Of a stretch of 64,000 nt of DNA, positions 1 to 64,000 are shown piece by piece. A model generated the notes under the pieces. That model did no database searches. It was not told the origin of the DNA and saw nothing but the letters and a program-made list of their open reading frames with translations. The stretch's first letter is position 1. Each line of letters begins with the position of its first letter. Made by a program: the position numbers and the translations under genes. Source of the DNA: Clostridia bacterium (GTDB lineage Bacteria; Bacillota; Clostridia; Oscillospirales; CAG-272); assembly GCA_017471825.1 (NCBI GenBank), contig JAFURQ010000013.1, positions 13,096-77,095 of the forward strand, written 5' to 3'.

Positions 1-339
1 CGAAAAGATCACCGTACCGATCAACAGTCCTACGTAAGCAATATCAGGGAAAAACATAGGAAATAGCGCGTATATCAGCAATCCGAGAGAGGTTATCAGG
101 GGCATAATTTTCACAACCCATTGGATGTTGAATTTTTTCGAAAATACGGTAAAAATCAAATCCACAGCAAGCTGTGTGCAAAAATTCGTCAGCACCAGCG
201 TGCCGAGCAGAGTCCATGAAATGCCGTACATTTCACGAAACGTAACGAACAGAAGCGGCGGCAAGCAGAATACCGACGACATAGTAAAGTATGCGGAATA
301 ACACGCAAATTTCGTTCTTTTGAATTTAGAATCTGTCAT
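1..339 (-). CDS. Polytopic membrane transporter (MFS-like), 5' part only; gene runs off the window start
   Basis: Reverse-strand ATG at 337-339. My translation MTDSKFKRTKFACYSAYFTMSSVFCLPPLLFVTFREMYGISWTLLGTLVLTNF... is a series of hydrophobic helices. Not in the ORF track because no stop lies in the window. Confidence 0.4.
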   Translation of the reverse strand, partial: MTDSKFKRTKFACYSAYFTMSSVFCLPPLLFVTFREMYGISWTLLGTLVLTNFCTQLAVDLIFTVFSKKFNIQWVVKIMPLITSLGLLIYALFPMFFPDIAYVGLLIGTVIFS

Positions 340-500
340 AACGAATCCTTCCGATGAAAATACGCTACAATTTATAAGGTGATTCGCTTATCCATTATAA
401 TCCATTCGCGTTGACTTGTCAATATGATTTACCGCGAAAACAACAAAATGCTTGAAAAGCTCACCCGTCGGTATCAGTGTCACTTCGGGGGCAAAAATTG

Positions 501-526
501 AGGGCTGACCTCACAAGTCAGCCCTT
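501..526 (-). terminator. Intrinsic terminator hairpin after the 547-951 gene
   Basis: AGGGCTGAC-N8-GTCAGCCCT stem, followed on the minus strand by a T-run (CAATTTTT). Confidence 0.6.
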
Positions 527-546
527 TGCGCAAAGACGATACCGCA

Positions 547-951
547 TCATTTCATCAGCTCGTCGGTGAGCTTGATGATTTCCGGTGCAATCTTATCTCT
601 CTCTCGCTTCAGAATTATATTGTACATCGGATACGCCAAGCAAACCAACGCGACGCCTATAACTCCGACAATAATACCGATAGGCATTGCCATATCTCTC
701 TTAGAGCCGAGTATTGCGCCAAGCTCCGACATTATAAGACTCATTCCGAAGCCGAGCACCAATGCGCCTATAACACCAAAAACGAGTGAAATAATCTGAG
801 CCTTCCCGGTGGCACTGTTATCGAGGCGACGAAGCCGTTCCATTTTATTCTCCTCGCGAGGGGTATATTTTTCGCGGATCTTCTTTATTTCGGCCTGCTC
901 TGTTGCGGAATAAGTATATCTAAAGCCTTCATTTTCATTTTTATTTTCCAT
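547..951 (-). CDS. Small two-TM membrane protein, paralog of 4203-4574
   Basis: ORF track. ATG at 951 has GGAG 8 nt upstream. N-terminus MENKNENEGFRYTYSATEQAEIKKIREKYTPRE aligns with MENTTFTYQYSAAQNTEVEKIRSKYLPRE of the paralog, followed by two hydrophobic helices. Confidence 0.6.
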   Translation of the reverse strand: MENKNENEGFRYTYSATEQAEIKKIREKYTPREENKMERLRRLDNSATGKAQIISLVFGVIGALVLGFGMSLIMSELGAILGSKRDMAMPIGIIVGVIGVALVCLAYPMYNIILKRERDKIAPEIIKLTDELMK

Positions 952-1864
952 TGATTTTCTCCGTAAATTCAACTTGAATGTAATCTTTAGTTGTCATTTT
1001 TCTGCTTTTTAAGCTTTTATTGCTATGCACTATCATATAGATTGCCATAATTATAATGAATGCGGATATGATAGCTCCCGTTACCGACAGCATTATTCGA
1101 CGGAACTCTATATCCGCCCCCGTTCCGAAGGTTGTAAGCATTGTGGATTCGAGCGTCAGCATCGACACACACGCGGCGGCGAGGCTGATTTCCTTTGATG
1201 CTGAATACACGGGGCTTTTGTATTTGCTATACTTAACGATATTAACGATAGAGATAGTAAATGCGGTAAACGTATACGCCGCCATTGCAATCGTTGTGAT
1301 TTCGTGGTGAACGAAGGTTTTGTCCCAATATACCATAAAGAAAATCATCATGGCTATTGCCAGGTTCATAACAAGGAATATCCAGCCGCAGGTGCGGTAT
1401 CTGACAAGCTCGGTATCCATTTTTTCTCCGGGTCTGTGAGTGCTCGTGTGCCGAACAAGGAAAAAGCGCATAATGGCGAGAGAAATATAGTATCCCGCCA
1501 AGGAATAAAACCAGAATGACGAGTGGTAAAAGCCGAGTCCCAGCTGGAAAATCGCATACGCCACGTTAAAGGCGAGCGAGCTATATAGCGACACGTTTAC
1601 TCGCAGGCGCTCGTCGCTAAACCAACGCTTCACGTATTCATTCTCGGTCTTTAGCCTTTTAAAGAACTGTATCAAATAAGGTATTTTGATACACCAGACG
1701 GTCAGTGTATACGCCGCCAGAGCGTATGATATACAGGCAATTACCGAATCCGTGCCGACAAACAGCATTGAGCAGACGACCAATGCCGCGGACAAGGGAA
1801 TGAGCACCAGCATAATGGCGATATGAGGAAACAGCAGTGCCTTACCGAGCTTCTTCCAATCCAT
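941..1864 (-). CDS. Polytopic integral membrane protein, last-but-one gene of the two-component operon
   Basis: ORF track. Start taken at MDWKKLGK (GGAGGG 6 nt upstream). Multiple hydrophobic helices. Overlaps the kinase stop and the next gene's start. Confidence 0.55.
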   Translation of the reverse strand: MDWKKLGKALLFPHIAIMLVLIPLSAALVVCSMLFVGTDSVIACISYALAAYTLTVWCIKIPYLIQFFKRLKTENEYVKRWFSDERLRVNVSLYSSLAFNVAYAIFQLGLGFYHSSFWFYSLAGYYISLAIMRFFLVRHTSTHRPGEKMDTELVRYRTCGWIFLVMNLAIAMMIFFMVYWDKTFVHHEITTIAMAAYTFTAFTISIVNIVKYSKYKSPVYSASKEISLAAACVSMLTLESTMLTTFGTGADIEFRRIMLSVTGAIISAFIIIMAIYMIVHSNKSLKSRKMTTKDYIQVEFTEKINGK

Positions 1865-2939
1865 TTTCAGCCCTCCTGATTTTGACTGTAAAGGTGGTTC
1901 CCTCTCCAAGCACGCTTTCCACGCCGATCTCGCCCTGCATAATATCTACAACGCGCTTAACAAGCGCCAGACCAAGACCGTTTCCCTGCGTGGCGTGCGA
2001 GGTATCGCCCTGATAGAACTTTTCAAAGATGTGCGCGCCAACCTCGGCAGACATTCCGCAGCCCGTGTCCTTTACCCTTACGACTGCAAAACGTTCGGTT
2101 GCCTTCAGCGATACCGTGACGGTGCCACCGCTTTCGGTAAATTTGAAGGCGTTGGAAAACAAATTATTCCATACGAGCGATAGAAGCTCCGAATCGGCAC
2201 AGACGAAAACGTCCTCGTCGATGTCCGTGTCAATTTCTATTCCGCGAGCTTCCCACACGTTTTCATATCCCAGGAGGCTCTCGCAGATCTGTTCCCCGAG
2301 ATTGTAGGTTTCGGCCTTGGGATATATTTGCTGATTCTCCAAGCGATTCAGCTTGAGAATATTAGTCATCATATCTGCAAGGCGGCGCGAGGAATCGGCT
2401 ACAGCCCTTGCATATTCGATGCGCTTGTCATCGGGCAAATCGGGAGCCCCGAGAAGCGTGCCGTAGTTTTGTATGACGGCAAGCGGTGTTTTCATCTCGT
2501 GCGAAACGTTGGCAATAAAATCGGTTCTCAGGGTTTCAACACCCGACAGCTCCTCTGCCATCTTGTTAATGCCGTCGATTATGTCGTTGAATCTATCGTC
2601 AGCCACAAGCTTGGATACGTGGGCAACTCTAACGCTGAAATCGCCCTGCATCATTTTCTCCAACGCCTCGGATATATGCTTTACGGGGCGGTCTACGGTC
2701 AGCTTTCGCCTTGTGGCATCAATTACGGTAAAAAGCAGGCTTATCAATATAACGTTCCAGAAGGTAATTTTAGCGGCGGCATTTAAATTTTCGCTCGTCA
2801 GCGCTATGCCCATATTGTTTGACAGTGTGGTTACAAAAAGCGTCATACAGCAGGTGACGACGAAGGCGACGAGCAAAAAGAACGTAAAATAATGTCCGAT
2901 CGCTCGAAATATTCCTTTCATTTGCAGCTTACCGTTCAT
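1842..2939 (-). CDS. Sensor histidine kinase (HisKA + HATPase_c)
   Basis: H-box FIANVSHEMKTPLAV. N/G boxes NLFSNAFKFT, VKDTGCGM, GNGLGLALVKRVV. Two N-terminal TM helices. ATGA overlap with the regulator stop. Confidence 0.9.
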   Translation of the reverse strand: MNGKLQMKGIFRAIGHYFTFFLLVAFVVTCCMTLFVTTLSNNMGIALTSENLNAAAKITFWNVILISLLFTVIDATRRKLTVDRPVKHISEALEKMMQGDFSVRVAHVSKLVADDRFNDIIDGINKMAEELSGVETLRTDFIANVSHEMKTPLAVIQNYGTLLGAPDLPDDKRIEYARAVADSSRRLADMMTNILKLNRLENQQIYPKAETYNLGEQICESLLGYENVWEARGIEIDTDIDEDVFVCADSELLSLVWNNLFSNAFKFTESGGTVTVSLKATERFAVVRVKDTGCGMSAEVGAHIFEKFYQGDTSHATQGNGLGLALVKRVVDIMQGEIGVESVLGEGTTFTVKIRRAENGLEEAR

Positions 2940-3607
2940 TTTATCACCGCCTTATAGCCGAGTCCGTGAACGGTGACAATTTCAAATGAATCGCAATCTG
3001 CAAGCTTAGAACGAAGCTTAGTCATATAAACGTCAACCGTACGGGTGCTTGTCTGAGTGTCAACGTCCCAAAATTCATCCATCAGCTGAGTTCTTGTGAA
3101 GGTCTTTTTAGGATAAGAGAGGAGCTTATAGAGCAAATCAAATTCTCTCGTTGTAAGTGGGATTTCGGTATCGTTCAAAAACGCGGAGCGCTCATCGGCA
3201 TCCATCACAAAGCTTCCAACCTCGAGTCTGCGGCTGGATGCGATTTTCGAGCGGCGCAGAAGCGCACCGATGCGTAAAAACAGCTCATCCAAATCAATAG
3301 GCTTGACCATATAATCGTCAATTCCTATGCGAAAGCCTCTTTGCTTGGAGGCGAAATCATCACGCGCCGTCATAAACAGAATCGGGATATCACTGTTAAA
3401 GGTACGTACGGTTTTTGCAAACTCGAAGCCGTCAATCCCCGGCATCATAATGTCCGAGATTATCAGGTCAAAGGTGTTTTTATACATTTCATCATAGGCC
3501 TCCTCTGCACCGAGACAGCCTATTGCTTCATATCCGCTGTGATTCAAAAAAGAACACACGGAGCGATTCAAATCTCTATCGTCCTCTACAACCAGAATTT
3601 TGAACAT
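2936..3607 (-). CDS. OmpR-family response regulator
   Basis: Receiver domain MFKILVVEDD...LIISDIMMPGIDG...MVKP. C-terminal winged helix (REFDLLYKLLSYPKKTFTRTQL...GLGYK). GGAGGA 8 nt upstream of the ATG at 3607. Confidence 0.9.
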   Translation of the reverse strand: MFKILVVEDDRDLNRSVCSFLNHSGYEAIGCLGAEEAYDEMYKNTFDLIISDIMMPGIDGFEFAKTVRTFNSDIPILFMTARDDFASKQRGFRIGIDDYMVKPIDLDELFLRIGALLRRSKIASSRRLEVGSFVMDADERSAFLNDTEIPLTTREFDLLYKLLSYPKKTFTRTQLMDEFWDVDTQTSTRTVDVYMTKLRSKLADCDSFEIVTVHGLGYKAVIK

Positions 3608-3715
3608 ATTTTCATCCTCCAAGTCTTTCTTCTTTATATTGTAGCACACAAATGTTAAAATTTTGTTTGTATTTCAAAGGTTTTCCGAAAAAATCATAAG
3701 TGGCGCAAATTTATA

Positions 3716-3745
3716 AAAAGAGACGGTGTTCACCGTCTCTTTTTA
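3716..3745. terminator. Bidirectional intrinsic terminator
   Basis: AAAA-GAGACGG-TGTTCA-CCGTCTC-TTTTT directly after the stop of 3748-4068. Confidence 0.7.
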
Positions 3746-3747
3746 TG

Positions 3748-4068
3748 TTATTGGTTATCCTGCTTTTTTTCCTTCCTTGCCGCCTCGTAACGAGCGTTTG
3801 CCTCCTCGGTTTTTGCATTCGCCTCGGCAATTCTTGCCTCGCGCTCCTCCTGCATTTTTGCGGCTCTTTCAGCAGGGCTCATATGTGCATCGTCCCAGCT
3901 TTTCTTTGCATCGGCCTTTGCTCTTGCGTAAGTATTGCGGCCTCTGTTTTCCTCAAAATTTGCTCTTGACTCAGCCTTTACGCGCTCAAGCTCTGCCTTA
4001 TCAACCTCGTGCTGTGCTCTTGCGCTGTCTCTCATATCTCTGAATGCTTTCTTAAAAAATTCTCCCAC
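3748..4068 (-). CDS. Highly charged, probably coiled-coil small protein, function unknown
   Basis: ORF track frame. I place the start at GTG 4068 (AAAGGAG 9 nt upstream). The sequence is rich in E/K/R/A (AELERVKAESRANFEE...EEREARIAEANAKTEEANARYEAARKEKK). Confidence 0.5.
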   Translation of the reverse strand: MGEFFKKAFRDMRDSARAQHEVDKAELERVKAESRANFEENRGRNTYARAKADAKKSWDDAHMSPAERAAKMQEEREARIAEANAKTEEANARYEAARKEKKQDNQ

Positions 4069-4169
4069 GGTATTTATCTCCTTTTTATATGTTTTTATTT
4101 GTAAAATCAAATTACGCTTTGATTTCTTACGAATATATTATATGGCTTTGATGTTTTTGATTTTTTTAT

Positions 4170-4190
4170 AAAATGTTTGTGTTTTGTTAA
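4170..4190 (-). promoter_or_regulatory. 21-nt box AAAATGTTTGTGTTTTGTTAA, copy 1 (candidate regulator site)
   Basis: Identical 21-mer also at 6323-6343. Lies 102-122 nt upstream of the minus-strand start at 4068. Confidence 0.4.
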
Positions 4191-4202
4191 TCTTGAGTTT
4201 TT

Positions 4203-4574
4203 TTAAGAATTAATAATTTCCTCGGAAAGACGTAAAATTTCGGGTGCAAGCTCTTCCCTCGTTTTCTTGGAAATGTGTTTATACAAGGGATACGCAGGTG
4301 CCATAATTGCCGCACCAAGAGCGCAGAATAAAACGGTGAGCCAATCGGCACCCCCGAAAACGTCAAGTCCGAAGCACATACCGATTCCGAATACGAGGAT
4401 ACCAATAATGCCGATTGTAAGGCTCTGAAGCTGTCCTGCAATCCGTGCCTTAAAGTCGAGCCTTCTTAACGTTTCCATCTTGCTTATTTCACGGGGAAGA
4501 TACTTGCTTCTGATTTTTTCGACCTCGGTATTTTGAGCTGCCGAATACTGATAGGTAAAGGTGGTGTTTTCCAT
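4203..4574 (-). CDS. Small two-TM membrane protein, paralog of 547-951
   Basis: ORF track. AAAGGA RBS. Shared N-terminal motif and two TM helices with 547-951. Confidence 0.6.
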   Translation of the reverse strand: MENTTFTYQYSAAQNTEVEKIRSKYLPREISKMETLRRLDFKARIAGQLQSLTIGIIGILVFGIGMCFGLDVFGGADWLTVLFCALGAAIMAPAYPLYKHISKKTREELAPEILRLSEEIINS

Positions 4575-4687
4575 AATAATTTTTCCTTTTCTTGTTTTGA
4601 TGAGTCTATTTTAAACCCTTAATATTCCTGTTTTGTTTTCGAAATGTTTATGAAATGTTATAAATAATTTTTTCAAGATTTTTTCAA

Positions 4688-6253
4688 TCAAAGCATCGGG
4701 GCAAATATTCTGACCACGGCGCGAACAAACCGCACGAGCAAATTTGTTTTCAGCATATCGGGCGTGATTTCAATAGATTTACCCAGCGTGTCGTCAACGT
4801 CCGCCTTGAGATCGGCTATTGAATCGCAGTTGTACATCCAAACTCCGTTTTCAAAATGGTGGACAAGACTGCGGTAATCAAGATTTATAGTTCCGATCAT
4901 AGCATATTGGTCATCTGCGACGTAGCTCTTGGCGTGAATGAAGCCGGGCTCATATTCGTAAATCCGAACGCCCGCATCCATCAATCGCTTATAAAAGCTT
5001 CGCGTGATGCCAAACACCATCTTTTTGTCGGGAATGTGAGGCACTACGATACGCACGTCCACTCCGCGAAGAGCGGCGCTCTCTATGCTTTGGCAGAGGT
5101 CGTTGTCAATAATTAAATATGGCGTTGTCATATAAACGTAGCGGGTTGCGGCGTTCAGCATATTTTGAATTACGCTCTTACCGACCCTTCGGTTAAAGAG
5201 CGGCTTCGGGCCGTCGCCGAACGGAATCACGTAGCCGTTAGCCCTTACATTCTTCTGCTGAGGATAAAGTACGGCGTCCTGCTTCGGCAATGATTTTACG
5301 TTTATACCGTAGTCGAGCATAAAGAGTCTTGTCAGCTCCCAGACCGCCTCGCCCTCCAGACGAAGCGCCGTGTCCTTCCAATGACCGAAGCGAACGATTT
5401 CGTTGATATATTCGTCTGCGAGATTGACACCGCCTGTGTAACCGATTTTGCCGTCGATGACCGTGATTTTACGGTGACTGCGATTGTTAAATTCACTGTC
5501 TGCATTTCCGCGCAGACGGGAAAACGGCGTGGCATCAATGCCAAACGAGCGAAGTGTTTTTGAATAATCTCCGGGGAGAGTGCTCATACATCCGATATCA
5601 TCGTATACCACGCGTACCGTTACGCCCTCTGCCGCCTTACTCTTGAGTATTTCCAGAATAGAGCCCCAGAACTTTCCTTCCTCTATTATGAAATATTCCA
5701 TAAATATAAATTTTTCGGCGGCTTCGAGATCGGGGAGCATTTGTGCGAGCATATCCTCACCAAGCGGAAAATATGTCTGCTTTGTATTCGTGAACAGATG
5801 CGAGTCGGATATCTCCGTCAGCATTTTCGCCTGCGATGCCGCTACGGGATTTTCCGCTTTAAGATTATTGCTCGGCTCGACACTATCCCTGCTGTAGTTA
5901 TATCTTTTAAGCTCGTCCAAGCGCCGAATGAACTTCTTTTGCAGCTTTCGTGAGTAAAATATGAAATAAAGCATGAAGCCGGCGACAGGCAAAATCAGCA
6001 CGAACAAAAGCCACGGCACCTTGTAATCGGGATTGTCGTCCGAGGATATGATTCTTATCACGCAGAAAATCTCGGTAATCCATGCCGCGATATAAAAATA
6101 AGGTACGAAATAGCAGAGGGCGGCAACTATGCCGATTATTGCAAGAACCTCAAGCACGGTAATGAGCACCGCTATAATATAACGGACGGGAATATAGTTG
6201 TATTCTCTTTCTACGGTTTTATTACCTGCCTTATATTGATACTTCCTTTTCAT
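4688..6253 (-). CDS. cls: Cardiolipin synthase (phospholipase D superfamily)
   Basis: Two HKD motifs (HRKITVIDGKIGYTGGVNL and HAKSYVADDQYAMIGTINLD). Two N-terminal TM helices. About 520 aa, typical for Cls. Confidence 0.9.
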   Translation of the reverse strand: MKRKYQYKAGNKTVEREYNYIPVRYIIAVLITVLEVLAIIGIVAALCYFVPYFYIAAWITEIFCVIRIISSDDNPDYKVPWLLFVLILPVAGFMLYFIFYSRKLQKKFIRRLDELKRYNYSRDSVEPSNNLKAENPVAASQAKMLTEISDSHLFTNTKQTYFPLGEDMLAQMLPDLEAAEKFIFMEYFIIEEGKFWGSILEILKSKAAEGVTVRVVYDDIGCMSTLPGDYSKTLRSFGIDATPFSRLRGNADSEFNNRSHRKITVIDGKIGYTGGVNLADEYINEIVRFGHWKDTALRLEGEAVWELTRLFMLDYGINVKSLPKQDAVLYPQQKNVRANGYVIPFGDGPKPLFNRRVGKSVIQNMLNAATRYVYMTTPYLIIDNDLCQSIESAALRGVDVRIVVPHIPDKKMVFGITRSFYKRLMDAGVRIYEYEPGFIHAKSYVADDQYAMIGTINLDYRSLVHHFENGVWMYNCDSIADLKADVDDTLGKSIEITPDMLKTNLLVRFVRAVVRIFAPML

Positions 6254-6322
6254 AACTGTCCTTCGATAAAAATCCGATTTTGCATTCCTATTATATTACT
6301 CCTTTGTTTTTGAAAGATTTGC

Positions 6323-6343
6323 AAAATGTTTGTGTTTTGTTAA
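6323..6343 (-). promoter_or_regulatory. 21-nt box AAAATGTTTGTGTTTTGTTAA, copy 2 (upstream of cls)
   Basis: Exact repeat of 4170-4190, 70-90 nt upstream of the cls start at 6253. Confidence 0.4.
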
Positions 6344-6613
6344 AGTTAATCTTTTATTTTTTGCTCGAAATTTTCCGATATTTTCTGATTTTAATCGGCG
6401 TTTTTGTGACACGGGGTGGCACCTTCTGACAAAACGGTGAAAAATCCCGCTCTTGCTTGCCTTTCGGATTCAGAGGACTGCACTTAAAAATATAATAAAT
6501 ATATTGCGAAAATATTGAATTTTGTGAAAATGTGTGATAAAATAGTAGTGTATTGCGTTCGGACGCATAAGAAACGCCCGTATGCACAAAATATTAGGTT
6601 AAGGTAAATAAAA

Positions 6614-7912
6614 ATGGTAACGTCAATTGTAATTTGTGCCGTAACCTGTCTTACTATGATACTCAGCGTTCTTTTCTTCCCGACTATCCGTATCGGAAAG
6701 GTTAAGTTAGACAGTTATTGGTGCATCGTGCTTGCCGGTGCGCTATTGCTCATAGTAACCGGGCAGGCGGACATCTCCGTCATCGGTCAGGAGCTTATAT
6801 CCGATTCGGCGATAAATCCGATAAAGATACTCGTGCTCTTCATATCGATGACCATACTCTCAATATTCCTTGATGAGCTCGGATTTTTCCGTCATCTTGC
6901 GAATATCACTCTGAAAAAGGCGAAGACGAGCCAATTCAAGCTTTTCCTCTATCTTTACATCACGGTTTCGGTGCTTACCGTATTCACGTCAAACGACGTA
7001 ATAATACTTTCATTTACTCCCTTTATTTGCTACTTTGCAAAGAACGCAAAGATAAACCCCATTCCCTATCTTGCGGCGGAATTTGTTGCGGCAAATACCT
7101 GGAGCATGATGCTTATAATCGGTAACCCCACCAACATATATTTGGCTACCGCGTATGACATCAACTTCATTGAGTATATGACGGTTATGATTCTCCCGAC
7201 TCTTGCGGCAGGTACCGTTGCGTTTTTGGCGCTTTTCCTTCTTTTCAGGAAGAAGCTCGCAGAGCCGATGACAGGAGAGCCCGAGGAAACCGAAATCGCC
7301 GATAAGCTCTATCTTTGGGTCGGTCTTGCGCATCTCATCGTTTGTACGGTAACGCTGGCTATCGGTTCATATATCGGACTCGAAATGTGGCTTGTATCTC
7401 TTTTGAGCGCGGTCAGCCTGTTCGTTTTCGTGCTTGTGATAGCTCTCGTCCGCAAGAAAGCGCCCGTGGAGCTCGGCGCGTGTCTGAAGCGCGCACCTTG
7501 GGAGCTCACTCCGTTTATACTTGGAATGTTCGTTATGGTTATAGTCCTTGAAAGCAAGGGACTTACGGCGAGCATTGCAACCTTCCTCGGTGACGATTTC
7601 CCTGTATTCAAGTACGGTATAACCTCTTTCCTCGCAGCAAACGTTATAAACAATATACCCATGAGCGTTTTATTCTGCTCGATTATAGAAAACGTGACCA
7701 TAGATGCCACGGCTCCCGTTTTTGCCACTGTTATAGGCTCGAACATCGGTGCATTTCTCACACCCATCGGCGCTCTGGCAGGCATTATGTGGTCGTCGAT
7801 TCTCAAAACGCACGATCTTAAATTCGGTTATCTCGATTTCCTGAAAATCGGTGTTACCGTTGCAATCCCATCTATACTTGCGGCACTCGGCGTGCTTACA
7901 CTTGTAATTTAA
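6614..7912 (+). CDS. ArsB/NhaD-superfamily (anion/citrate-type) permease
   Basis: 432-aa polytopic protein with the GNPTNIYL signature region and the two-lobed hydrophobic layout of ArsB/NhaD/CitMHS permeases. Confidence 0.7.
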   Translation: MVTSIVICAVTCLTMILSVLFFPTIRIGKVKLDSYWCIVLAGALLLIVTGQADISVIGQELISDSAINPIKILVLFISMTILSIFLDELGFFRHLANITLKKAKTSQFKLFLYLYITVSVLTVFTSNDVIILSFTPFICYFAKNAKINPIPYLAAEFVAANTWSMMLIIGNPTNIYLATAYDINFIEYMTVMILPTLAAGTVAFLALFLLFRKKLAEPMTGEPEETEIADKLYLWVGLAHLIVCTVTLAIGSYIGLEMWLVSLLSAVSLFVFVLVIALVRKKAPVELGACLKRAPWELTPFILGMFVMVIVLESKGLTASIATFLGDDFPVFKYGITSFLAANVINNIPMSVLFCSIIENVTIDATAPVFATVIGSNIGAFLTPIGALAGIMWSSILKTHDLKFGYLDFLKIGVTVAIPSILAALGVLTLVI

Positions 7913-7932
7913 TGCATTAGGAGGATACAAAA

Positions 7933-9534
7933 ATGAGCAACGACAACAAAATGACAAACATATATACGGGCTACACCCTCGGTGATCTCGTATCCTATGA
8001 GGGAAGTGAGCCCTACATATTCATAAGCTATTCTCATGCTGATACCGATGAGGTATACTCCTTCTTGAAGTACATAGAGAGGGAAAAATTCAGATTCTGG
8101 TATGACGATACTATGGAAATCGGCGAGGATTTCCGCGAGGAGCTCCGTACCAAAATCGAGGGCTGCAGTGCATTTCTCCTCTTCATTTCGAAGGCATCTA
8201 TGAATTCCAAGTATTGCGGAATGGAGATTATCACCGCATATAAGAACAACAAAAAGATTTACCCTATATACCTTGACGAAAACGTTGAAATCCCCCCGGC
8301 GTTCAAGATGATTCTTGAAAACATACAGCACGTTAAGGGCTATTCCAGCTCAGGAATGGAAAAATACGTACAGAAGCTCATAACCGGACTTCCTATTGAG
8401 ACTATGAGAAGCCTTGAGGTTGAGGGCGACGTTCTTGTTAAGTGCAAGGACGGAAGCGATGCCATTACAATCCCCGGCGGTGTTAGGGTAATCGGCGAGA
8501 GCGCCTTCAAGAACTGTGAAAGACTCGTTAGGGTGAATTTTGGCGAGGAGGTTGAGGTAATTCGTCGCGAGGCATTCAGAGGATGCAAGAGCATAGAGGA
8601 AATCCACCTTCCCAAAAACGTCCGCTTCGTAGGCGACAGTACGTTCCGTGACTGCATAAGCCTCAAAAAGCTCGTCATCGACAACAAGGATATTGAGATC
8701 GGCGAGCGCGCATTCGAAAACTGTGCTCTGCTCTCGGAGGTATCCCTGAGAAATGAGATGAAGGAAATCTACGGCGGTGTATTCAACAGCTGTAAGTCGC
8801 TTGCTCATATAGATCTGCCCGAGATGCTCACGATACTTGGTGAGAGCTGCTTTGCCGACTGTATCGCACTCAAGGAGGTTAAAATTCCCTCCAAGGTAAC
8901 GAAGATAGACGACATTGCCTTCAACGGCTGTATCGAGCTTGAAAACGTCATCCTTCCCGAAAATCTTCTTAAAATAGGAAAGAGCACGTTCAAGGATTGC
9001 TCCTCTCTCAAATCGATTCATATTCCCGCTTCCCTTCTCAGCATTGGTTCGGGGCCCTTCCGCGGCTGTACTAACCTCGAAAGCATTGAGGTTGATCCCA
9101 AAAACCGCGCGTTCAAGTCGGTAGACAACGTTCTGTTCAACAAGAACAAATCGATACTCGTATCCTACCCTCCAAAGCTTCCCGCGGAGGAATACTCCAT
9201 TCCGGACTCCGTCGTAACCATCAGCGACTGGGCGTTCTGCGGATGCACTAATCTGAAGAGAATAGAAATCCCCGACAGCGTATCGGAGATCGGCGAGGGC
9301 GCATTCTATATGTGCGAAAACCTCGAGGAGCTCATCATTCCCGATTCGGTTGTGAAGATTGACGATATCGCATTCCGCGGATGCGTTTCGCTCAAAAGAA
9401 TAGTAATGCCGGACTCGGTAAGAGAATTCGGATGGGGACTTTTCAACGGCGACGGAAAGCTCACCGTTGAATGCTCCGACGATTCCCCTGCCGCAAAATA
9501 TTGCGAGACCAAATATTCGCATCCGGTTGATTAA
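7933..9534 (+). CDS. Cytoplasmic TIR-domain protein fused to 12 BspA-type leucine-rich repeats
   Basis: N-terminus PYIFISYSHADTDEVYSFLKYIEREKFRFWYDD...FLLFISKASMNSKYCGMEI (TIR_2-like). Then 12 repeats of xIGxxAFxxCxxL (LRR_5). GGAGGA RBS. No signal peptide. Confidence 0.85.
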   Translation: MSNDNKMTNIYTGYTLGDLVSYEGSEPYIFISYSHADTDEVYSFLKYIEREKFRFWYDDTMEIGEDFREELRTKIEGCSAFLLFISKASMNSKYCGMEIITAYKNNKKIYPIYLDENVEIPPAFKMILENIQHVKGYSSSGMEKYVQKLITGLPIETMRSLEVEGDVLVKCKDGSDAITIPGGVRVIGESAFKNCERLVRVNFGEEVEVIRREAFRGCKSIEEIHLPKNVRFVGDSTFRDCISLKKLVIDNKDIEIGERAFENCALLSEVSLRNEMKEIYGGVFNSCKSLAHIDLPEMLTILGESCFADCIALKEVKIPSKVTKIDDIAFNGCIELENVILPENLLKIGKSTFKDCSSLKSIHIPASLLSIGSGPFRGCTNLESIEVDPKNRAFKSVDNVLFNKNKSILVSYPPKLPAEEYSIPDSVVTISDWAFCGCTNLKRIEIPDSVSEIGEGAFYMCENLEELIIPDSVVKIDDIAFRGCVSLKRIVMPDSVREFGWGLFNGDGKLTVECSDDSPAAKYCETKYSHPVD

Positions 9535-9544
9535 AGAAATAAAA

Positions 9545-9570
9545 AACGGTATGGTTGATCCCATACCGTT
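9545..9570. terminator. Bidirectional terminator between convergent genes
   Basis: AACGGTATGG-N6-CCATACCGTT flanked by an A-run and a T-run. Confidence 0.75.
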
Positions 9571-9585
9571 TTTTGTATTTTTGAG

Positions 9586-11505
9586 TTATTTCAGAACTAT
9601 AAGCCTATGAAGGCTGAACGGAGATAATTCCAACGTTACCTTGTTTCCGTCACAGGCAAAGCTTACGGGCGTGCCGTCGGGCTCTACCGCCACGGAGGTT
9701 ATTTTTCTGTCTGTGCTTACCTCAATTTTCACGTCGTGAAGGGTGGGAAAATCGGGAAGCAGGCATACATTGCCGCGATTTACAGGCGGCGCATAGAGAA
9801 GGTGGAGTGCGAGGAAGGCACCGTCCTTTTCCTCTCTTAATCTCACTCTTGCGCAGGAAGGAAGTCCGCTTGCGACGATGCCGCGCTCATACACCTCGTC
9901 AATGCCCTTGATTATATACTTTTCAAGAAGATAATTACCCGAATTATTGTAAGCCTTGAATACAGGATGTGCGAAGTATATCACGCCGCCACGCTTTACG
10001 AGCGCGGGATATTCCGCCGCTTCGGTTTTGTTCGGTGTGTTTTTGTGACCGCAAAAATGTCCGTGAGTGCGGTTGAAATACGGCTCGTAGACCTCTGCCA
10101 AGGCTTCGCCGTCGCAGCTTACGCGATAGGCGTGAGAATAGGAAAGAAACGGAGTTTTGCACTCCTCAAGGTCGCATCTTATGTAGTCGAGATCATACTC
10201 GGAGGGAGCAATTTTGAAAATTCCAAGCTCATCAAATGCGCTATCGTAGCTTGCCACTATTTTTCCGCCGTTTTCCGCGAAAGCTGAAAGCACGCATTTA
10301 TCCTCGTCGGAAAGCTTAACGTAATCGGGGAGAATTATGCAGTTGTATTTTTCAAGATTGTCGCCTGAGCCGACTACGTCAAATTCAAGGTGCATTATCT
10401 GCAAAAGCTTCGCGGCGCCCATATCGGAATCGCTGTTATGGCTCAACCAAATTGCTATATCCGTATATGCTTCCGTATTTTCAGAATACTTCTCAATTTT
10501 CCTCGTGTAGTCGAATGCGTATCCGATCAAGCCGTATGTGCTCTCATCAAGAGCTCCGCACGGATGAAGATGGTCGCCGACCGAAATCGACGCGCCAACG
10601 CTGAGCATATCCGCGCACTCGTATTTTAAGGCATCGCGGCTCTTGAAGCCACCGAACTCGCCCCACGCGTGATGGAATTTTCCCGTCATACCAAGGAAAT
10701 GCTTTCCGTACTTTTCAAAGAACTTTGCACGCAGGGGCATAAGGTCGTAGCCACCCCACGCCGTAGGAAGATCCTCGAGCTCAAAGTGGGTCTGATACGG
10801 GTGAAATTCAGTGCGGTTCATATCGGCGCCGCCGTTATAAAACACGGGTGCATCCGGACTGTAGCTATGCACGATTCCGGTGAGCTTCTTCATCATTTCG
10901 ATTCTGCCCTGCGAATAATAACGCTTGGCGTCCTCGTAGCTCTCGGGATCGAGCCCCGCGCGCTTCATTCCCTCACGGCAGCTCTTGCATCCGCACGCCA
11001 CGTTGATGAAGCATATATCGTAAAATATACCGTCCGAGACGTCAAATTTTTGACACACCTCGTGCGTTACAGCCTCAAGATAATTCAAATAATCTCCCAA
11101 CGGGCAAAGCGCGGTCCATGAGCAGTCTCCGATGGGCTCGTCGGGATCGTCCGAGGGCTCCGAATTCATATAAAAAGGCTTGTTTGTCTTAAAGTTTATC
11201 TGATGCCATTCGGGGTGATCGTCCGCATCCTTTTTGCTCCAGCCGATCGGTATATAAATCGGTGCCTTTGCTCCTGCGGCGTGTATTGCCTCAATCTCCT
11301 CCTTCAGAAGATTAAAGGTAAGTCCGGGATGCATAGTGCCGACCTCTGTGGGATAGTAGGAATATCCGTGATGGCATTTTGCAAATACGGTCATAAGGTC
11401 GATATTCGCCGCTTTTATCATAGCGGTAAAGGCCTCTTTGTCAAAGCTTTTACCTATTCCCGATATATCGGGCGAGGTGTGAAAATCAAGATGTACGCAA
11501 TTCAT
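9586..11505 (-). CDS. Putative glycoside hydrolase (GHL6 / GH42-like TIM-barrel with trimerisation-like C-terminus)
   Basis: MNCVHLDFHTSPDISGIGKSFDKEAFTAMIKAANIDLMTVFAKCHHGYSYYPT matches the hypothetical-glycosyl-hydrolase-6 N-terminus. Start at ATG 11505 with an AGAGGAAG RBS. Confidence 0.55.
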   Translation of the reverse strand: MNCVHLDFHTSPDISGIGKSFDKEAFTAMIKAANIDLMTVFAKCHHGYSYYPTEVGTMHPGLTFNLLKEEIEAIHAAGAKAPIYIPIGWSKKDADDHPEWHQINFKTNKPFYMNSEPSDDPDEPIGDCSWTALCPLGDYLNYLEAVTHEVCQKFDVSDGIFYDICFINVACGCKSCREGMKRAGLDPESYEDAKRYYSQGRIEMMKKLTGIVHSYSPDAPVFYNGGADMNRTEFHPYQTHFELEDLPTAWGGYDLMPLRAKFFEKYGKHFLGMTGKFHHAWGEFGGFKSRDALKYECADMLSVGASISVGDHLHPCGALDESTYGLIGYAFDYTRKIEKYSENTEAYTDIAIWLSHNSDSDMGAAKLLQIMHLEFDVVGSGDNLEKYNCIILPDYVKLSDEDKCVLSAFAENGGKIVASYDSAFDELGIFKIAPSEYDLDYIRCDLEECKTPFLSYSHAYRVSCDGEALAEVYEPYFNRTHGHFCGHKNTPNKTEAAEYPALVKRGGVIYFAHPVFKAYNNSGNYLLEKYIIKGIDEVYERGIVASGLPSCARVRLREEKDGAFLALHLLYAPPVNRGNVCLLPDFPTLHDVKIEVSTDRKITSVAVEPDGTPVSFACDGNKVTLELSPFSLHRLIVLK

Positions 11506-11672
11506 ATTCTTCCTCTTTTTATGCACAATATTTAAAAGATTCGATGCTACATTATCAATTTTATCTTATAATATTTACATTGTCAATTATTTTTCAAAAA
11601 ATCTATTTTATTTTCTTTTTTAATATGCTATAATTTATGTATTAAAGTTATTCAGACACATATGTTCACTTT

Positions 11673-13406
11673 TTGGAGGACGATTTGAAAAAGCTATTGA
11701 AATACATACGGGGATATATCCCCGAGGCTATATTCGGTCCTATACTCAAGCTGTGTGAGGCAACGCTTGAGCTTATAGTGCCGCTGATAATCGCCGCAAT
11801 TATCGACGGCGGCATTAATAAGGGCGACACGGGCTACGCGGTCAGAATGAGTCTGTGGCTGCTCCTTCTCGGTGCCGCAGGTCTTGCCTTTTCGGTTACT
11901 GCGCAGTATTTTTCCGCGAAGGCGGCGGTTGGCTTTGTTACAAAAATGCGCTCCGCACTTTTTGCGCATATTGGAACACTCTCTTATTCCGAGATAGACA
12001 AGCTTGGCCCCTCAACTATGATAACGAGAATGACCTCGGACTCAAATCAGGTTCAGACGGGAATAAATCTCACGCTTCGCCTTTTGCTCCGCTCTCCGTT
12101 CGTTGTTTTCGGTGCTATGATAATGGCGTTTACCATCGATTCGGGAACGGCGGGAATTTTTGCCATAACTATCGGAGCTCTTTCGGTTGTTGTTTTCGGC
12201 ATAATGCTTATCTCCATTCCCCTTTACAAAAAGGTGCAGTCCGGTGTTGACGGAGTGGTTGTGAAAACTCGTGAAAATCTGTCCGGAGCAAGAGTTATAC
12301 GCGCCTTTTGCAAGGAGGACAGCGAGCAGGCGGATTTCCGCAAAAGGAGCAATCAGCTTTCGTCCTCGCAAAAATTCGTTGGCAGAATTTCGGCACTTAT
12401 GAACCCTGTGACGTACATAATTATTAACGTTGCAATCGTCGTTTTAATTTACACGGGTGCCATCGAGGTTGATTCAGGCGACCTTACAAACGGTCAGGTC
12501 GTGGCTCTTTATAACTATATGTCGCAAATCCTCGTTGAGCTTATTAAGCTCGCGAGCCTCATCATAACAATTACAAAATCGGTAGCCTCTGCGGGACGTA
12601 TCAGCTCTGTTTTTGATATTCAATCCTCAATTAACGAGGGCACCGAGGAGCAGATACCCGAAAATTCCGAATATGCAGTTGAGTTTGACGGTGTATCCCT
12701 GGTGTACGGGGGTGCCGGCGATGCCTCGCTTTCGGATATTTCCTTTAAGGTAAAACGTGGAGAAACGGTTGGAATTATCGGCGGAACAGGCTCGGGAAAG
12801 AGCTCGCTCGTAAATCTTATCCCCCGATTCTACGATGCAACCGAGGGTAGCGTAAGTCTATTTGGTATCAACGTTAAAAATTACACCGAGGATACTCTTC
12901 GCGATGCGATAGGAATTGTACCGCAGACGGCGGTGCTATTTGCGGGAACGATTCGTGACAATATGCGCTTCGGCAACGAGGACGCAACCGATGAGCAAAT
13001 CTGGCGCGCGCTTGAGATAGCGCAGGCGGCAGACGTCGTGCGCGACAAGGGCGGACTTGACGCCAGAGTTGAGCAGGGCGGAAAAAATCTTTCCGGAGGA
13101 CAGCGTCAAAGACTCACCATTGCCCGTGCGATTGTAAAAAGCCCCGATATTTTAATTCTCGACGATTCTGCCTCGGCGCTTGATTTTGCAACCGATGCCG
13201 CGCTTCGCTCCGCTATAAGAAGCATGGACGGAGATACGACGGTATTTATCGTTTCACAGCGTGCCGCGGGCGTTATGTATGCCGACCGTATAATCGTGCT
13301 CGACGACGGAGAGGCAAGCGGCATAGGACGGCACGAGGAGCTTATCAAGGATAACTCGGTTTATCGCGAGATATACGCATCTCAGTTCAAGGAGGAGGTG
13401 CAGTAA
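11673..13406 (+). CDS. ABC exporter, fused permease/ATPase (heterodimer subunit 1)
   Basis: Six-TM N-terminal half. Walker A GGTGSGKSS, signature LSGGQRQR, Walker B ILILDD. Start uncertain (TTG 11673 or TTG 11685 just after GGAGGA). Confidence 0.9.
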   Translation: MEDDLKKLLKYIRGYIPEAIFGPILKLCEATLELIVPLIIAAIIDGGINKGDTGYAVRMSLWLLLLGAAGLAFSVTAQYFSAKAAVGFVTKMRSALFAHIGTLSYSEIDKLGPSTMITRMTSDSNQVQTGINLTLRLLLRSPFVVFGAMIMAFTIDSGTAGIFAITIGALSVVVFGIMLISIPLYKKVQSGVDGVVVKTRENLSGARVIRAFCKEDSEQADFRKRSNQLSSSQKFVGRISALMNPVTYIIINVAIVVLIYTGAIEVDSGDLTNGQVVALYNYMSQILVELIKLASLIITITKSVASAGRISSVFDIQSSINEGTEEQIPENSEYAVEFDGVSLVYGGAGDASLSDISFKVKRGETVGIIGGTGSGKSSLVNLIPRFYDATEGSVSLFGINVKNYTEDTLRDAIGIVPQTAVLFAGTIRDNMRFGNEDATDEQIWRALEIAQAADVVRDKGGLDARVEQGGKNLSGGQRQRLTIARAIVKSPDILILDDSASALDFATDAALRSAIRSMDGDTTVFIVSQRAAGVMYADRIIVLDDGEASGIGRHEELIKDNSVYREIYASQFKEEVQ

Positions 13407-15145
13407 TGAAAAAGAGTAACACCTTAAAAAGAGTATTAAAATACATAGGAAAATACAAAATACTCCTACCCGTGTCAATTTTTTTGGCTCTTGTCACGGT
13501 TTCCCTCACTCTTTACGTGCCAATTCTTATCGGTGATGCAATCGACCTTATGATAGGAAAGGGGCAGGTTGATATTGCTGCCGTTGTGAAAATTTTATCC
13601 GTGGCGGCTATACTTATCGGGATAACTGCGCTTTCGCAGTGGCTTATGAGTATGATCAATAACAGGGTTGCATACAACGTTGCAAACGACGTAAGAAACG
13701 ATGCCTTTGCAAAAATAGAAAAGCTCCCTCTCTCCTACATTGACTCGCACTCACACGGAGATTTGCTCTCGCGTGCCATAAACGATACGGAGCAGTTCTG
13801 CGACGGACTTTTACTTGGTTTTACACAGCTTTTCACGGGAATTATAACGATTCTCGGAACACTCGCGCTTCTTTTGGCGCTTGAATGGCGAATTGCCATA
13901 GTTGTTGTGGTGCTTACTCCTCTTTCGCTCTTCGTTGCAAGATTTATAGCGAAGCGCACCTTCAATATGTTTAAGGAGCAGTCGCAGGTAAAGGGTGAGC
14001 AAACCGCCCTGATAAACGAAATGGTTGGTAACCAGAAAATCGTCAAGGCATTCGGCTACGAGGACCGTGCGAGCGAAAGATTTGATGACGTTAACGAGCG
14101 GCTTGAAAAGTGCTCGCTCCGCGCGATATTCTTCTCTTCCCTCGTCAACCCCACGACCAGATTTGTTAACAGCGTTGTTTACGCCGCCGTTGCTCTGACG
14201 GGCGCACTTATTGCGATTGCCTCGGGCGGCGCGTTTACGGTCGGTACCCTTTCCGTGCTTCTTTCGTATGCAAATCAGTACACGAAGCCATTTAACGAGA
14301 TTTCAGGCGTTATCACCGAATTTCAGAATTCTCTTGCCTCGGCACAGCGTGTTTTTGAGCTTATAGATGCCGAAAACGAGCCATCCGACGAAGACGGCGA
14401 GACGCTTGGCTTGGCTACGGGAGAAATTGCAATCGAGGGTGTTTCCTTCTCGTACGTTCCCGAAAAGCCACTCATACGCGATTTGAATCTCAACGTGCAT
14501 CCGGGCGAAATGGTAGCAATTGTCGGCCCTACGGGATGCGGAAAAACCACTCTTATAAATCTGCTTATGCGCTTTTACGACGTCAATACGGGCACGATTT
14601 CGGTTGACGGTAAAAGTATATCAACGTTAACGCGCAAAAGCCTGCGTAAAAACTACGGTATGGTGCTTCAGGACACCTGGATGCGCGCGGGAACGATAAA
14701 GGAAAATATTGCCCTCGGAAAGCCCGATGCAACCGACGAGGAAATAATCGCGGCGGCAAAGGCGGCGCACGCGCACAGCTTTATAAAGCGATTGAGCAAT
14801 GGCTACGATACCGTTATCGGCGAGGACGGCGGAAACCTTTCGCAAGGACAAAGACAGCTTATTTCCATTGCCCGCGTTATGCTCGTTCTGCCCCCGATGC
14901 TTATACTTGACGAGGCTACCTCATCAATAGATACGCGTACCGAAATGAAGATTCAGGAGGCGTTCCACACTATGATGACGGGACGCACGAGCTTTATCGT
15001 AGCGCACAGGCTTTCCACCGTTAAGGAGGCCGACGTTATTCTCGTGATGAAGGACGGAAATATTATTGAGCAGGGCACTCACGCCGAGCTTCTTGACAGG
15101 CGCGGCTTCTATTACGAGCTTTACAACAGCCAATTCGCTCACTGA
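13406..15145 (+). CDS. ABC exporter, fused permease/ATPase (heterodimer subunit 2)
   Basis: GPTGCGKTT, LSQGQRQL, MLILDEATS. The ATG overlaps the upstream stop (TAATG). Confidence 0.9.
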   Translation: MKKSNTLKRVLKYIGKYKILLPVSIFLALVTVSLTLYVPILIGDAIDLMIGKGQVDIAAVVKILSVAAILIGITALSQWLMSMINNRVAYNVANDVRNDAFAKIEKLPLSYIDSHSHGDLLSRAINDTEQFCDGLLLGFTQLFTGIITILGTLALLLALEWRIAIVVVVLTPLSLFVARFIAKRTFNMFKEQSQVKGEQTALINEMVGNQKIVKAFGYEDRASERFDDVNERLEKCSLRAIFFSSLVNPTTRFVNSVVYAAVALTGALIAIASGGAFTVGTLSVLLSYANQYTKPFNEISGVITEFQNSLASAQRVFELIDAENEPSDEDGETLGLATGEIAIEGVSFSYVPEKPLIRDLNLNVHPGEMVAIVGPTGCGKTTLINLLMRFYDVNTGTISVDGKSISTLTRKSLRKNYGMVLQDTWMRAGTIKENIALGKPDATDEEIIAAAKAAHAHSFIKRLSNGYDTVIGEDGGNLSQGQRQLISIARVMLVLPPMLILDEATSSIDTRTEMKIQEAFHTMMTGRTSFIVAHRLSTVKEADVILVMKDGNIIEQGTHAELLDRRGFYYELYNSQFAH

Positions 15146-15187
15146 TACTTACAAAAAGCTTTTAAAACATAGAAAGGCGGTGTTTAT

Positions 15188-16177
15188 ATGGCGAGCATAC
15201 CTGAATACAGAAATATCTTTCACTGTGCTCTCAACGCTCTTGACGTCGATTCGCTCACAAGGCGCGAGCTGATTGACGAGATTTTACGTAAATTGGGACT
15301 GTCCGAGACCGAGATGAGTGACACGTCTATAAACTCGCGCCACTCTATACTCCGCTCGCAAATCGGCACGGTACTGAACGATATGGAAAGAAAATCCATC
15401 ATAAGACGTGACGACAGCGGTCGCTATCGGAAGCTTGAGGAGAAAATAATCGCAATTCGCGACGAAGAATGCGAGGAGGAGATTCTGAAGCTTGTCGAGG
15501 CATCACCGAAAACAAAGGCGGACATAAAGGATGCTCTGGTAAGCTTTTTTGGCACCGACACTACCCCGACCGTTAAGGATGACAATAGGCTTTTTACCTA
15601 TATGGGACAAATTCTCAAAAGGCTTGTGCTTGACGGGGTTTTGAAATTTGACGGTGCGCTATACTCGGTTGCTCCCGAAAAGAGCGCGTACATCAAGAAC
15701 CACACCGAAATGCTTGATTTAAAGGCAACCTTCCTCTCGCGCATACACTCGCGCGGCGGTGAATTTCTCGAGCATTATTTTCTCAATCTGTTGAAAAAAT
15801 ACCTCACTCTTATGGGAAAAACGGTTACAGAGGGCTACGTCACCGGCGGAGCCGCAGACGGCGGAATAGATGCCGTGGTGCGCACCATAGACTCGCTCGG
15901 ATTCAAGGAAACCATAATGGTGCAAACGAAAAACCGAAGCGAAACGACGACCGAGACCACGGTTCGCGGCTTTTACGGGGCGGTATGCGCTCAGCAGGGC
16001 TCGCGCGGAATCTTCGTTACTATATCCGATTTTCACCCCTCGGCTATCAAGCTGCTCAACTCAATAGATAACTGTGTCGGCATAAACGGCGACAAAATAT
16101 TTTCAATGGCGTGCGACACCTCGTACGGAATCAAGCGCGAGGGCGATAAGCTCACTATTGACAAAGAAATAATTTGA
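15188..16177 (+). CDS. Mrr-like (type IV) restriction endonuclease with N-terminal winged-helix region
   Basis: C-terminal core GGAADGGIDAVVRT...IMVQTKNRS...GIFVTISDF fits the Mrr_cat D...(E/Q)xK nuclease fold. The N-terminal ~170 aa are helix-rich and wHTH-like. Confidence 0.75.
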   Translation: MASIPEYRNIFHCALNALDVDSLTRRELIDEILRKLGLSETEMSDTSINSRHSILRSQIGTVLNDMERKSIIRRDDSGRYRKLEEKIIAIRDEECEEEILKLVEASPKTKADIKDALVSFFGTDTTPTVKDDNRLFTYMGQILKRLVLDGVLKFDGALYSVAPEKSAYIKNHTEMLDLKATFLSRIHSRGGEFLEHYFLNLLKKYLTLMGKTVTEGYVTGGAADGGIDAVVRTIDSLGFKETIMVQTKNRSETTTETTVRGFYGAVCAQQGSRGIFVTISDFHPSAIKLLNSIDNCVGINGDKIFSMACDTSYGIKREGDKLTIDKEII

Positions 16178-16191
16178 TTTTGGAGAAGGAT

Positions 16192-16701
16192 ATGACAGTA
16201 CAGGAAGCATACATACAAATAGATACTGCGATAGAAAAATACGTGCCACAGCTCCAAGAGCTCGGGCTCGTTGTAAAGAAGAGAATTTTTTACACGGACA
16301 AAAATCTCGTTCAGATGCAGGAATTTACCGACAAATCAATTCTCATATTCGGCGATATTGCCATCGGCTGTGAGGGTATGGAGGATGAGGATTTTTGCAA
16401 TTATTCCGTCTGTGCGGAAATAACCACCGCACTCGTAAAGGACGAGTCGCTTGAGAAAAATCTGGCTGAATTTAAAACCGAGCTTGATATGTTTCTCGAG
16501 AGAATCGGCAGTGCCGAAAATAGTGACGAATACGAAAAAATAATTGCCGAAATAACGAAGGAGCAGGAGGCTGAAGCCGAGGCAGCTGCGCTTGAATTTG
16601 CAAACGAAATGAAAAAGGCGCGCACAAAAATACTCATTGCTATCGGATCGCTTATTGCAGTGCTTGCTGTGATTGTTTTTGTAGCTCCGCTTCTGATTTG
16701 A
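16192..16701 (+). CDS. Hypothetical acidic protein with C-terminal TM anchor
   Basis: ORF track frame. ATG 16192 preceded by GGAGAAGG. Ends KILIAIGSLIAVLAVIVFVAPLLI. 14 nt after the Mrr-like stop. Confidence 0.5.
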   Translation: MTVQEAYIQIDTAIEKYVPQLQELGLVVKKRIFYTDKNLVQMQEFTDKSILIFGDIAIGCEGMEDEDFCNYSVCAEITTALVKDESLEKNLAEFKTELDMFLERIGSAENSDEYEKIIAEITKEQEAEAEAAALEFANEMKKARTKILIAIGSLIAVLAVIVFVAPLLI

Positions 16702-16705
16702 TGCT

Positions 16706-16909
16706 ATGGATTTTTCGAAATACGGACCAAAGCGGCAGGCAAGCTGTGAGAGCTGTGAGTTTTATCAATATGACGAGTACACCGATTCTTACAGCTGTAC
16801 TATGAATCTTGACGAGGACGAGATGGCAAGCTTTCTCGGCGGGCAAACAAACGGCTGTCACTACTACCGCTTCTATGATGAATATAAGAGCGTGCATAAG
16901 CAGATTTAA
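16706..16909 (+). CDS. Small Cys-rich protein (CxxC...C...C), unknown function
   Basis: 67-aa ORF starting 4 nt after the previous stop. Contains SCESCEFYQYDEYTDSYSCTMNLDEDEM...NGCHYYRFYDEY. Confidence 0.45.
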   Translation: MDFSKYGPKRQASCESCEFYQYDEYTDSYSCTMNLDEDEMASFLGGQTNGCHYYRFYDEYKSVHKQI

Positions 16910-17089
16910 CTACAAGAAAGTGCATATTTTTAGTTAAATCGCATATTTTTCTCCCTGTTTTTTATAACATCTCACAATTTTTTCAAAAAATTGAAAGTGA
17001 GAAAAAACGAGCATTCGCGAGAAAACAAGAGATTTTGGGAGGTTTGAAATTCTAAATCGATTTCTTCAAAAAAAGTTTTGCAAAAAGCA

Positions 17090-17118
17090 TTGACAACTCT
17101 GTATTTATATGGTATAAT
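17090..17118 (+). promoter_or_regulatory. Sigma-A-type promoter of rplM-rpsI
   Basis: TTGACA (17090-17095), 17-nt spacer, TGgTATAAT (extended -10, 17113-17118). Confidence 0.7.
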
Positions 17119-17170
17119 GACAAGGCTTGAAAATTCGTGCAAAACGATAACTAATTTGGAGGAAACAAAA

Positions 17171-17596
17171 ATGTCCACTTATATGGCAAACAAGAATACC
17201 ATCGAACGCAGATGGTTTGTTATTGATGCTGCCGGTAAGCCCCTTGGCAGAACTGCTGTTAAGGCTGCTACCATTCTTCGCGGCAAGCATCGTCCCGAGT
17301 TCACCCCCCATGCTGACTGCGGTGAGTTTGTTATCATCGTAAACGCATCTAAGGCTGTTCTCACCGGTAAGAAGCTTGATCAGAAGTTCTACCGTCATCA
17401 CTCCGGCTACATCGGTGGCCTTAAGGAAACCAGCTATAAGAAGATGATGGCTGAGCGTCCTGAAATGGCTATGGAGCTCGCAGTTAAGGGTATGCTTCCC
17501 CACAACTCTCTCGGTGCAAAGGCTTTCACTCGCCTTCACGTTTACGCAGGCGAAAATCACGAACAGGCTGCTCAGAAGCCCATCGTACTTGACTGA
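17171..17596 (+). CDS. rplM: 50S ribosomal protein L13
   Basis: [47 protein letters not shown]...[10 protein letters not shown] is the classic uL13 sequence. GGAGG RBS. Confidence 0.97.
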
Positions 17597-17614
17597 TAAG
17601 GGAGGAATTTGAAG

Positions 17615-18016
17615 ATGTATACCAGTGCTAAACCCTATTTCTACGGAACAGGTAGAAGAAAGAAGTCCGTTGCAAGAGTTCGCCTTTACCCCGGTACCGG
17701 CGTTATCACCATTAACGGACGCGATATTGATGATTATTTCGGTCTTGAAACTCTCAAGCTCATCGTAAACCAGCCCTTCGGTGTTACCGAAACCGTTGGT
17801 AAGTTTGACATCGTTGCAAACGTTTGCGGCGGCGGCTTCTCCGGTCAGGCAGGCGCTATCCGTCACGGTGTTGCTCGTGCACTTCTCTCTGCTGATGAGA
17901 CCTACAAGCCCCTTCTCAAGAAGGCAGGACTTCTTACTCGTGATCCTCGTATGAAGGAAAGAAAGAAGTACGGACTCAAGGCTGCTCGTCGTGCACCTCA
18001 GTTCTCCAAGAGATAA
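17615..18016 (+). CDS. rpsI: 30S ribosomal protein S9
   Basis: [22 protein letters not shown]...[19 protein letters not shown]...[20 protein letters not shown] 17615 lies 9 nt after GGAGG. Confidence 0.97.
17948..18016 (+). repeat. 69-bp direct repeat, copy 1 (functional rpsI 3' end)
   Basis: CGTATGAAGGAAAGAAAGAAGTACGGACTCAAGGCTGCTCGTCGTGCACCTCAGTTCTCCAAGAGATAA is repeated without mismatch at 18193-18261. Confidence 0.95.
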
Positions 18017-18033
18017 TCTATTTCTTATGTTTA

Positions 18034-18062
18034 AAAGGCTCCGTTTTTTCGGAGCCTTTCTT
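18034..18062 (+). terminator. Intrinsic terminator after rpsI
   Basis: AAAGGCTCCG-TTTTTT-CGGAGCCTTT followed by TC/T-rich sequence. Confidence 0.7.
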
Positions 18063-18192
18063 CATTTACTCGGATGCCCTCCGCCGTCACATAGTCATCG
18101 CGCGTCGCTCGATACGCTCGCTCCTTCGATTCCTTGTTTTGGGCGGTTTCGTCTTCGTGAAAACAGTTATTAACTGTTTTCACTTGCCTACC

Positions 18193-18261
18193 CGTATGAA
18201 GGAAAGAAAGAAGTACGGACTCAAGGCTGCTCGTCGTGCACCTCAGTTCTCCAAGAGATAA
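18193..18261 (+). pseudogene. Orphan duplicate of the last 69 nt of rpsI (copy 2)
   Basis: Perfect copy including the TAA stop. Nothing upstream of it is rpsI-like. Followed by two hairpins. Confidence 0.9.
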
Positions 18262-18287
18262 AAACATTGTGCCTCCGGCACAGTTCA

Positions 18288-18319
18288 AAACCCACCTTTC
18301 GAGGTGGGTTTTTGTTTTT
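18288..18319 (+). terminator. Intrinsic terminator after the rpsI fragment
   Basis: AACCCACCT-TTCG-AGGTGGGTT followed by TTTTGTTTTT. Confidence 0.7.
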
Positions 18320-18342
18320 ATCGCTCAAGAACCGAGGTGCAA

Positions 18343-18509
18343 ATGAAGCACACCTTACGGTGTATGAAAAATGAAGCAGGCTGCGCCCTATGAAGCGTGG
18401 CTGCGCCACACGGAAAGATACGAGTGTGCTTCGCTTCATAGATGTCGCAGACATCTGCTTCATAGCAACGAAGTTGCGGCTTCATATTCGCAGAAGGCGA
18501 ATGCTTCAT
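18343..18509. repeat. Dyad-organised array of mini-hairpins separated by ATGAAGC / GCTTCAT words
   Basis: Left arm: ATGAAGC at 18343, 18371 and 18390 (plus degenerate ATGAAAA at 18364). Right arm: GCTTCAT at 18433, 18457, 18479 and 18503. Between the words lie six different 11-15-nt hairpins, e.g. CACC-TTAC-GGTG, GTGGC-TGC-GCCAC, GATGTC-GCA-GACATC. Confidence 0.85.
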
Positions 18510-18524
18510 TCTTTTGCCGTTCTA

Positions 18525-18553
18525 TTTACATTCGTGGAAATTTATGATATAAT
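18525..18553 (+). promoter_or_regulatory. Promoter of the 18594 membrane-protein gene
   Basis: TTTACA, 17-nt spacer, TGaTATAAT. Confidence 0.55.
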
Positions 18554-18593
18554 GTAACTGTTGGATAAACTTAAATTTGTCGAGGTACACTGT

Positions 18594-18923
18594 ATGATAG
18601 CATTTATAGTTGTTTCGGGTTTGGGAATATTGATTTCTATACTCGGCATAATCAATATGACGGGAAATATTTCCTCAATTCACAGCTATCATAGAGAGCG
18701 AGTGACCGAGGAAGACAGAAAGCCGTTTGGCAGGCTCGTTGGTTTGGGAACGCTGCTTATAGGCATTGCTATGATCCTATTCGGTGTTATGTTCTTTATA
18801 TTCGAGCAAACACAAATACAGGCTCTTGTTGTAATCGGCGTAGCTGAATTGATTGCAAGCATCGCTGTGGGTATGATTATCAGCTTCTATGCAATGAAAA
18901 AGTATAACGGCGGTATCTTTTAA
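18594..18923 (+). CDS. Small membrane protein (DUF3784-like)
   Basis: MIAFIVVSGLGILISILGIINMTGNISSIHSYHRERV... three TM helices. ATG 18594 after GAGG. Confidence 0.55.
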   Translation: MIAFIVVSGLGILISILGIINMTGNISSIHSYHRERVTEEDRKPFGRLVGLGTLLIGIAMILFGVMFFIFEQTQIQALVVIGVAELIASIAVGMIISFYAMKKYNGGIF

Positions 18924-18954
18924 TAATAAAATTTCAATCGAACAGAGGTAAAAT

Positions 18955-19332
18955 ATGTGGTTTTGGTGGTTTATGCTCATCTGTGATTTGCTAATCCCTG
19001 TTATTATGTTTATTGCCGGAATAATTATGTGGAAGCATTGTCCCAAGAATATAAACGCATTCTTCGGTTATCGAACAACCCGTTCTATGAAGAATATGGA
19101 TACGTGGCGTTTTGCTCACGATTATTGCGGGCGACTTTGGTGGAAAATAGGATTGATAATGCTTGTTCCCTCTGCCCTGATACATATTCCGTTCTATCAT
19201 AGCGATGAAAATACACTTGGGCTTGTCGGAGGCATTCTTATGACAATTCAATGTATTGTCTTAATCGTATCAATTTTCCCAACGGAGTCCGCGTTGAAAA
19301 ATACGTTCAATGATGACGGAACGCGCATATAA
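18955..19332 (+). CDS. SdpI/YhfL-family membrane protein
   Basis: MWFWWFMLICDLLIPVIMFIAGIIMWKHCPKNINAFFGYRTTRSMKNMDTWRFAH matches the SdpI-family core (GYRT..SM.N...W..A). Confidence 0.65.
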   Translation: MWFWWFMLICDLLIPVIMFIAGIIMWKHCPKNINAFFGYRTTRSMKNMDTWRFAHDYCGRLWWKIGLIMLVPSALIHIPFYHSDENTLGLVGGILMTIQCIVLIVSIFPTESALKNTFNDDGTRI

Positions 19333-19448
19333 ATCAAATTAAATCAATAAATTTCACTCTACTAACGGTTGTTTTCTCCTCACTCAACCAACAGTATGTG
19401 GATTTTTTATGCGTTTGCAGTTATACTGTAAACGAAAGGAGGCAATCT

Positions 19449-20057
19449 ATGGATCAAATTAAAATTGGAAGGTTTATTGCCGAGTGCAGAAAAAACGTAA
19501 ACCTGACACAGATGCAGCTGGCAGAAAAGCTGAATATTACCGATAGAGCAGTATCAAAGTGGGAATGTGGCAAAGCGATGCCCGATACCGCTATTATGCT
19601 TGAGCTTTGTGATATCCTCTGTATCAGTGTAAATGAATTATTAAGTGGGGAGAAAATTAATATGGAAAACAGTAATCAGAAAAATGAACAGCTTTTGCTT
19701 GATATGGCAAAAGAAGTAGAGCAAAAAAACAAAATCATTTGGACATCTATGTGGGCAATTATGATTGTAAGTATAGTAGCCCTGCTTGCGGGTGTCTCAA
19801 TTGCCGCTTTTTTAATACCCGAAGGAGTATGGCAGATTGTAGCGATTCTTGGAATCAGCATTGTATTTCTGATACCTTGCTTTTACGCATTAAAGCTTGA
19901 AATAAGCGTAGGTGCTTACAAGTGCAAAAATTGCGGTCACGAGATCGTGCCTACCTATGCGCAGGCACTTAATGCGATGCACATGGGAACAACGCGGTAC
20001 TTGAAGTGCCCGAAATGCCAAAAACGCACTTGGTGCAAAAAGGTGTTGAAAAAATAA
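19449..20057 (+). CDS. Membrane-anchored XRE-family HTH regulator with C-terminal zinc ribbon
   Basis: IGRFIAECRKNVNLTQMQLAEKLNITDRAVSKWECG (HTH_3). Two TM helices. CKNCGHE...CPKCQKR zinc ribbon. Confidence 0.75.
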   Translation: MDQIKIGRFIAECRKNVNLTQMQLAEKLNITDRAVSKWECGKAMPDTAIMLELCDILCISVNELLSGEKINMENSNQKNEQLLLDMAKEVEQKNKIIWTSMWAIMIVSIVALLAGVSIAAFLIPEGVWQIVAILGISIVFLIPCFYALKLEISVGAYKCKNCGHEIVPTYAQALNAMHMGTTRYLKCPKCQKRTWCKKVLKK

Positions 20058-20098
20058 AATTTCGGTGCTTTTTCAAGCGCCTTGCCGCATAAAACAAA

Positions 20099-20127
20099 AC
20101 CCGTTAGTCGTGAAAGACTAACGGGTT
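20099..20127. terminator. 29-nt terminator hairpin, direct-repeat copy 1
   Basis: ACCCGTTAGTC-GTGAAA-GACTAACGGGT(T) flanked by an A-run and T-rich sequence. Identical 29-mer at 20906-20934. Confidence 0.85.
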
Positions 20128-20156
20128 GTTGTTATTTTGGTTATAAACTCTCTTGT

Positions 20157-20480
20157 TTATTGCTTTTCCGAAAGCTTATATGTTAAAGTTTCTATCAATT
20201 TTTTATTTTCCTGTGACAAGGAATTGAAACAATTTATAAATTCTGTGGTTTCGTACTCCGAATAGCACCCTCTTAATATATAATCAGCGCTTACATTAAT
20301 TGCGCTGCAAAGCTTAATTATATTTTCGGGTCTTATTGCTTTTTTTCCCTGCTCTAAATTAGATATCATTTGCAACGATACGTCCATAAGCTCTGCCAAT
20401 TTTTCTTGTGTCATTCCTATTTCTTTTCGGCGATTTTTAATTCTAACTCCAATTTCCTTAAGTAAAATATCGTCCTTCAT
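20157..20480 (-). CDS. XRE-family transcriptional repressor
   Basis: IGVRIKNRRKEIGMTQEKLAELMDVSLQMISNLEQGKKAIRPENIIKLCSAINVSADYIL. Confidence 0.85.
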   Translation of the reverse strand: MKDDILLKEIGVRIKNRRKEIGMTQEKLAELMDVSLQMISNLEQGKKAIRPENIIKLCSAINVSADYILRGCYSEYETTEFINCFNSLSQENKKLIETLTYKLSEKQ

Positions 20481-20540
20481 AGAACACCCCTCAATACATC
20501 TTATGTTATAATTTTATCATTTATAGATTAAAAAAATAAT

Positions 20541-20579
20541 CATCTATAGGTTGACATTTTTAAACTATAGATGTATAAT
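20541..20579 (+). promoter_or_regulatory. Promoter with flanking palindromic operator
   Basis: CATCTATAG (20541-49) / CTATAGATG (20565-73) is a perfect inverted repeat bracketing TTGACA (20551-56). TATAAT (20574-79) lies 17 nt downstream. A further half-site-like TTATAGAT lies at 20521-20528. Confidence 0.6.
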
Positions 20580-20624
20580 ATTATTGTCAAGAGAGAACAA
20601 ATCTACTTTTGAGAGGTTAAAATA

Positions 20625-20786
20625 ATGAAATGTTGTAAAAATTGTCAGTATTGTAAGCGCGCGGAAACTCTTATTCCAAGATACATTTGTCATCTGCACG
20701 GTAGTGTATATGTAAGTGCAAACGGTTGCTGTAACGATTTTTCCGAAAAGAAAACATTAGAAAATTCCGGTTACAGAAAGTATTAA
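20625..20786 (+). CDS. Unlisted 53-aa Cys-rich small protein
   Basis: My translation: MKCCKNCQYCKRAETLIPRYICHLHGSVYVSANGCCNDFSEKKTLENSGYRKY*. GAGAGG lies 8 nt upstream. Below the ORF-track length cutoff. Confidence 0.45.
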   Translation: MKCCKNCQYCKRAETLIPRYICHLHGSVYVSANGCCNDFSEKKTLENSGYRKY

Positions 20787-20793
20787 TTTTACT

Positions 20794-20868
20794 ATGACAG
20801 TTGGTTTTATTATTATAGGCGCTCTATTATTAATATCTTTTTTAATATACGCCTGGACTGGTGGCTAA
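20794..20868 (+). CDS. Possible 24-aa hydrophobic peptide
   Basis: MTVGFIIIGALLLISFLIYAWTGG* begins 7 nt after the previous stop. No clear SD, so tentative. Confidence 0.25.
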   Translation: MTVGFIIIGALLLISFLIYAWTGG

Positions 20869-20905
20869 CTAATACTTTTATGTTCTCTCTTTTTAAAATT
20901 TAAAG

Positions 20906-20934
20906 ACCCGTTAGTCGTGAAAGACTAACGGGTT
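20906..20934. terminator. 29-nt terminator hairpin, direct-repeat copy 2
   Basis: Identical to 20099-20127. Serves the plus-strand small ORFs and minus-strand metA. Confidence 0.85.
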
Positions 20935-20939
20935 TTGTT

Positions 20940-21878
20940 TTATTTCTTTGCTTTTCCGGAGCTGTATGCTGTGTCAATATCATACGGCGTGGTCTGATAT
21001 ACGAAATAGTTAAGCCAGTTACAGAATAAAAGATTTGCGTGAGCGCGCCAGCTGACGATAGGCGCTTTTTTGGGGTTATCGTTCGGGAAATAGTTTTCGG
21101 GAATTTTTATAGGCTTTCCCTGCTCAACGTCGCGTACATACTCTGCTTTGAGTGTGTCGGCATCGTATTCGCTGTGTCCTGTGATGAAAATTTGGCGTCC
21201 CTTTGAGTTCATAACCGCATAAACGCCGGCTTTTTCGGATGAGGATAGAATTTTAAGTCCTTGAGCCGCCTCGATATCCTCGCGCAAAACTGTGGTATGG
21301 CGTGAGTGAGGGGCCATAAAATTATCATCAAATCCGCGGAAAAGTATTGATCTTTTGTAATCGACCTTATGCGGAAATACTCCAAACAGCTTTTCGGATA
21401 AGGGGTATTTCTTTATTCCGTAATGATAGTAGAGTCCTGCCTGTGCCGCCCAACAGATATGCAGAGTGCTGTGACAATGGGTTTTGGACCATTCCATTAT
21501 TTCAACAAGCTCGTCCCAATACTCCACCTCTTCAAATTCAAGATGCTCAACGGGTGCGCCCGTTATTATAAAGCCATCGTAATAATTGCCTTTTACCTCG
21601 TCGAAGGTTTTATAGAAGGAGAGAAGATGCTCCTCTGCAACGTTTTTTGACTTATGGCTTTTGGTATGAATAAGCTCAAGCTCAACCTGAAGCGGTGTGT
21701 TACCGAGGAGTCTTGAAAACTGAGTTTCGGTTTCTATCTTCTTTGGCATTAAATTAAGGAGAAGAATTTTCAGGGGACGTATATCCTGCGAAACCGCACG
21801 GTTTTCAGTCATCACAAAGATATTCTCATCCGTTAACGTTTTTACCGCAGGGAGATTGTTCGGAATTTTGATTGGCAT
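20940..21878 (-). CDS. metA: Homoserine O-acyltransferase (MetA family)
   Basis: [23 protein letters not shown]...[18 protein letters not shown]...HICWAAQ...GHSEYD are characteristic MetA/HTS motifs. Confidence 0.93.
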
Positions 21879-21915
21879 TTGTAGTCCTTTCCGACGGGGC
21901 TACCGTCAAGCCTCC

Positions 21916-23202
21916 TTAAACCTCTTCGAGAGCGGAGGCGATATCTGCTATAAGATCGTTGTAATGCTCAAGTCCGCAGGAAAGACGAACGAGATCCGAG
22001 GGAACGCCTGCCGCCGTAAGCTCCTCGTCTGTCATCTGGCGATGGGTTGAGCTCGCAGGATGCAGACAGCAGGAGCGCGCATCTGCAACGTGAGTTTCGA
22101 TAGCGGCAATTTTAAGAGCCTTCATAAACTTTTCGGCAGCCGCTCTGCCACCCTTTATACCAAAGCTTACAACGCCGCAGGTACCGTTTGGCATATACTT
22201 TTTAGCAAGCTCGTAGTACTTATTTGATTCAAGACCGGGGTAGTTTACCCAACCGATTTTTTCGTGAGATTCGAGGAATTTCGCTACACGGGTGGCATTC
22301 TCGCAGTGTCTTGCCATTCTTACGTGAAGGCTTTCGAGGCCGAGATTGAGTATGAATGCGTTTTGCGGTGACTGCGTCGCTCCGAAGTCGCGCATAAGCT
22401 GAGCGGTTGCCTTATAGATGAAGGCGCCCTCCTTGCCGAAGCGCTCCGCATACGTGATTCCGTGATAGCTTTCATCAGGGGTGCACAGGCCGGGGAATTT
22501 TTCCGCGTGCGCCATCCAATCGAAGTTACCCGAATCGACTATACAGCCGCCGACAGCCGCACCGTGACCGTCCATATACTTTGTTGTTGAATGAGTTACG
22601 ATATCTGCGCCGTGCTCAAAGGGACGGCAATTAACGGGTGTAGCAAAGGTGTTGTCAATTATAAGAGGAACACCGTGTGCGTGAGCCGCCTTTGCAAATT
22701 TTTCTATATCAAGAACGGTAAGCGCGGGGTTTGCAAGGGTTTCGCCGAATACCGCCTTCGTATTCTCTCTGAAGGCAGCGTTAAGCTCCTCCTCGGTGCA
22801 ATCGGGGTCAATGAAGGTGAAATCTATTCCCATCTTCTTCATAGTAACTGCAAAAAGGTTGTAGGTACCGCCGTAGATGCTCGCAGAGGATATTACGTGG
22901 TCGCCGCAATTTGCAATATTGAAAATCGAAAAGAAGGATGCCGCCTGTCCCGAGGACAAAAGCATTGACGCGGTGCCGCCTTCAAGCTCGCATATTTTTG
23001 CCGCGACGGTATCACAGGTCGGGTTTTGAAGTCTGGAATAAAAATATCCCGATGCCTCGAGGTCAAAAAGCTTGCCCATTTCCTCGCTCGTTGTATATTT
23101 AAAGGTTGTGCTCTGTATTATCGGAATCTGACGGGGCTCGCCGTTCCCTGCGGTGTATCCGCCCTGAACACATTTGGTTTCGATAGAATAGTTGTTTTTC
23201 AA
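21916..23202 (-). CDS. metY: O-acetylhomoserine sulfhydrylase / aminocarboxypropyltransferase (PLP-dependent)
   Basis: Cys/Met-metabolism PLP family with the lysine motif HSTTKYMDGHG. TTG start at 23202. 37 nt upstream of metA. Confidence 0.88.
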   Translation of the reverse strand: MKNNYSIETKCVQGGYTAGNGEPRQIPIIQSTTFKYTTSEEMGKLFDLEASGYFYSRLQNPTCDTVAAKICELEGGTASMLLSSGQAASFFSIFNIANCGDHVISSASIYGGTYNLFAVTMKKMGIDFTFIDPDCTEEELNAAFRENTKAVFGETLANPALTVLDIEKFAKAAHAHGVPLIIDNTFATPVNCRPFEHGADIVTHSTTKYMDGHGAAVGGCIVDSGNFDWMAHAEKFPGLCTPDESYHGITYAERFGKEGAFIYKATAQLMRDFGATQSPQNAFILNLGLESLHVRMARHCENATRVAKFLESHEKIGWVNYPGLESNKYYELAKKYMPNGTCGVVSFGIKGGRAAAEKFMKALKIAAIETHVADARSCCLHPASSTHRQMTDEELTAAGVPSDLVRLSCGLEHYNDLIADIASALEEV

Positions 23203-23238
23203 AAAATCACTTCCCTAATATATTATTATAACATTAAA

Positions 23239-23267
23239 ATTCTAACATAAAAAGGCGGCGATGTCAA
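23239..23267 (-). promoter_or_regulatory. Candidate metY-metA promoter embedded in the upstream terminator
   Basis: Minus strand reads TTGACA (in the hairpin loop), 17-nt spacer, TAGAAT. Leaves only a ~40-nt leader. Confidence 0.4.
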
Positions 23268-23281
23268 CACACTCGCCGCCT
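23253..23281 (-). terminator. Intrinsic terminator after 23286-23882
   Basis: AGGCGGCGA-N11-TCGCCGCCT with a T-run on the minus strand. Confidence 0.7.
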
Positions 23282-23285
23282 AAAA

Positions 23286-23882
23286 TTATATTGTTTCCTT
23301 GAATTTTATACGAATTTCCCTGTTATCGTCTATTTTTTCCGAGGTTACGGTAAAAAGCTCGCAATCTCGGAAGAAAACGTTTGGAGTATCGCTTTTGTCC
23401 ATTACAAAATCACCGACAGCCGCAACTATATCCTCCTCCGACATCTTGAAGAAACGCAAAATTGATTTTGCCGCGCGCTTTCTTCCTATAACCTTGCCTC
23501 TGAAAAGATATATATCCATCGGCGGATCGTCCTTCAAGCCGGATAACAACGACGGTGTTCCGTTGTTTCCAAACAATTCAATTTTAAGATCTGCGCCGGG
23601 TCTTATAGTTAGTATAAGCGTTTTATCCTTATTTATAATTGCTTTATCCCGTGAGGAGAAAAGGCCGAGCATTTTTATTTCCTCATAGGAAATCACTACC
23701 ATTCTGAAAAAGTAGAGGAAAATAAATATCATAGCCGCAGAAAGCACTACAATAAGGGGTATTAAGCCCATAAGGGTATCAACCGTGGAGTTAAAGCGGC
23801 AGGCTACTACTAACAAAAAAGCTAAGGGAAGCTCACTCAAATAAAACCAAGCGTTTGTGCAAAAAAGATATTTTTTCTTCAT
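23286..23882 (-). CDS. Hypothetical membrane protein (2-3 N-terminal TM helices + soluble domain)
   Basis: ORF track only. Hydrophobic N-terminal third. Weak RBS. Confidence 0.5.
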   Translation of the reverse strand: MKKKYLFCTNAWFYLSELPLAFLLVVACRFNSTVDTLMGLIPLIVVLSAAMIFIFLYFFRMVVISYEEIKMLGLFSSRDKAIINKDKTLILTIRPGADLKIELFGNNGTPSLLSGLKDDPPMDIYLFRGKVIGRKRAAKSILRFFKMSEEDIVAAVGDFVMDKSDTPNVFFRDCELFTVTSEKIDDNREIRIKFKETI

Positions 23883-23916
23883 TGTTCTTTGCCCTTACAA
23901 TTGAGGTTTTTAAAAG

Positions 23917-23945
23917 ATTGCCGCAAGCGTATAACTTGCGGCAAT
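23917..23945 (-). terminator. Terminator after the giant surface-protein gene
   Basis: ATTGCCGCAAG-N7-CTTGCGGCAAT hairpin 43 nt past the stop. Confidence 0.6.
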
Positions 23946-23987
23946 CCGTTGTTTATTGCTGGGGTAGTGATTCCGCGTTAGCGGTTA

Positions 23988-26900
23988 TCAATCCTGGTAT
24001 TTTTGAACCATACCGCCTGCAAGACCAATCATCTTGACAGCCTGGATGGAGAACTTATCAGCAACGATGGTAAGCTTCTTCGTCATAACGCCGCGAGTAA
24101 GAACCTTAATTCTTTCTGCCTTCTTTGTTATGAGATGCTTTGCCTTGAGGTTTTCAATGGTAACTACGTCACCGTCCTCATAGTTCTCGCAAATGGTGTC
24201 GAGGTTGATCTCGTAGCACTTGTTGGATTTGGGCTTGAAGCCGGGAGCGCGAGTTACGCTCTCGATAAGCTCGGTTGCCTGAGTGTCGGAAATGATCGTA
24301 TCAGCTTCGGTTGCGTTAACGTTTACAATCTCTTCCTCTGCTACCTGGTGGTCTACAATGTGAACCGCGGGAGCTTCTTCAACTACGGGTTCTTCGATTG
24401 CGGGCTCTTCAACCACAGGCTCTTCGACCACAGGTTCTTCGGCTACGGGCTCTTCAACTGCAGGCTCTTCAACCACAGGTTCTTCGGCTACGGGCTCTTC
24501 AACTGCAGGCTCTTCAACCACAGGTTCTTCGGCTACGGGCTCCTCGACTACGGGAGTCTCGGTTGCAACAGCCTCATCGTCATCGGTCTTGAACTCGCTG
24601 AGAAGATCGCCTACGTTGACTCTCTCAATAATGGTGTTTTCATCAATGGTCATACCGTCGGGAAGAATAACCTTTACAAGATCGCAGTCAACGAGTGCCT
24701 CGGTGCTTTCGTAAGGAAGGTGGTAATCCTCGGTGGGAAGCGCACCCTGCTCTATTCCGTTCTTGCTCATTACTTCATCAATAAGCTCAAACGCATACTT
24801 AAGCGAGCGATCGCTCTTAACCTTAAGCATCATAGGAACCTTATCAAGCTTGGGCTTGTCGGAAACATCGGTGAAGTGATACTTCTCTGCATTGTATTCG
24901 TTAGGATCAAGTCCGAGGTAAACCTGGAACGCACTACCCTTAACGTTAAGCTTAGCGCACTGGATTCTGCCCTTATTGAAGGATTCGAAGTTCCAGCTTG
25001 TTCTTGCCTTAACACCCTTGAAGGAGAGAAGGTAATTCTTAACTGCGGTGTAGTAATCCTGAATCGGAGGCTCTGCCTGAATAAGTCTTGACATGAACGA
25101 GGTTCTGTAACGAACAGGAACAACCACGCCGTTTACACGTCTTACGCCGTCAGAAGCGAAGGAAGCAGCTGCAATTGCTGCAAACGATCCTGCCTCGGGC
25201 TCTTCGACTACGGGAGCTTCCTCAACTACGGGAACCTCTTCAACCACGGGCTCTTCAACCACAGGTTCTTCTTCAACCGCAGGTTCTTCTTCAACCACGG
25301 GTTCTTCTTCAACCACGGGTTCTTCTTCAACCACGGGTTCTTCTTCAACCACAGGTTCTTCTTCAACCACGGGCTCTTCAACCACGGGCTCTTCAACCAC
25401 AGGCTCTTCAACCACAGGCTCTTCAACCGCGGGCTCTTCCTCAACTACAGGCTCTTCCTCAACTACAGGTTCCTCTTCAGTTGCGGGTTCTTCCTCAACT
25501 ACGGGTTCCTCTTCAGTTGCGGGTTCTTCTTCAGCCGCAGGCTCGGTTTCGGGCTCGGTTGCAGGCTCGGTGGGCTCTTCATCGTCACCCTTTCTTCTTA
25601 CAAGAAGGATAATGATGAGGGCTATTATGATAGCAACGAGAATTGCGATAAGGATCCAGAGCCAAGTCCAATCCTTTTCTTCATCAACAACTGCCATATC
25701 TGCTCCGCAGTTATCGCACTTGCCGTCTCCGTCGCTGTCTACGTGATCGGTGCAAGGAGGAGTAGGAGTATCCATATCCTCGCCGCAGTTATCACACTTG
25801 CCATCTCCATCGCTGTCTACGTGATCGGTGCAAGGAGGAGTGGGAGTATCCATATCCTCGCCGCATATATCACACTTGCCGTCTCTGTTGTTATCAACGT
25901 GGCCGGGACATACTGTGGTACCCATATCAGCACCGCAGTTATCACACTTGCCATCACCGTTGTTGTCTACGTGATCGGTGCAAGGAGGAGTAGGCTGGGG
26001 CTCGTCGGTTTCTTCGGCAATCTCAACAATACCGTAAACCGAGAAGTGAGTTGTTTCAAATACCATATAGTCACCGCTGCGTACAGCATCGATAACCTCG
26101 GTTTCGCCATTTTCGTTTACGTAAACGATCTTGAAGGTTGAGTCATCGTTATCGGTTGAGCTTTCGGGAATAAGTATACGTACAACGAATTCATTCTCTA
26201 TGGGAGATTCTGCTCCGTCGAACATAAATTCAATGTCATATGCCGCAACGAGCTTTGCTACAAAGCCTTCATCTGCAAGGTCGGAAACGTCAATGTTTGC
26301 AAGATTTGCAAGCTCGTCAGCTACCTCGAGGTAGTGGCCTGCTGCAATCTTGGGACCGTGTACGGTTACTATAACTATGTAACCGAATGCGAAATAATCG
26401 GAGAATTCATCCGCAGTAATAACCATGTATGCGGTCAGGGAAGCCTCTGTATAGTTGCTTCCTGCGGTGAAGTTAGCTGTAACCTCGTACTCGCCGCAGT
26501 CAATCTGCTCGTTACCAACGTAGCTTACATTGATGAAATCAGGAAGAGTTCCGTTGATAGCTATGCTCTGATACTGACCGTTGTAGTACAATACTGCGCT
26601 GTCGAACGTGATGCCAAGCTCTGCAAGGTATGCGGCAAGGTCTGCACGATCGACCCTCCACTCATAAGTGGAAACGAAGGTTGCGGGGTAATCAATCTCG
26701 TAATTCGGAACAACCGGGAACTCTACGTGAGTATAGTACGTACCTGCATTCTCGGGATCAACAACATTGTTGCCCTCTGCGTCGGACGTAGTCTTGTATG
26801 AGGGTACCACGATATTCTGATACTCGGCGGGAATGCCGCTTATCGTAGGAAGAAGAGTTACGGTCGAGCCGTTGTACACGGGATTTGTGAACTGGTTCCA

Positions 26901-29900
26901 AGCAAGATCGTTAAGAGTTATCTTCTTGGGAGAAATTATCCACTGCTTTTCAACCACAGTGTTCTGATTTCCGAGAGTGTAATTCTTCTCTGCGCTTGCT
27001 ATGAGATGGATGGTAGCAATTGCATTGTAGATGTTTGCATCGGTTGCAGAGTTGCTTCCGGTCTCGTAGGAAACGTCGAGAATGTCTCTCATGCCTGTCT
27101 TGTCTATTTCGATGGTGTGAGTTACACCGGGCTCATAAACGAGCGCGGTATCGGTGTACGCACCGCCGCCGACAATTATCCAATTGTAATTGCCGTCAAG
27201 AAGCACAAGCTGCTTATCAATTGCCCAGTTTACAGTGTAGCTTACAACACCGTCGTCATCCTCGTTACCGCCAACAACGAGAACGTAGTTGGAGTTATTG
27301 AGAGTGATCGTTGCGGTTGCAGTGTAGTTATCACCTGCATCGGTAGCACGGGTCTCGCAATTTGCAAGAGTTACGATTCCGTCAGCAATGTAAGAGGAAT
27401 CAAGTGCCGCGGTGTCGAGATAGAGAACATACTCGGAGTTGTTGTAAACAAGGGGACTTGTAAGATCTGCATAGGGGGTGCCGTTGTATTTCCACTCAAA
27501 GTCAACGTTAATCGTCTTTCTTGCGATAGTGAAGTAAAGTTCCTTCTCGATAGTGGTTTCAACAACGTAGTTATTAGTGTCAACGGGAGTAATAGTAACC
27601 TCTACATAGTAGTTACCTGCATCGGTGGGAGCAGTGGTTCCTATGCTCTCGTAGACTCCGTTGGCATTTGCCTTGTAGTAGTTAACGGTTGCGGTAATGA
27701 TAGTAGCATCGTAAGGAGTAAGCGAGGGTGCCTGCGGATTTCCGTTATAAGTGAAGGAGCTACCGCCCTGCCACTGTATGTCGGAGTTAAGGGTTGCCTT
27801 ATTAACAATCCAATCCTGAGGAGCGAAAAGCTTATACTCGCCGCTTACGGGATCCTTTTCTACTGCGTAGTTGTTAAGAAGCTCGGGATGTGCTGTGAAA
27901 TCAATCGTTGCAGTAGCGGTAACGATACCGTTAGTTGCATTGACGGACTTGTTGTTAGTATAAACAACGGCATTGGCTATATCCTCGGGAAGACCCGCGA
28001 TAGTAACCGTATGCTCTGTCACTCCGTCGTAAGTGAACTCAAAGCCGGTGGTTGCTCTTGTGAGAGCAAGCGTCTGCCAAGAGAACGTCGAAAGGTCTAC
28101 GGGCTTTGAAACGATTGTCCAAGCAGGGCTGGCAGGTGCCGCGGAGCCGCGCCATACGTAGTTGCCCTGATATTCGGACTTAACGGTAACGGTTGCGGTC
28201 GTGTTGTAGGTGCCTGCATCAGTGGTGCCTGCGTTGGTCTGGGTGTGAGTACCGAGAAGAATCTCAAGCTCCTCGGGCACGGTTGCGCTTATGGCATATT
28301 CTCTGCCGTACTCGTACTCTGAGCCGCTGATGCCGGTATCCCATACGATGTCGGCATCAGTATAAACAACGGGGTCGATTACCCACTGCTTTTCAAACTT
28401 ATCACCGTCTGCAAACGCGTAGTTGGGATTGATAATTTCGAACTGAGCGGACAGGTCGTAGGTTGCGGCATTGGTGCCCTTGAACACGTTAGTATCAATG
28501 CGAGCGATGATGAACTGATATTCAGCCTTCACGCTTACGTTAACAACGTGCTCTGCCTTGTTGTACTTATAGGGTCCTGTGTAATCCCATTCAACAGCAT
28601 TATTAACGCTGATTTTCTTGTGGGTTATGGTAACAGCGACCTTATTGGTAGTAAGGGGCTCAAGAACCGTGTCACCGTGCTTAACGGAAATTACAACGTG
28701 GTAATTACCTGTGTCAGCAACGTCGGATATTTCGTACGTGGTACCGGTTGCGCCATCAATAAGAGTGTTATTCTTATACCAAGCGTATGTATAGGTAAGT
28801 ATGGGGTTAATGGGTGTTACAGTCGCGGTAAGAGTGATGCTCTCACCCTCGTTGTATTCTTTTTCTGTTGCGGTTGCTTCAAGGGTTGCCTTGGCATCGG
28901 CGGTAAGAGCGTAAAGCTCTACGTCCTGAGCGGGCATCTCCTTGTATTCGGTGCCGTTTTCGTCAACCCACATAATGATGGGGTCGCCGTTGTAATCGGT
29001 AACACCTGCGAAGAAGTCAATATCAGCGCCTACGGGAAGGAAGCCTTCTCTCTCAAGGTTAGCCGCCGACTTGTCGCCGAGATAGTAGGAAACCTTGTAT
29101 ACGTTATCAAAGTGAACGTCAACGTCAGCATAAACCGAGATAACGGTGTTGTCAAGGAATGCATCTATAAGGTCTGCGAGGGTTTCGTTAGCCTTCTTTG
29201 CCCACGGAACAAGGTCAATGCTAAGACCCTTTTCAGCGTGGAAGTCACCGTTGCCCTTGTAAAGATCTGTGAGCTTGTTGTCCTCAAGGGTCTCGGGGAG
29301 GTAGGAATAAGCCTTAGCAAGAACGTCGAGCGCTCTGTTGTAGTAGTACTCGTACTGCGAAACTTTATTCTTTATACCCTCTTCGGTAAGACCGTCGAGT
29401 CTTTCAAATTTGCTTACGAACTCGCTGTCAAGAATACCGTCGAAATCAACGTAATCGAAGATCTTGAGAAGATCTGCAAAGGTTACGTCGTTTACCATTG
29501 CATAAAGCTCGTCGGGAGTGCTTGTAAACGCCGCAAATACCTTGGTTTTGAGTTCTTCGGGAACCTCGGAGGACTGACAAGCCTTGAGTGCTGCCTCTGC
29601 AAGCTCGTCGGGAACTCTGATGTCTGCTGTGAGAGTGCCGTCAAGGTAGGTTACGTTGAAGTTTCTTGCGAGAATTTCAGCAACCTTCTTAACGTCGTCC
29701 TGATTGCTTCCGAGCTTAAAGGTTACGCTGAACTCGGAGCTTCCGAGCTGAGTATCAAGCTTGAAGTCGTAGGAAAGCTGCATTTTATCAGAGTCCATCG
29801 CTGCAATCTCGTCGAAGGTAGGAAGCTCCTCGATGAGAGTGAGAATAGTTTCCTGAATAAATGCCGCGCCCTTGGGGCTATCACCGTAGAGAAGGAGATC

Positions 29901-30995
29901 GTTAATATAGAGGCCTTCTACAAGGGTGAGAAGCTCAACGTAATTTCTGGGGCTGAACTCATCATTGGAAAGTGCAACGTAGAACTCCTCGTACATATCC
30001 ATGATGTTGGCTTCAATCTCAGCAAGTCTTACGTTTACGCCTGCTTCATCGTATCCGAAAAGCTCGAGATAAGCATCGTCTATGTTGTCGATTGCCTTGA
30101 TTCTGAGAGCGGCATCGGAATACAGGGGTGATGCAAACACCTCGCGATAGTCAGATGCGCTTGCGTTGGCAAGCAGGAGCTTAGCCTCGTCAACAGTACA
30201 GCCGTTTACGTCAGCAACGTACTCAGCGAAATACTCGTTTATGTAATTGTGGAACGAGCCCTTTTCATCAATCTCACCGGTTACGTAAGCCTTATAATCG
30301 GCAATTGCCTCGTCGATATAAGCCTCGGTAAGCTCTCTTTTCTTTTCAGCGATTATCTCCTTAAACTCACCGTCGATTTCCTCGGGAGTGGGACAGTCGG
30401 TGCTGATGAAAATTCTCGTGATGTTTGCCGCTTCAAGAAGAGTGATTACGAAATCAGCGTAAGCCTCAGCCTTTGCATCGTCGGCTATAATATCCTGAAC
30501 GAATTCAAGGTGGGTGTCGTCGTTAGCCACACCGTACTCATTTGCAATGTAAACATCCATTGCATTCTTGAAGAGCACCTTTGTTCTTTCTGTTCTGTCG
30601 GAGGGCATATCGTCACCGAAAAGAGCATCTATGAAATCGTCATAGACTACTTCCTCGGTCACCTCAAGTGCATACTTCAAAATCTGCACAAGGTCCTCGC
30701 GTGTCATCGAAAGGATCGCCTCTGCTTTGTTGGGAGCGACGGTTATAAGGACGTCATTGCCCGAATAACTTACCGTCAACCAATCAAGGCTAAAGGAGCC
30801 TTTGTTCGTGCTGTCATTCGTGTTGTTCGTCGTGGTGCCTCCGGTGGTTGTGCCGGTGGAGGTATTGCTGTTCGCGGAGCCGGACGTTACGACAGCGTCA
30901 TCGCTCGAAGCAGCGGCAATTGTGGTTGCCGATACCGAGAAAAGCAAAACGAAAACAAGCAAGAATGCCAACAGCTTCTTAAATGTTTTTCCCAT
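23988..30995 (-). CDS. Giant (about 2335 aa) single-pass surface protein with cytoplasmic acidic repeats and a uL15-like C-terminal domain
   Basis: Signal peptide MGKTFKKLLAFLLVFVLLFSVSATTIAAA. About 1700-aa repetitive ectodomain including 4x (PPCTDHVD-DGDGKCDNCG). TM helix WLWILIAILVAIIIALIIILLV followed by RRKG. (EEPVV)n tracts. C-terminus INLDTICENYEDGDVVTIENLKAKHLITKKAERIKVLTRGVMTKKLTIVADKFSIQAVKMIGLAGGMV. Confidence 0.85.
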   Translation of the reverse strand: MGKTFKKLLAFLLVFVLLFSVSATTIAAASSDDAVVTSGSANSNTSTGTTTGGTTTNNTNDSTNKGSFSLDWLTVSYSGNDVLITVAPNKAEAILSMTREDLVQILKYALEVTEEVVYDDFIDALFGDDMPSDRTERTKVLFKNAMDVYIANEYGVANDDTHLEFVQDIIADDAKAEAYADFVITLLEAANITRIFISTDCPTPEEIDGEFKEIIAEKKRELTEAYIDEAIADYKAYVTGEIDEKGSFHNYINEYFAEYVADVNGCTVDEAKLLLANASASDYREVFASPLYSDAALRIKAIDNIDDAYLELFGYDEAGVNVRLAEIEANIMDMYEEFYVALSNDEFSPRNYVELLTLVEGLYINDLLLYGDSPKGAAFIQETILTLIEELPTFDEIAAMDSDKMQLSYDFKLDTQLGSSEFSVTFKLGSNQDDVKKVAEILARNFNVTYLDGTLTADIRVPDELAEAALKACQSSEVPEELKTKVFAAFTSTPDELYAMVNDVTFADLLKIFDYVDFDGILDSEFVSKFERLDGLTEEGIKNKVSQYEYYYNRALDVLAKAYSYLPETLEDNKLTDLYKGNGDFHAEKGLSIDLVPWAKKANETLADLIDAFLDNTVISVYADVDVHFDNVYKVSYYLGDKSAANLEREGFLPVGADIDFFAGVTDYNGDPIIMWVDENGTEYKEMPAQDVELYALTADAKATLEATATEKEYNEGESITLTATVTPINPILTYTYAWYKNNTLIDGATGTTYEISDVADTGNYHVVISVKHGDTVLEPLTTNKVAVTITHKKISVNNAVEWDYTGPYKYNKAEHVVNVSVKAEYQFIIARIDTNVFKGTNAATYDLSAQFEIINPNYAFADGDKFEKQWVIDPVVYTDADIVWDTGISGSEYEYGREYAISATVPEELEILLGTHTQTNAGTTDAGTYNTTATVTVKSEYQGNYVWRGSAAPASPAWTIVSKPVDLSTFSWQTLALTRATTGFEFTYDGVTEHTVTIAGLPEDIANAVVYTNNKSVNATNGIVTATATIDFTAHPELLNNYAVEKDPVSGEYKLFAPQDWIVNKATLNSDIQWQGGSSFTYNGNPQAPSLTPYDATIITATVNYYKANANGVYESIGTTAPTDAGNYYVEVTITPVDTNNYVVETTIEKELYFTIARKTINVDFEWKYNGTPYADLTSPLVYNNSEYVLYLDTAALDSSYIADGIVTLANCETRATDAGDNYTATATITLNNSNYVLVVGGNEDDDGVVSYTVNWAIDKQLVLLDGNYNWIIVGGGAYTDTALVYEPGVTHTIEIDKTGMRDILDVSYETGSNSATDANIYNAIATIHLIASAEKNYTLGNQNTVVEKQWIISPKKITLNDLAWNQFTNPVYNGSTVTLLPTISGIPAEYQNIVVPSYKTTSDAEGNNVVDPENAGTYYTHVEFPVVPNYEIDYPATFVSTYEWRVDRADLAAYLAELGITFDSAVLYYNGQYQSIAINGTLPDFINVSYVGNEQIDCGEYEVTANFTAGSNYTEASLTAYMVITADEFSDYFAFGYIVIVTVHGPKIAAGHYLEVADELANLANIDVSDLADEGFVAKLVAAYDIEFMFDGAESPIENEFVVRILIPESSTDNDDSTFKIVYVNENGETEVIDAVRSGDYMVFETTHFSVYGIVEIAEETDEPQPTPPCTDHVDNNGDGKCDNCGADMGTTVCPGHVDNNRDGKCDICGEDMDTPTPPCTDHVDSDGDGKCDNCGEDMDTPTPPCTDHVDSDGDGKCDNCGADMAVVDEEKDWTWLWILIAILVAIIIALIIILLVRRKGDDEEPTEPATEPETEPAAEEEPATEEEPVVEEEPATEEEPVVEEEPVVEEEPAVEEPVVEEPVVEEPVVEEPVVEEEPVVEEEPVVEEEPVVEEEPVVEEEPAVEEEPVVEEPVVEEVPVVEEAPVVEEPEAGSFAAIAAASFASDGVRRVNGVVVPVRYRTSFMSRLIQAEPPIQDYYTAVKNYLLSFKGVKARTSWNFESFNKGRIQCAKLNVKGSAFQVYLGLDPNEYNAEKYHFTDVSDKPKLDKVPMMLKVKSDRSLKYAFELIDEVMSKNGIEQGALPTEDYHLPYESTEALVDCDLVKVILPDGMTIDENTIIERVNVGDLLSEFKTDDDEAVATETPVVEEPVAEEPVVEEPAVEEPVAEEPVVEEPAVEEPVAEEPVVEEPVVEEPAIEEPVVEEAPAVHIVDHQVAEEEIVNVNATEADTIISDTQATELIESVTRAPGFKPKSNKCYEINLDTICENYEDGDVVTIENLKAKHLITKKAERIKVLTRGVMTKKLTIVADKFSIQAVKMIGLAGGMVQKYQD
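24371..24565 (-). repeat. In-frame tandem repeats encoding (V/A)EEPV acidic tract 2 (45-bp super-repeat)
   Basis: GGGCTCTTCAACTGCAGGCTCTTCAACCACAGGTTCTTCGGCTAC is repeated about three times head to tail. Confidence 0.85.
25195..25580 (-). repeat. In-frame 15/18-bp tandem repeats encoding the (EEPVV/EEEPVV)n acidic tract
   Basis: Long run of TTCTTCTTCAACCACGGG / CTCTTCAACCACAGG units. Confidence 0.85.
25695..26000 (-). repeat. Four tandem ~78-bp units encoding PPCTDHVDxDGDGKCDxCGxDM modules
   Basis: Visible both in the protein and as near-identical DNA (GTGATCGGTGCAAGGAGGAGT... three times). Confidence 0.8.
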
Positions 30996-31199
30996 TTTGT
31001 TACCAAACCTTTCCACTATTGTGCGTAATAGTTAAATTAAATTAAGTAAATTATAGCACTCGCGACTAAAAAAGTCAATATAAAAAATAAAAAATGAACA
31101 CCTGTTCGCGCGAACTATGGGAAGTTCACCAAATAAATGTTCATTTTTTTATTCAATTTCACGATTTTTCGCGGTTAGTTATGGGGCGTGTCAAGTTTT

Positions 31200-34100
31200 T
31201 CAACTCTTTTTGGACTTCCTTCTCACTCTGCGAACGAGCTTAACCAAGGCAATCACAAGCACGGGCAGAATAACTACCGCTCCGTAGACTCCGATAAAGA
31301 GCACGGTCACTATAATTCTGAGCACCGAATCGGTTATTATCAAGCCGTCGGGCTGCTCCTTTTCGGGTATCTCGGTGGGAAGATAAAGCGCCTCGTAGAT
31401 TTTATCCTCCGTAACCGCGGTTATAACGGGCTCCCAATCGAGAAATTTGTAATTGTATTCGCTGTCGCTTGCCTTCTTAGGCGCGGTCGGGGGCGTGGGA
31501 ATATCTCCGTAGAAATACTTTTTGACGCTTATGACCTTACCGTCAGCCACGAAGGTCACGGTATAGCTGATACGCTCGTACTCTATTCCGACAGATACGC
31601 CAGAGGCGGGCATTATAAACGTCGAATCGACGATCTCTTCCCTCTCGCCGTTCTCCTTGATGAGATAAACTGAGGTGATTTTAATTCCCACGGGTGCGGC
31701 GTAATCGATGCGAACCCTATCTCCTGCCGAGGCGGCGGACTTGTCTGCGCCAATATAGACCTCATCGGTTTTCATAACGTCGATTGCGTATTCAGTTACC
31801 GCGTGATAGGCAACTCCGCATATAACGCTTACCGTTACCGACGTCGAATCGGGAATCGCTCTTACCGGCACTCTTCCGTCTGCGGTTTCGTAATACATAC
31901 GCATATTTGCCGGATCAGAGAAGGTGTAAGGAAGAGTGAGCACGGCACCTACGGAGACATCAAGTCTTTCTCCGTCAGTACCGTAAAGATTAACTGCAAA
32001 CGAGTAGCCAACGCTTCCCTTCACAGCGGAGGAAACCGACAGTGCGCTAACGCCTGCCTCGCTCATTGCGATAACCTCAGAATAAGAAAATTCAAGGGTA
32101 TAGTTCTTTGCGCTGACGGTAATTCCGCCATTTCCCGCCGCACGGGGTATGAGATGTGACAAATTGAGCTCCTTATCCGGAGAGCGCGACGAATCCACAA
32201 AATATCTTGTGCCGTCAAAAGAAACAAGAGCTCCCGAGCCGTTTGAATACGGGACTATAAATCGCCTTTCAAATTCGGCGGTGAAAAGGTTTTGTGATTC
32301 ATCTGCACTGACAGAGGGGAAATCTCCCTCCACTATCGCGCCGCTGAAATCACGCCAGCCTGCAAAGACGTACATAAAGCTGTCTACATCAGCCTTCTCG
32401 GGCACAACGGGACATACAGGGGTGACTCCAAGACGCTCTCGGGTAACCGTCCTGTTGCCGTTTACAGACCAAGTAACGTCATAGAGCTTATACTCTGCTT
32501 CAAACAATGGGTACAGATTCAGCTGGACTCCCTGACAGTTAACGGACGTCATATCCACGGGATTGCCGTTTTCGTCCTGCCAGCCGACAAAGGTATAGGT
32601 TGCCGAATCGTCCTCGGGCTTTGTGGGAATCATACCCGAAAATTCAACGTAAGAGGTGCGTTCGGCGTTAACCGTGTCAAGTTTTTCGCCGTTTGTGCCG
32701 TAAAAATTTATTACTATTTCGTCTACGTTAAGGAACCTTTTAACTGCAAATGCCTCGAGCGTTATGAGCGCATCGGAGCTTATCTGTGAGCGCTCGGAAA
32801 GCTCGCCGTTTCGGTAAGCGGAAATAACGTCGGTTATCTCCTTCGGCAGATTTTCGGGCGTTGCAATTGAAAACGGAGGCTCAACAAGACGGGGTGCCGT
32901 AGGCCTTTCTACAATCTCGGGAGCATCTCCCGGGGCAGACACCTCCTCCGGCTTTACCGGAGCAAGGACGGGGGTAGGCTTTTGAGGCTCGTCCACGGTG
33001 ACTATCACGGGCTTTTCTACTGCCTGCGGGTAACCGTTCGGAAGCGGCTCGGCATTGTTTTTATCAACTATATAAACCTCTCCCTCATGAATTTTGAGGG
33101 GGGTATCACCGTCGATTCTGTACGTGGAATCAAACAGCGCTGTACCGTCATAATTTGACACGGGGGTGTCCGAAATGGCATTTACCGTGTAATAAAGCTG
33201 TGCTAAAAGTATCTCATATTTCTCTATTTTGTTCTGCTGTCTTATTGCCACCCTGACCTTAGCATTGCGGTAAAGCTTGTCAAGACATTTGAAGAGAAGT
33301 GAGAAATTTTCCTTGAAGGCTTCGTAGTTTAAGGAGTAATAGGCGTACTTATCCTCCTCTTCTGTCAGAGCGAAATATCCGTCAAACAGCTCTCGGAGAT
33401 TTTCGGTTGCAAGTCCCGCCTCGTCAACTACCGCCCCGTCAAGTCCCGTCAGCTCGTTTGCTATGGCATCCTTGTTGGCAAGTACGGTGGTTACTGTGTC
33501 GGTCATTATCGCTCTGTAAAGCGAGCGTTTGTATGACGTGCAATTTCTCTGAATTCCGTCAATGATAGCTATTTGATCCTTGACGGTTGCGTAATTGGCT
33601 ACATATTCATTATATAAAGCAAGGTTAGCGTCGTATTTCTTCTTATCATCGAGATACTTGATATATTCGGCGTGTTTTTTGTTATATACCTCAAGCTCGG
33701 CAAGATATTCCTGATAGATCGCCTCGGCATCCTCGTAATCTGCGTATTCCTTGAGATATTTCTGATATGCTATGTATTTTTCGTCATAGACGTTCTTATC
33801 GGAGATATATTTCTGATAAAGGGCAAGGCGCGCATCGTATTCACGCTTCTGTTCAAGATACTCACCGTAGGACGCCCACAGGGGTGCCTCGCTGTACGTT
33901 TTGTTGAGAAGGCCGTTTACGGTTTTCTGCGCTACGCCGATGCTTGAAGAATACATAACTCTTACGTATTCTTCCCCACCCTCGTCAATATCCGTTAGGG
34001 TGACGGTATATTTTCCGTCGGCGCCGACTGTCATACTGTGCTTCTCACCCGAAACAGTGGCGTAAACCGGAGTCCACTTTATTTTAAATCCGGTATTGGC

Positions 34101-34421
34101 AGTATACTCATATACCCTCGCCGTAACCTTCAGCGATTTCGTCTGCGAATCGTATTCGCTTGTAACGTTGCTCGTGGGGACAAGGGGGCTGTACGTGATG
34201 CTGTCGGCTCCGTATGCCTCAAGATAGCTTCTTTCAGCTTCGGAAAGCTTTATTCCGGTCGAGAGCTCGAGAATATCCGCAGAGCTCAGCGTTTGCTTGC
34301 TCGTCGCGCTCGGGCTTGAATAATCGAGCTTCAGGGCAAGGGCTGATACGCAAAGCGCAGATATTATCACCGCGCAAAGCAAAAGGCTCATTATAGTAAT
34401 CAGAAGTCGTCTGTTCTTCAA
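31200..34421 (-). CDS. Large surface protein with Listeria-Bacteroides (InlB B-type) repeats and C-terminal TM anchor
   Basis: Start at TTG 34421, 6 nt after GGAGGAAG. Signal-anchor MSLLLCAVIISALCVSALA. Motifs YTFVGWQDENGNPV, YVFAGWRDFSG, YKFLDWEP. C-terminal helix + RRVRRKSKKS. Confidence 0.8.
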   Translation of the reverse strand: MKNRRLLITIMSLLLCAVIISALCVSALALKLDYSSPSATSKQTLSSADILELSTGIKLSEAERSYLEAYGADSITYSPLVPTSNVTSEYDSQTKSLKVTARVYEYTANTGFKIKWTPVYATVSGEKHSMTVGADGKYTVTLTDIDEGGEEYVRVMYSSSIGVAQKTVNGLLNKTYSEAPLWASYGEYLEQKREYDARLALYQKYISDKNVYDEKYIAYQKYLKEYADYEDAEAIYQEYLAELEVYNKKHAEYIKYLDDKKKYDANLALYNEYVANYATVKDQIAIIDGIQRNCTSYKRSLYRAIMTDTVTTVLANKDAIANELTGLDGAVVDEAGLATENLRELFDGYFALTEEEDKYAYYSLNYEAFKENFSLLFKCLDKLYRNAKVRVAIRQQNKIEKYEILLAQLYYTVNAISDTPVSNYDGTALFDSTYRIDGDTPLKIHEGEVYIVDKNNAEPLPNGYPQAVEKPVIVTVDEPQKPTPVLAPVKPEEVSAPGDAPEIVERPTAPRLVEPPFSIATPENLPKEITDVISAYRNGELSERSQISSDALITLEAFAVKRFLNVDEIVINFYGTNGEKLDTVNAERTSYVEFSGMIPTKPEDDSATYTFVGWQDENGNPVDMTSVNCQGVQLNLYPLFEAEYKLYDVTWSVNGNRTVTRERLGVTPVCPVVPEKADVDSFMYVFAGWRDFSGAIVEGDFPSVSADESQNLFTAEFERRFIVPYSNGSGALVSFDGTRYFVDSSRSPDKELNLSHLIPRAAGNGGITVSAKNYTLEFSYSEVIAMSEAGVSALSVSSAVKGSVGYSFAVNLYGTDGERLDVSVGAVLTLPYTFSDPANMRMYYETADGRVPVRAIPDSTSVTVSVICGVAYHAVTEYAIDVMKTDEVYIGADKSAASAGDRVRIDYAAPVGIKITSVYLIKENGEREEIVDSTFIMPASGVSVGIEYERISYTVTFVADGKVISVKKYFYGDIPTPPTAPKKASDSEYNYKFLDWEPVITAVTEDKIYEALYLPTEIPEKEQPDGLIITDSVLRIIVTVLFIGVYGAVVILPVLVIALVKLVRRVRRKSKKS

Positions 34422-34560
34422 AACACTTCCTCCAAGGATTTGTATCTTAATAATTAAGTATAACACTATTTAAAGATAAAATCAAGTGGGAAAATGTGAC
34501 ACAAACAGGCAAAAATTTGACACGGATGGGCAGATGCGCGAAAAATTCACATTCGCTCTA

Positions 34561-34588
34561 TTGACTTTTGCAAAAAAAAGAGTATAAT
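34561..34588 (+). promoter_or_regulatory. ssrA promoter
   Basis: TTGACT (34561-66), 16-nt spacer, TATAAT (34583-88). Confidence 0.65.
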
Positions 34589-34602
34589 TATAGTACACTT
34601 AT

Positions 34603-34969
34603 GGGGCCGTAAGGGTTTCGACAGGGATTTTGAGGCATGATAAGCGTGGCGGGCAGGATAATCCCGTTAAAATGTCCAACTTAAATAATAAACGACAACA
34701 ATAGAGTTGCTCTTGCAGCGTAAGCTGTGACGCGGCAATAATGCCGCCCGTACCGTGGATGAGGACTACGGCTTCCACCGTGCGTCAAATCAGTAGTGAA
34801 CTTGCACCGAGGTTTCGCCATTGAATCGGTCAAGCACAAAATGGCTACCCGAAGTGAGAGCCTGTCATTCGGCATTCACCGAGGGGAATCCTCAATAGAA
34901 TGACTGCCCACGGAGAAGGTTATGTCAAGAGGTTTTTGGACGCGGGTTCAACTCCCGCCGGTTCCACCA
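34603..34969 (+). ncRNA. ssrA: tmRNA (transfer-messenger RNA)
   Basis: 5' GGGGCCGTAAGGGTTTCGACAGGG and 3' GGACGCGGGTTCAACTCCCGCCGGTTCCACCA form the tRNA-like acceptor and T-arm. Internal tag frame ...AAC GAC AAC AAT AGA GTT GCT CTT GCA GCG TAA (NDNNRVALAA*, stop at 34721-34723). Confidence 0.95.
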
Positions 34970-34974
34970 AGCAT

Positions 34975-35022
34975 ACACACGTCCAAATCCTTGATTTACA
35001 GGGATGAAGACGTGTGTTTTTA
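34975..35022 (+). terminator. Terminator after ssrA
   Basis: ACACACGTC...GACGTGTGT stem followed by TTTTT. Confidence 0.6.
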
Positions 35023-35574
35023 TATTTTCGTCAGATTTTGCTGTACTTACAGTAGTTTTTCATTACAGCACTTGAAGCCTTACGGTTTAGACAGTATATT
35101 AGTAAGCCGCAAGACTCACTCCCACGCTGGAAGTCCAGCATCTCACTTTCCCCCTGTATCTCCAGTGAAAAATCGGGGAAACCGGGGATTTCGGGTACAA
35201 TTCAATAAAAACGCTCGACTTTCAATGAACGAAGGTCGGGCGCTTTTTCGTTATAGAGGGCATATATTCAAAATCCCCGATTTTATCGGGTAAATCGGGT
35301 ATCACTTTAAACCTTTAAGAAAAAAGTCTATGCTCCGACGAGCAAAGCACGGAAAACCGTTCCCCGATATCCCCGATTTCCCCAGTTCTTCTCAAAGACA
35401 CACCGGGTTTCCCTCGAGAGAGGGTAAGCTCTACGGAGCAAAACGGTTAGAATTCCGCAAAAATTCGCCTCGGGGGTGGGTGGGGACGGAACAGGCACAT
35501 TCTCGCATTTTATGCCCCTTCCCGACAAATCCATAAGAAAATAGCAACAAACACAAAAATAAGGAGTTTCAACG

Positions 35575-36093
35575 ATGAAAACAGTTAATATCTACTATAT
35601 TTTCGACTCCTCGGTAAAAATCCGAGGCAACGCAGGACACCGAATAGAAGAAAACATCAGCCGTATATCGCGAGCTCTCGACTTCTCGCCATACAAGACG
35701 AAACTACACCTCATCGGCTACCGCGACCGCGCCTTCTTCGCAAAGCCTCACGAGAGAATCGGGGCATACGGCAATCCAGACTTTGCGGAAGGACTCAAGA
35801 TGCTCGGGAACGTGCTCGACTACGGCAGAAAATACGAGCACGCAAATGCTCGCTCGGTCTTCATCTGGCATACGTCCGGAACGGTGCTTGAAGGCTGGAA
35901 AAAGGAGCTCGAACAGCTCTATAAAAACCGAGAATTCGCCTTTGGTTTAAGGTACGTCGTACAGCACGGAGTGGCGGATAGAAGCACGAAGGAAACACTC
36001 TACCGCTTCACCGAAACGTCGGAGAGAATATTGCACCATTTTTCCGAGGGAAGATTGTGCTCTTTAGTACAAAATGTCTCTCTCGCGCATTAA
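35575..36093 (+). CDS. Stand-alone vWA-like (TerY-like) domain protein with incomplete MIDAS motif
   Basis: VNIYYIFDSSVKIRGN (DxSxS-like, last Ser missing), IGAYGNPDFAEGLKML, SVFIWHTSGTV follow the order of vWA motifs. AAGGAG RBS. Confidence 0.45.
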   Translation: MKTVNIYYIFDSSVKIRGNAGHRIEENISRISRALDFSPYKTKLHLIGYRDRAFFAKPHERIGAYGNPDFAEGLKMLGNVLDYGRKYEHANARSVFIWHTSGTVLEGWKKELEQLYKNREFAFGLRYVVQHGVADRSTKETLYRFTETSERILHHFSEGRLCSLVQNVSLAH

Positions 36094-36108
36094 AATACGC
36101 GTGGACTA

Positions 36109-36137
36109 TTGATTTATCCTTAAAATTATGTTAAAAT
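36109..36137 (+). promoter_or_regulatory. Strong promoter upstream of the structured leader and lipoprotein gene
   Basis: TTGATT, 17-nt spacer, TGtTAAAAT (extended -10). Confidence 0.65.
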
Positions 36138-36143
36138 ATAAGT

Positions 36144-36295
36144 GCCACACAATCGAATATTTTCCAAATAAGGGTGTACTATGCCATTTTTAGTACTTCC
36201 GTCCTTTTCTATACCTTATTTGGAGAAGATTGTGTGGCAGCAATGCGAAGTACATAATTTTGGGGGTGCGTTCGCTTTGCGGGCGCACTTTTTGT
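36144..36295 (+). ncRNA. Structured leader / candidate sRNA: 95-nt compound hairpin plus intrinsic terminator
   Basis: GCCACACAATC (36144-54) pairs with GATTGTGTGGC (36228-38). TCCAAATAAGG (36163-73) pairs with CCTTATTTGGA (36214-24). Apical GTACTA/TAGTAC. Then GTGCGTTCGC-TTT-GCGGGCGCAC + TTTTTGTTTT (36266-36298), 35 nt before the ATG at 36330. Confidence 0.55.
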
Positions 36296-36329
36296 TTTAT
36301 ATGATTGCTTTTTCAAAGGAGATACAAAA

Positions 36330-39300
36330 ATGAAAAGGAAAATAAGCTTCGGTATTACACTTTTGTTAATGCTCTCTCTGCTTCTCTTGGCATTAACCGC
36401 TTGCGGAGAAAAGGAATGCGAGCACTCATATCAGGGCGCAGTAACAAAAGCGGCAACTTGCGAAAGCGACGGTGTTATGACATACACCTGCTCACTCTGC
36501 ACCGATAGCTACACCGAGGTCATAAAGGCTCTCGGTCACGACGAGATAAAGCACGACGCAAAAGCTCCTACTTGTACTGAGATAGGCTGGGACGCATACG
36601 TTACTTGCTCTCGTTGCGACTACTCGACCTATGCAGAAAAGCCTGCACTCACTCACGATGAGATACACCACGAAGCAAAAGCTCCTACTTGCACCGAGAT
36701 TGGTTGGGATGCATACGTAACCTGCTCTCGTTGCGACTACTCGACCTATGCAGAAAAGCCTGCACTTACTCACGATGAGCAGAGCCACGATGCGAAAACT
36801 CCTACTTGCACCGAGATCGGTTGGGATGCTTACGTTACCTGCTCCAGATGTGATTACACTACCTATGCAGAAAAGCCTGCACTCACTCACGATGAGGTAA
36901 AGCACGATGCAAAAGCTCCTACTTGTACCGAAATCGGTTGGGATGCTTACGTTACCTGCTCTCGTTGCGACTACACTACATACGTTGAAAAGGCGGCACT
37001 CGGTCATACCGAGGTTGTAGATAAAGCGGTAGCTCCAGATTGTACCAATACCGGACTTACCGAGGGTAAGCACTGCTCCGTGTGTAACGAGGTTCTCGTC
37101 GCACAGACCGTAGTAGATGCACTCGGTCATACCGAAGTAATAGACAAAGCGGTTGCTCCCGATTGCACCAATACCGGACTTACCGAGGGCAAGCACTGCT
37201 CGGTTTGTGGTGAAACTCTCGTCGCGCAGAGCGTAGTTGACGCTCTCGGACATACCGAGGTTGTAGACGAAGCAGTTGCACCGACCTGCACCAATACCGG
37301 ACTTACCAAAGGCTCGCATTGCTCGGTCTGCAATACAGTTCTCGTTGAGCAGAAAACCGTTAACAAGCTCGATCACGATTATTCGGAAGAGCTTATCTGC
37401 AACTCTACACATCACTATCACGAGTGCGAATGCGGAGCGAAAAAAGACGAAGAAAAGCACACGTCTTCAGGCGCGGCTACCGCAACACAGGATGAGGTCT
37501 GCACCGTTTGCGGATACGTGATTACAAAAGCTGTCGGCATATCCTTCAAAACTCTTACGGTAAGCGGTAACAATGTTTACGGCAAAGTATCAAGCGATAC
37601 CGAAATTTTCTCCTTCATTACCGAAGTTACCGCTGTTGGCGGTGCAAAATACATCGTTTCTTTTGACATTAGCGGTAGAGAAACTATATCCACAAAAACG
37701 CTTACGCTCAACACAGGAGATAACACCGTTTATATAACAGAATATGTCAACGACGAGCCTGTTGCAGTATACAAAGTCGTTATTAGAAGAAGACCTGTTT
37801 ACACAGTAACCTTTGATGCAAACGGCGGCACTGCAGTAGAAAGCGTTACCGTTGACGAAGATGCTATACTCAGCGCACCCGTGACAACATATGCAGGTTA
37901 TACCTTCACCGGTTGGGATTATGATTTCTCAACTCCTATAATGAGTGATGCACATATCACAGCAAACTGGAAAGCAAATACCGACACAAAGTACACTGTT
38001 GAATACTACCTTGAAAATCTTGATAAATCGGACTACGAGCTTATCGATACAGACGAGCTTGCAGGAACGACAGACACCGCGGTAGAAGCTCTTATAAAAG
38101 AATTTGAGCACTTTACCTTCAACTCAACAAAGAGCGTAATTAGCGGCAATATCGACGGCAATGGTAACCTCGTTCTCAAAGTCTACTACACAAGAGATAC
38201 CTACACTATTAGCACCATCGTCAGCAACGCTAAGGGCGGAACTGTAACCGTCGGCGGTACTTACCCTTACGGAACGGAAATAAAGCTAGCTTCTACAGTT
38301 AATGCAGGTTATACCTTCAAGGGATATTTCGCAGGCGAGAATAAGGTATGTGAAAGCACTGAGTATACCTTTATCGTAAACGAAAATCTCGATATAGTTG
38401 CGAGCATTAAAGCGAATACCGACACAAAATACACGGTTGAATACTACCTCGAAAACCTTGATAAGTCGGACTATGAGCTTATCGACACAGATGATCTCAC
38501 TGGAACTACCGATACTACCGCCGACGCTGTAATAAAGGCTTTTGAGCACTTCACATTTAATGCCGCAAAGAGTACAATAAGTGGCAACATCGACGGCGAT
38601 GGTAATCTAGTTCTCAAAGTCTACTATACAAGAGATACCTACACTATTAGCACTACAGTCAGCAACGTTAAGGGCGGTACTGTAACTGTTGGCGGCACTT
38701 ATCCTTATGGAACAGAGATTAAACTTTCGGCTACAGTTAACGCGGGCTATACCTTCTTCGGATATTTCGTTGGTGAGAATAAGGTATGTGAAAGTACTAC
38801 GTACACCTTTACCGTAAGCGAAGATATCGAACTGGTTGCAAACATCGAAGCAAACACAAATACCGCATACAAGGCAGAATATTACCTCGAAAGTCTTGAT
38901 AAGTCCGATTACGAGCTCATCGACACAGACGAACTCGTAGGAAGTACCGATACTACCGCAACCGCAGAGCAGAAGATATTTGAGCACTTTACCCTAAAAT
39001 CTTCTATTAGCACGCTTAGCGGCAACATAGACGGTGAAGGAAGGCTCGTTCTTAAAGTCTACTACACCAGAGATACATATTCTATCAAGGCAGAACGCAA
39101 CAATACCAAAGCTGGAACTGTAAGTGGCGATTATACCTACGCTTACGGAAATACCGTAACACTTACGGCTACTACTAACGCTGGCTACACCTTCCTCGGA
39201 TGGTATGATGGTGATACAAGAGTAGGCACAGCCACCACGTTCACATTTACGGCAGAAGAAGCGGCTACCTACACCGCAAAGTGGGACGCAAATACCAATA

Positions 39301-39764
39301 CCGCATACAAGGTAGAATATTACCTCGAAAACCTTGAAAACGATAATTACACCTTGCACAGTACCGAAACATTAACCGGTACAACAGATGCGAATGTGGA
39401 CGCTACTATAAAAGTTTTTGACCACTACACGTTTAACCCTCAAAAAAGCATTGTAAACAAAAACATCGCCGGTGATGGTTCGCTTGTACTTCTGGTATAT
39501 TACAAACGCGATACGGTTTCGATAACCAACGATACTTCTTTTGGAAGTGTAATGAATTCTGGAAGTCACAAATATGGCGCGAATATCACTGTTAGTGCGA
39601 TCGATACACTAGGGTGCGATTTTATAGGGTGGTATGATAATGACATACTTATCTCATTAGAAAAAACAAAAACGGATAGGGCGGTTAAATACCGCTCTAT
39701 CCAAAATCCATACGAGACAAAGGTGGGAGATCATGGACAAGAATGCTATCATTACAGTGATTGA
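36330..39764 (+). CDS. 1144-aa lipoprotein with tandem Cys-rich modules and Listeria-Bacteroides repeats; native 3' end apparently replaced
   Basis: Lipobox LLALTACG. 4x ([29 protein letters not shown]). 3x ([28 protein letters not shown]). About four 146-aa units with AGYTFxGY motifs. The last 35 aa are unrelated to the repeat pattern. Confidence 0.85.
36537..37364 (+). repeat. Tandem coding repeats: 4 x 117 bp then 3 x 120 bp (Cys modules)
   Basis: Unit starts CACGA(C/T)GAG at 36537 and 36654 (117-bp period). Followed by GGTCATACCGAGGTTGTAGA-type 120-bp units. Confidence 0.85.
37971..39650 (+). repeat. About 3.8 tandem copies of a 438-bp coding unit
   Basis: Unit starts at 37971, 38409, 38847 and 39285 (exact 438-bp spacing). 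Each begins (K/E/D)ANT(D/N)T.Y.VEYYLE.L. Confidence 0.9.
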
Positions 39765-40203
39765 GGATATTGTAAGTGCTGATAGGCTTGAATACATAAG
39801 TGGTTCAATTTTGAATTGCGGAACCTCTGATTGCGCATTGTCCGACGAAAGAGGATCTGTATATGGTATAGCAATAGAATTATCTGGGGATGAAAAGCAA
39901 TCTTTTTTTGACAATCTCGCCAACAAGAAAAAAGGGGTGACAGCAAAAGAATGGAAAAGCATAGGTGATAATTATTATCCACTATATTGGGGGATTGATA
40001 TAAATATGGGTGCGCGCTTGTCAGCGCACATTAAAGATTATCTTGGCACAGGTGCTTTGCAGTTGAACGCTCGTCATCTGGGAGATTTTAAAATCATTTA
40101 TGGAGCAATTCCTTGTTTGAATCGCGCTAAACACGAAAAAACACTACGAAATACATATCCAGATATTTTGAAAACAATAAAAAAATCTTCAAGTAAGGAG
40201 TAA
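39733..40203 (+). CDS. GIY-YIG-like nuclease-domain protein with an insertion (first gene of the AT-rich trio)
   Basis: RGSVYGIAI ... [20 protein letters not shown] ... [15 protein letters not shown] fits GIY / YIG-R-H / E in order. GGTGGGAG RBS. Overlaps the lipoprotein ORF end by 32 nt. Confidence 0.45.
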
Positions 40204-40209
40204 ATATGT

Positions 40210-40422
40210 ATGCCAGTATCCATTTTAATTAACAAACTGAAGAACTATTGTGATAAGAAATTTCCTAATATTTATGACATTAAAGCATTAAATATGAGTT
40301 TATCTGGAAACTATGGGGTAACAAATTCAAAAATCACGATAATGCTTAACAATAGTGTATGCTTTGATTATATTGCTGGCACGCCGTTTGGTAACTATGA
40401 CTATATATTTGAAGGTATATAA
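40210..40422 (+). CDS. Hypothetical 70-aa protein (second gene of the trio)
   Basis: AAGGAG 9 nt upstream. 7 nt after the previous stop and 3 nt before the next start. No recognisable motif. Confidence 0.4.
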   Translation: MPVSILINKLKNYCDKKFPNIYDIKALNMSLSGNYGVTNSKITIMLNNSVCFDYIAGTPFGNYDYIFEGI

Positions 40423-40425
40423 ATT

Positions 40426-40763
40426 ATGGATGTTACAACCGTTCACTTCGACTCAACAAAAGTAAAAAAGGCACGTTCAAAAGAACGAGATGCTTTTTGC
40501 AATAATATCAATGTCGGAAACTGTGTCTATCTCTTTTTTGGCAAAAGCAAATGCTACTACATAGGAGAAACTAGTGATTCGTTGAAAAAACGTTGTTTTA
40601 CTCATACCCAAAACACATAACAAAAGATTGGTTTGATAACTGCGACAAAGTCATAATTATAAAACTTGATGATGAATTGGGGGATATCGAGCGGCGCGCA
40701 CTTGAAGCAACGTTTATATTATCATATAAGTCTGTAGGTCACCCATTGGCTAACCAAAAATGA
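40426..40763 (+). pseudogene. Canonical GIY-YIG nuclease interrupted by a frameshift near 40605-40620
   Basis: Frame 1: NCVYLFFGKSKCYYIGETSDSLKKRCFTHTQNT*. Shifted frame continues KDWFDNCDKVIIIKLDDELGDIERRALEATFILSYKSVGHPLANQK* (E and N motifs). The break lies in the A-rich CCCAAAACACATAACAAAAG. Confidence 0.6.
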
Positions 40764-40843
40764 AAAACACCATTTAATAACCATATATTATAACATTGAT
40801 AGCATCATATACTACGAGCAAAGTACACGTTCGTATGTAACTG

Positions 40844-40930
40844 TTAAATGGGAGCATCTAACTATAAAATGGCGATAAATGCTGTTAAATGGTAAATGGC
40901 GGCTATTAAATGGGTGTTAAATGGTAAATA
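40844..40930 (+). repeat. Cluster of seven or more (T/A)TAAATGG iteron-like words upstream of the first recombinase
   Basis: TTAAATGG at 40844, 40885, 40906 and 40917. TAAAATGG at 40865. GTAAATGG at 40892. GTAAATA at 40924. Confidence 0.8.
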
Positions 40931-40972
40931 CAATGAAGATGAGAACACTAAGACCTGACGAAATCAAGATAC

Positions 40973-42488
40973 TTGAGGAACGCAGAGAGAAACTTCGGAA
41001 TTGAGAAGCTTCGCACCGTCATCTATGCTCGTAAGAGTGCAGAGGACGAAAGACAAACCTCGCTTCCCACGCAGATTGAACTCTGCAAAGAGTTCATAGA
41101 CCAATATGATATACTAAACTTAACGAAGGTTTACCAAGAAGATAACGTAAGCGGTATGTTTACAGATAGCCGTACCGAATACCTCTCTATGCTCGCGGCA
41201 GCAGAGCGAGGCGAAATCGACGTTATAGTAACCATACGACTCGACCGATTCGGACGAGATGTAGCTAACACCACGAGCGCACTCAAGCTACTCGCGATGT
41301 ACGGATGCTTCCTTATCGCAGGTGATGATATCTGCGATAACACCCCCGCAGGCGAGTTTATGCGCAATATCCTTATATCCCAAAATCAGTATCACGCACG
41401 TATCACCGCAAGCCGAGTGATGCAGAGTGAGATACATAATGCCAAAAACGGCGACTCTGCCGGCGGTATCGCTCCCTACGGACTGCGAATAGTAGATAAG
41501 CGTTTCGAGCTGAACGATACCGAAGCTCCAACAGTCAAGCGCATTTTCGAGATGGCTTCAAGACGGAAAGAGCTATAAAGACATAATCGATACCCTCACC
41601 AAAGAGGGTATCAAGACCCGAAAAGGCAGAAAGTTCAGCTATTCAACGCTCAACTCGATGCTACGTAACGTAAAATATCAAGGCACTTACCTCTACAACA
41701 GAGAGGACGGCAAGAAGAAATCCCAAAGAGTGCTACTCGAGAAGTACGACGAGGTACGAAACGAAGGTGCAATCCCTGCAATCGTCACCAAGTCCACCTT
41801 CGATAAAGTGCAAAGCATCCTCGATTGCAGGACTCAATGCCGCCCGAACCTCAATACTCACTCGGAGTATATCCTTACCGGCAAGCTCTACTGCGCAAAG
41901 TGTGGCTCGACAATGAGCGGAACTGCAAACTGCGGCGGTAGAAATAAGACACGCATACGCACTTATGCCTGCCCGAACCACTCGTCAAGACGTGGCAACG
42001 TATGCGATACCAAAGCTATAAACTCCCTATATCTCGAAAGTGCAGTAAAATCTGCAATCACCGAAGCGATCAACGCCTACGTTCGCGACAAAGATAACCT
42101 CGCAAGCATAGTAAGACAGGCGAAGTCAAGCTATCGCGAGCAGATTAACTCGACCAGCCGACGCATCGCCTCGCTCAGAGATAACGTATCTCACCTGCTC
42201 AACAAGGCGGCTTCAACTACTTCGGCACTACTCTCTACTCGATACGAGCAAGAGGCTAACGAGGCAATACTCGCAGAGCAGCACCACACCGAAAAGCTTG
42301 CAGACCTCAACGCAAAAGTCGCTGAAATCGACGTCTTGATTGATGCTTCAAAAGAGGCTTTGATATTCACCGCAGATGCTCTCTTTGCATCCGACAGCAT
42401 CACTCGAGAGCTCGTAGATCTCTATATTAACCGCATCGAAATTGATGACGCAAACGACAAAATTACCGTAAAATTCAAAAATATGTAA
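40973..42488 (+). pseudogene. Large serine recombinase, frameshifted at about 41561
   Basis: Resolvase domain VIYARKSAEDE...RLDRFGRD ends RIFEMASRRKEL*. The +1 frame continues DGKSYKDIIDTLTKEGIKTRKGRKFSYSTLNSMLRNVKYQGTYLYN..., then a zinc-ribbon (CAKCGS...CPNH) and a coiled coil (ORF 41658-42488). Confidence 0.75.
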
Positions 42489-42579
42489 ATCATAGTTGTC
42501 AATAATGACATTTTAAATCACGGGCGCATAGTTCACATTGAGCTATGCGTCCTTTATATTGCAGAAAGGAAAATAAAAA

Positions 42580-44178
42580 ATGGCAACCTTCAAAGGTGTT
42601 GCTTACGCCAGATACTCCTCGGACAAGCAACAGGAATCGAGCATCACCGTTCAGCTCGCAGAGATACGACGGTTTTGCGAAAAACATAACATCGAGCTCA
42701 TACACGAATACGTGGACGAAGCTCAAACCGGAACGAACGCGAACCGAAAAGACTTTCAGCAGATGGTGCGCGACGCTCAAAAGCGAGAGTTCCAGTTCAT
42801 CATCGTTCACCGTATGGATAGATGGGCACGAAACGTTGATGATGGCAGATACTACAAAAAATACTTCGCTCGCCTCGGTATAAAAATGGTGAGCACCATC
42901 GAGGAGTTCGACGAAACACCAGAAGGAGAATTCTTCGAGCTTATGTCGATGGGTATGGCAGAGCTCTACTCAAAGAAGCTCGCTCGTGAGTCGGTTGCCG
43001 GAAAGCTGGCAAATGCGAGAGAGTGTAAGGTTCACGGCGGTACACCTTTGCTTGGATACCGAGTACAGAATAAGCACTACGTGATAGACGATCAAGAAGC
43101 GGAAATCGTAAGAATCATATTCGACCTCTTCCTCAAAGGGTACGGCTACGTCAAAATACGAAAGTACCTCGTGGCTAACGGATACAAACGCTCGGACGGT
43201 CGGGAATTCAGTGCACACTTCTACGATATACTCCGGAATCGAAAGTACATCGGAGAATACGTATACAACCGGGCACTCGAAAGAGATCCGGACGGCAAAC
43301 GCAACAACCACAAAAGCAAAAACGCCGGAGAGATAATTCGCATCCCCGGCGGTATGCCTCGCATCATAGACGACAGCACGTTCTTCAGAGTACAGGAGAT
43401 AATGGACGAAAGAAAGCATAAACGCACATCATTCGCTACCTCAAAACACTACCTGCTCTCCGGTATGATAGAATGCGGAGTATGCGGTAAGGCAATCTGT
43501 GGCAACTCGCGTGAAAAATGCGGCGGTCATCCGGAATACCGGTGCAACGGACGTGAGAAAGCCTGCTCGTTCAAAGCAATCAAAGCAGTATACCTCGAAG
43601 ATTACATAATAAATCTACTTAATAATTGCTTGTTCAGACAGGAAAACGCCGAAAACCTTAAAGAATTGATAAAAATCTGCTACATCCGGACGCACGAAAA
43701 GCTCCAGCGAGAACGCGATGCCATCATCGAAAAGACAGCAGAACTCGAGGAAATAGTCGAGAGCAATTACAGAAAATTCGACCAAGACAGTATGAAAAGC
43801 CTGCGGAAGTACCTCGAAGAACAGAATGCAGAACTCCGGTGGGAGATAAGCGAGCTCGACCATAAGATGAACCTGCTCGAAGACCGGATGATGCGCTTCC
43901 CGGCATTCAAAGAAAAAGCAATACGTAAGAGCGTCGAAACGTATATCGAGAGATTGAAAGTTTCGGATATGAACCTGCTCCGGAATGCGCTCTCGGACTT
44001 GATACATCATATCGTCATCGACAACGAAACGGTAAAAATCACGCTCTGCCTGCATCGTCTGCTCGGTGGAAATGAGCCGATACTGGCAACGGTCATCGAG
44101 AAGAGAGACAACGTGGCGCAGTTGATAAACCACCGCAAACAGAACCTCTCGTTCGCCTCGCTCGTGGTGAGTTTGTAG
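42580..44178 (+). CDS. Large serine recombinase (intact)
   Basis: VAYARYSSDKQQESSITVQ...VHRMDRWARN. Recombinase domain. CGVCGKAICG...YRCNG zinc ribbon. C-terminal coiled coil. Confidence 0.9.
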   Translation: MATFKGVAYARYSSDKQQESSITVQLAEIRRFCEKHNIELIHEYVDEAQTGTNANRKDFQQMVRDAQKREFQFIIVHRMDRWARNVDDGRYYKKYFARLGIKMVSTIEEFDETPEGEFFELMSMGMAELYSKKLARESVAGKLANARECKVHGGTPLLGYRVQNKHYVIDDQEAEIVRIIFDLFLKGYGYVKIRKYLVANGYKRSDGREFSAHFYDILRNRKYIGEYVYNRALERDPDGKRNNHKSKNAGEIIRIPGGMPRIIDDSTFFRVQEIMDERKHKRTSFATSKHYLLSGMIECGVCGKAICGNSREKCGGHPEYRCNGREKACSFKAIKAVYLEDYIINLLNNCLFRQENAENLKELIKICYIRTHEKLQRERDAIIEKTAELEEIVESNYRKFDQDSMKSLRKYLEEQNAELRWEISELDHKMNLLEDRMMRFPAFKEKAIRKSVETYIERLKVSDMNLLRNALSDLIHHIVIDNETVKITLCLHRLLGGNEPILATVIEKRDNVAQLINHRKQNLSFASLVVSL

Positions 44179-44302
44179 GTGAATTTCGCGGACGTGGGTA
44201 CGAATATGAGGAAAAAATGACGGTCTAAAAAGCATAAGAAAATGAAGAAAAAACGGTCAAAATCCCCGATTTCCCTTGAAAAATGCTGGGAAATCATCCC
44301 CG

Positions 44303-44340
44303 GGACGCGTGTACGCTTCGATTTCCCCCGGTTCCACCAA
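44303..44340 (+). repeat. Degenerate copy of the ssrA 3' end (island boundary)
   Basis: GGACGCGTGTACGCTTCGATTTCCCCCGGTTCCACCAA versus ssrA GGACGCGGGTTCAACTCCCGCCGGTTCCACCAA. The last 13 nt are identical. Confidence 0.8.
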
Positions 44341-44343
44341 AAG

Positions 44344-44376
44344 AATCGACAAGTTTCGACTTGTCGATTTTTTTAT
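44344..44376 (+). terminator. Terminator following the ssrA-end copy
   Basis: AATCGACAAG-TTTCGA-CTTGTCGATT + TTTTTT. Confidence 0.7.
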
Positions 44377-44464
44377 CCAAGCCGCAGGCTTGGTATGGAA
44401 TCAACGCGCTTGCGCGTTGTATGGAATCGCGGCTCTGCCGCGCATGGCATCACGCGTCAGCGTG
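44377..44464 (+). repeat. Array of four different mini-hairpins separated by the 9-nt word (T/C)ATGG(A/C)ATC
   Basis: CCAAGCC-GCA-GGCTTGG | TATGGAATC | AACGCG-CTTG-CGCGTT | TATGGAATC | GCGGC-TCT-GCCGC | CATGGCATC | CACGC-GTCA-GCGTG. Confidence 0.85.
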
Positions 44465-44504
44465 TATTGCTTGTTCGTCTTCTGCGAGATTTTTTAAAAA
44501 GCAA

Positions 44505-44533
44505 TTGACATACGGGGCGGCGATTGATATAAT
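44505..44533 (+). promoter_or_regulatory. Consensus promoter of the LRR lipoprotein gene
   Basis: TTGACA, 17-nt spacer, TATAAT. Confidence 0.7.
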
Positions 44534-44570
44534 CAAAGTAGAAGCAAATCTAAAATTCACGGAGGCATTT

Positions 44571-47024
44571 ATGAAAAGATTTCGCAGTTTATTTTTGCTG
44601 TTCCTGATGATCTTATTAGTATTTACCCTTGCTTCCTGCCGGCTGATTAAGGACGAGGACGGGAACGAAGGCGGCGAGGTGGACTATGAGCAGAATGCTA
44701 CCGAGGTGACGCTGTCATTTGAGCTGAACGCCGATCGCAAAAGCTACTCCGTTGCAAGATCATATACAGAGCTTTACACCGGAAATATAGTTATTCCCAA
44801 AAGGTATGCCGGTCTCCCTGTTACCGCTATCGGCAATCAGGCGTTCTACGATTGCACATCGGTCAAATCTGTAATCATTCCGGAGGGAATAAAGAGCATT
44901 GGGTCGAACGCATTTTACGGATGCTCGGGTATCAGTGAAATTGTTATACCCGATAGTGTTACCGAAATAGGCGATAACGCCTTCTTTGAATGTACGGCAC
45001 TTAGCAAGGTTGAGCTCTCTGAGGGGCTCACCGTAATTGGCGCGGCGGCATTTGGCAGATGTTGCTCTCTTACCGAAATTATTATTCCTGACAGTGTAAC
45101 CGAGCTCGGTGCGGCGGTATTTAAAGATTGCACCGTCCTGGAAAACGTTGTTATAGGAAAGAATATTACCGAAATGAAGGCCTCGGACGATCAGTATAAC
45201 GGCGATGGCACCTTTGCTAATTGCACGTCGTTAAAGCACATTGAGCTACCCGAGGGAATCAGCTACATTCCCGCCTTTGCCTTCTCGGGCTGTACATCTC
45301 TCCAAGAGATAATGATACCCGAAGGAGTTACCGAGATACAAAAATATGCCTTTTCCTACTGTAGCTCCCTGACCTCTGTTACCGTTCCCAAAAAAGTCAG
45401 TAAAATCGGCAAGTGTGCCTTTGACAGCTGTGCTTCGCTCTTTGAAATTTGCAACCAATCAGCCCTCAAGCTCAATGCCGAGGATTTTTCCTCTGTAAAA
45501 AATATAATCACCGATAGCGCAGACTCGAAAATAAGGAATATCGACGGCTTTGTTTTCTACGAGGATGGCGAGGATATCTTGCTTATTAAATACATCGGCG
45601 AGGAAACCAAGGTTACGCTTCCCGAATACGAGGACGGAAGAAAATATTCTGTAAAGCCCCGAATTTTCACCTCAACACCCAAGATAACCGAATTAACCGT
45701 TCCCGACTGTATAAGCAGCATAGACGCGCTTGCGTTTTATGATTGCACCGCGGTTGAAGCTCTGACGTTGAATTGCTCCGACGCCGAGATTGACATATGG
45801 TATTTTGAAGGGAACGAATCGGTAAAGACGGTTTACGTAAACGCTGACAACAGCTTTCACCTATCATTCCTCCGCAATATTGAAACTGCAATTTACGGCG
45901 AGGGCGTGAGCTATATTGAAGAAAACGCCTTCTCCGAATCAGGAATTAATAGGGTTGTTATTTCCTCCACTGTAACCGAAATAAGAGCTTCGGCATTTAA
46001 AAATTCGGACGTTTCCGAGCTTGCTTTTGCTGAAGGAAGCAGGCTTGAGGATATTGGTGCTTATGCATTTTCAGGCTGTGCCGACCTGAAGACGCCCGTT
46101 TTCCCCGACGGCTTGAAGACTATCGGAGAGGGCGCGTTTGCAGGTGCCGGCGTTAATAGCATCGGCTTAGGCTCATGTCTTACAAGCATCGGCGATAAAG
46201 CTTTTGAAAACAGCGCTATAAAATCAATTTTCTTCCCCGACAGTCTTAAGAGCATCGGAAAGGGGGCGTTTGCGAACTGCCTCTACCTTTCCAAGGCTGA
46301 AATAGGAGAGGAAAGTCAGCTCGAAGCTATCGGCGAGGAAGCATTCTTCCTTTGCCAAAAGCTCCACGCAATATATCTTCCAAAAAATCTTTCATACCTG
46401 GGCAGCTACGCCTTTGTAAGCTCCTCACTCAGAGTTATAAATCTTGCAGAGGACAATCCGTACTTTGAAAAGATAGATGATAATCTTTACTCGGAGGATA
46501 AAACTGTGTTTGTTCTTTGTCCTCGAAAGCAGCTTACCCCCGGCATTCTTATTCCCTATTTCGTTAAAGAAATTGCTCCGGGCGCCTTCAGAGGTATAGA
46601 CTATATTACCGAGGTTGTATTTGAAGAAGGCTCACAGCTCGAGGTTATCGGAGAGATGGCATTCTACGGCTCATCCGCAACCGAAATAACCGTCCCCGCA
46701 GGCGTTAAGATGATAGGCAAAGCGGCATTTGGTTACTGTCAATCGCTGAAAAGCGTAACCTTCGCGGACGGGATTCGACTCACCGAGCTCTCAGACGGTG
46801 TATTCTCTGATTGCTACAGCTTAAGCTCCATAACTGTTCCTGCCGACGTGCTGAAAATCGGTGAAAAGGCATTCTTCTATTCGGGCATAGTAAACATCTA
46901 TTATGACGGGTCGCTTGATATGTGGAACGAGATCGAAAAGGGACAGAGCTGGGATTCAGGTATGGGAAATTACCTAAACAACTATACCGTACATTGCTCC
47001 GACGGAATTATTGAGAAGAAATAA
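44571..47024 (+). CDS. BspA-type leucine-rich-repeat lipoprotein
   Basis: ATG 44571 after GGAGG. Lipobox LVFTLASC. Many xIGxxAFxxCxxL repeats. The ORF-track extension back to 44283 crosses the terminator and promoter and is rejected. Confidence 0.85.
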   Translation: MKRFRSLFLLFLMILLVFTLASCRLIKDEDGNEGGEVDYEQNATEVTLSFELNADRKSYSVARSYTELYTGNIVIPKRYAGLPVTAIGNQAFYDCTSVKSVIIPEGIKSIGSNAFYGCSGISEIVIPDSVTEIGDNAFFECTALSKVELSEGLTVIGAAAFGRCCSLTEIIIPDSVTELGAAVFKDCTVLENVVIGKNITEMKASDDQYNGDGTFANCTSLKHIELPEGISYIPAFAFSGCTSLQEIMIPEGVTEIQKYAFSYCSSLTSVTVPKKVSKIGKCAFDSCASLFEICNQSALKLNAEDFSSVKNIITDSADSKIRNIDGFVFYEDGEDILLIKYIGEETKVTLPEYEDGRKYSVKPRIFTSTPKITELTVPDCISSIDALAFYDCTAVEALTLNCSDAEIDIWYFEGNESVKTVYVNADNSFHLSFLRNIETAIYGEGVSYIEENAFSESGINRVVISSTVTEIRASAFKNSDVSELAFAEGSRLEDIGAYAFSGCADLKTPVFPDGLKTIGEGAFAGAGVNSIGLGSCLTSIGDKAFENSAIKSIFFPDSLKSIGKGAFANCLYLSKAEIGEESQLEAIGEEAFFLCQKLHAIYLPKNLSYLGSYAFVSSSLRVINLAEDNPYFEKIDDNLYSEDKTVFVLCPRKQLTPGILIPYFVKEIAPGAFRGIDYITEVVFEEGSQLEVIGEMAFYGSSATEITVPAGVKMIGKAAFGYCQSLKSVTFADGIRLTELSDGVFSDCYSLSSITVPADVLKIGEKAFFYSGIVNIYYDGSLDMWNEIEKGQSWDSGMGNYLNNYTVHCSDGIIEKK

Positions 47025-47072
47025 TGCACCGATTCCGATAGTAGCTTATATCCTTTTTAATCTACTCACTGA

Positions 47073-47108
47073 AACAACGCAGAATTGATATTTCTGCGTT
47101 GTTTTTTA
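47073..47108 (+). terminator. Intrinsic terminator
   Basis: AACAACGCAGAA-N7-TTCTGCGTTGTT + TTTT. Confidence 0.75.
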
Positions 47109-47128
47109 TTCAAGAGCGAAGGGCATAC

Positions 47129-47165
47129 TATGGAATCAACGCATAATTGAGCGGCTTAAAAAGCC
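47129..47165 (+). repeat. Solo TATGGAATC word plus hairpin (same family as 44377-44464)
   Basis: TATGGAATCAACGC is identical to 44394-44407. Followed by GGCTT-AAA-AAGCC. Confidence 0.7.
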
Positions 47166-47252
47166 ATTGTCAAACAGGCTTTTTTCCTCTGTAAAAACCG
47201 TGGGAAATCGCGAAGCGTTAACGGTCTTTTGTTTTTTTGTAATCAAATCCTA

Positions 47253-47280
47253 TTGATTTTTATTTAAAATGTGATAAAAT
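47253..47280 (+). promoter_or_regulatory. Promoter of the 1937-aa lipoprotein gene
   Basis: TTGATT, 16-nt spacer, TGaTAAAAT. Close sequence relative of the 36109 promoter. Confidence 0.6.
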
Positions 47281-47331
47281 ATAATTAGACAATAAATATT
47301 TTGTAGCAGACAGATACAAAAGGAGAAAAAT

Positions 47332-50300
47332 ATGAGCTTATCAAAGATAACGAAACGCATCACCGTGCTCACGATGGTGCTGATAACGGTACTGTTATCG
47401 CTTGCTCTTTCGGGTTGTGCCGAGGATACCACGGAGCTGGTATACGAGCTGAGCGATGATGGCACCGGATACCTTGTGAACACCGAGGGCAACTTCATCG
47501 GAACAGAGGTTACAATACCTGCGACCCACGAGGGCTTGCCCGTTCTGGGAATAGCGTATAAGGCATTCAAAAAATGCGAAAACCTCGAAACCGTTGTTAT
47601 TGAGAGCGGCGGCGAGGGTAATGAGGACTTTTTAATCAGCTCCGAAGCCTTCAAAAAATGCAAGGCTCTTAAAAGCGTAACCGTCAATCGCAGCGGAAAT
47701 ATCACAGTCGGTAACGAGGCTTTCTCCAAGTGTGAAAATTTTCAATCCTTCAATATTACGAGGGCAGAAGGCGTAGCACTCGACTATTACTGCTTTGAGT
47801 ACACAAATAACCTTACGGTAAGCATAAGCGGCGCCGACGTCGATATAAAAAGCTCTGTCTTTTTTGAGGTCGGCGAGAGCTCTACGCTCAATCTTACAGA
47901 CTGCACGGGTGAATTAAGAGGTTATTACACAAACCTCAACCTCGTAAACTGCACCTTTGACGTCGTTGAGGGCATCGCGGACAATCTTGTTTTGGATAAC
48001 ACTAAGCTTCTTGATGACGAGATGTGTTATTATGCCGGCAACGCCACCTTCAGAGGCACCGTAATATATCACAACAATTACGAGGACAGCTGGATCAGCA
48101 GTGATGGCGGAATTATCAAGAATCTCGTGATTGAGAGCATAGGCGAGGGCAGCGAGTTCTCACAGGTCTTTGACGGCGAGTATTACCCGCTCGCGAACAA
48201 TATTACTATCGGAAGTGGGATAACTCAAATCCCGTCGGGTGTTTTTGGTAATATGCCCACCTCGGGTCTTACGGACTGGAGCTGTAAGGACCCCCTCACC
48301 GTCACCTATGGCGGAGCAAGCGCGATATTCAAGCAGCTGCCCTACGACCCCCTGAACAACGGCAATCTGCTTCGCGGAGAGTACACTCTCAACAGTGCTG
48401 ACGGTCAGCCTGCAACGGTTACCTTCGTAGATAGCGACGGTAAGACGGTTGCAACGGTCGACACGACCATCGGCTCGGCTCTTAGCTACGATGATTATCC
48501 GTTGCTTAATATGTCTCTCGTTCCCGGCGAAATAGTAAACAGCTATTTTAAGGATGCAAACCGCACGGAAGCGTGGGTTATCAACAGTACCATCCTTGGA
48601 GATACGACCGTATACGTAAGCTACGTTGACAGGGCTCTTTTACAAAAGGCGGAGATAGAAAGAACGAACAACGGCTTGGTATTTACATCGAAGGACAACT
48701 CGACCTTTGCCTGTGAATACGATAGATACTCTCCTGTAACGTTAGATCGGATCAAGGCAAGCTTCGAGCAAAATGAGTTTGCAACTCTTAATTTTTACGC
48801 CGACGCCGAAGGCACGACATCGGTGCCGCTAATTATACACGAGATTGGCACCACTTATGTTTATGCACACGTTACCTCTTATGACAAATCGGTAACCAAC
48901 GTCTACGTTCTTGAAATCACCATCAAGGACGTTTACGAGATCACGTTCATGTCGGACGGCTCGTCATACCATCACGCCAACTGCACTGAAGGCAATACTC
49001 TCTGGTTCCCGAACGATCCCTACAAAAGAGGTCACACCTTCCTTGGCTGGTCGACCGACGGCACCGAGGACGGTATCATTTCCAAAATAGACTACGTACC
49101 GACCGCGACTCACACGCTGACTGCTGTATTCAAGCAAGATATATATACTCTAAAGATTGAAGGCACAGACCTTGAATATCAGGTAGTCTGGGCACAAAGC
49201 GTACCCCTGCCCCTTGCGGAAAGCCGCGACTACTATGATTTTGTGGGCTATGAGTACAACGGTGAGCTCGTCACGGATTATATCAATGAAAACGGATGCG
49301 GAATGCAACGTTACTTTTTCGAAGAGAGCATCACGGTTAAGCCCAGATATCTCCCAGTCAGCTACGGTGTCGTGCTCTACAACGGCACATTAAACGAGAC
49401 GATATTCTTTACGGTAGAGGATGACGATATAACTCTGCCCACACCGACTAAAGATTGGTACACCTTCGTAGGTTGGTTTACCGAGGAAAACGGCGGCGGC
49501 GAGCAGATTGCGACAATTGAAACCTCCACCCCCGAATCCCGATACCTGTACGCTCATTTTGAGCCTACCGGATACACCGTCAGATTTATGGACGGCGAAA
49601 CCGTTATAGATACGCAATCCTTCGATCACAACAATCAATCGATAGTACCCCCGACCGTTCCGCAAAAGGACGGTTACACGTCAGAGTGGCCAAATTTCTC
49701 CATCGTACCGAAGGACTTCGACGTACAGGTTGAGCGCACACCGATACATTACATAATCAACTATGAGGATACCTTTGGTAGCACACACGGAAATCCTTAC
49801 ACGTACACCGTAGAGGATACAATCACATTTGTCAGCCCCTCAAGAGAGCACTACGACTTTGTCGGCTGGAAGGACGAAAACGGGCAGATTATTACGGGTA
49901 TCTCAAAGGGCTCGATCGGTAATATCACCGTAACGGCACAGTGGGAGATAGCCAAATATACCGTTTATATGTTCACGGGCGATAATACCTATACCACGCA
50001 GAAGGTACAGTACAACACCGTGTTCAACGTTGATGCGATAGAAATACCTACCGCCACCAACAAGCTGTTCGTCGGCTGGTACAACGAGGACTACACCGAG
50101 CAAATCACGGGCAAAATCACCGTAACCGGTACCGTAAACCTCTACGCCAAGTGGCTCGATAGCGTTGCTATCTCCACGTTCGAGGACTTTGAGAAGATTC
50201 GCGAGAATCCCGCAGGCACCTTCCATCTGGCAGGTGACGTGGATATGCGCGGTGAGCTCGTCACTCCGATAAGCGATTTCAGCGGCGTTATAGACGGTAT

Positions 50301-53145
50301 GGGCTACAAGCTCTACAACTTCACGCTGAAAATCAACTCCGCCCTCTCAAGCTTCGGCTTGTTCAGCAATAATAGCGGTACTATACGTAATTTAACCTTA
50401 GACGAGGTAATTTGTTCTGTCACAACCTCACCGACAAGCTACGGTGAGCATGATTACATCGGTATTCTGGTAGGTTTAAACAGCGGCACGATCTCGGGAT
50501 GCCATGTAATAAGCCCCAATTTCACCGTCACATCCTCCTGGTCACACGGCGGCAACATGCACACGACTCTTCATATCGGTGGTATGGTAGGACAAAACAA
50601 CGGAGCTATTGTTAACAGCAGCTCGTCAATAATTTTTACCGCTTTCGTTCGCGTAGTAAATAGCTATCCCTACTACAGAGACGATGTACACTGCCATTCA
50701 TATGCCAGAATCGGAGGACTTGTCGGTACAAACAGCGGAACTGTTTCCAACTCCAATGCAACCTCTGTGATAAGCGCTACCGGAGAGGCCGCAGGAAATA
50801 ACAAAGGCGGTGGCTCCTATAGCAGATTTATTACCGGCGGTCTTGTCGGTACAAATGAAGCAGACAAAGCAATAGATAAATGCTATGCAAGCACTTCAAT
50901 TACAACCGCAACAAGCGACCTTGGCGGAGGCGGATATCACGAGGGCTACATCGGCGGATTTGCGGGCATTAATCACGGTATAATTACCGAGGACTATGCA
51001 ATCGGCAATATAGACACTTACATTGGCAACACCAGCCACGTTGGCGGCTTTGTCGGCAATGTGGGCGCGAGCGGTGATATTTCCAATTGCTACACGACGG
51101 TAAGCGTTACAAGCTCACGTGCAAGCGACGTCGGCGGCTTCGTCGGCAGACTCTCGGGCTCTATTCAGAACTGCTACTCCGTTGGCGACGTTACCGTAAC
51201 CTCGGGCAGTAACGTAGCGGGCTTCGTAGGTGTAATGACCTCGGGTGGCGTTGCTAACAAGTGCTTTGCCACGGGCAACGTTAATGCGACGGCATCTAAC
51301 GCAGGCTTCTTCAGCGCAAACATCTCGAGCGGCACGGGTATAATCACAAACTGCTACTACTCGGCAAGTGCTACCGTTTTGAAGAGCGGCACCAAGCTTG
51401 AAAAAGCTGAGGAAAACGGCGCAAAGCGCGATTATCTGTCAAATATAACCAATCAGACGTTCCTGCAAAATAAAATGTATTTCTATCCCGAGTACTGGAT
51501 TTTCACCACAGGTACACCGGTGCTCAAATGGGAGATTGAAACGGACGGCGCGACTCTGACCGACGGTGGCCACTACTACTGCGCAATCTGCGGAAACGAG
51601 TTTGTAAACAGCACGTCCGCTACTCAATCGGCAATATACTACGACAGAGCTGCAACCTGCGACGCAGACGGCTTCCGCTACTTTGGATGCACGGTCTGTA
51701 ACAAGCACTTCGTCATAATAACCGATAAAGCGACCGGTCACAGCTACACCGACGACTCTGCGGGCAAGGATTTCTGTAACAACGACGTTACGGTAACCTA
51801 CACCTGCACGAACAGCGGCTGTAACCACACCTACACCGAGCAGCTGACTGCAACGGGTCACAGACACAATCACACCGACAGCTGCCTCGGCTGCGGCTAC
51901 ACGTACGTCTCTGCTACGTGCGATACCGACGGCTCTGTAAGCTTCATTTGTGACGACTGCGGCAACGCAGTAACCAAGGCAATCCCCGCAGATCACGTTT
52001 GGGAATTTGCGGCGTGGGAGGTCGAGCCTACCTGCTCGTCTGACGGATACGGTAAATTCGCCTGCACGCGTTGTGCGACAAACGGTGTGAGCACCGTCAA
52101 GCATGACTACGTGGAGGATAGCAAAATAGGTCACATGGACCTCACGGGTGACGGACTTTGCGACAGAGGCGGTTGTGAAGAGCCAATATACGATGCCACC
52201 GACGCTATCGAGATTTCCACGGCAGCAGAGCTCCTTGCTATAAGCAAGAATTCCGGCACCGGCTCACTCGGAGAAACCTATATTCTGATGGCTGACATTG
52301 ACCTTAATGGCGTAGCCTGGGAGCCGATCGGCAGTGCGCAAAGCCCCTTCACAGGCGTATTCCTGGGCAACGGCCACAAAATCAAAAACGTGCCGATTTT
52401 TGCAAGTGATATTACCCTTTACTACTGCGGACTTTTCGGCTACAACCAAGGCATCATCAGCAATCTCACTGTTCAGTACGATACCTACACGGCAGACTGC
52501 ACCAACCGCAACATAACCTTTGGCAGTATTGCCGCATACAACGACGGCACAATAAACAAATGTACCGTCGCGGGTAACATTGCTCTGAAATTCTTAACCA
52601 AAGCAGAGGTTAATGAAGCCGGAGCCTCGGCATCGGCTTCTCAAGCTGTAATCCTCGGACTCGTTACCGGTGTCAATAACGGCTTTGTCGTTGGATGTCA
52701 GGTTTCGGCTACCTATAGCTTCACGTTTGAAAGCTACGCTTATATGGGCAAGGAAATCAACGACGTAGCATTAGGACTGCTCACGAGCGGAAATTACAAG
52801 AATATGAACGTAAGCACCACTCAAAGCGTTAAGGCGGGAGCGATTTGCGGAGTAAACAATATGAGTATTACCAACTCTGCCGTTTCCGGCACGGGTAAGA
52901 TATACAACAACCTGTCACTCAGCAAATTTATGGATGGCAAGTGGGGCTACTTATCCGCAAGCTCCAATCAGAGCTTTGGCACCATTGCAGGCAACCAAAG
53001 CCTTGTCGGTATGCAAAACAATACCCACACGGGTGCGTTGACTTACTCTAATGCCGCAGGCGCATACAACCCCACCGAGGGTAACGACCCCGGCAGTACC
53101 TATTACAGAATGAGCTGTGAAACCACAGTCACCATATACGACTGA
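47332..53145 (+). CDS. 1937-aa lipoprotein: LRR_5 + Listeria-Bacteroides repeats + GLUG-like repeats + Cys-rich modules
   Basis: Lipobox LALSGC. Motifs HTFLGWSTDG, YDFVGYEYNG, YTFVGWFTEE, YDFVGWKDENG. Repeated GG(L/F)VG...N(C/S)Y units. Modules such as ATCDTDGSVSFICDDCG. Confidence 0.85.
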   Translation: MSLSKITKRITVLTMVLITVLLSLALSGCAEDTTELVYELSDDGTGYLVNTEGNFIGTEVTIPATHEGLPVLGIAYKAFKKCENLETVVIESGGEGNEDFLISSEAFKKCKALKSVTVNRSGNITVGNEAFSKCENFQSFNITRAEGVALDYYCFEYTNNLTVSISGADVDIKSSVFFEVGESSTLNLTDCTGELRGYYTNLNLVNCTFDVVEGIADNLVLDNTKLLDDEMCYYAGNATFRGTVIYHNNYEDSWISSDGGIIKNLVIESIGEGSEFSQVFDGEYYPLANNITIGSGITQIPSGVFGNMPTSGLTDWSCKDPLTVTYGGASAIFKQLPYDPLNNGNLLRGEYTLNSADGQPATVTFVDSDGKTVATVDTTIGSALSYDDYPLLNMSLVPGEIVNSYFKDANRTEAWVINSTILGDTTVYVSYVDRALLQKAEIERTNNGLVFTSKDNSTFACEYDRYSPVTLDRIKASFEQNEFATLNFYADAEGTTSVPLIIHEIGTTYVYAHVTSYDKSVTNVYVLEITIKDVYEITFMSDGSSYHHANCTEGNTLWFPNDPYKRGHTFLGWSTDGTEDGIISKIDYVPTATHTLTAVFKQDIYTLKIEGTDLEYQVVWAQSVPLPLAESRDYYDFVGYEYNGELVTDYINENGCGMQRYFFEESITVKPRYLPVSYGVVLYNGTLNETIFFTVEDDDITLPTPTKDWYTFVGWFTEENGGGEQIATIETSTPESRYLYAHFEPTGYTVRFMDGETVIDTQSFDHNNQSIVPPTVPQKDGYTSEWPNFSIVPKDFDVQVERTPIHYIINYEDTFGSTHGNPYTYTVEDTITFVSPSREHYDFVGWKDENGQIITGISKGSIGNITVTAQWEIAKYTVYMFTGDNTYTTQKVQYNTVFNVDAIEIPTATNKLFVGWYNEDYTEQITGKITVTGTVNLYAKWLDSVAISTFEDFEKIRENPAGTFHLAGDVDMRGELVTPISDFSGVIDGMGYKLYNFTLKINSALSSFGLFSNNSGTIRNLTLDEVICSVTTSPTSYGEHDYIGILVGLNSGTISGCHVISPNFTVTSSWSHGGNMHTTLHIGGMVGQNNGAIVNSSSSIIFTAFVRVVNSYPYYRDDVHCHSYARIGGLVGTNSGTVSNSNATSVISATGEAAGNNKGGGSYSRFITGGLVGTNEADKAIDKCYASTSITTATSDLGGGGYHEGYIGGFAGINHGIITEDYAIGNIDTYIGNTSHVGGFVGNVGASGDISNCYTTVSVTSSRASDVGGFVGRLSGSIQNCYSVGDVTVTSGSNVAGFVGVMTSGGVANKCFATGNVNATASNAGFFSANISSGTGIITNCYYSASATVLKSGTKLEKAEENGAKRDYLSNITNQTFLQNKMYFYPEYWIFTTGTPVLKWEIETDGATLTDGGHYYCAICGNEFVNSTSATQSAIYYDRAATCDADGFRYFGCTVCNKHFVIITDKATGHSYTDDSAGKDFCNNDVTVTYTCTNSGCNHTYTEQLTATGHRHNHTDSCLGCGYTYVSATCDTDGSVSFICDDCGNAVTKAIPADHVWEFAAWEVEPTCSSDGYGKFACTRCATNGVSTVKHDYVEDSKIGHMDLTGDGLCDRGGCEEPIYDATDAIEISTAAELLAISKNSGTGSLGETYILMADIDLNGVAWEPIGSAQSPFTGVFLGNGHKIKNVPIFASDITLYYCGLFGYNQGIISNLTVQYDTYTADCTNRNITFGSIAAYNDGTINKCTVAGNIALKFLTKAEVNEAGASASASQAVILGLVTGVNNGFVVGCQVSATYSFTFESYAYMGKEINDVALGLLTSGNYKNMNVSTTQSVKAGAICGVNNMSITNSAVSGTGKIYNNLSLSKFMDGKWGYLSASSNQSFGTIAGNQSLVGMQNNTHTGALTYSNAAGAYNPTEGNDPGSTYYRMSCETTVTIYD

Positions 53146-53168
53146 TTCCAAATAGCATAAAACAAACG

Positions 53169-53210
53169 GAGCAAGAACAGGGCGCTTCCCTGTTCTTGCT
53201 CTATTTTTTC
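53169..53210 (+). terminator. Intrinsic terminator
   Basis: GAGCAAGAACAGGG-CGCTT-CCCTGTTCTTGCTC + TATTTTTT. Confidence 0.8.
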
Positions 53211-53294
53211 AACCGATATTTAAATGTGCAGAAGCAGATTTCGTTATTGCTTTTCTTTTGAACTTATGCTATACTCGTATCGAGAGGTAATTAT

Positions 53295-54476
53295 ATGAGC
53301 TCACTTTTAATTGCAATTATTTATCTGGCGTTTATAAGCCTTGGACTTCCGGACTCGTTGTTGGGGTCGGCATGGCCCGAGATGCACCAGCAGATGAGCA
53401 TGCCGCTGTCGGCGGCAGGAATAATAACCATGCTCGTGTCTTTGGGTACGGTTCTTTCAAGTCTTTTATCCGACAAAATTACGAGAAAATTTCACACGGG
53501 GCCGGTTGTAACCGTAAGCGTCGCACTCACGATGGTAGGACTTTTCGGTTTTTCCTTCTCTACGCATTTTTGGATGCTTTGTGTCATTGCACTCCCTTAC
53601 GGCTTAGGTGCAGGCGCCATAGATGCGGCACTTAACAACTACGTTGCGCTCCACTACTCTTCGAGACATATGAGCTGGCTCCATTCCTTTTGGGGTGTTG
53701 GAACGATAATCAGCCCATACGTAATGAGCTACGCCATAACGGGAGGTCTCGGTTGGGACGGCGGCTACCGCATAATAGGTATAATTCAGTCCTGCATTTT
53801 ATTGCTTTTGATTATCACGCTTCCCCTTTGGATTAAAGTTGAAAGATCGAATCTTAAATACACACCAAAAATAGAAACCGAGCCGATTGGTGTGCGCGGA
53901 GCGTTGAAAATTAAAGGAGTTCCGTACGTTCTTATCGGATTCTTATCTTACTGCGCTGTTGAAGCAACCGTTATGCTCTGGGCAAGCTCGTATTTCTTTG
54001 AGGCAAACTCGGCAAGCGAGGAGCTTTCTGCCGCTCTCGGCTCTTTATTCTTCATAGGCATAACGGTAGGGCGATTCGCCGCAGGATTTATTTCAAATCG
54101 CATAGGAGACAAAAATATGATACGCGCAGGTATTGCTATAAGCGGATGCGGTATCATAATAATTGCTCTGTCTTTTAGCAGTATTCCCGTATCAATTATC
54201 GGTTTTTTGCTTATCGGAATCGGATTTGCCCCAATATACCCGTCTATAATACACGCAACCCCTATTAACTTCGGTGAGGAAAATTCACAGTCAATTATAG
54301 GTATACAAATGGCTTCAGCATACGTTGGCTCGACCTTCACCCCGACTCTATTCGGTCTTATCGCAAGATATACCGACATACGAATTATGCCCGTCTTTCT
54401 TGCTATATTTGTGCTTATTACTCTATTGATGACGGAATTGCTGAACAAAACAGTCGCAAAAAAACAACCGTTATGA
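53295..54476 (+). CDS. MFS transporter
   Basis: 393 aa, about 12 TM helices, N-terminus LGLPDSLLGSAWPEM typical of an MFS subfamily. Confidence 0.8.
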   Translation: MSSLLIAIIYLAFISLGLPDSLLGSAWPEMHQQMSMPLSAAGIITMLVSLGTVLSSLLSDKITRKFHTGPVVTVSVALTMVGLFGFSFSTHFWMLCVIALPYGLGAGAIDAALNNYVALHYSSRHMSWLHSFWGVGTIISPYVMSYAITGGLGWDGGYRIIGIIQSCILLLLIITLPLWIKVERSNLKYTPKIETEPIGVRGALKIKGVPYVLIGFLSYCAVEATVMLWASSYFFEANSASEELSAALGSLFFIGITVGRFAAGFISNRIGDKNMIRAGIAISGCGIIIIALSFSSIPVSIIGFLLIGIGFAPIYPSIIHATPINFGEENSQSIIGIQMASAYVGSTFTPTLFGLIARYTDIRIMPVFLAIFVLITLLMTELLNKTVAKKQPL

Positions 54477-54483
54477 GGTCTAT

Positions 54484-55062
54484 ATGAAAAAGAACGTTAT
54501 ATTTTTTGATTTTTTCGGCGTTATTTGCTCTGAAATCGCGCCAATCTGGTTTGAGAGATACTTCCCTGCCGAAAAAGCGGCACAAATCAAGCACGCGGTG
54601 TGCTCTGGCGGCGACCTCGGACTTGTCAGCGAGGAGGAAATGTTCTCAAAAATTTCCGAATTTATGAGCATTCCTGCCGAGCAGATACAGGCGGAATGGT
54701 ACGGTATGGCAGTTATAAACACTGAGCTTGTTGAATATATTCTTGAACTGAAGAAAAAGCATCCGATTTACCTATTATCGAACGCTATCGGGAGCTTTCT
54801 TCACAGAATTCTTGAGAAAAACGGGCTCTACTGGCTTTTTGACAGAATATTCATTTCGAGTGAAATGAAGAAGGCGAAGCCCGACACCGAATACTTTACC
54901 TCGGTGCTGCGTGAGCTTGGGGTTGATGCCGAGCAAGCAGTGATGATAGACGACAACGGGAAAAACATACTCGGTGCGCGCACCGCAGGGATAGACGGAA
55001 TAGTTTTCCGAAATAATGAGCAATTAAAAAAGGAGCTTGAGGTTTATTTTGAAGCTAACTAA
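54484..55062 (+). CDS. HAD-superfamily hydrolase (subfamily IA-like)
   Basis: Motif I VIFFDFFGVI, motif II LLSNA, motif IV MIDDNGKNILGA. Confidence 0.75.
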   Translation: MKKNVIFFDFFGVICSEIAPIWFERYFPAEKAAQIKHAVCSGGDLGLVSEEEMFSKISEFMSIPAEQIQAEWYGMAVINTELVEYILELKKKHPIYLLSNAIGSFLHRILEKNGLYWLFDRIFISSEMKKAKPDTEYFTSVLRELGVDAEQAVMIDDNGKNILGARTAGIDGIVFRNNEQLKKELEVYFEAN

Positions 55063-55585
55063 TATTTTTAAGCATTTTTGGCTTATAGTGCGGCACAAGC
55101 ACAAGGTTTTTATCCATTGCTGTAAATGCGGTATTGTGTGGCGCGGCATAGTGCACGACCTTTCAAAATTTTCGCCGACCGAATTTTTCGAAAGCGTGAA
55201 ATACTTCAAGGGCTACCGCTCGCCAATCGGGGTATGCAGACGCGAAAAGGGCGTGAGCCTTGCGTGGCTTCACCATAAGGGCAGAAACAAGCATCATATC
55301 GAGTACTGGCTCGACCCCGATTGCCCCGAGCCGCCACTGATGCCATATAAATACGCGGTTGAATGCGTGTGCGACAAGCTCGCCGCCACAAAAATATACA
55401 AGGGCAAGGACTACTCGCCCGAGATGGCTCTGGACCACTGGACAGCGTATGGCAGTAAAGTTGCGGGCAACCCAAAAACCATGAAATTCGTAGAAACCGT
55501 ATTCACCGACCTCAAGGAGCTTGGCGAAAAACGGGTATTCAATAAAAAGTATATGAAAGAAACGTACGCAAGAATTTGCGAATAA
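55037..55585 (+). CDS. Conserved hypothetical His-rich protein (DUF5662-like)
   Basis: HFWLIVRHKHKVFIHCCKCGIVWRGIVHDLSKFSPTEF...WLHHKGRNKHHIEYW. The true start may be TTG 55049. Overlaps the HAD gene end. Confidence 0.5.
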   Translation: MRFILKLTNIFKHFWLIVRHKHKVFIHCCKCGIVWRGIVHDLSKFSPTEFFESVKYFKGYRSPIGVCRREKGVSLAWLHHKGRNKHHIEYWLDPDCPEPPLMPYKYAVECVCDKLAATKIYKGKDYSPEMALDHWTAYGSKVAGNPKTMKFVETVFTDLKELGEKRVFNKKYMKETYARICE

Positions 55586-55618
55586 AAAATCTCTCGCAGC
55601 AAGCGAGAGATTTTTTTA
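55584..55618. terminator. Bidirectional terminator
   Basis: AAAAA-ATCTCTCGC-AGCAA-GCGAGAGAT-TTTTTT. Confidence 0.8.
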
Positions 55619-55670
55619 TTTTATTGCGTACCGTAATGGAATAAAATGTTTGTTTTATTCCATTTTTCGA

Positions 55671-56963
55671 TTATTTTATCTTAATTTCGTCGCTCTTTAC
55701 GGATATGCTCGCGGAATAGAATCGGGAAAGCGCGAGAATAAGCGCCTCAAGGTCGCGGACGCCTGCCGTTTCAACCGCAGAGTGCATTGCGAGCTGGGGC
55801 ATACCGATATCCACTGTGAAAACCGAAACCTTAGTGTTTGCTATTGAGCCGAGCGTTGAGCCGCCGGGCATATCGGCACGGTTGCAATAGCTTTGTGTGC
55901 TGACACCTGCGAGCTCGCATATACGTGTGAATACACCTGCGGAGATTCCGTCGGTTGCGTATTTCTGGTTAGCATTATATTTTATAGCAATACCGCCGTT
56001 GACTACGGGTGCATTCTCGGAGTCGGATAGCTCGGGATGATTGGGGTGCTTTGCGTGGGCGTTATCTGCGCTTATCATAAAGCTGTTAGACAGAGCGCGC
56101 AAATATTTTTCATTATCGGGGATTATTCTCGAGAGAGTGTCATAGAAGAAGGTCGATGCCGCCCCCTGCTTCGTATCGGAGCCGACCTCCTCATTATCAA
56201 AGACTGCAAGGGCGGGGATCATATCCGCATTGCCGCCCGAAAGGAAGCCCTCAAGCGATGAGTAAACGCAGGCAAGGTCATCGAGGCGCGGACATAGCAT
56301 AAGCTCATCCTTTGCTCCAAGGACTCTTCCCTCCTCGCGAACGTAGAGGAACAAATCGTGCGATATAATATCCCCCTCATTTATTCCGAGCTCGGACGCG
56401 ATCAGTGCGTTAAGCTTTATTTCTTCGCCACTCGCAGAAAAGAGAGGTATCATATCCTGCGCAGGATTCGGAGCAAAGCCGTCGTTTACCCTTCTGTTCA
56501 TATGGATGGCTATGCTGGGGATAACGAGAAGATCTCTGTCGACGTTTAAGAGCCTGCTCTTTATTCCGTCAGCAGATCTCGTAACGACTCTTCCCGCGAT
56601 TGAGAGCGGACGGTCGAGCCAGGAGTACATAATCATTCCGCCGTAGCGCTCGGTCGCAATTCGGGTGTATGCACCGCAAGCGGACGCGCCGGAGGGCTTG
56701 ACCTTAAACGAGGGGGAATCACCGTGAGATGCCACTATTGAGAAGCCAACCGCGGAATCGTTGTATCTAAAGGCAATCAGGGAGGTGCCGTTTTTAACCG
56801 TGAAATATCCCTTGCCATTCTCGAGTGACCACGCATCCCCCTCGGCAAGCTCTGTATAGCCGTTGCCAAGGAGTGAGTCGCGAACTGTGGCAACCGCGTG
56901 ATATGCGGTGGGGGATTTTTTTATAAATTCAAAGAGCCCGTTTGAATAATTTTTAACGCTCAT
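55671..56963 (-). CDS. M18-family aminopeptidase
   Basis: N-terminus FEFIKKSPTAYHAV..., SHGDSPSFKVKP, and FDNEEVGS are typical of M18 aspartyl aminopeptidases. Confidence 0.85.
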   Translation of the reverse strand: MSVKNYSNGLFEFIKKSPTAYHAVATVRDSLLGNGYTELAEGDAWSLENGKGYFTVKNGTSLIAFRYNDSAVGFSIVASHGDSPSFKVKPSGASACGAYTRIATERYGGMIMYSWLDRPLSIAGRVVTRSADGIKSRLLNVDRDLLVIPSIAIHMNRRVNDGFAPNPAQDMIPLFSASGEEIKLNALIASELGINEGDIISHDLFLYVREEGRVLGAKDELMLCPRLDDLACVYSSLEGFLSGGNADMIPALAVFDNEEVGSDTKQGAASTFFYDTLSRIIPDNEKYLRALSNSFMISADNAHAKHPNHPELSDSENAPVVNGGIAIKYNANQKYATDGISAGVFTRICELAGVSTQSYCNRADMPGGSTLGSIANTKVSVFTVDIGMPQLAMHSAVETAGVRDLEALILALSRFYSASISVKSDEIKIK

Positions 56964-57085
56964 TGATAATCTCCTTATAATTTCGTTTTATATATTTTAC
57001 TACTATTTTCAAAGAAAGTCAACTTTCTATTGAAAAGTGAGGAAATTTCTGCTAAAATATTAAAAGAACAACAAAGGAGGCTTAT

Positions 57086-58504
57086 ATGCTGAACGTTTCC
57101 GATTATCCGTCTGCCGAACGAGTGTTTCACTTTTTTGAGGAGATTTCGAAAATACCTCACGGATCAGGCAATACGGACAAAATTGCCGACTATCTCGTAG
57201 GGTTTGCAAACGAGCACGCCCTTTACGTAAGGCGCGATGAAGCAAACAACGTTATTATACGCAAAAACGCGACACGGGGGTACACCGACAGACCAACCGT
57301 TATTCTCCAGGGGCACACCGATATGGTCGCCGAGAAGACCCACGACTGCACGAAAAATATGCTCACTGACGGGCTTGATATTTACCGCGACGGAGATCTC
57401 ATCCGCGCTCGCGGAACAACGCTCGGCGGCGACGACGGAGTTGCCGTTGCTATGGCTCTTGCCATTCTCGATTCAAATGACATACCGCACCCCGAGCTTG
57501 AAGCAATATTCACCTCCGATGAGGAAATCGGGCTTCTCGGCGCGGTTGCTCTTAATACGGGCGACGTGAGAGGAAGGCTGCTCATAAACATAGATTCCGA
57601 CGTTGAAGGAATTTTCACCGTTGGATGCGCAGGAGGCATGAGGATCGACCTTCACGTGCCTATGCGTGTAACAAATTCGGCGAAAAAATGCTTTGAAATC
57701 AGCGTTACGGGCCTCAAGGGCGGACATAGCGGCATAGAGATTGACAAGGGCCGCGAAAACGCAGTTAAGATACTCGCAATGATGCTCTCTATGCTTAGCG
57801 CAAGGCTCGCAGACGTGCGCGGAGGAAATGCGGATAACGCAATACCGAGGGCGGCAAGCGCAGTTATCGAGTGCGGTGAGCGTTCGGCAGAGGATGTTCT
57901 TTCACTCTGCGAGCTCATCGCGGGCGAATACCGGGAAATCGAGCCTGAAATTTCCGTTACCGTGAAGGAATACGGTGATGCGGTTATCTGCGATGCGGAG
58001 TCCTCAGAGAATCTGGTTTCTCTTCTTATGGAGGAGCCGAGCGGCGTTATCGCTATGAGCTCGGATATTGAAGGTCTTGTCGAAACGTCACTGAATCTCG
58101 GCATTTTGAAATGTGAGGGGGGCGAGGCTGTTATTTCCTTCTCCGTCCGCTCTGCAAAGGGCTCGGAAAAGGCAAAGCTTGCCACCCGTGTAACAAAAAC
58201 GGCAGAAAATCACGGTGCGACCTACGCCATTCACGGCGAGTATCCCGCGTGGGAATACCGTAAGGATTCTCACCTGCGTGACGTCATGTGCGAGGTTTAT
58301 CGCAGAATGTATCAAAAGGAAGCGCAGGTTGTCACGATTCACGCCGGGCTTGAGTGCGGAATATTCTGCGACAAAATAGAGGGGCTTGACTGCGTTTCTA
58401 TAGGCCCGGATAACTACGATATTCACACCACCGAGGAGCGCCTTTCGGTTTCCTCGACCGCAAGGGTGTGGGAGTTTCTCAAGGAAGTTTTAAAAAACAT
58501 ATAA
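57086..58504 (+). CDS. pepD: Aminoacyl-histidine (Xaa-His) dipeptidase, M20C
   Basis: FFEEISKIPHGSGN..., ILQGHTDMV, GTTLGGDDG, FTSDEEIGLLGA. Confidence 0.9.
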   Translation: MLNVSDYPSAERVFHFFEEISKIPHGSGNTDKIADYLVGFANEHALYVRRDEANNVIIRKNATRGYTDRPTVILQGHTDMVAEKTHDCTKNMLTDGLDIYRDGDLIRARGTTLGGDDGVAVAMALAILDSNDIPHPELEAIFTSDEEIGLLGAVALNTGDVRGRLLINIDSDVEGIFTVGCAGGMRIDLHVPMRVTNSAKKCFEISVTGLKGGHSGIEIDKGRENAVKILAMMLSMLSARLADVRGGNADNAIPRAASAVIECGERSAEDVLSLCELIAGEYREIEPEISVTVKEYGDAVICDAESSENLVSLLMEEPSGVIAMSSDIEGLVETSLNLGILKCEGGEAVISFSVRSAKGSEKAKLATRVTKTAENHGATYAIHGEYPAWEYRKDSHLRDVMCEVYRRMYQKEAQVVTIHAGLECGIFCDKIEGLDCVSIGPDNYDIHTTEERLSVSSTARVWEFLKEVLKNI

Positions 58505-58514
58505 GGAGATAAAA

Positions 58515-59741
58515 ATGAATAAAACAAAGCTTAGAAAATACGCGGCACTTATAGCAAAATGCGGCATCAACGTTCATAAAAAGCAGGACGTTATAATTCA
58601 GGCAGAGCTTGATCAACCCGAGTTTGTCGAAATGCTCGTGAAGGAGTGCTACAAGGCGGGAGCAAAAAAGGTATGGGTTGAATGGACGCACCAGCCGCTT
58701 TCCGCAATCAGCACCAGATACTGCACCGAAAAGGTTCTCGGCTCACTTGAGGACTGGCAGGTTGCGAAATGGGAATGGCAGGCGGAAACACTTCCCTGCA
58801 AGATTTATCTTACCTCCGAGGATCCCGACGGTCTTGCGGGAATCGATCAGAAAAAATATGCGGCGGCAACCGCAAAGCGCTCTAAGATAATCAAGCCCAT
58901 CAGACGCAAAATGGAGAACAAATATCAGTGGTGTATAGCCGCTGTCCCCGGAGCCGCTTGGGCAAAAAAGGTTTTCCCCGGTGTTCGCACGAGCGTTGCA
59001 GTTGAAAAGCTGTGGGAGGCTATCTTCACCGCGGCGAGAATCACCGACGACCCGATTCTCGAGTGGGAGAAGCATAACAAGGATCTGGCAAAGCGCTGTG
59101 AATATCTCAACTCACTCGGCATAAGACAGCTACACTACACAGCCTCGAACGGCACTAATCTTACGGTTGGAATGATTCACGAGGCTACGTTCATGGCAGG
59201 CGGCGAATACACCCAAGGATCAAACATTTATTTCAACCCGAATATTCCGACCGAGGAGGTATTCACAACTCCGAAAAGAGGCGAGGCCGAGGGTATGGTT
59301 TGCTCATCGCTCCCGCTCTCCTACGGCGGACAGCTTATAGATAATTTCTGGTTCAAATTCGAGGGCGGAAAAATCGTGGACTGCGGTGCTGAGCAAAATG
59401 CGGATATGCTCCGCGAGATGATCTCTATGGACGAGGGTGCCGCGTATCTGGGCGAATGTGCTCTCGTGCCGTACTCCTCACCTATAAGAAAGAGCGGAAT
59501 ACTTTTCTACAATACCCTTTTTGATGAAAATGCGGCGTGCCATCTGGCAGTAGGAATGGGATTCACTAACGTTCTTCGCGATTTTGAAAAATACTCCGAC
59601 GAGGAGGCAAAGGCTCTCGGTGTTAACGATTCGGTTATCCACGTTGACTTTATGATAGGAACGAAGGATATGAGCATCACAGCACTTTGCGAGGACGGAA
59701 GAAGCGTTGAAATATTCAAGAACGGCGAATGGGCGTTCTGA
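58515..59741 (+). CDS. M29-family aminopeptidase (AmpS/PepS-like)
   Basis: KLRKYAALIAKCGINVHKKQDVII...KVWVEW and the C-terminal HLAVGMGF...HVDFMIG motifs. Confidence 0.88.
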   Translation: MNKTKLRKYAALIAKCGINVHKKQDVIIQAELDQPEFVEMLVKECYKAGAKKVWVEWTHQPLSAISTRYCTEKVLGSLEDWQVAKWEWQAETLPCKIYLTSEDPDGLAGIDQKKYAAATAKRSKIIKPIRRKMENKYQWCIAAVPGAAWAKKVFPGVRTSVAVEKLWEAIFTAARITDDPILEWEKHNKDLAKRCEYLNSLGIRQLHYTASNGTNLTVGMIHEATFMAGGEYTQGSNIYFNPNIPTEEVFTTPKRGEAEGMVCSSLPLSYGGQLIDNFWFKFEGGKIVDCGAEQNADMLREMISMDEGAAYLGECALVPYSSPIRKSGILFYNTLFDENAACHLAVGMGFTNVLRDFEKYSDEEAKALGVNDSVIHVDFMIGTKDMSITALCEDGRSVEIFKNGEWAF

Positions 59742-59744
59742 TAA

Positions 59745-59779
59745 AAAAGAAAAGGCGGTCAAACCGCCTTTTCTTTTTT
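59745..59779. terminator. Bidirectional terminator
   Basis: AAAAGAAAAGGCGG-N5-CCGCCTTTTCTTTT. Confidence 0.8.
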
Positions 59780-59785
59780 AAGTAA

Positions 59786-60031
59786 TTATTCCGCCTTGAT
59801 AACCTTGCACTGCACGAGAATCTCGATAACGATACCCGCAACAACGTAAACGTCGAGAAGCGCACCGAGAAGCGGGCAAAGTATGTTGAGCACGGGAATG
59901 TTGCCGAAAAGTCCTATAAGAAGACCGCCGACGATTCCTGCAACAACATATATGATTATGCCGATAACAAGGTTTGCCGCCTCACCAACGTACTTGAAGG
60001 AAAGGGGGAAGATTTTCTTGAGAAGATCCAT
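59786..60031 (-). CDS. Small two-TM membrane protein
   Basis: 81-aa ORF with AAGGAG RBS. Hydrophobic, Gly-rich helices. Confidence 0.55.
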   Translation of the reverse strand: MDLLKKIFPLSFKYVGEAANLVIGIIIYVVAGIVGGLLIGLFGNIPVLNILCPLLGALLDVYVVAGIVIEILVQCKVIKAE

Positions 60032-60126
60032 TTTCTGCTCCTTTTCAAAATTATCTTATCTGTCTTTCTCGAAAAGAATTACACTATAACGATTATATAC
60101 CCCGATTTTGAAATTGTCAATACATT

Positions 60127-60819
60127 TTATGCCCAAGTGGGTAACGAAATGTCTTTTTTATCCGAATTTCTGTGTGCGAGGAACCATTCAATCAGCTCGT
60201 CATTGTATGCATAGTCCCAAGCGTTATGTCCGACACCGGCAAAAATCGTAAGTGATGCATTTGCAGTTCCGCTGTAGGCGTTAATTCTCGAAACCATAGC
60301 CAGACTTTCGTGGGGTGAAACCGCCTCGTCAAGATCTCCGTGAAAGGCGCGCACGGGTATTGCCGCAAGTCTTGCGCCATACCAGGAAATTCCTTCGCCG
60401 CAGATAGGCGAAATAGCGGCAAAACGGTTCTTGGCTCCATCCTGAGCCCAAAGCCACGTCGCCGTGCCGCCCATTGAAAGACCTGTGAGATATATTCTGT
60501 CGGTATCAATAGGGTTGCTGTCAATTATATAATCAAGAAAACGGTTAAGAGATTCGATATAGCTACCCCAAAATTCGTTACACGGGCACTGGGGTGCGAC
60601 CATAATCATGGGGTATTCCTTCCCCTCCTTGATATACTTGAAATATCCGTGCGAGGCAACGAGATCAAGCTGTGAGCCGTCGGTATTTCCACGCTCACCC
60701 GCGCCGTGCATGAATATAAGAAGCGGATATTTCTCACCGTCCTTCATACCATTGGGCATATATTTCAAGTAATGAAAGCTTTGTCCAACCGTTGCGCTGT
60801 AATAACACTTTTCGTACAT
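60127..60819 (-). CDS. Alpha/beta-hydrolase esterase (carboxylesterase / prolyl-oligopeptidase-like)
   Basis: YPLLIFMHGAGERG. Nucleophile elbow GLSMGG. FHGDLDEAV and GVGHNAW complete a Ser-Asp-His layout. Confidence 0.75.
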   Translation of the reverse strand: MYEKCYYSATVGQSFHYLKYMPNGMKDGEKYPLLIFMHGAGERGNTDGSQLDLVASHGYFKYIKEGKEYPMIMVAPQCPCNEFWGSYIESLNRFLDYIIDSNPIDTDRIYLTGLSMGGTATWLWAQDGAKNRFAAISPICGEGISWYGARLAAIPVRAFHGDLDEAVSPHESLAMVSRINAYSGTANASLTIFAGVGHNAWDYAYNDELIEWFLAHRNSDKKDISLPTWA

Positions 60820-60973
60820 AAATTATCTCCTTCAAGGCACTTTCTCTGCTTTATTAAGTGACCTTACACTTCTACATAAAATATATCATATATCCTCGAT
60901 TTTTTCAAGTAGATTTGATTTTTTCTTTGCTTTATGGTAAAATTAGTTTACTATATTCCAACGGAGTAACGGG

Positions 60974-61651
60974 ATGAACGAAATCAAAGACAGGATTATA
61001 TCTCTTGGAGATGAAAAATACAGAGATTTTTCAGTGAAGCTGATACCTACCGTATCTGCCGACACGGTAATAGGAGTGCGGGCGCCAAGGCTGCGTGCGC
61101 TTGCAAAAAAATTAATTAAAAACGGTGAGCAAAGGGACTTTATTTCTGCCCTTCCTCACCGCTATCACGACGAGAATATTTTACACGCCTACCTACTTAA
61201 CGAGGAAAAGGACTATTTTTTGTGTGTAAACGAGATAGATCGGTTTTTGCCGTTTGTCGACAATTGGGCTGTGTGCGATGCGCTTCGTCCAAAATGTGTC
61301 AAGGCGCATAAGGCTGAGTTTATTTTTCAAATCGACTGTTGGCTTGCATCCGAGCACCCCTACACCGCAAGATTCGGTATGGAAATGCTTATGCTCCACT
61401 ATCTCGGCGAGGACTTTTCTCCCTCTCATCTCGAACGGGTTGCAGGGGTGAGCATCGACGATTATTACGTAGAAATGATGGCGGCGTGGTATTTTGCAAC
61501 CGCACTTGCCGAGCAATGGGAAAGCACGCTTCCTTATTTGACCGACAGACGCCTTCCTACCTGGATACACAACAAAACCATACAAAAAGCAATCGAGAGC
61601 TATCGCATCAGCACGGAAAGAAAAAATCTTTTGAGAGGCTTGAAAATTTAA
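60974..61651 (+). CDS. DNA alkylation repair protein (AlkC/AlkD-like HEAT repeats)
   Basis: YRDFSVKLIPTVSADTVIGVRAPRLRALAKKL...VDNWAVCDAL is typical of this family. Confidence 0.75.
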   Translation: MNEIKDRIISLGDEKYRDFSVKLIPTVSADTVIGVRAPRLRALAKKLIKNGEQRDFISALPHRYHDENILHAYLLNEEKDYFLCVNEIDRFLPFVDNWAVCDALRPKCVKAHKAEFIFQIDCWLASEHPYTARFGMEMLMLHYLGEDFSPSHLERVAGVSIDDYYVEMMAAWYFATALAEQWESTLPYLTDRRLPTWIHNKTIQKAIESYRISTERKNLLRGLKI

Positions 61652-61740
61652 CTCGCATCCTCTCATTATTTCCCTTGATTTTGTCGAAAAGCTATGATAC
61701 AATGTATATTAGGATTTAAAATAACGAAAGGCATCGAAAA

Positions 61741-63141
61741 ATGGAAAAGGATTATAACGTATTTTTATGTTATCGCGGCGAGGGCGGTATGCTCGCCTCC
61801 AATATTTATTCCGACTTGTGCACGTACTCGAAGAACAAGCTTAAGCTTTTTTATGCACCTAAATGCATAAAGCACGGCGAAAACTTTATGTCGATATGCA
61901 AAGAGGTTGCGTCGAAGGTATCTCTGATGATACTGATTCTGACGCCCGGATTTTTCTCTCAATGCAGAAACGACGATGACGTGGTTTTACAGGAGCTTCG
62001 CTCCGCTCTGTCAAATCCTACCTGTGCGTTTCTGCCGATTATCACGCCGAGATTTGCTTATGACGTTGTGGCTCTTGAGGAGTTTTTCACCGAGCAGGAG
62101 ATCGACAGAATAAAGCATATTAACGCCATCAAGTATAACGACGTTTACTCCTTTAATTCAATGGAGCTTCTCCTCCCCATTCTGAAGGACAAGGTCGGAG
62201 CTACCGACTATGATGAAATTATTCAAAGCGAGCTTCTTGCGAAGCAGGCGCGCACCAAAAGACGCGTACATATTCACGACGAGAACAAAACAGGATTTTT
62301 CAGCCAGGAAAATAAGGTTGAATCCCGAAGACTCGAAACCCAACAGCGTCTTCTTTTCGATTTTGATATGCCCGTTTACGAAAAATATCTTGAGGGCAAA
62401 TCCGAGCTGAACGTGCTTGACGTTGGATGCGGAAACGGAAAAGCGCTTATGACAAGACTCGGCAATCGCCCAGAGGTTTCCAAAATCATAGGAATAGAAT
62501 ACGATCAAACCTTTGTAGACAAGGCTAAAAATGATTACGCAGGCACAAAAGCGAGCTTTTATCAGATGGATGCCGAGGCTGACGATTTCATAGATAATTT
62601 GCGCGACGTGATGGACGAGCAAGGCATCGAGGGCTTTGACTGGATAAACATTCTTGCCGTTATGTCGCACCTGAAATCCCCCTATCAGCTTCTCAAATCA
62701 CTCAGAAAGGTCTGCAACAGAGGCGCGGTCATTTTTATCCGCAATATTGACGACGGTCTTAACTTTGTTCACCCCGATGAAAAGCTGATGTTTGAGCGGT
62801 CCTTCAATATGATAGCAAAATGCGACACGACCGGTTATCGCTATTCGGGAAGAGAGCTTTTCACACTGCTCCACCGCGCAGGCTACAGGGATATTGTATA
62901 CGAGAAGATGGGCATAAATTCCGCAACTATGGATTATTCGGAGAAGGAAGCGCTTTTCGACACGATATTCATTTTCCTCAAGAACAGTATTAACGTTACT
63001 GCAAAAAACAACCCCTACAATCAGGAAATTCAGGTCGAAAAGGAATGGCTTGACGAGCATTTTGAGGACCTCGAAGAGCAATTCCTCTCGTCCGACAGCT
63101 TCGTTAACTTCGGCTTCCTTATAGTAGTGGCAAAGTATTAA
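61741..63141 (+). CDS. TIR-like domain fused to a class I SAM-dependent methyltransferase
   Basis: N-terminus YNVFLCYRGEGGMLASNIYSDL...SLMILILTPGFFSQCRNDDDVVLQELRSAL (TIR pattern). C-terminal half VLDVGCGNGKAL (motif I), IIGIEYD, WINILAVMSHL. Confidence 0.8.
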   Translation: MEKDYNVFLCYRGEGGMLASNIYSDLCTYSKNKLKLFYAPKCIKHGENFMSICKEVASKVSLMILILTPGFFSQCRNDDDVVLQELRSALSNPTCAFLPIITPRFAYDVVALEEFFTEQEIDRIKHINAIKYNDVYSFNSMELLLPILKDKVGATDYDEIIQSELLAKQARTKRRVHIHDENKTGFFSQENKVESRRLETQQRLLFDFDMPVYEKYLEGKSELNVLDVGCGNGKALMTRLGNRPEVSKIIGIEYDQTFVDKAKNDYAGTKASFYQMDAEADDFIDNLRDVMDEQGIEGFDWINILAVMSHLKSPYQLLKSLRKVCNRGAVIFIRNIDDGLNFVHPDEKLMFERSFNMIAKCDTTGYRYSGRELFTLLHRAGYRDIVYEKMGINSATMDYSEKEALFDTIFIFLKNSINVTAKNNPYNQEIQVEKEWLDEHFEDLEEQFLSSDSFVNFGFLIVVAKY

Positions 63142-63155
63142 GAAAGGTAAAAACA

Positions 63156-63677
63156 ATGAAAATAAATATTTCGGACGTTACATATAAGCCCCTTGGAATT
63201 GAATCAATTCCCGATCTTTTGGAAATCCAGGAGGAAACCTTCGAGTACGCAAAGGGAGATACCGACTTTCTGCGCAGAAATACCGAGGAAACCTTTGCCG
63301 TCTGCTTCCCTGCTCCCAGCCTTGTTCTCGGTGCCTACTACGGTGGCGAGATGATTGCATTCGGAATTCTTCATGCGGCAGGCGAAACCAAGGAAAACCT
63401 TGCTCACGATCTTGACGAGGTTACGGACATTAATGAGAACGCAAACGTAAAGCTTACCATAGTACGCCCCGCATACCGCGGGAACGGACTTCAGCGCGCC
63501 CTTATTACCAAGCTTGAGGAGCATGCAAGGGCGGCGGGATTTAAATGGCTCTCTTCCACCGTTTCCCCCGGCAACCCATGGAGCAAAAACAATCTTGAAG
63601 CCTGCGGCTTCACTACGGCAAAAATTCTCCAGAAATACGGCGGAATGCAACGCATTCTCCTGTGCAAAAAAATATGA
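63156..63677 (+). CDS. GNAT-family N-acetyltransferase
   Basis: VRPAYRGNGLQRALITKLEEHARAAGFKWL is the acetyl-CoA binding motif A. Starts 14 nt after the TIR-MTase stop. Confidence 0.8.
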   Translation: MKINISDVTYKPLGIESIPDLLEIQEETFEYAKGDTDFLRRNTEETFAVCFPAPSLVLGAYYGGEMIAFGILHAAGETKENLAHDLDEVTDINENANVKLTIVRPAYRGNGLQRALITKLEEHARAAGFKWLSSTVSPGNPWSKNNLEACGFTTAKILQKYGGMQRILLCKKI

Positions 63678-63685
63678 GACGCAGA

Positions 63686-63720
63686 AGCACCACCGCAAAA
63701 ACGCGGTGGTGCTTTGTTTA
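63686..63720 (+). terminator. Intrinsic terminator after the GNAT gene
   Basis: AGCACCACCGC-AAAAAC-GCGGTGGTGCT + TTGTTT. Confidence 0.7.
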
Positions 63721-63810
63721 AGTAAAAAAGCAATACATTTTTTCAAGTATACTTTTAATCCGGCTGATTATATGCTATAATATCATTGCAAAAATATGAG
63801 GAGGCGCAAA

Positions 63811-64000
63811 ATGCTCGGAGCAATAATCGGCGATATCGTCGGAAGCCAATACGAATGGCAAAACAACAAAAGCAAGAATTTCACACTTTTCACAGGCGCG
63901 TGCCGCTACACTGACGACAGCCTGATGACGCTTGCCATTGCCGAAGCCTTTACACTGCGCAAGGGGCGCTGGCGAGAATCGGGATTTCAACGCTACGTCA
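63811..64000 (+). CDS. ADP-ribosylglycohydrolase-family protein, N-terminal part (runs off window end)
   Basis: ATG 63811 after GAGGAGG. MLGAIIGDIVGSQYEWQNNKSKNFTLFTGACRYTDDSLMTLAIAEA matches the family N-terminus (GDxxGS.YE...TDD..MT). Confidence 0.7.
   Translation, partial: MLGAIIGDIVGSQYEWQNNKSKNFTLFTGACRYTDDSLMTLAIAEAFTLRKGRWRESGFQRYV

Follow-up and report, generated by a model that had tools for sequence, protein, structure and literature searches.

A TIR-LRR protein encoded with an IT-superfamily permease in gut Clostridia: candidate core of a membrane-linked TIR signalling module

Within the 64,000-nucleotide stretch of a Clostridia bacterium contig that was analysed here (the window), the gene for a TIR-LRR protein lies directly downstream of one for a permease of the IT superfamily and, as read from the sequence, is the second gene of a single bicistronic operon. 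The pairing with the permease is maintained across phyla, and in many lineages it is accompanied by a gene for a membrane protein that carries an RyR domain. The TIR-LRR protein therefore appears to belong to a multi-component, membrane-linked system, contrary to an earlier note on this DNA, in which it had been taken for a minimal stand-alone sensor-effector. Both the linkage and the nature of the partners point to an undescribed TIR signalling system. In this regard, the reading preferred here, which is held tentatively and at a little under an even chance, is that the operon represents the two-gene core of a conserved, Thoeris-like TIR signalling module, linked to the membrane and acting on membrane partners.

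The operon and its two products

The features of the operon are collected in Table 1. The stop codon of the permease gene occupies 7910-7912, and the spacer of 20 nt between it and the ATG of the TIR-LRR gene contains a ribosome-binding site and no promoter-like or terminator-like site. Promoter-like sites are found only upstream of the permease, where the two candidates, TTCAGA-16-TATAAT (10 of 12 matches, 6469-6496) and TTGAAT-17-TAAAAT with an extended TG (6515-6543), are consensus matches only, in a number not above that in shuffled sequence. A single strong terminator, with a 16-bp stem (five GC pairs), a 6-nt loop and a T-run on both strands, follows the TIR-LRR gene. It is from these three features, the short spacer with its ribosome-binding site, the location of the promoter-like sites and the single terminator, that the operon reading is drawn. 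The ribosome-binding site and the bidirectional terminator had been correctly recognised in the earlier note; its statement that the gene stands alone does not hold, given a conserved partner gene 20 nt upstream with nothing promoter- or terminator-like between. Fusion of the two products by frameshift or readthrough is ruled out, since a stop codon and a ribosome-binding site intervene and the two reading frames differ. The public sequencing runs that contain the TIR-LRR sequence are DNA gut metagenomes only, with no RNA-seq among them.

Table 1. Features of the permease/TIR-LRR operon (positions in the window)
Feature	Position	Strand	Description
Two overlapping sigma-70-like promoter candidates, likely operon promoter region	6469..6543	+	Upstream of permease
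IT-superfamily (ArsB/CitMHS-like) permease	6614..7912	+	432 aa, ~12 TM-like segments (hydropathy); operon partner
Shine-Dalgarno AGGAGG	7919..7924	+	8 nt ahead of ATG, within the spacer; read from sequence
TIR-LRR_5 gene	7933..9534	+	533 aa, predicted cytoplasmic; ORF call, Pfam, AF2, hydropathy
TIR domain, SARM1-like	8005..8388 (aa 25-152)	+	TIR_2 69.6 bits; Foldseek to SARM1 TIR
GAG codon, E98, predicted catalytic glutamate	8224..8226	+	Aligned with SARM1 'HKEI' (E642) and plant TIR L6 'LMEL'
BspA/TpLRR-type LRR_5 solenoid	8458..9471 (aa 176-513)	+	LRR_5 274 bits; ~14-15 rungs of 23 aa
Bidirectional intrinsic terminator	9539..9576	.	Closes operon; also serves convergent GHL6 gene

The permease resembles the ArsB/CitMHS carriers in matching both of their Pfam models (CitMHS 143.5 bits, ArsB 93.6 bits), in its number of TM segments and in a conserved GNPxN hairpin motif, and its best match in the PDB is ArsB (10tp, 97 bits). 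It differs from them in that its scores against the NCBIfam ArsB models (154, 135 and 132 bits) are far below the respective cut-offs (457, 760 and 415), and in that there are no ars genes among its neighbours; on both counts, assignment to the ArsB arsenite efflux permeases is rejected. By sequence, the protein would be assigned to the wider CitMHS/ArsB superfamily only. No soluble ligand-binding domain or known sensor domain is recognisable in it with Pfam or NCBIfam.

Profile searches and structure prediction, both of which the earlier note had put forward as checks, recover the two domains of the TIR-LRR protein. Its TIR_2 match (PF13676) covers aa 29-137 with E=4.4e-19 and 69.6 bits, against a gathering score of 28, and its LRR_5 match (PF13306) reaches 274 bits. 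The AlphaFold2 model is confident (pLDDT 89.5, pTM 0.78) and has a linker of only ~23 aa between the domains, and no NTPase family (NACHT/NB-ARC) appears in Pfam, NCBIfam or PADLOC scans. The claim of a TIR domain fused directly to BspA-type repeats without an NTPase is thereby borne out, the folds of both parts having also been recognised by Foldseek. Equally, hydropathy gives no indication of a hydrophobic N-terminus, signal peptide, lipobox or TM segment (maximum 19-aa Kyte-Doolittle value 1.24; N-terminal 40 aa 0.6), unlike the two other LRR_5 ORFs of the window, at 44571 and 47332, which bear the lipoboxes ...FTLASC and ...ALSGC and had already been described as lipoproteins. In other words, the protein is predicted, from sequence and model, to be a cytoplasmic TIR protein in which the SARM1-like set of catalytic residues is intact and which is joined straight to a BspA-type solenoid. 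An exhaustive search of representatives with a profile of the full-length family returned giant multi-repeat LRR_5 proteins only, and is uninformative on TIR-LRR fusions.

The nearest solved fold for the TIR part is that of the SARM1 TIR domain (Foldseek: 6o0u, 6o0v and 7qg0), with a target-normalised TM of 0.68-0.70 against the isolated TIR chains 6o0u and 6o0v, and an rmsd of 2.9-3.7 at 23-26% identity. The TIR_2 motifs quoted in the earlier note are all present, and its candidate catalytic glutamate, which is E98 within 'CGMEI', aligns with the glutamates of SARM1 and L6 and is invariant in 55 diverse relatives, in the actinobacterial copies and in all 30 genome-derived copies. Y33, D58, D59, G64, F67 and E98 are invariant in both alignments (A1 and A2), the count for E98, D58, D59, G64 and F67 being over 55 + 28 sequences from two phyla; Y94 is kept in at least 90% of relatives. 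By alignment, these residues pair with those of SARM1 as E98 with E642, D58 with D594, D59 with E596, G64 with G601, F67 with F603 and Y33 with Y568, such that the catalytic glutamate and the equivalents of D594, E596, G601 and F603 are all kept. The differences are a tyrosine where SARM1 has W638 and, beyond the domain itself, the bacterial and cytoplasmic setting and the presence of LRRs in place of the ARM/SAM regulatory domains. From alignment and model, the TIR-LRR protein would consume NAD+ at an active site like that of SARM1.

As regards the solenoid, strands recur in the AF2 model with a period of 23, and the repeat anchors define 13 regular repeats and one irregular repeat of 36 aa, with a beta-hairpin inserted at ~390-412. 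The earlier assignment to LRR_5 thus stands, whereas the count of 12 repeats given with it was too low. Foldseek matches this part to BspA/TpLRR-type surface proteins (E 1e-16 to 1e-7), namely FAEPRAA2165_01021 (4gt6), BACOVA_04585 (4fs7), PcpA (4cp6) and TpLRR (6mlx), and there are partial LRR_5 matches to the HupY adhesin in NCBIfam. With these proteins it shares the solenoid fold, the 23-residue repeat 'IPxSVxxIGxxAFxxCxxLxxI' and the typical insertion repeat 'NxxFxSVDGVLFNKxxxxLxxYP'; unlike them, since they are secreted or are anchored to lipid or wall, the TIR-LRR protein carries a TIR domain and no signal for export. On the IGxxAFxxC loop face of the solenoid, conservation is high and specific to each repeat, identity across phyla being 51%. 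Variability within the protein peaks at the beta-strand positions of the concave face (entropy 2.2-2.5 bits), and of these columns 24% are polymorphic within species.

Linkage across genomes and a third partner

A survey of gene neighbourhoods, as had been suggested in the earlier note, refutes the idea of a stand-alone gene and shows the permease to be a near-universal neighbour. In 25/25 related GTDB gut Clostridia loci with flanking sequence, the gene directly preceding the TIR-LRR gene is a co-oriented permease gene, and no other neighbour is conserved in these loci. A search of contigs found the permease adjacent at every place that encodes the TIR-LRR protein, and the same is true of 35 of the 36 family-level metagenome loci, the GC content of which ranges from 0.31 to 0.72. 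The two genes also adjoin in all three cultured Actinobacteria, where their order is inverted and stop and start codons overlap; translational overlap of the two genes is seen in many loci. The linkage therefore persists when gene order changes and when the permease is exchanged for one from a distant branch of its superfamily, and it is for these reasons unlikely, from the sequences, that the adjacency is restricted to a handful of lineages sharing it by descent. For more distant, larger TIR-LRR proteins, linkage to a permease was not found. At one locus (L015), a TIR-MORN gene and a TIR-x gene are stacked upstream of the same permease.

Human and animal gut metagenomes are rich in members of the TIR-LRR family, which is also present in the three cultured Actinobacteria. 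Within one gut Clostridia clade its distribution looks vertical. Amongst Actinobacteria the cassette is patchily distributed, and its copy in Patulibacter is embedded in a region of atypical GC, observations that indicate horizontal transfer of the cassette.

Outside the clade of the window, a gene for a protein with TM segments and an RyR domain is adjacent in 16 of 19 representative loci; inside the clade it is adjacent in five (L004, L005, L013, L014 and L021), and it is absent from the 64-kb window. This RyR-TM protein is 520-960 aa in length, has its RyR domain at the C-terminus and also contains a TrkA_N-like module. Its profile matches solved RyR R12 domains (E=2.7e-17), and it retains the H..W...H ligand motif (EHxxW...HPxL), corresponding to H75, W78 and H100 of RyDEP, which are residues that contact cADPR-derived ligands. 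[quoted passage not shown] The resemblance to RyDEP is limited to the domain, since RyDEP is small and soluble and serves phages as an anti-defence enzyme or sponge, whereas the RyR domain of the partner terminates a large bacterial membrane protein that is encoded beside a TIR gene. The three-gene form, of permease, TIR-LRR and RyR-TM genes, is probably ancestral; amongst cultured strains it is carried by Patulibacter minatonensis DSM 18081, Gordonia araii NBRC 100433 and Nesterenkonia alba DSM 19423.

Selection, genomic context and proposed mechanism

The TIR-LRR gene is under strong purifying selection, with an overall omega of 0.02-0.11 (0.008-0.055 for the TIR domain), which does not exceed the values for the flanking leuB, leuC and rtcB. 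Even on the concave LRR face omega is ~0.2, as estimated from strain pair 1, synonymous sites being saturated in pair 2; positive selection there is rejected on this one estimate, the enrichment of polymorphism reflecting relaxed constraint. The genes that flank the cassette are housekeeping genes, and the position amongst them is stable over 138 collection blocks with a single protein sequence. In one strain pair synonymous sites of the cassette have diverged 3-5x as much as those of its flanks, a pattern suggestive of allelic replacement. No defence genes are conserved next to the cassette in the sampled loci, on which this result rests rather than on an enrichment statistic. Plasmid and phage records yielded no relatives of the TIR-LRR protein, only generic TIR matches of <40% identity, and IMG/VR viral contigs yield LRR-only matches; carriage by plasmid, phage or prophage is rejected on these searches. 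No PADLOC system model fits the TIR-LRR protein, and the permease, the RyR protein and their neighbours give no system; a neighbouring cardiolipin synthase matches DrmC in PADLOC, via its generic PLD domain only. Phage-defence genes are not typically under such strong purifying selection or set between stable housekeeping flanks. The analogy with innate-immune receptors that was drawn in the earlier note, and from which a fast-evolving sensor and a defence island would be expected, is thus not supported: neither is seen, in view of the omega values, the housekeeping flanks, the lack of mobile carriage and the lack of a PADLOC fit.

Domain identities, conservation of catalytic residues, operon anatomy, cross-phylum linkage and purifying selection were established in the analysis. 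From there, we infer the enzyme activity, the nature of its product, the receptor partner and the biological role of the module, as follows. The cytoplasmic TIR-LRR protein would consume NAD+ by way of its SARM1-like site (E98). The LRR solenoid would hold the TIR domain poised and govern its self-association, with either a conserved cue or the state of a membrane partner as the trigger, and the TIR assembly would then turn NAD+ into an ADP-ribose-derived product, possibly of the cADPR-isomer type. In the three-gene form this product would act on the RyR-TM protein, the C-terminal RyR domain of which (R12-type) would be the nucleotide receptor; in every form it may act on, or pass through, the ArsB/CitMHS-type permease. 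The resulting change in ion or solute flux would lead to growth arrest or adaptation. Such a scheme would keep to the logic of Thoeris, in which a TIR signal generator is coupled to a responsive effector, with an LRR-bearing TIR, a secondary transporter and an RyR membrane partner as new parts. Counting against it are the lack of the RyR-TM gene in the window and of a recognisable ligand-binding domain in the permease, the missing association with defence islands or mobile elements, the weak ThsB-like PADLOC matches and the very strong purifying selection.

Much of the same evidence could be accommodated if the TIR-LRR protein were the cytoplasmic regulatory subunit of the permease, coupling local NAD+ turnover, or the making of a second messenger, to the state of the transporter or to a metabolic cue, such that its role would lie in ion or solute homeostasis and not in phage defence. 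This is unlikely, though by no means negligible: the low omega relative to the flanking genes, the stable housekeeping position, the vertical-looking spread within the gut Clostridia clade and the absence of any association with mobile elements or defence islands all fit with it, the conserved IGxxAFxxC face fits a fixed endogenous partner, and the TrkA_N-like and RyR nucleotide-sensing modules of the third protein are typical of regulated ion transport. It accords less well with the horizontal transfer indicated in Actinobacteria, the elevated synonymous divergence of the cassette in one strain pair and the additional TIR genes stacked at L015. Moreover, no prokaryotic TIR enzyme characterised so far is known to act outside defence or virulence (10.64898/2025.12.03.692087). 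Between abortive-infection-type defence and physiological signalling, we lean slightly towards the former. Also placed outside phage defence alone, in normal physiology or stress, is the improbable reading of the cassette as a bacterial counterpart, possibly a precursor, of the animal SARM1/CD38-cADPR-ryanodine-receptor axis, with a SARM1-like TIR cyclase making a cADPR-type messenger, and with RyR sensors and the permease controlling ion flux, as a conserved second-messenger pathway. The two-gene form would then be a streamlined one, in which the permease or an unlinked RyR protein would receive the signal.

The earlier picture of a self-contained sensor-effector, in which the LRRs bind a phage or other foreign ligand, the TIR domain depletes NAD+ and the cell dies, draws on the combination of TIR and repeat sensor without an NTPase, on the intact catalytic residues and on the variability of the concave-face strands. 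It requires, however, that the permease is an irrelevant neighbour, which is very unlikely because the near-universal adjacency survives inversion, subtype replacement and transfer between phyla; moreover, the concave face is, by the estimate from strain pair 1, relaxed and not positively selected. What is left for this picture is a remote chance. The permease is instead central if it moves NAD+, NMN or an ADPR derivative that the TIR domain processes or makes, for salvage or as an exported intercellular signal, with the LRRs as a docking scaffold only. IT-superfamily carriers transport small anions, and ADPR-type molecules are anionic. The placing of the permease in this superfamily by Pfam and PDB match would suit such substrates, the tight coupling of genes that overlap translationally in many loci is in keeping with it, and the conserved non-concave LRR face would suit docking. 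Nevertheless, docking alone would hardly call for a scaffold of ~340 aa in which many positions are conserved in a repeat-specific manner, the RyR partner points to signal sensing and not to salvage, and NAD-salvage genes are not linked in the loci examined; we rate this transport-coupled metabolism no higher than the self-contained sensor-effector, and no lower. A host-directed or surface role, as a released Tcp-like TIR factor in virulence or commensalism, whose BspA-type LRRs would bind host or microbial surfaces, is barely credible. Adhesion at the surface is the normal role of LRR_5 proteins, the structures matched best belong to proteins of the cell surface, with partial matches to HupY, and the organism dwells in the gut; yet the protein shows neither a signal peptide or lipobox nor a TM segment, a secreted effector would have no use for obligate permease and RyR-TM partners, and the same cassette is found in isolates of Patulibacter and Nesterenkonia, which are not known to be host-associated.

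Relation to known TIR and LRR systems

The production of signalling nucleotides from NAD+ by TIR enzymes is an immune principle common to bacteria, plants and animals, and its known bacterial versions, Thoeris and others, consist of a small TIR protein and a soluble or pore-forming effector. To these, the module would add an LRR-bearing TIR without an NTPase switch and a secondary-transporter partner that is kept across phyla. In its fuller form it would also add a membrane protein with the RyR fold that has only just been shown to bind TIR-made 2'/3'cADPR. In the RyR-TM protein, TIR signals would have an RyR-domain partner encoded by the host, and the long-debated link between cADPR and ryanodine-receptor domains would become directly testable in a simple bacterial system. 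Experiments are made feasible by the abundance of the family in gut metagenomes and its presence in three cultured Actinobacteria. Because of its housekeeping location and the strong purifying selection on it, the module would tend to be missed by defence-island screens, and it may represent TIR signalling outside classical anti-phage immunity.

Thoeris systems have been surveyed as types I-XI together with 29 predicted configurations (10.64898/2025.12.03.692087). The cassette is like them in that a TIR with an intact catalytic glutamate is encoded beside a non-TIR partner, and several Thoeris effectors are TM proteins or an ion channel (type X). The multiple TIR genes beside one partner at L015 recall multi-thsB loci, and the RyR partner of related loci has a fold shown to bind Thoeris signals. 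Unlike Thoeris, the present TIR bears a BspA-type solenoid of ~340 aa, the constant partner is an ArsB/CitMHS secondary transporter without a known signal-binding domain, and the cassette is found without a defence-island context and under very strong purifying selection. Matches to ThsB-type models are weak (Pfam ThsB_TIR 22.1 bits against a gathering score of 21.2; PADLOC ThsB at most 26.7 bits), and the NCBIfam ThcB4 model gives 11.8 bits against a cut-off of 220. An RyR-domain effector, an LRR or a permease is not found in the main text of the survey or in those of its supplements that were searched (10.64898/2025.12.03.692087). In the literature searched, no description was found of a TIR-LRR/permease module, or of a TIR linked to BspA/LRR_5, a permease, CitMHS or TrkA.

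With the Toll-like receptors and plant TIR-NB-LRR proteins, the TIR-LRR protein has in common that LRRs and a TIR domain are present in a single polypeptide. The arrangement is otherwise different. Toll-like receptors have extracellular LRRs, a single TM segment and a C-terminal TIR, whereas here there is no TM segment and the TIR is N-terminal; and the central NB-ARC/NACHT P-loop NTPase of the STAND/NLR receptors (Avs, bNACHT, TIR-NLR and plant TNL) is lacking. Moreover, in contrast to both the Toll-like and the plant receptors, the repeats are of the bacterial TpLRR subtype. The combination of TIR and LRR in this protein probably arose independently of those receptors.

A predicted two-gene operon and its conservation

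The TIR-LRR gene and an IT-superfamily permease gene form a bicistronic arrangement, in which only 20 nt separate the permease stop codon from the TIR-LRR ATG, and a scan of this spacer gave no promoter-like or terminator-like site. The ribosome-binding site and bidirectional terminator which the earlier note had assigned to the TIR-LRR gene are both present. The permease falls far under the ArsB cut-offs of NCBIfam; among solved structures, ArsB 10tp is the closest to it.

A survey of one genome per GTDB species gave 29 full-length TIR-LRR relatives, 26 of them from gut Clostridia MAGs (62-80% identity; labelled Christensenellaceae, Borkfalkiaceae, Oscillospiraceae or Eubacteriales; hosts including goat, yak, roe deer, rabbit, chicken and mouse). 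All 25 Clostridia loci with upstream flank have a co-oriented permease orthologue (63-78% identity) immediately before the TIR-LRR gene, and comparison of these neighbourhoods gave no further real gene in common. The three others are from cultured Actinobacteria (Patulibacter minatonensis, Gordonia araii and Nesterenkonia alba; 47-50% identity), where a CitMHS permease is directly downstream, its start overlapping the TIR-LRR stop codon; in Patulibacter the pair occupies a stretch of lower GC (0.64-0.68, against 0.72-0.78 in the flanks). At the family level (a score of 150 bits or more with the family TIR profile), 40 loci from metagenomes span GC 0.31 to 0.72, include an abundant human-gut lineage, and carry an adjacent IT-superfamily permease in 35 of the 36 cases with usable flank, the sole exception (L089) having a different 7-TM protein in the permease slot. 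In the majority the permease is of ‘type-A’ and overlaps the 3' end of the TIR-LRR gene; the window's ‘type-C’ recurs upstream at locus L082 and downstream at L116. The two types are distant homologues (hhalign probability 97.7% over 288 columns; cross-profile scores 24-46 bits), type-C being closer to ArsB than to type-A.

The pairing is conserved across phyla, and its linkage has outlasted gene-order inversion, permease-subtype replacement and cross-phylum transfer, which is strong evidence that TIR-LRR and permease are functionally coupled. Distant TIR-LRR proteins (27-37% identity, 800-1,336 aa, internal TIR) have no adjoining permease, and the linkage is therefore specific to the ~530-aa family. 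Contrary to the earlier note, the gene does not stand alone, and because of the linkage the stand-alone sensor-effector model of the earlier note is unlikely.

TIR plus LRR_5 proteins of this larger size, with the TIR in mid-protein, form a separate group on metagenome contigs L119-L140, and a second TIR gene accompanies other, more distant TIR relatives at L135, L146, L148 and L153. Giant LRR_5 proteins dominated a search of representative sequences with the full-length family profile. At one locus (L041, GCA_022800235.1) the permease is called in two pieces, through either a frameshift or an error of assembly; sister genomes whose TIR-LRR is identical have an intact permease of 437 aa.

Features of the window and of related loci
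Feature	Location	Strand	Remarks
Cardiolipin-synthase-type protein	window 4688-6253	-	PLDc_N and two PLD domains
Promoter-like sites	window 6469-6543		upstream of permease
Permease	window 6614-7912	+	~12 TM segments; Pfam CitMHS 143.5 bits, ArsB 93.6 bits
RBS AGGAGG	window 7919-7924	+	before TIR-LRR ATG
TIR-LRR ORF	window 7933-9534	+	533 aa
E98 codon	window 8224-8226	+	predicted catalytic Glu of ‘CGMEI’; phmmer alignment to solved TIRs
Bidirectional terminator	window 9539-9576		only strong terminator; 3' of TIR-LRR gene
Very long ORF	window 23988-31016	-	2,342 aa
Very long ORF	window 31200-34466	-	1,088 aa
LRR_5 lipoprotein	window 44571-47024		~817 aa; lipobox LASC
LRR_5 lipoprotein	window 47332-53145		~1,937 aa; lipobox LSGC; beside 44571-47024
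Extra TIR gene	L015:4895-5809		Oscillospiraceae MAG SIG487; directly upstream of permease/TIR-LRR pair; TIR_2 and unknown C-terminal part, 304 aa
Extra TIR gene	L015:7108-8457		as preceding; TIR_2 and 12 MORN repeats, 449 aa
Split permease	L041:8667-9979		pieces of 111 and 341 aa
GmrSD_C protein and DUF4407	L049:5604-6371		near one actinobacterial-type cassette
RtcB and weak Schlafen-group-3-helicase match	L080:4883-5602		downstream of one Clostridia cassette
Giant protein	L083:33-4862		upstream of cassette
Giant protein	L101:2492-6841		upstream of cassette
Giant protein	L105:463-5022		upstream of cassette
Giant protein	L107:126-4613		upstream of cassette
Giant protein	L109:51-3503		upstream of cassette
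Giant protein	L112:8-3358		upstream of cassette
TIR domain on phage record	MT836178.1:8023-8415		H16; unannotated human-faecal ‘Bacteriophage sp.’ contig

Architecture, predicted active site and variation of the TIR-LRR protein

The TIR-LRR protein is a cytoplasmic, SARM1-like TIR domain joined to a BspA-type LRR. In Pfam, residues 29-137 match TIR_2 (PF13676) at E=4.4e-19, with 69.6 bits where the gathering score is 28, LRR_5 (PF13306) scores 274 bits, and ThsB_TIR is marginally over threshold (22.1 vs 21.2 bits). A confident AlphaFold2 model (pLDDT 89.5, pTM 0.78; alignment of 55 relatives as input) lays out a beta-alpha TIR domain (~25-152), a short linker, a solenoid at ~177-513 with one beta-strand per 23 residues and a single irregular repeat bearing an inserted hairpin, and a C-terminal helix. 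Foldseek searches of the PDB match the repeats to BspA/TpLRR-type proteins (4gt6, 4fs7, PcpA 4cp6, 4h09, TpLRR 6mlx) and the TIR part to that of SARM1 (rmsd 2.9-3.7 A, 23-26% identity; target-normalised TM 0.68-0.70 against isolated SARM1 TIR chains). The TIR plus LRR_5 ORF of the earlier note is real, save that its repeats number ~14-15 rather than 12. Its view that the protein lacks an export signal agrees with a Kyte-Doolittle scan, in which no signal-like or TM-like segment was found, and the window's two other LRR_5 ORFs do have the N-termini of lipoproteins (...FTLASC and ...ALSGC). The first of these, at 44571-47024, resembles the TIR-LRR repeat region, with 308 bits against the family LRR profile.

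The glutamate singled out as a catalytic candidate, E98, is aligned by phmmer to the catalytic glutamates of SARM1 (‘HKEI’) and flax L6 (‘LMEL’). In this alignment, with SARM1 residues numbered by counting back from E642, Y33, D58, D59, G64, F67 and Y94 stand opposite Y568, D594, E596, G601, F603 and W638. E98 and the first five of these are invariant in 55 relatives, Y94 is kept in at least 90%, and among 30 genome-derived copies, including the three Actinobacteria, the sole change at these positions is one Y94F. Such invariance argues that the TIR enzyme machinery is under constraint, and activity is predicted.

Among orthologues, the most variable sites are the x-positions of the canonical LRR beta-strand (offsets +7, +8 and +10 from the conserved Phe, coinciding with the AlphaFold2 strands), at 2.2-2.5 bits. 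Those of the ‘IGxxAFxxC’ loop are repeat-specific yet conserved between orthologues (0.3-0.7 bits), and identity across phyla is 51% in the loop versus 22% in the strand. Inside 90%-identity clusters, 24% of strand x-columns are polymorphic, against 2% of loop and 6% of TIR columns.

Nei-Gojobori estimates for two close pairs
Pair	Region	dS	omega
1	TIR-LRR, whole gene	0.61	0.108
1	Permease	0.61	0.073
1	rtcB (neighbour)	0.74	0.158
1	TIR domain		0.055
1	IGxxAFxxC loop x-positions		0.024
1	Beta-strand x-positions		0.20
2	TIR-LRR, whole gene	2.1	0.017
2	Permease	1.4	0.079
2	Five flanking genes	0.39-0.67	0.05-0.15

The cassette is under strong purifying selection, and no positive selection was seen in either pair. 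In pair 2 (loci L042 and L081, proteins P0113 and P0444) the TIR-LRR proteins are 93% identical despite high synonymous divergence, and cassette dS is 3-5 times that of five flanking housekeeping genes, which suggests that the two genes may have been swapped as one unit by recombination, as an allelic replacement.

A RyR-domain partner and the proposed role of the cassette

A frequent addition to the pair is a membrane protein of 520-960 aa, which has 3-5 TM helices at its N-terminus, a RyR domain (PF02026) at its C-terminus and a weak TrkA_N-like region. Of 19 representative loci from outside the clade of the window, 16 have its gene adjacent, including all five distinct actinobacterial-type loci; within the clade it adjoins the pair at L004, L005, L013, L014 and L021, with a remnant at L018, and it is absent from the 64-kb window. 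The full cassette is present in three cultured strains. An hhalign comparison shows the low-GC and actinobacterial versions to be homologous (probability 96.9%, 503 columns). The family profile matches solved RyR R12 domains at E=2.7e-17 and structures of bacterial ‘putative ryanodine receptors’ at ~1e-9, and the motif EHxRW...K.HPxLxP(Y/F) is conserved. A rough NJ tree, rooted at the midpoint and lacking support values, nests the window's clade within three-gene lineages, which suggests that the two-gene form is derived from the three-gene layout. Six loci have a giant TM protein of 1,100-1,600 aa upstream of the cassette, a possible fourth component; it begins with TM helices wherever its N-terminus is complete, and in Pfam it has only weak transglutaminase-like and putative metallopeptidase matches.

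Binding of cADPR-derived ligands by the RyR-type domain of RyDEP runs through H75, W78 and H100, residues conserved across the R12 family (PMC13232231), and these correspond to the H..W...H motif of the partner family. The RyR1 RY12 domain is an ADP sensor, and prokaryotic RY12 homologues, including putative channels, are proposed nucleotide sensors (PMC13642953). A Thoeris-like, membrane-directed model of TIR signalling, to which slightly less than an even chance is given here, would have the TIR produce an ADPR-derived signal, the RyR-domain protein, where present, act as its receptor, and the permease serve as effector or conduit; the LRR would govern how the TIR assembles, by means of a conserved ligand or of docking to a membrane partner via the conserved loop face. 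The cassette gives direct experimental access to the relation of cADPR-type molecules made by TIRs to RyR domains.

Such signalling may serve abortive-infection defence or normal physiology. All precedent for prokaryotic TIRs favours defence, as do the horizontal transfer of the actinobacterial copies, the cassette-level recombination signal and the stacking of TIR genes at L015, which is likened to multi-thsB loci. Physiological signalling is favoured by the very low omega, the core-like distribution and the housekeeping context: the exact P0113 sequence occurs in 138 collection blocks, flanked at every place inspected by ychF-argS-udg on one side and acpP-leuBDC-ilvD-ilvNB on the other. No family member was found among plasmids, phages or IMG/VR contigs, PADLOC gave only weak ThsB-type TIR matches on the cassette, and the defence-like neighbours at L049 and L080 are occasional and non-recurrent.

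TIR signalling systems are already known, and the combination of LRR-TIR, permease and RyR-TM protein appears to be an undescribed variant, no description being found in a non-exhaustive literature search. A systematic survey of bacterial TIR signalling (10.64898/2025.12.03.692087) reports 29 Thoeris configurations, TM and ion-channel effectors included, and its main text and the supplements examined make no mention of LRR, RyR, permease, CitMHS or ArsB; its starting point was defence-island enrichment, a criterion which the TIR-LRR family would probably fail.

The MORN-repeat protein at L015 is another NTPase-less TIR-repeat architecture. The TIR of MT836178.1, the closest in the phage collection, shares 36% identity with the window's protein across residues 21-150 (E=3e-18) and lies outside the family. 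The protein at 4688-6253 scores up to 65 bits against PADLOC DrmC models through its generic PLD domain, a match that probably does not point to a defence gene.
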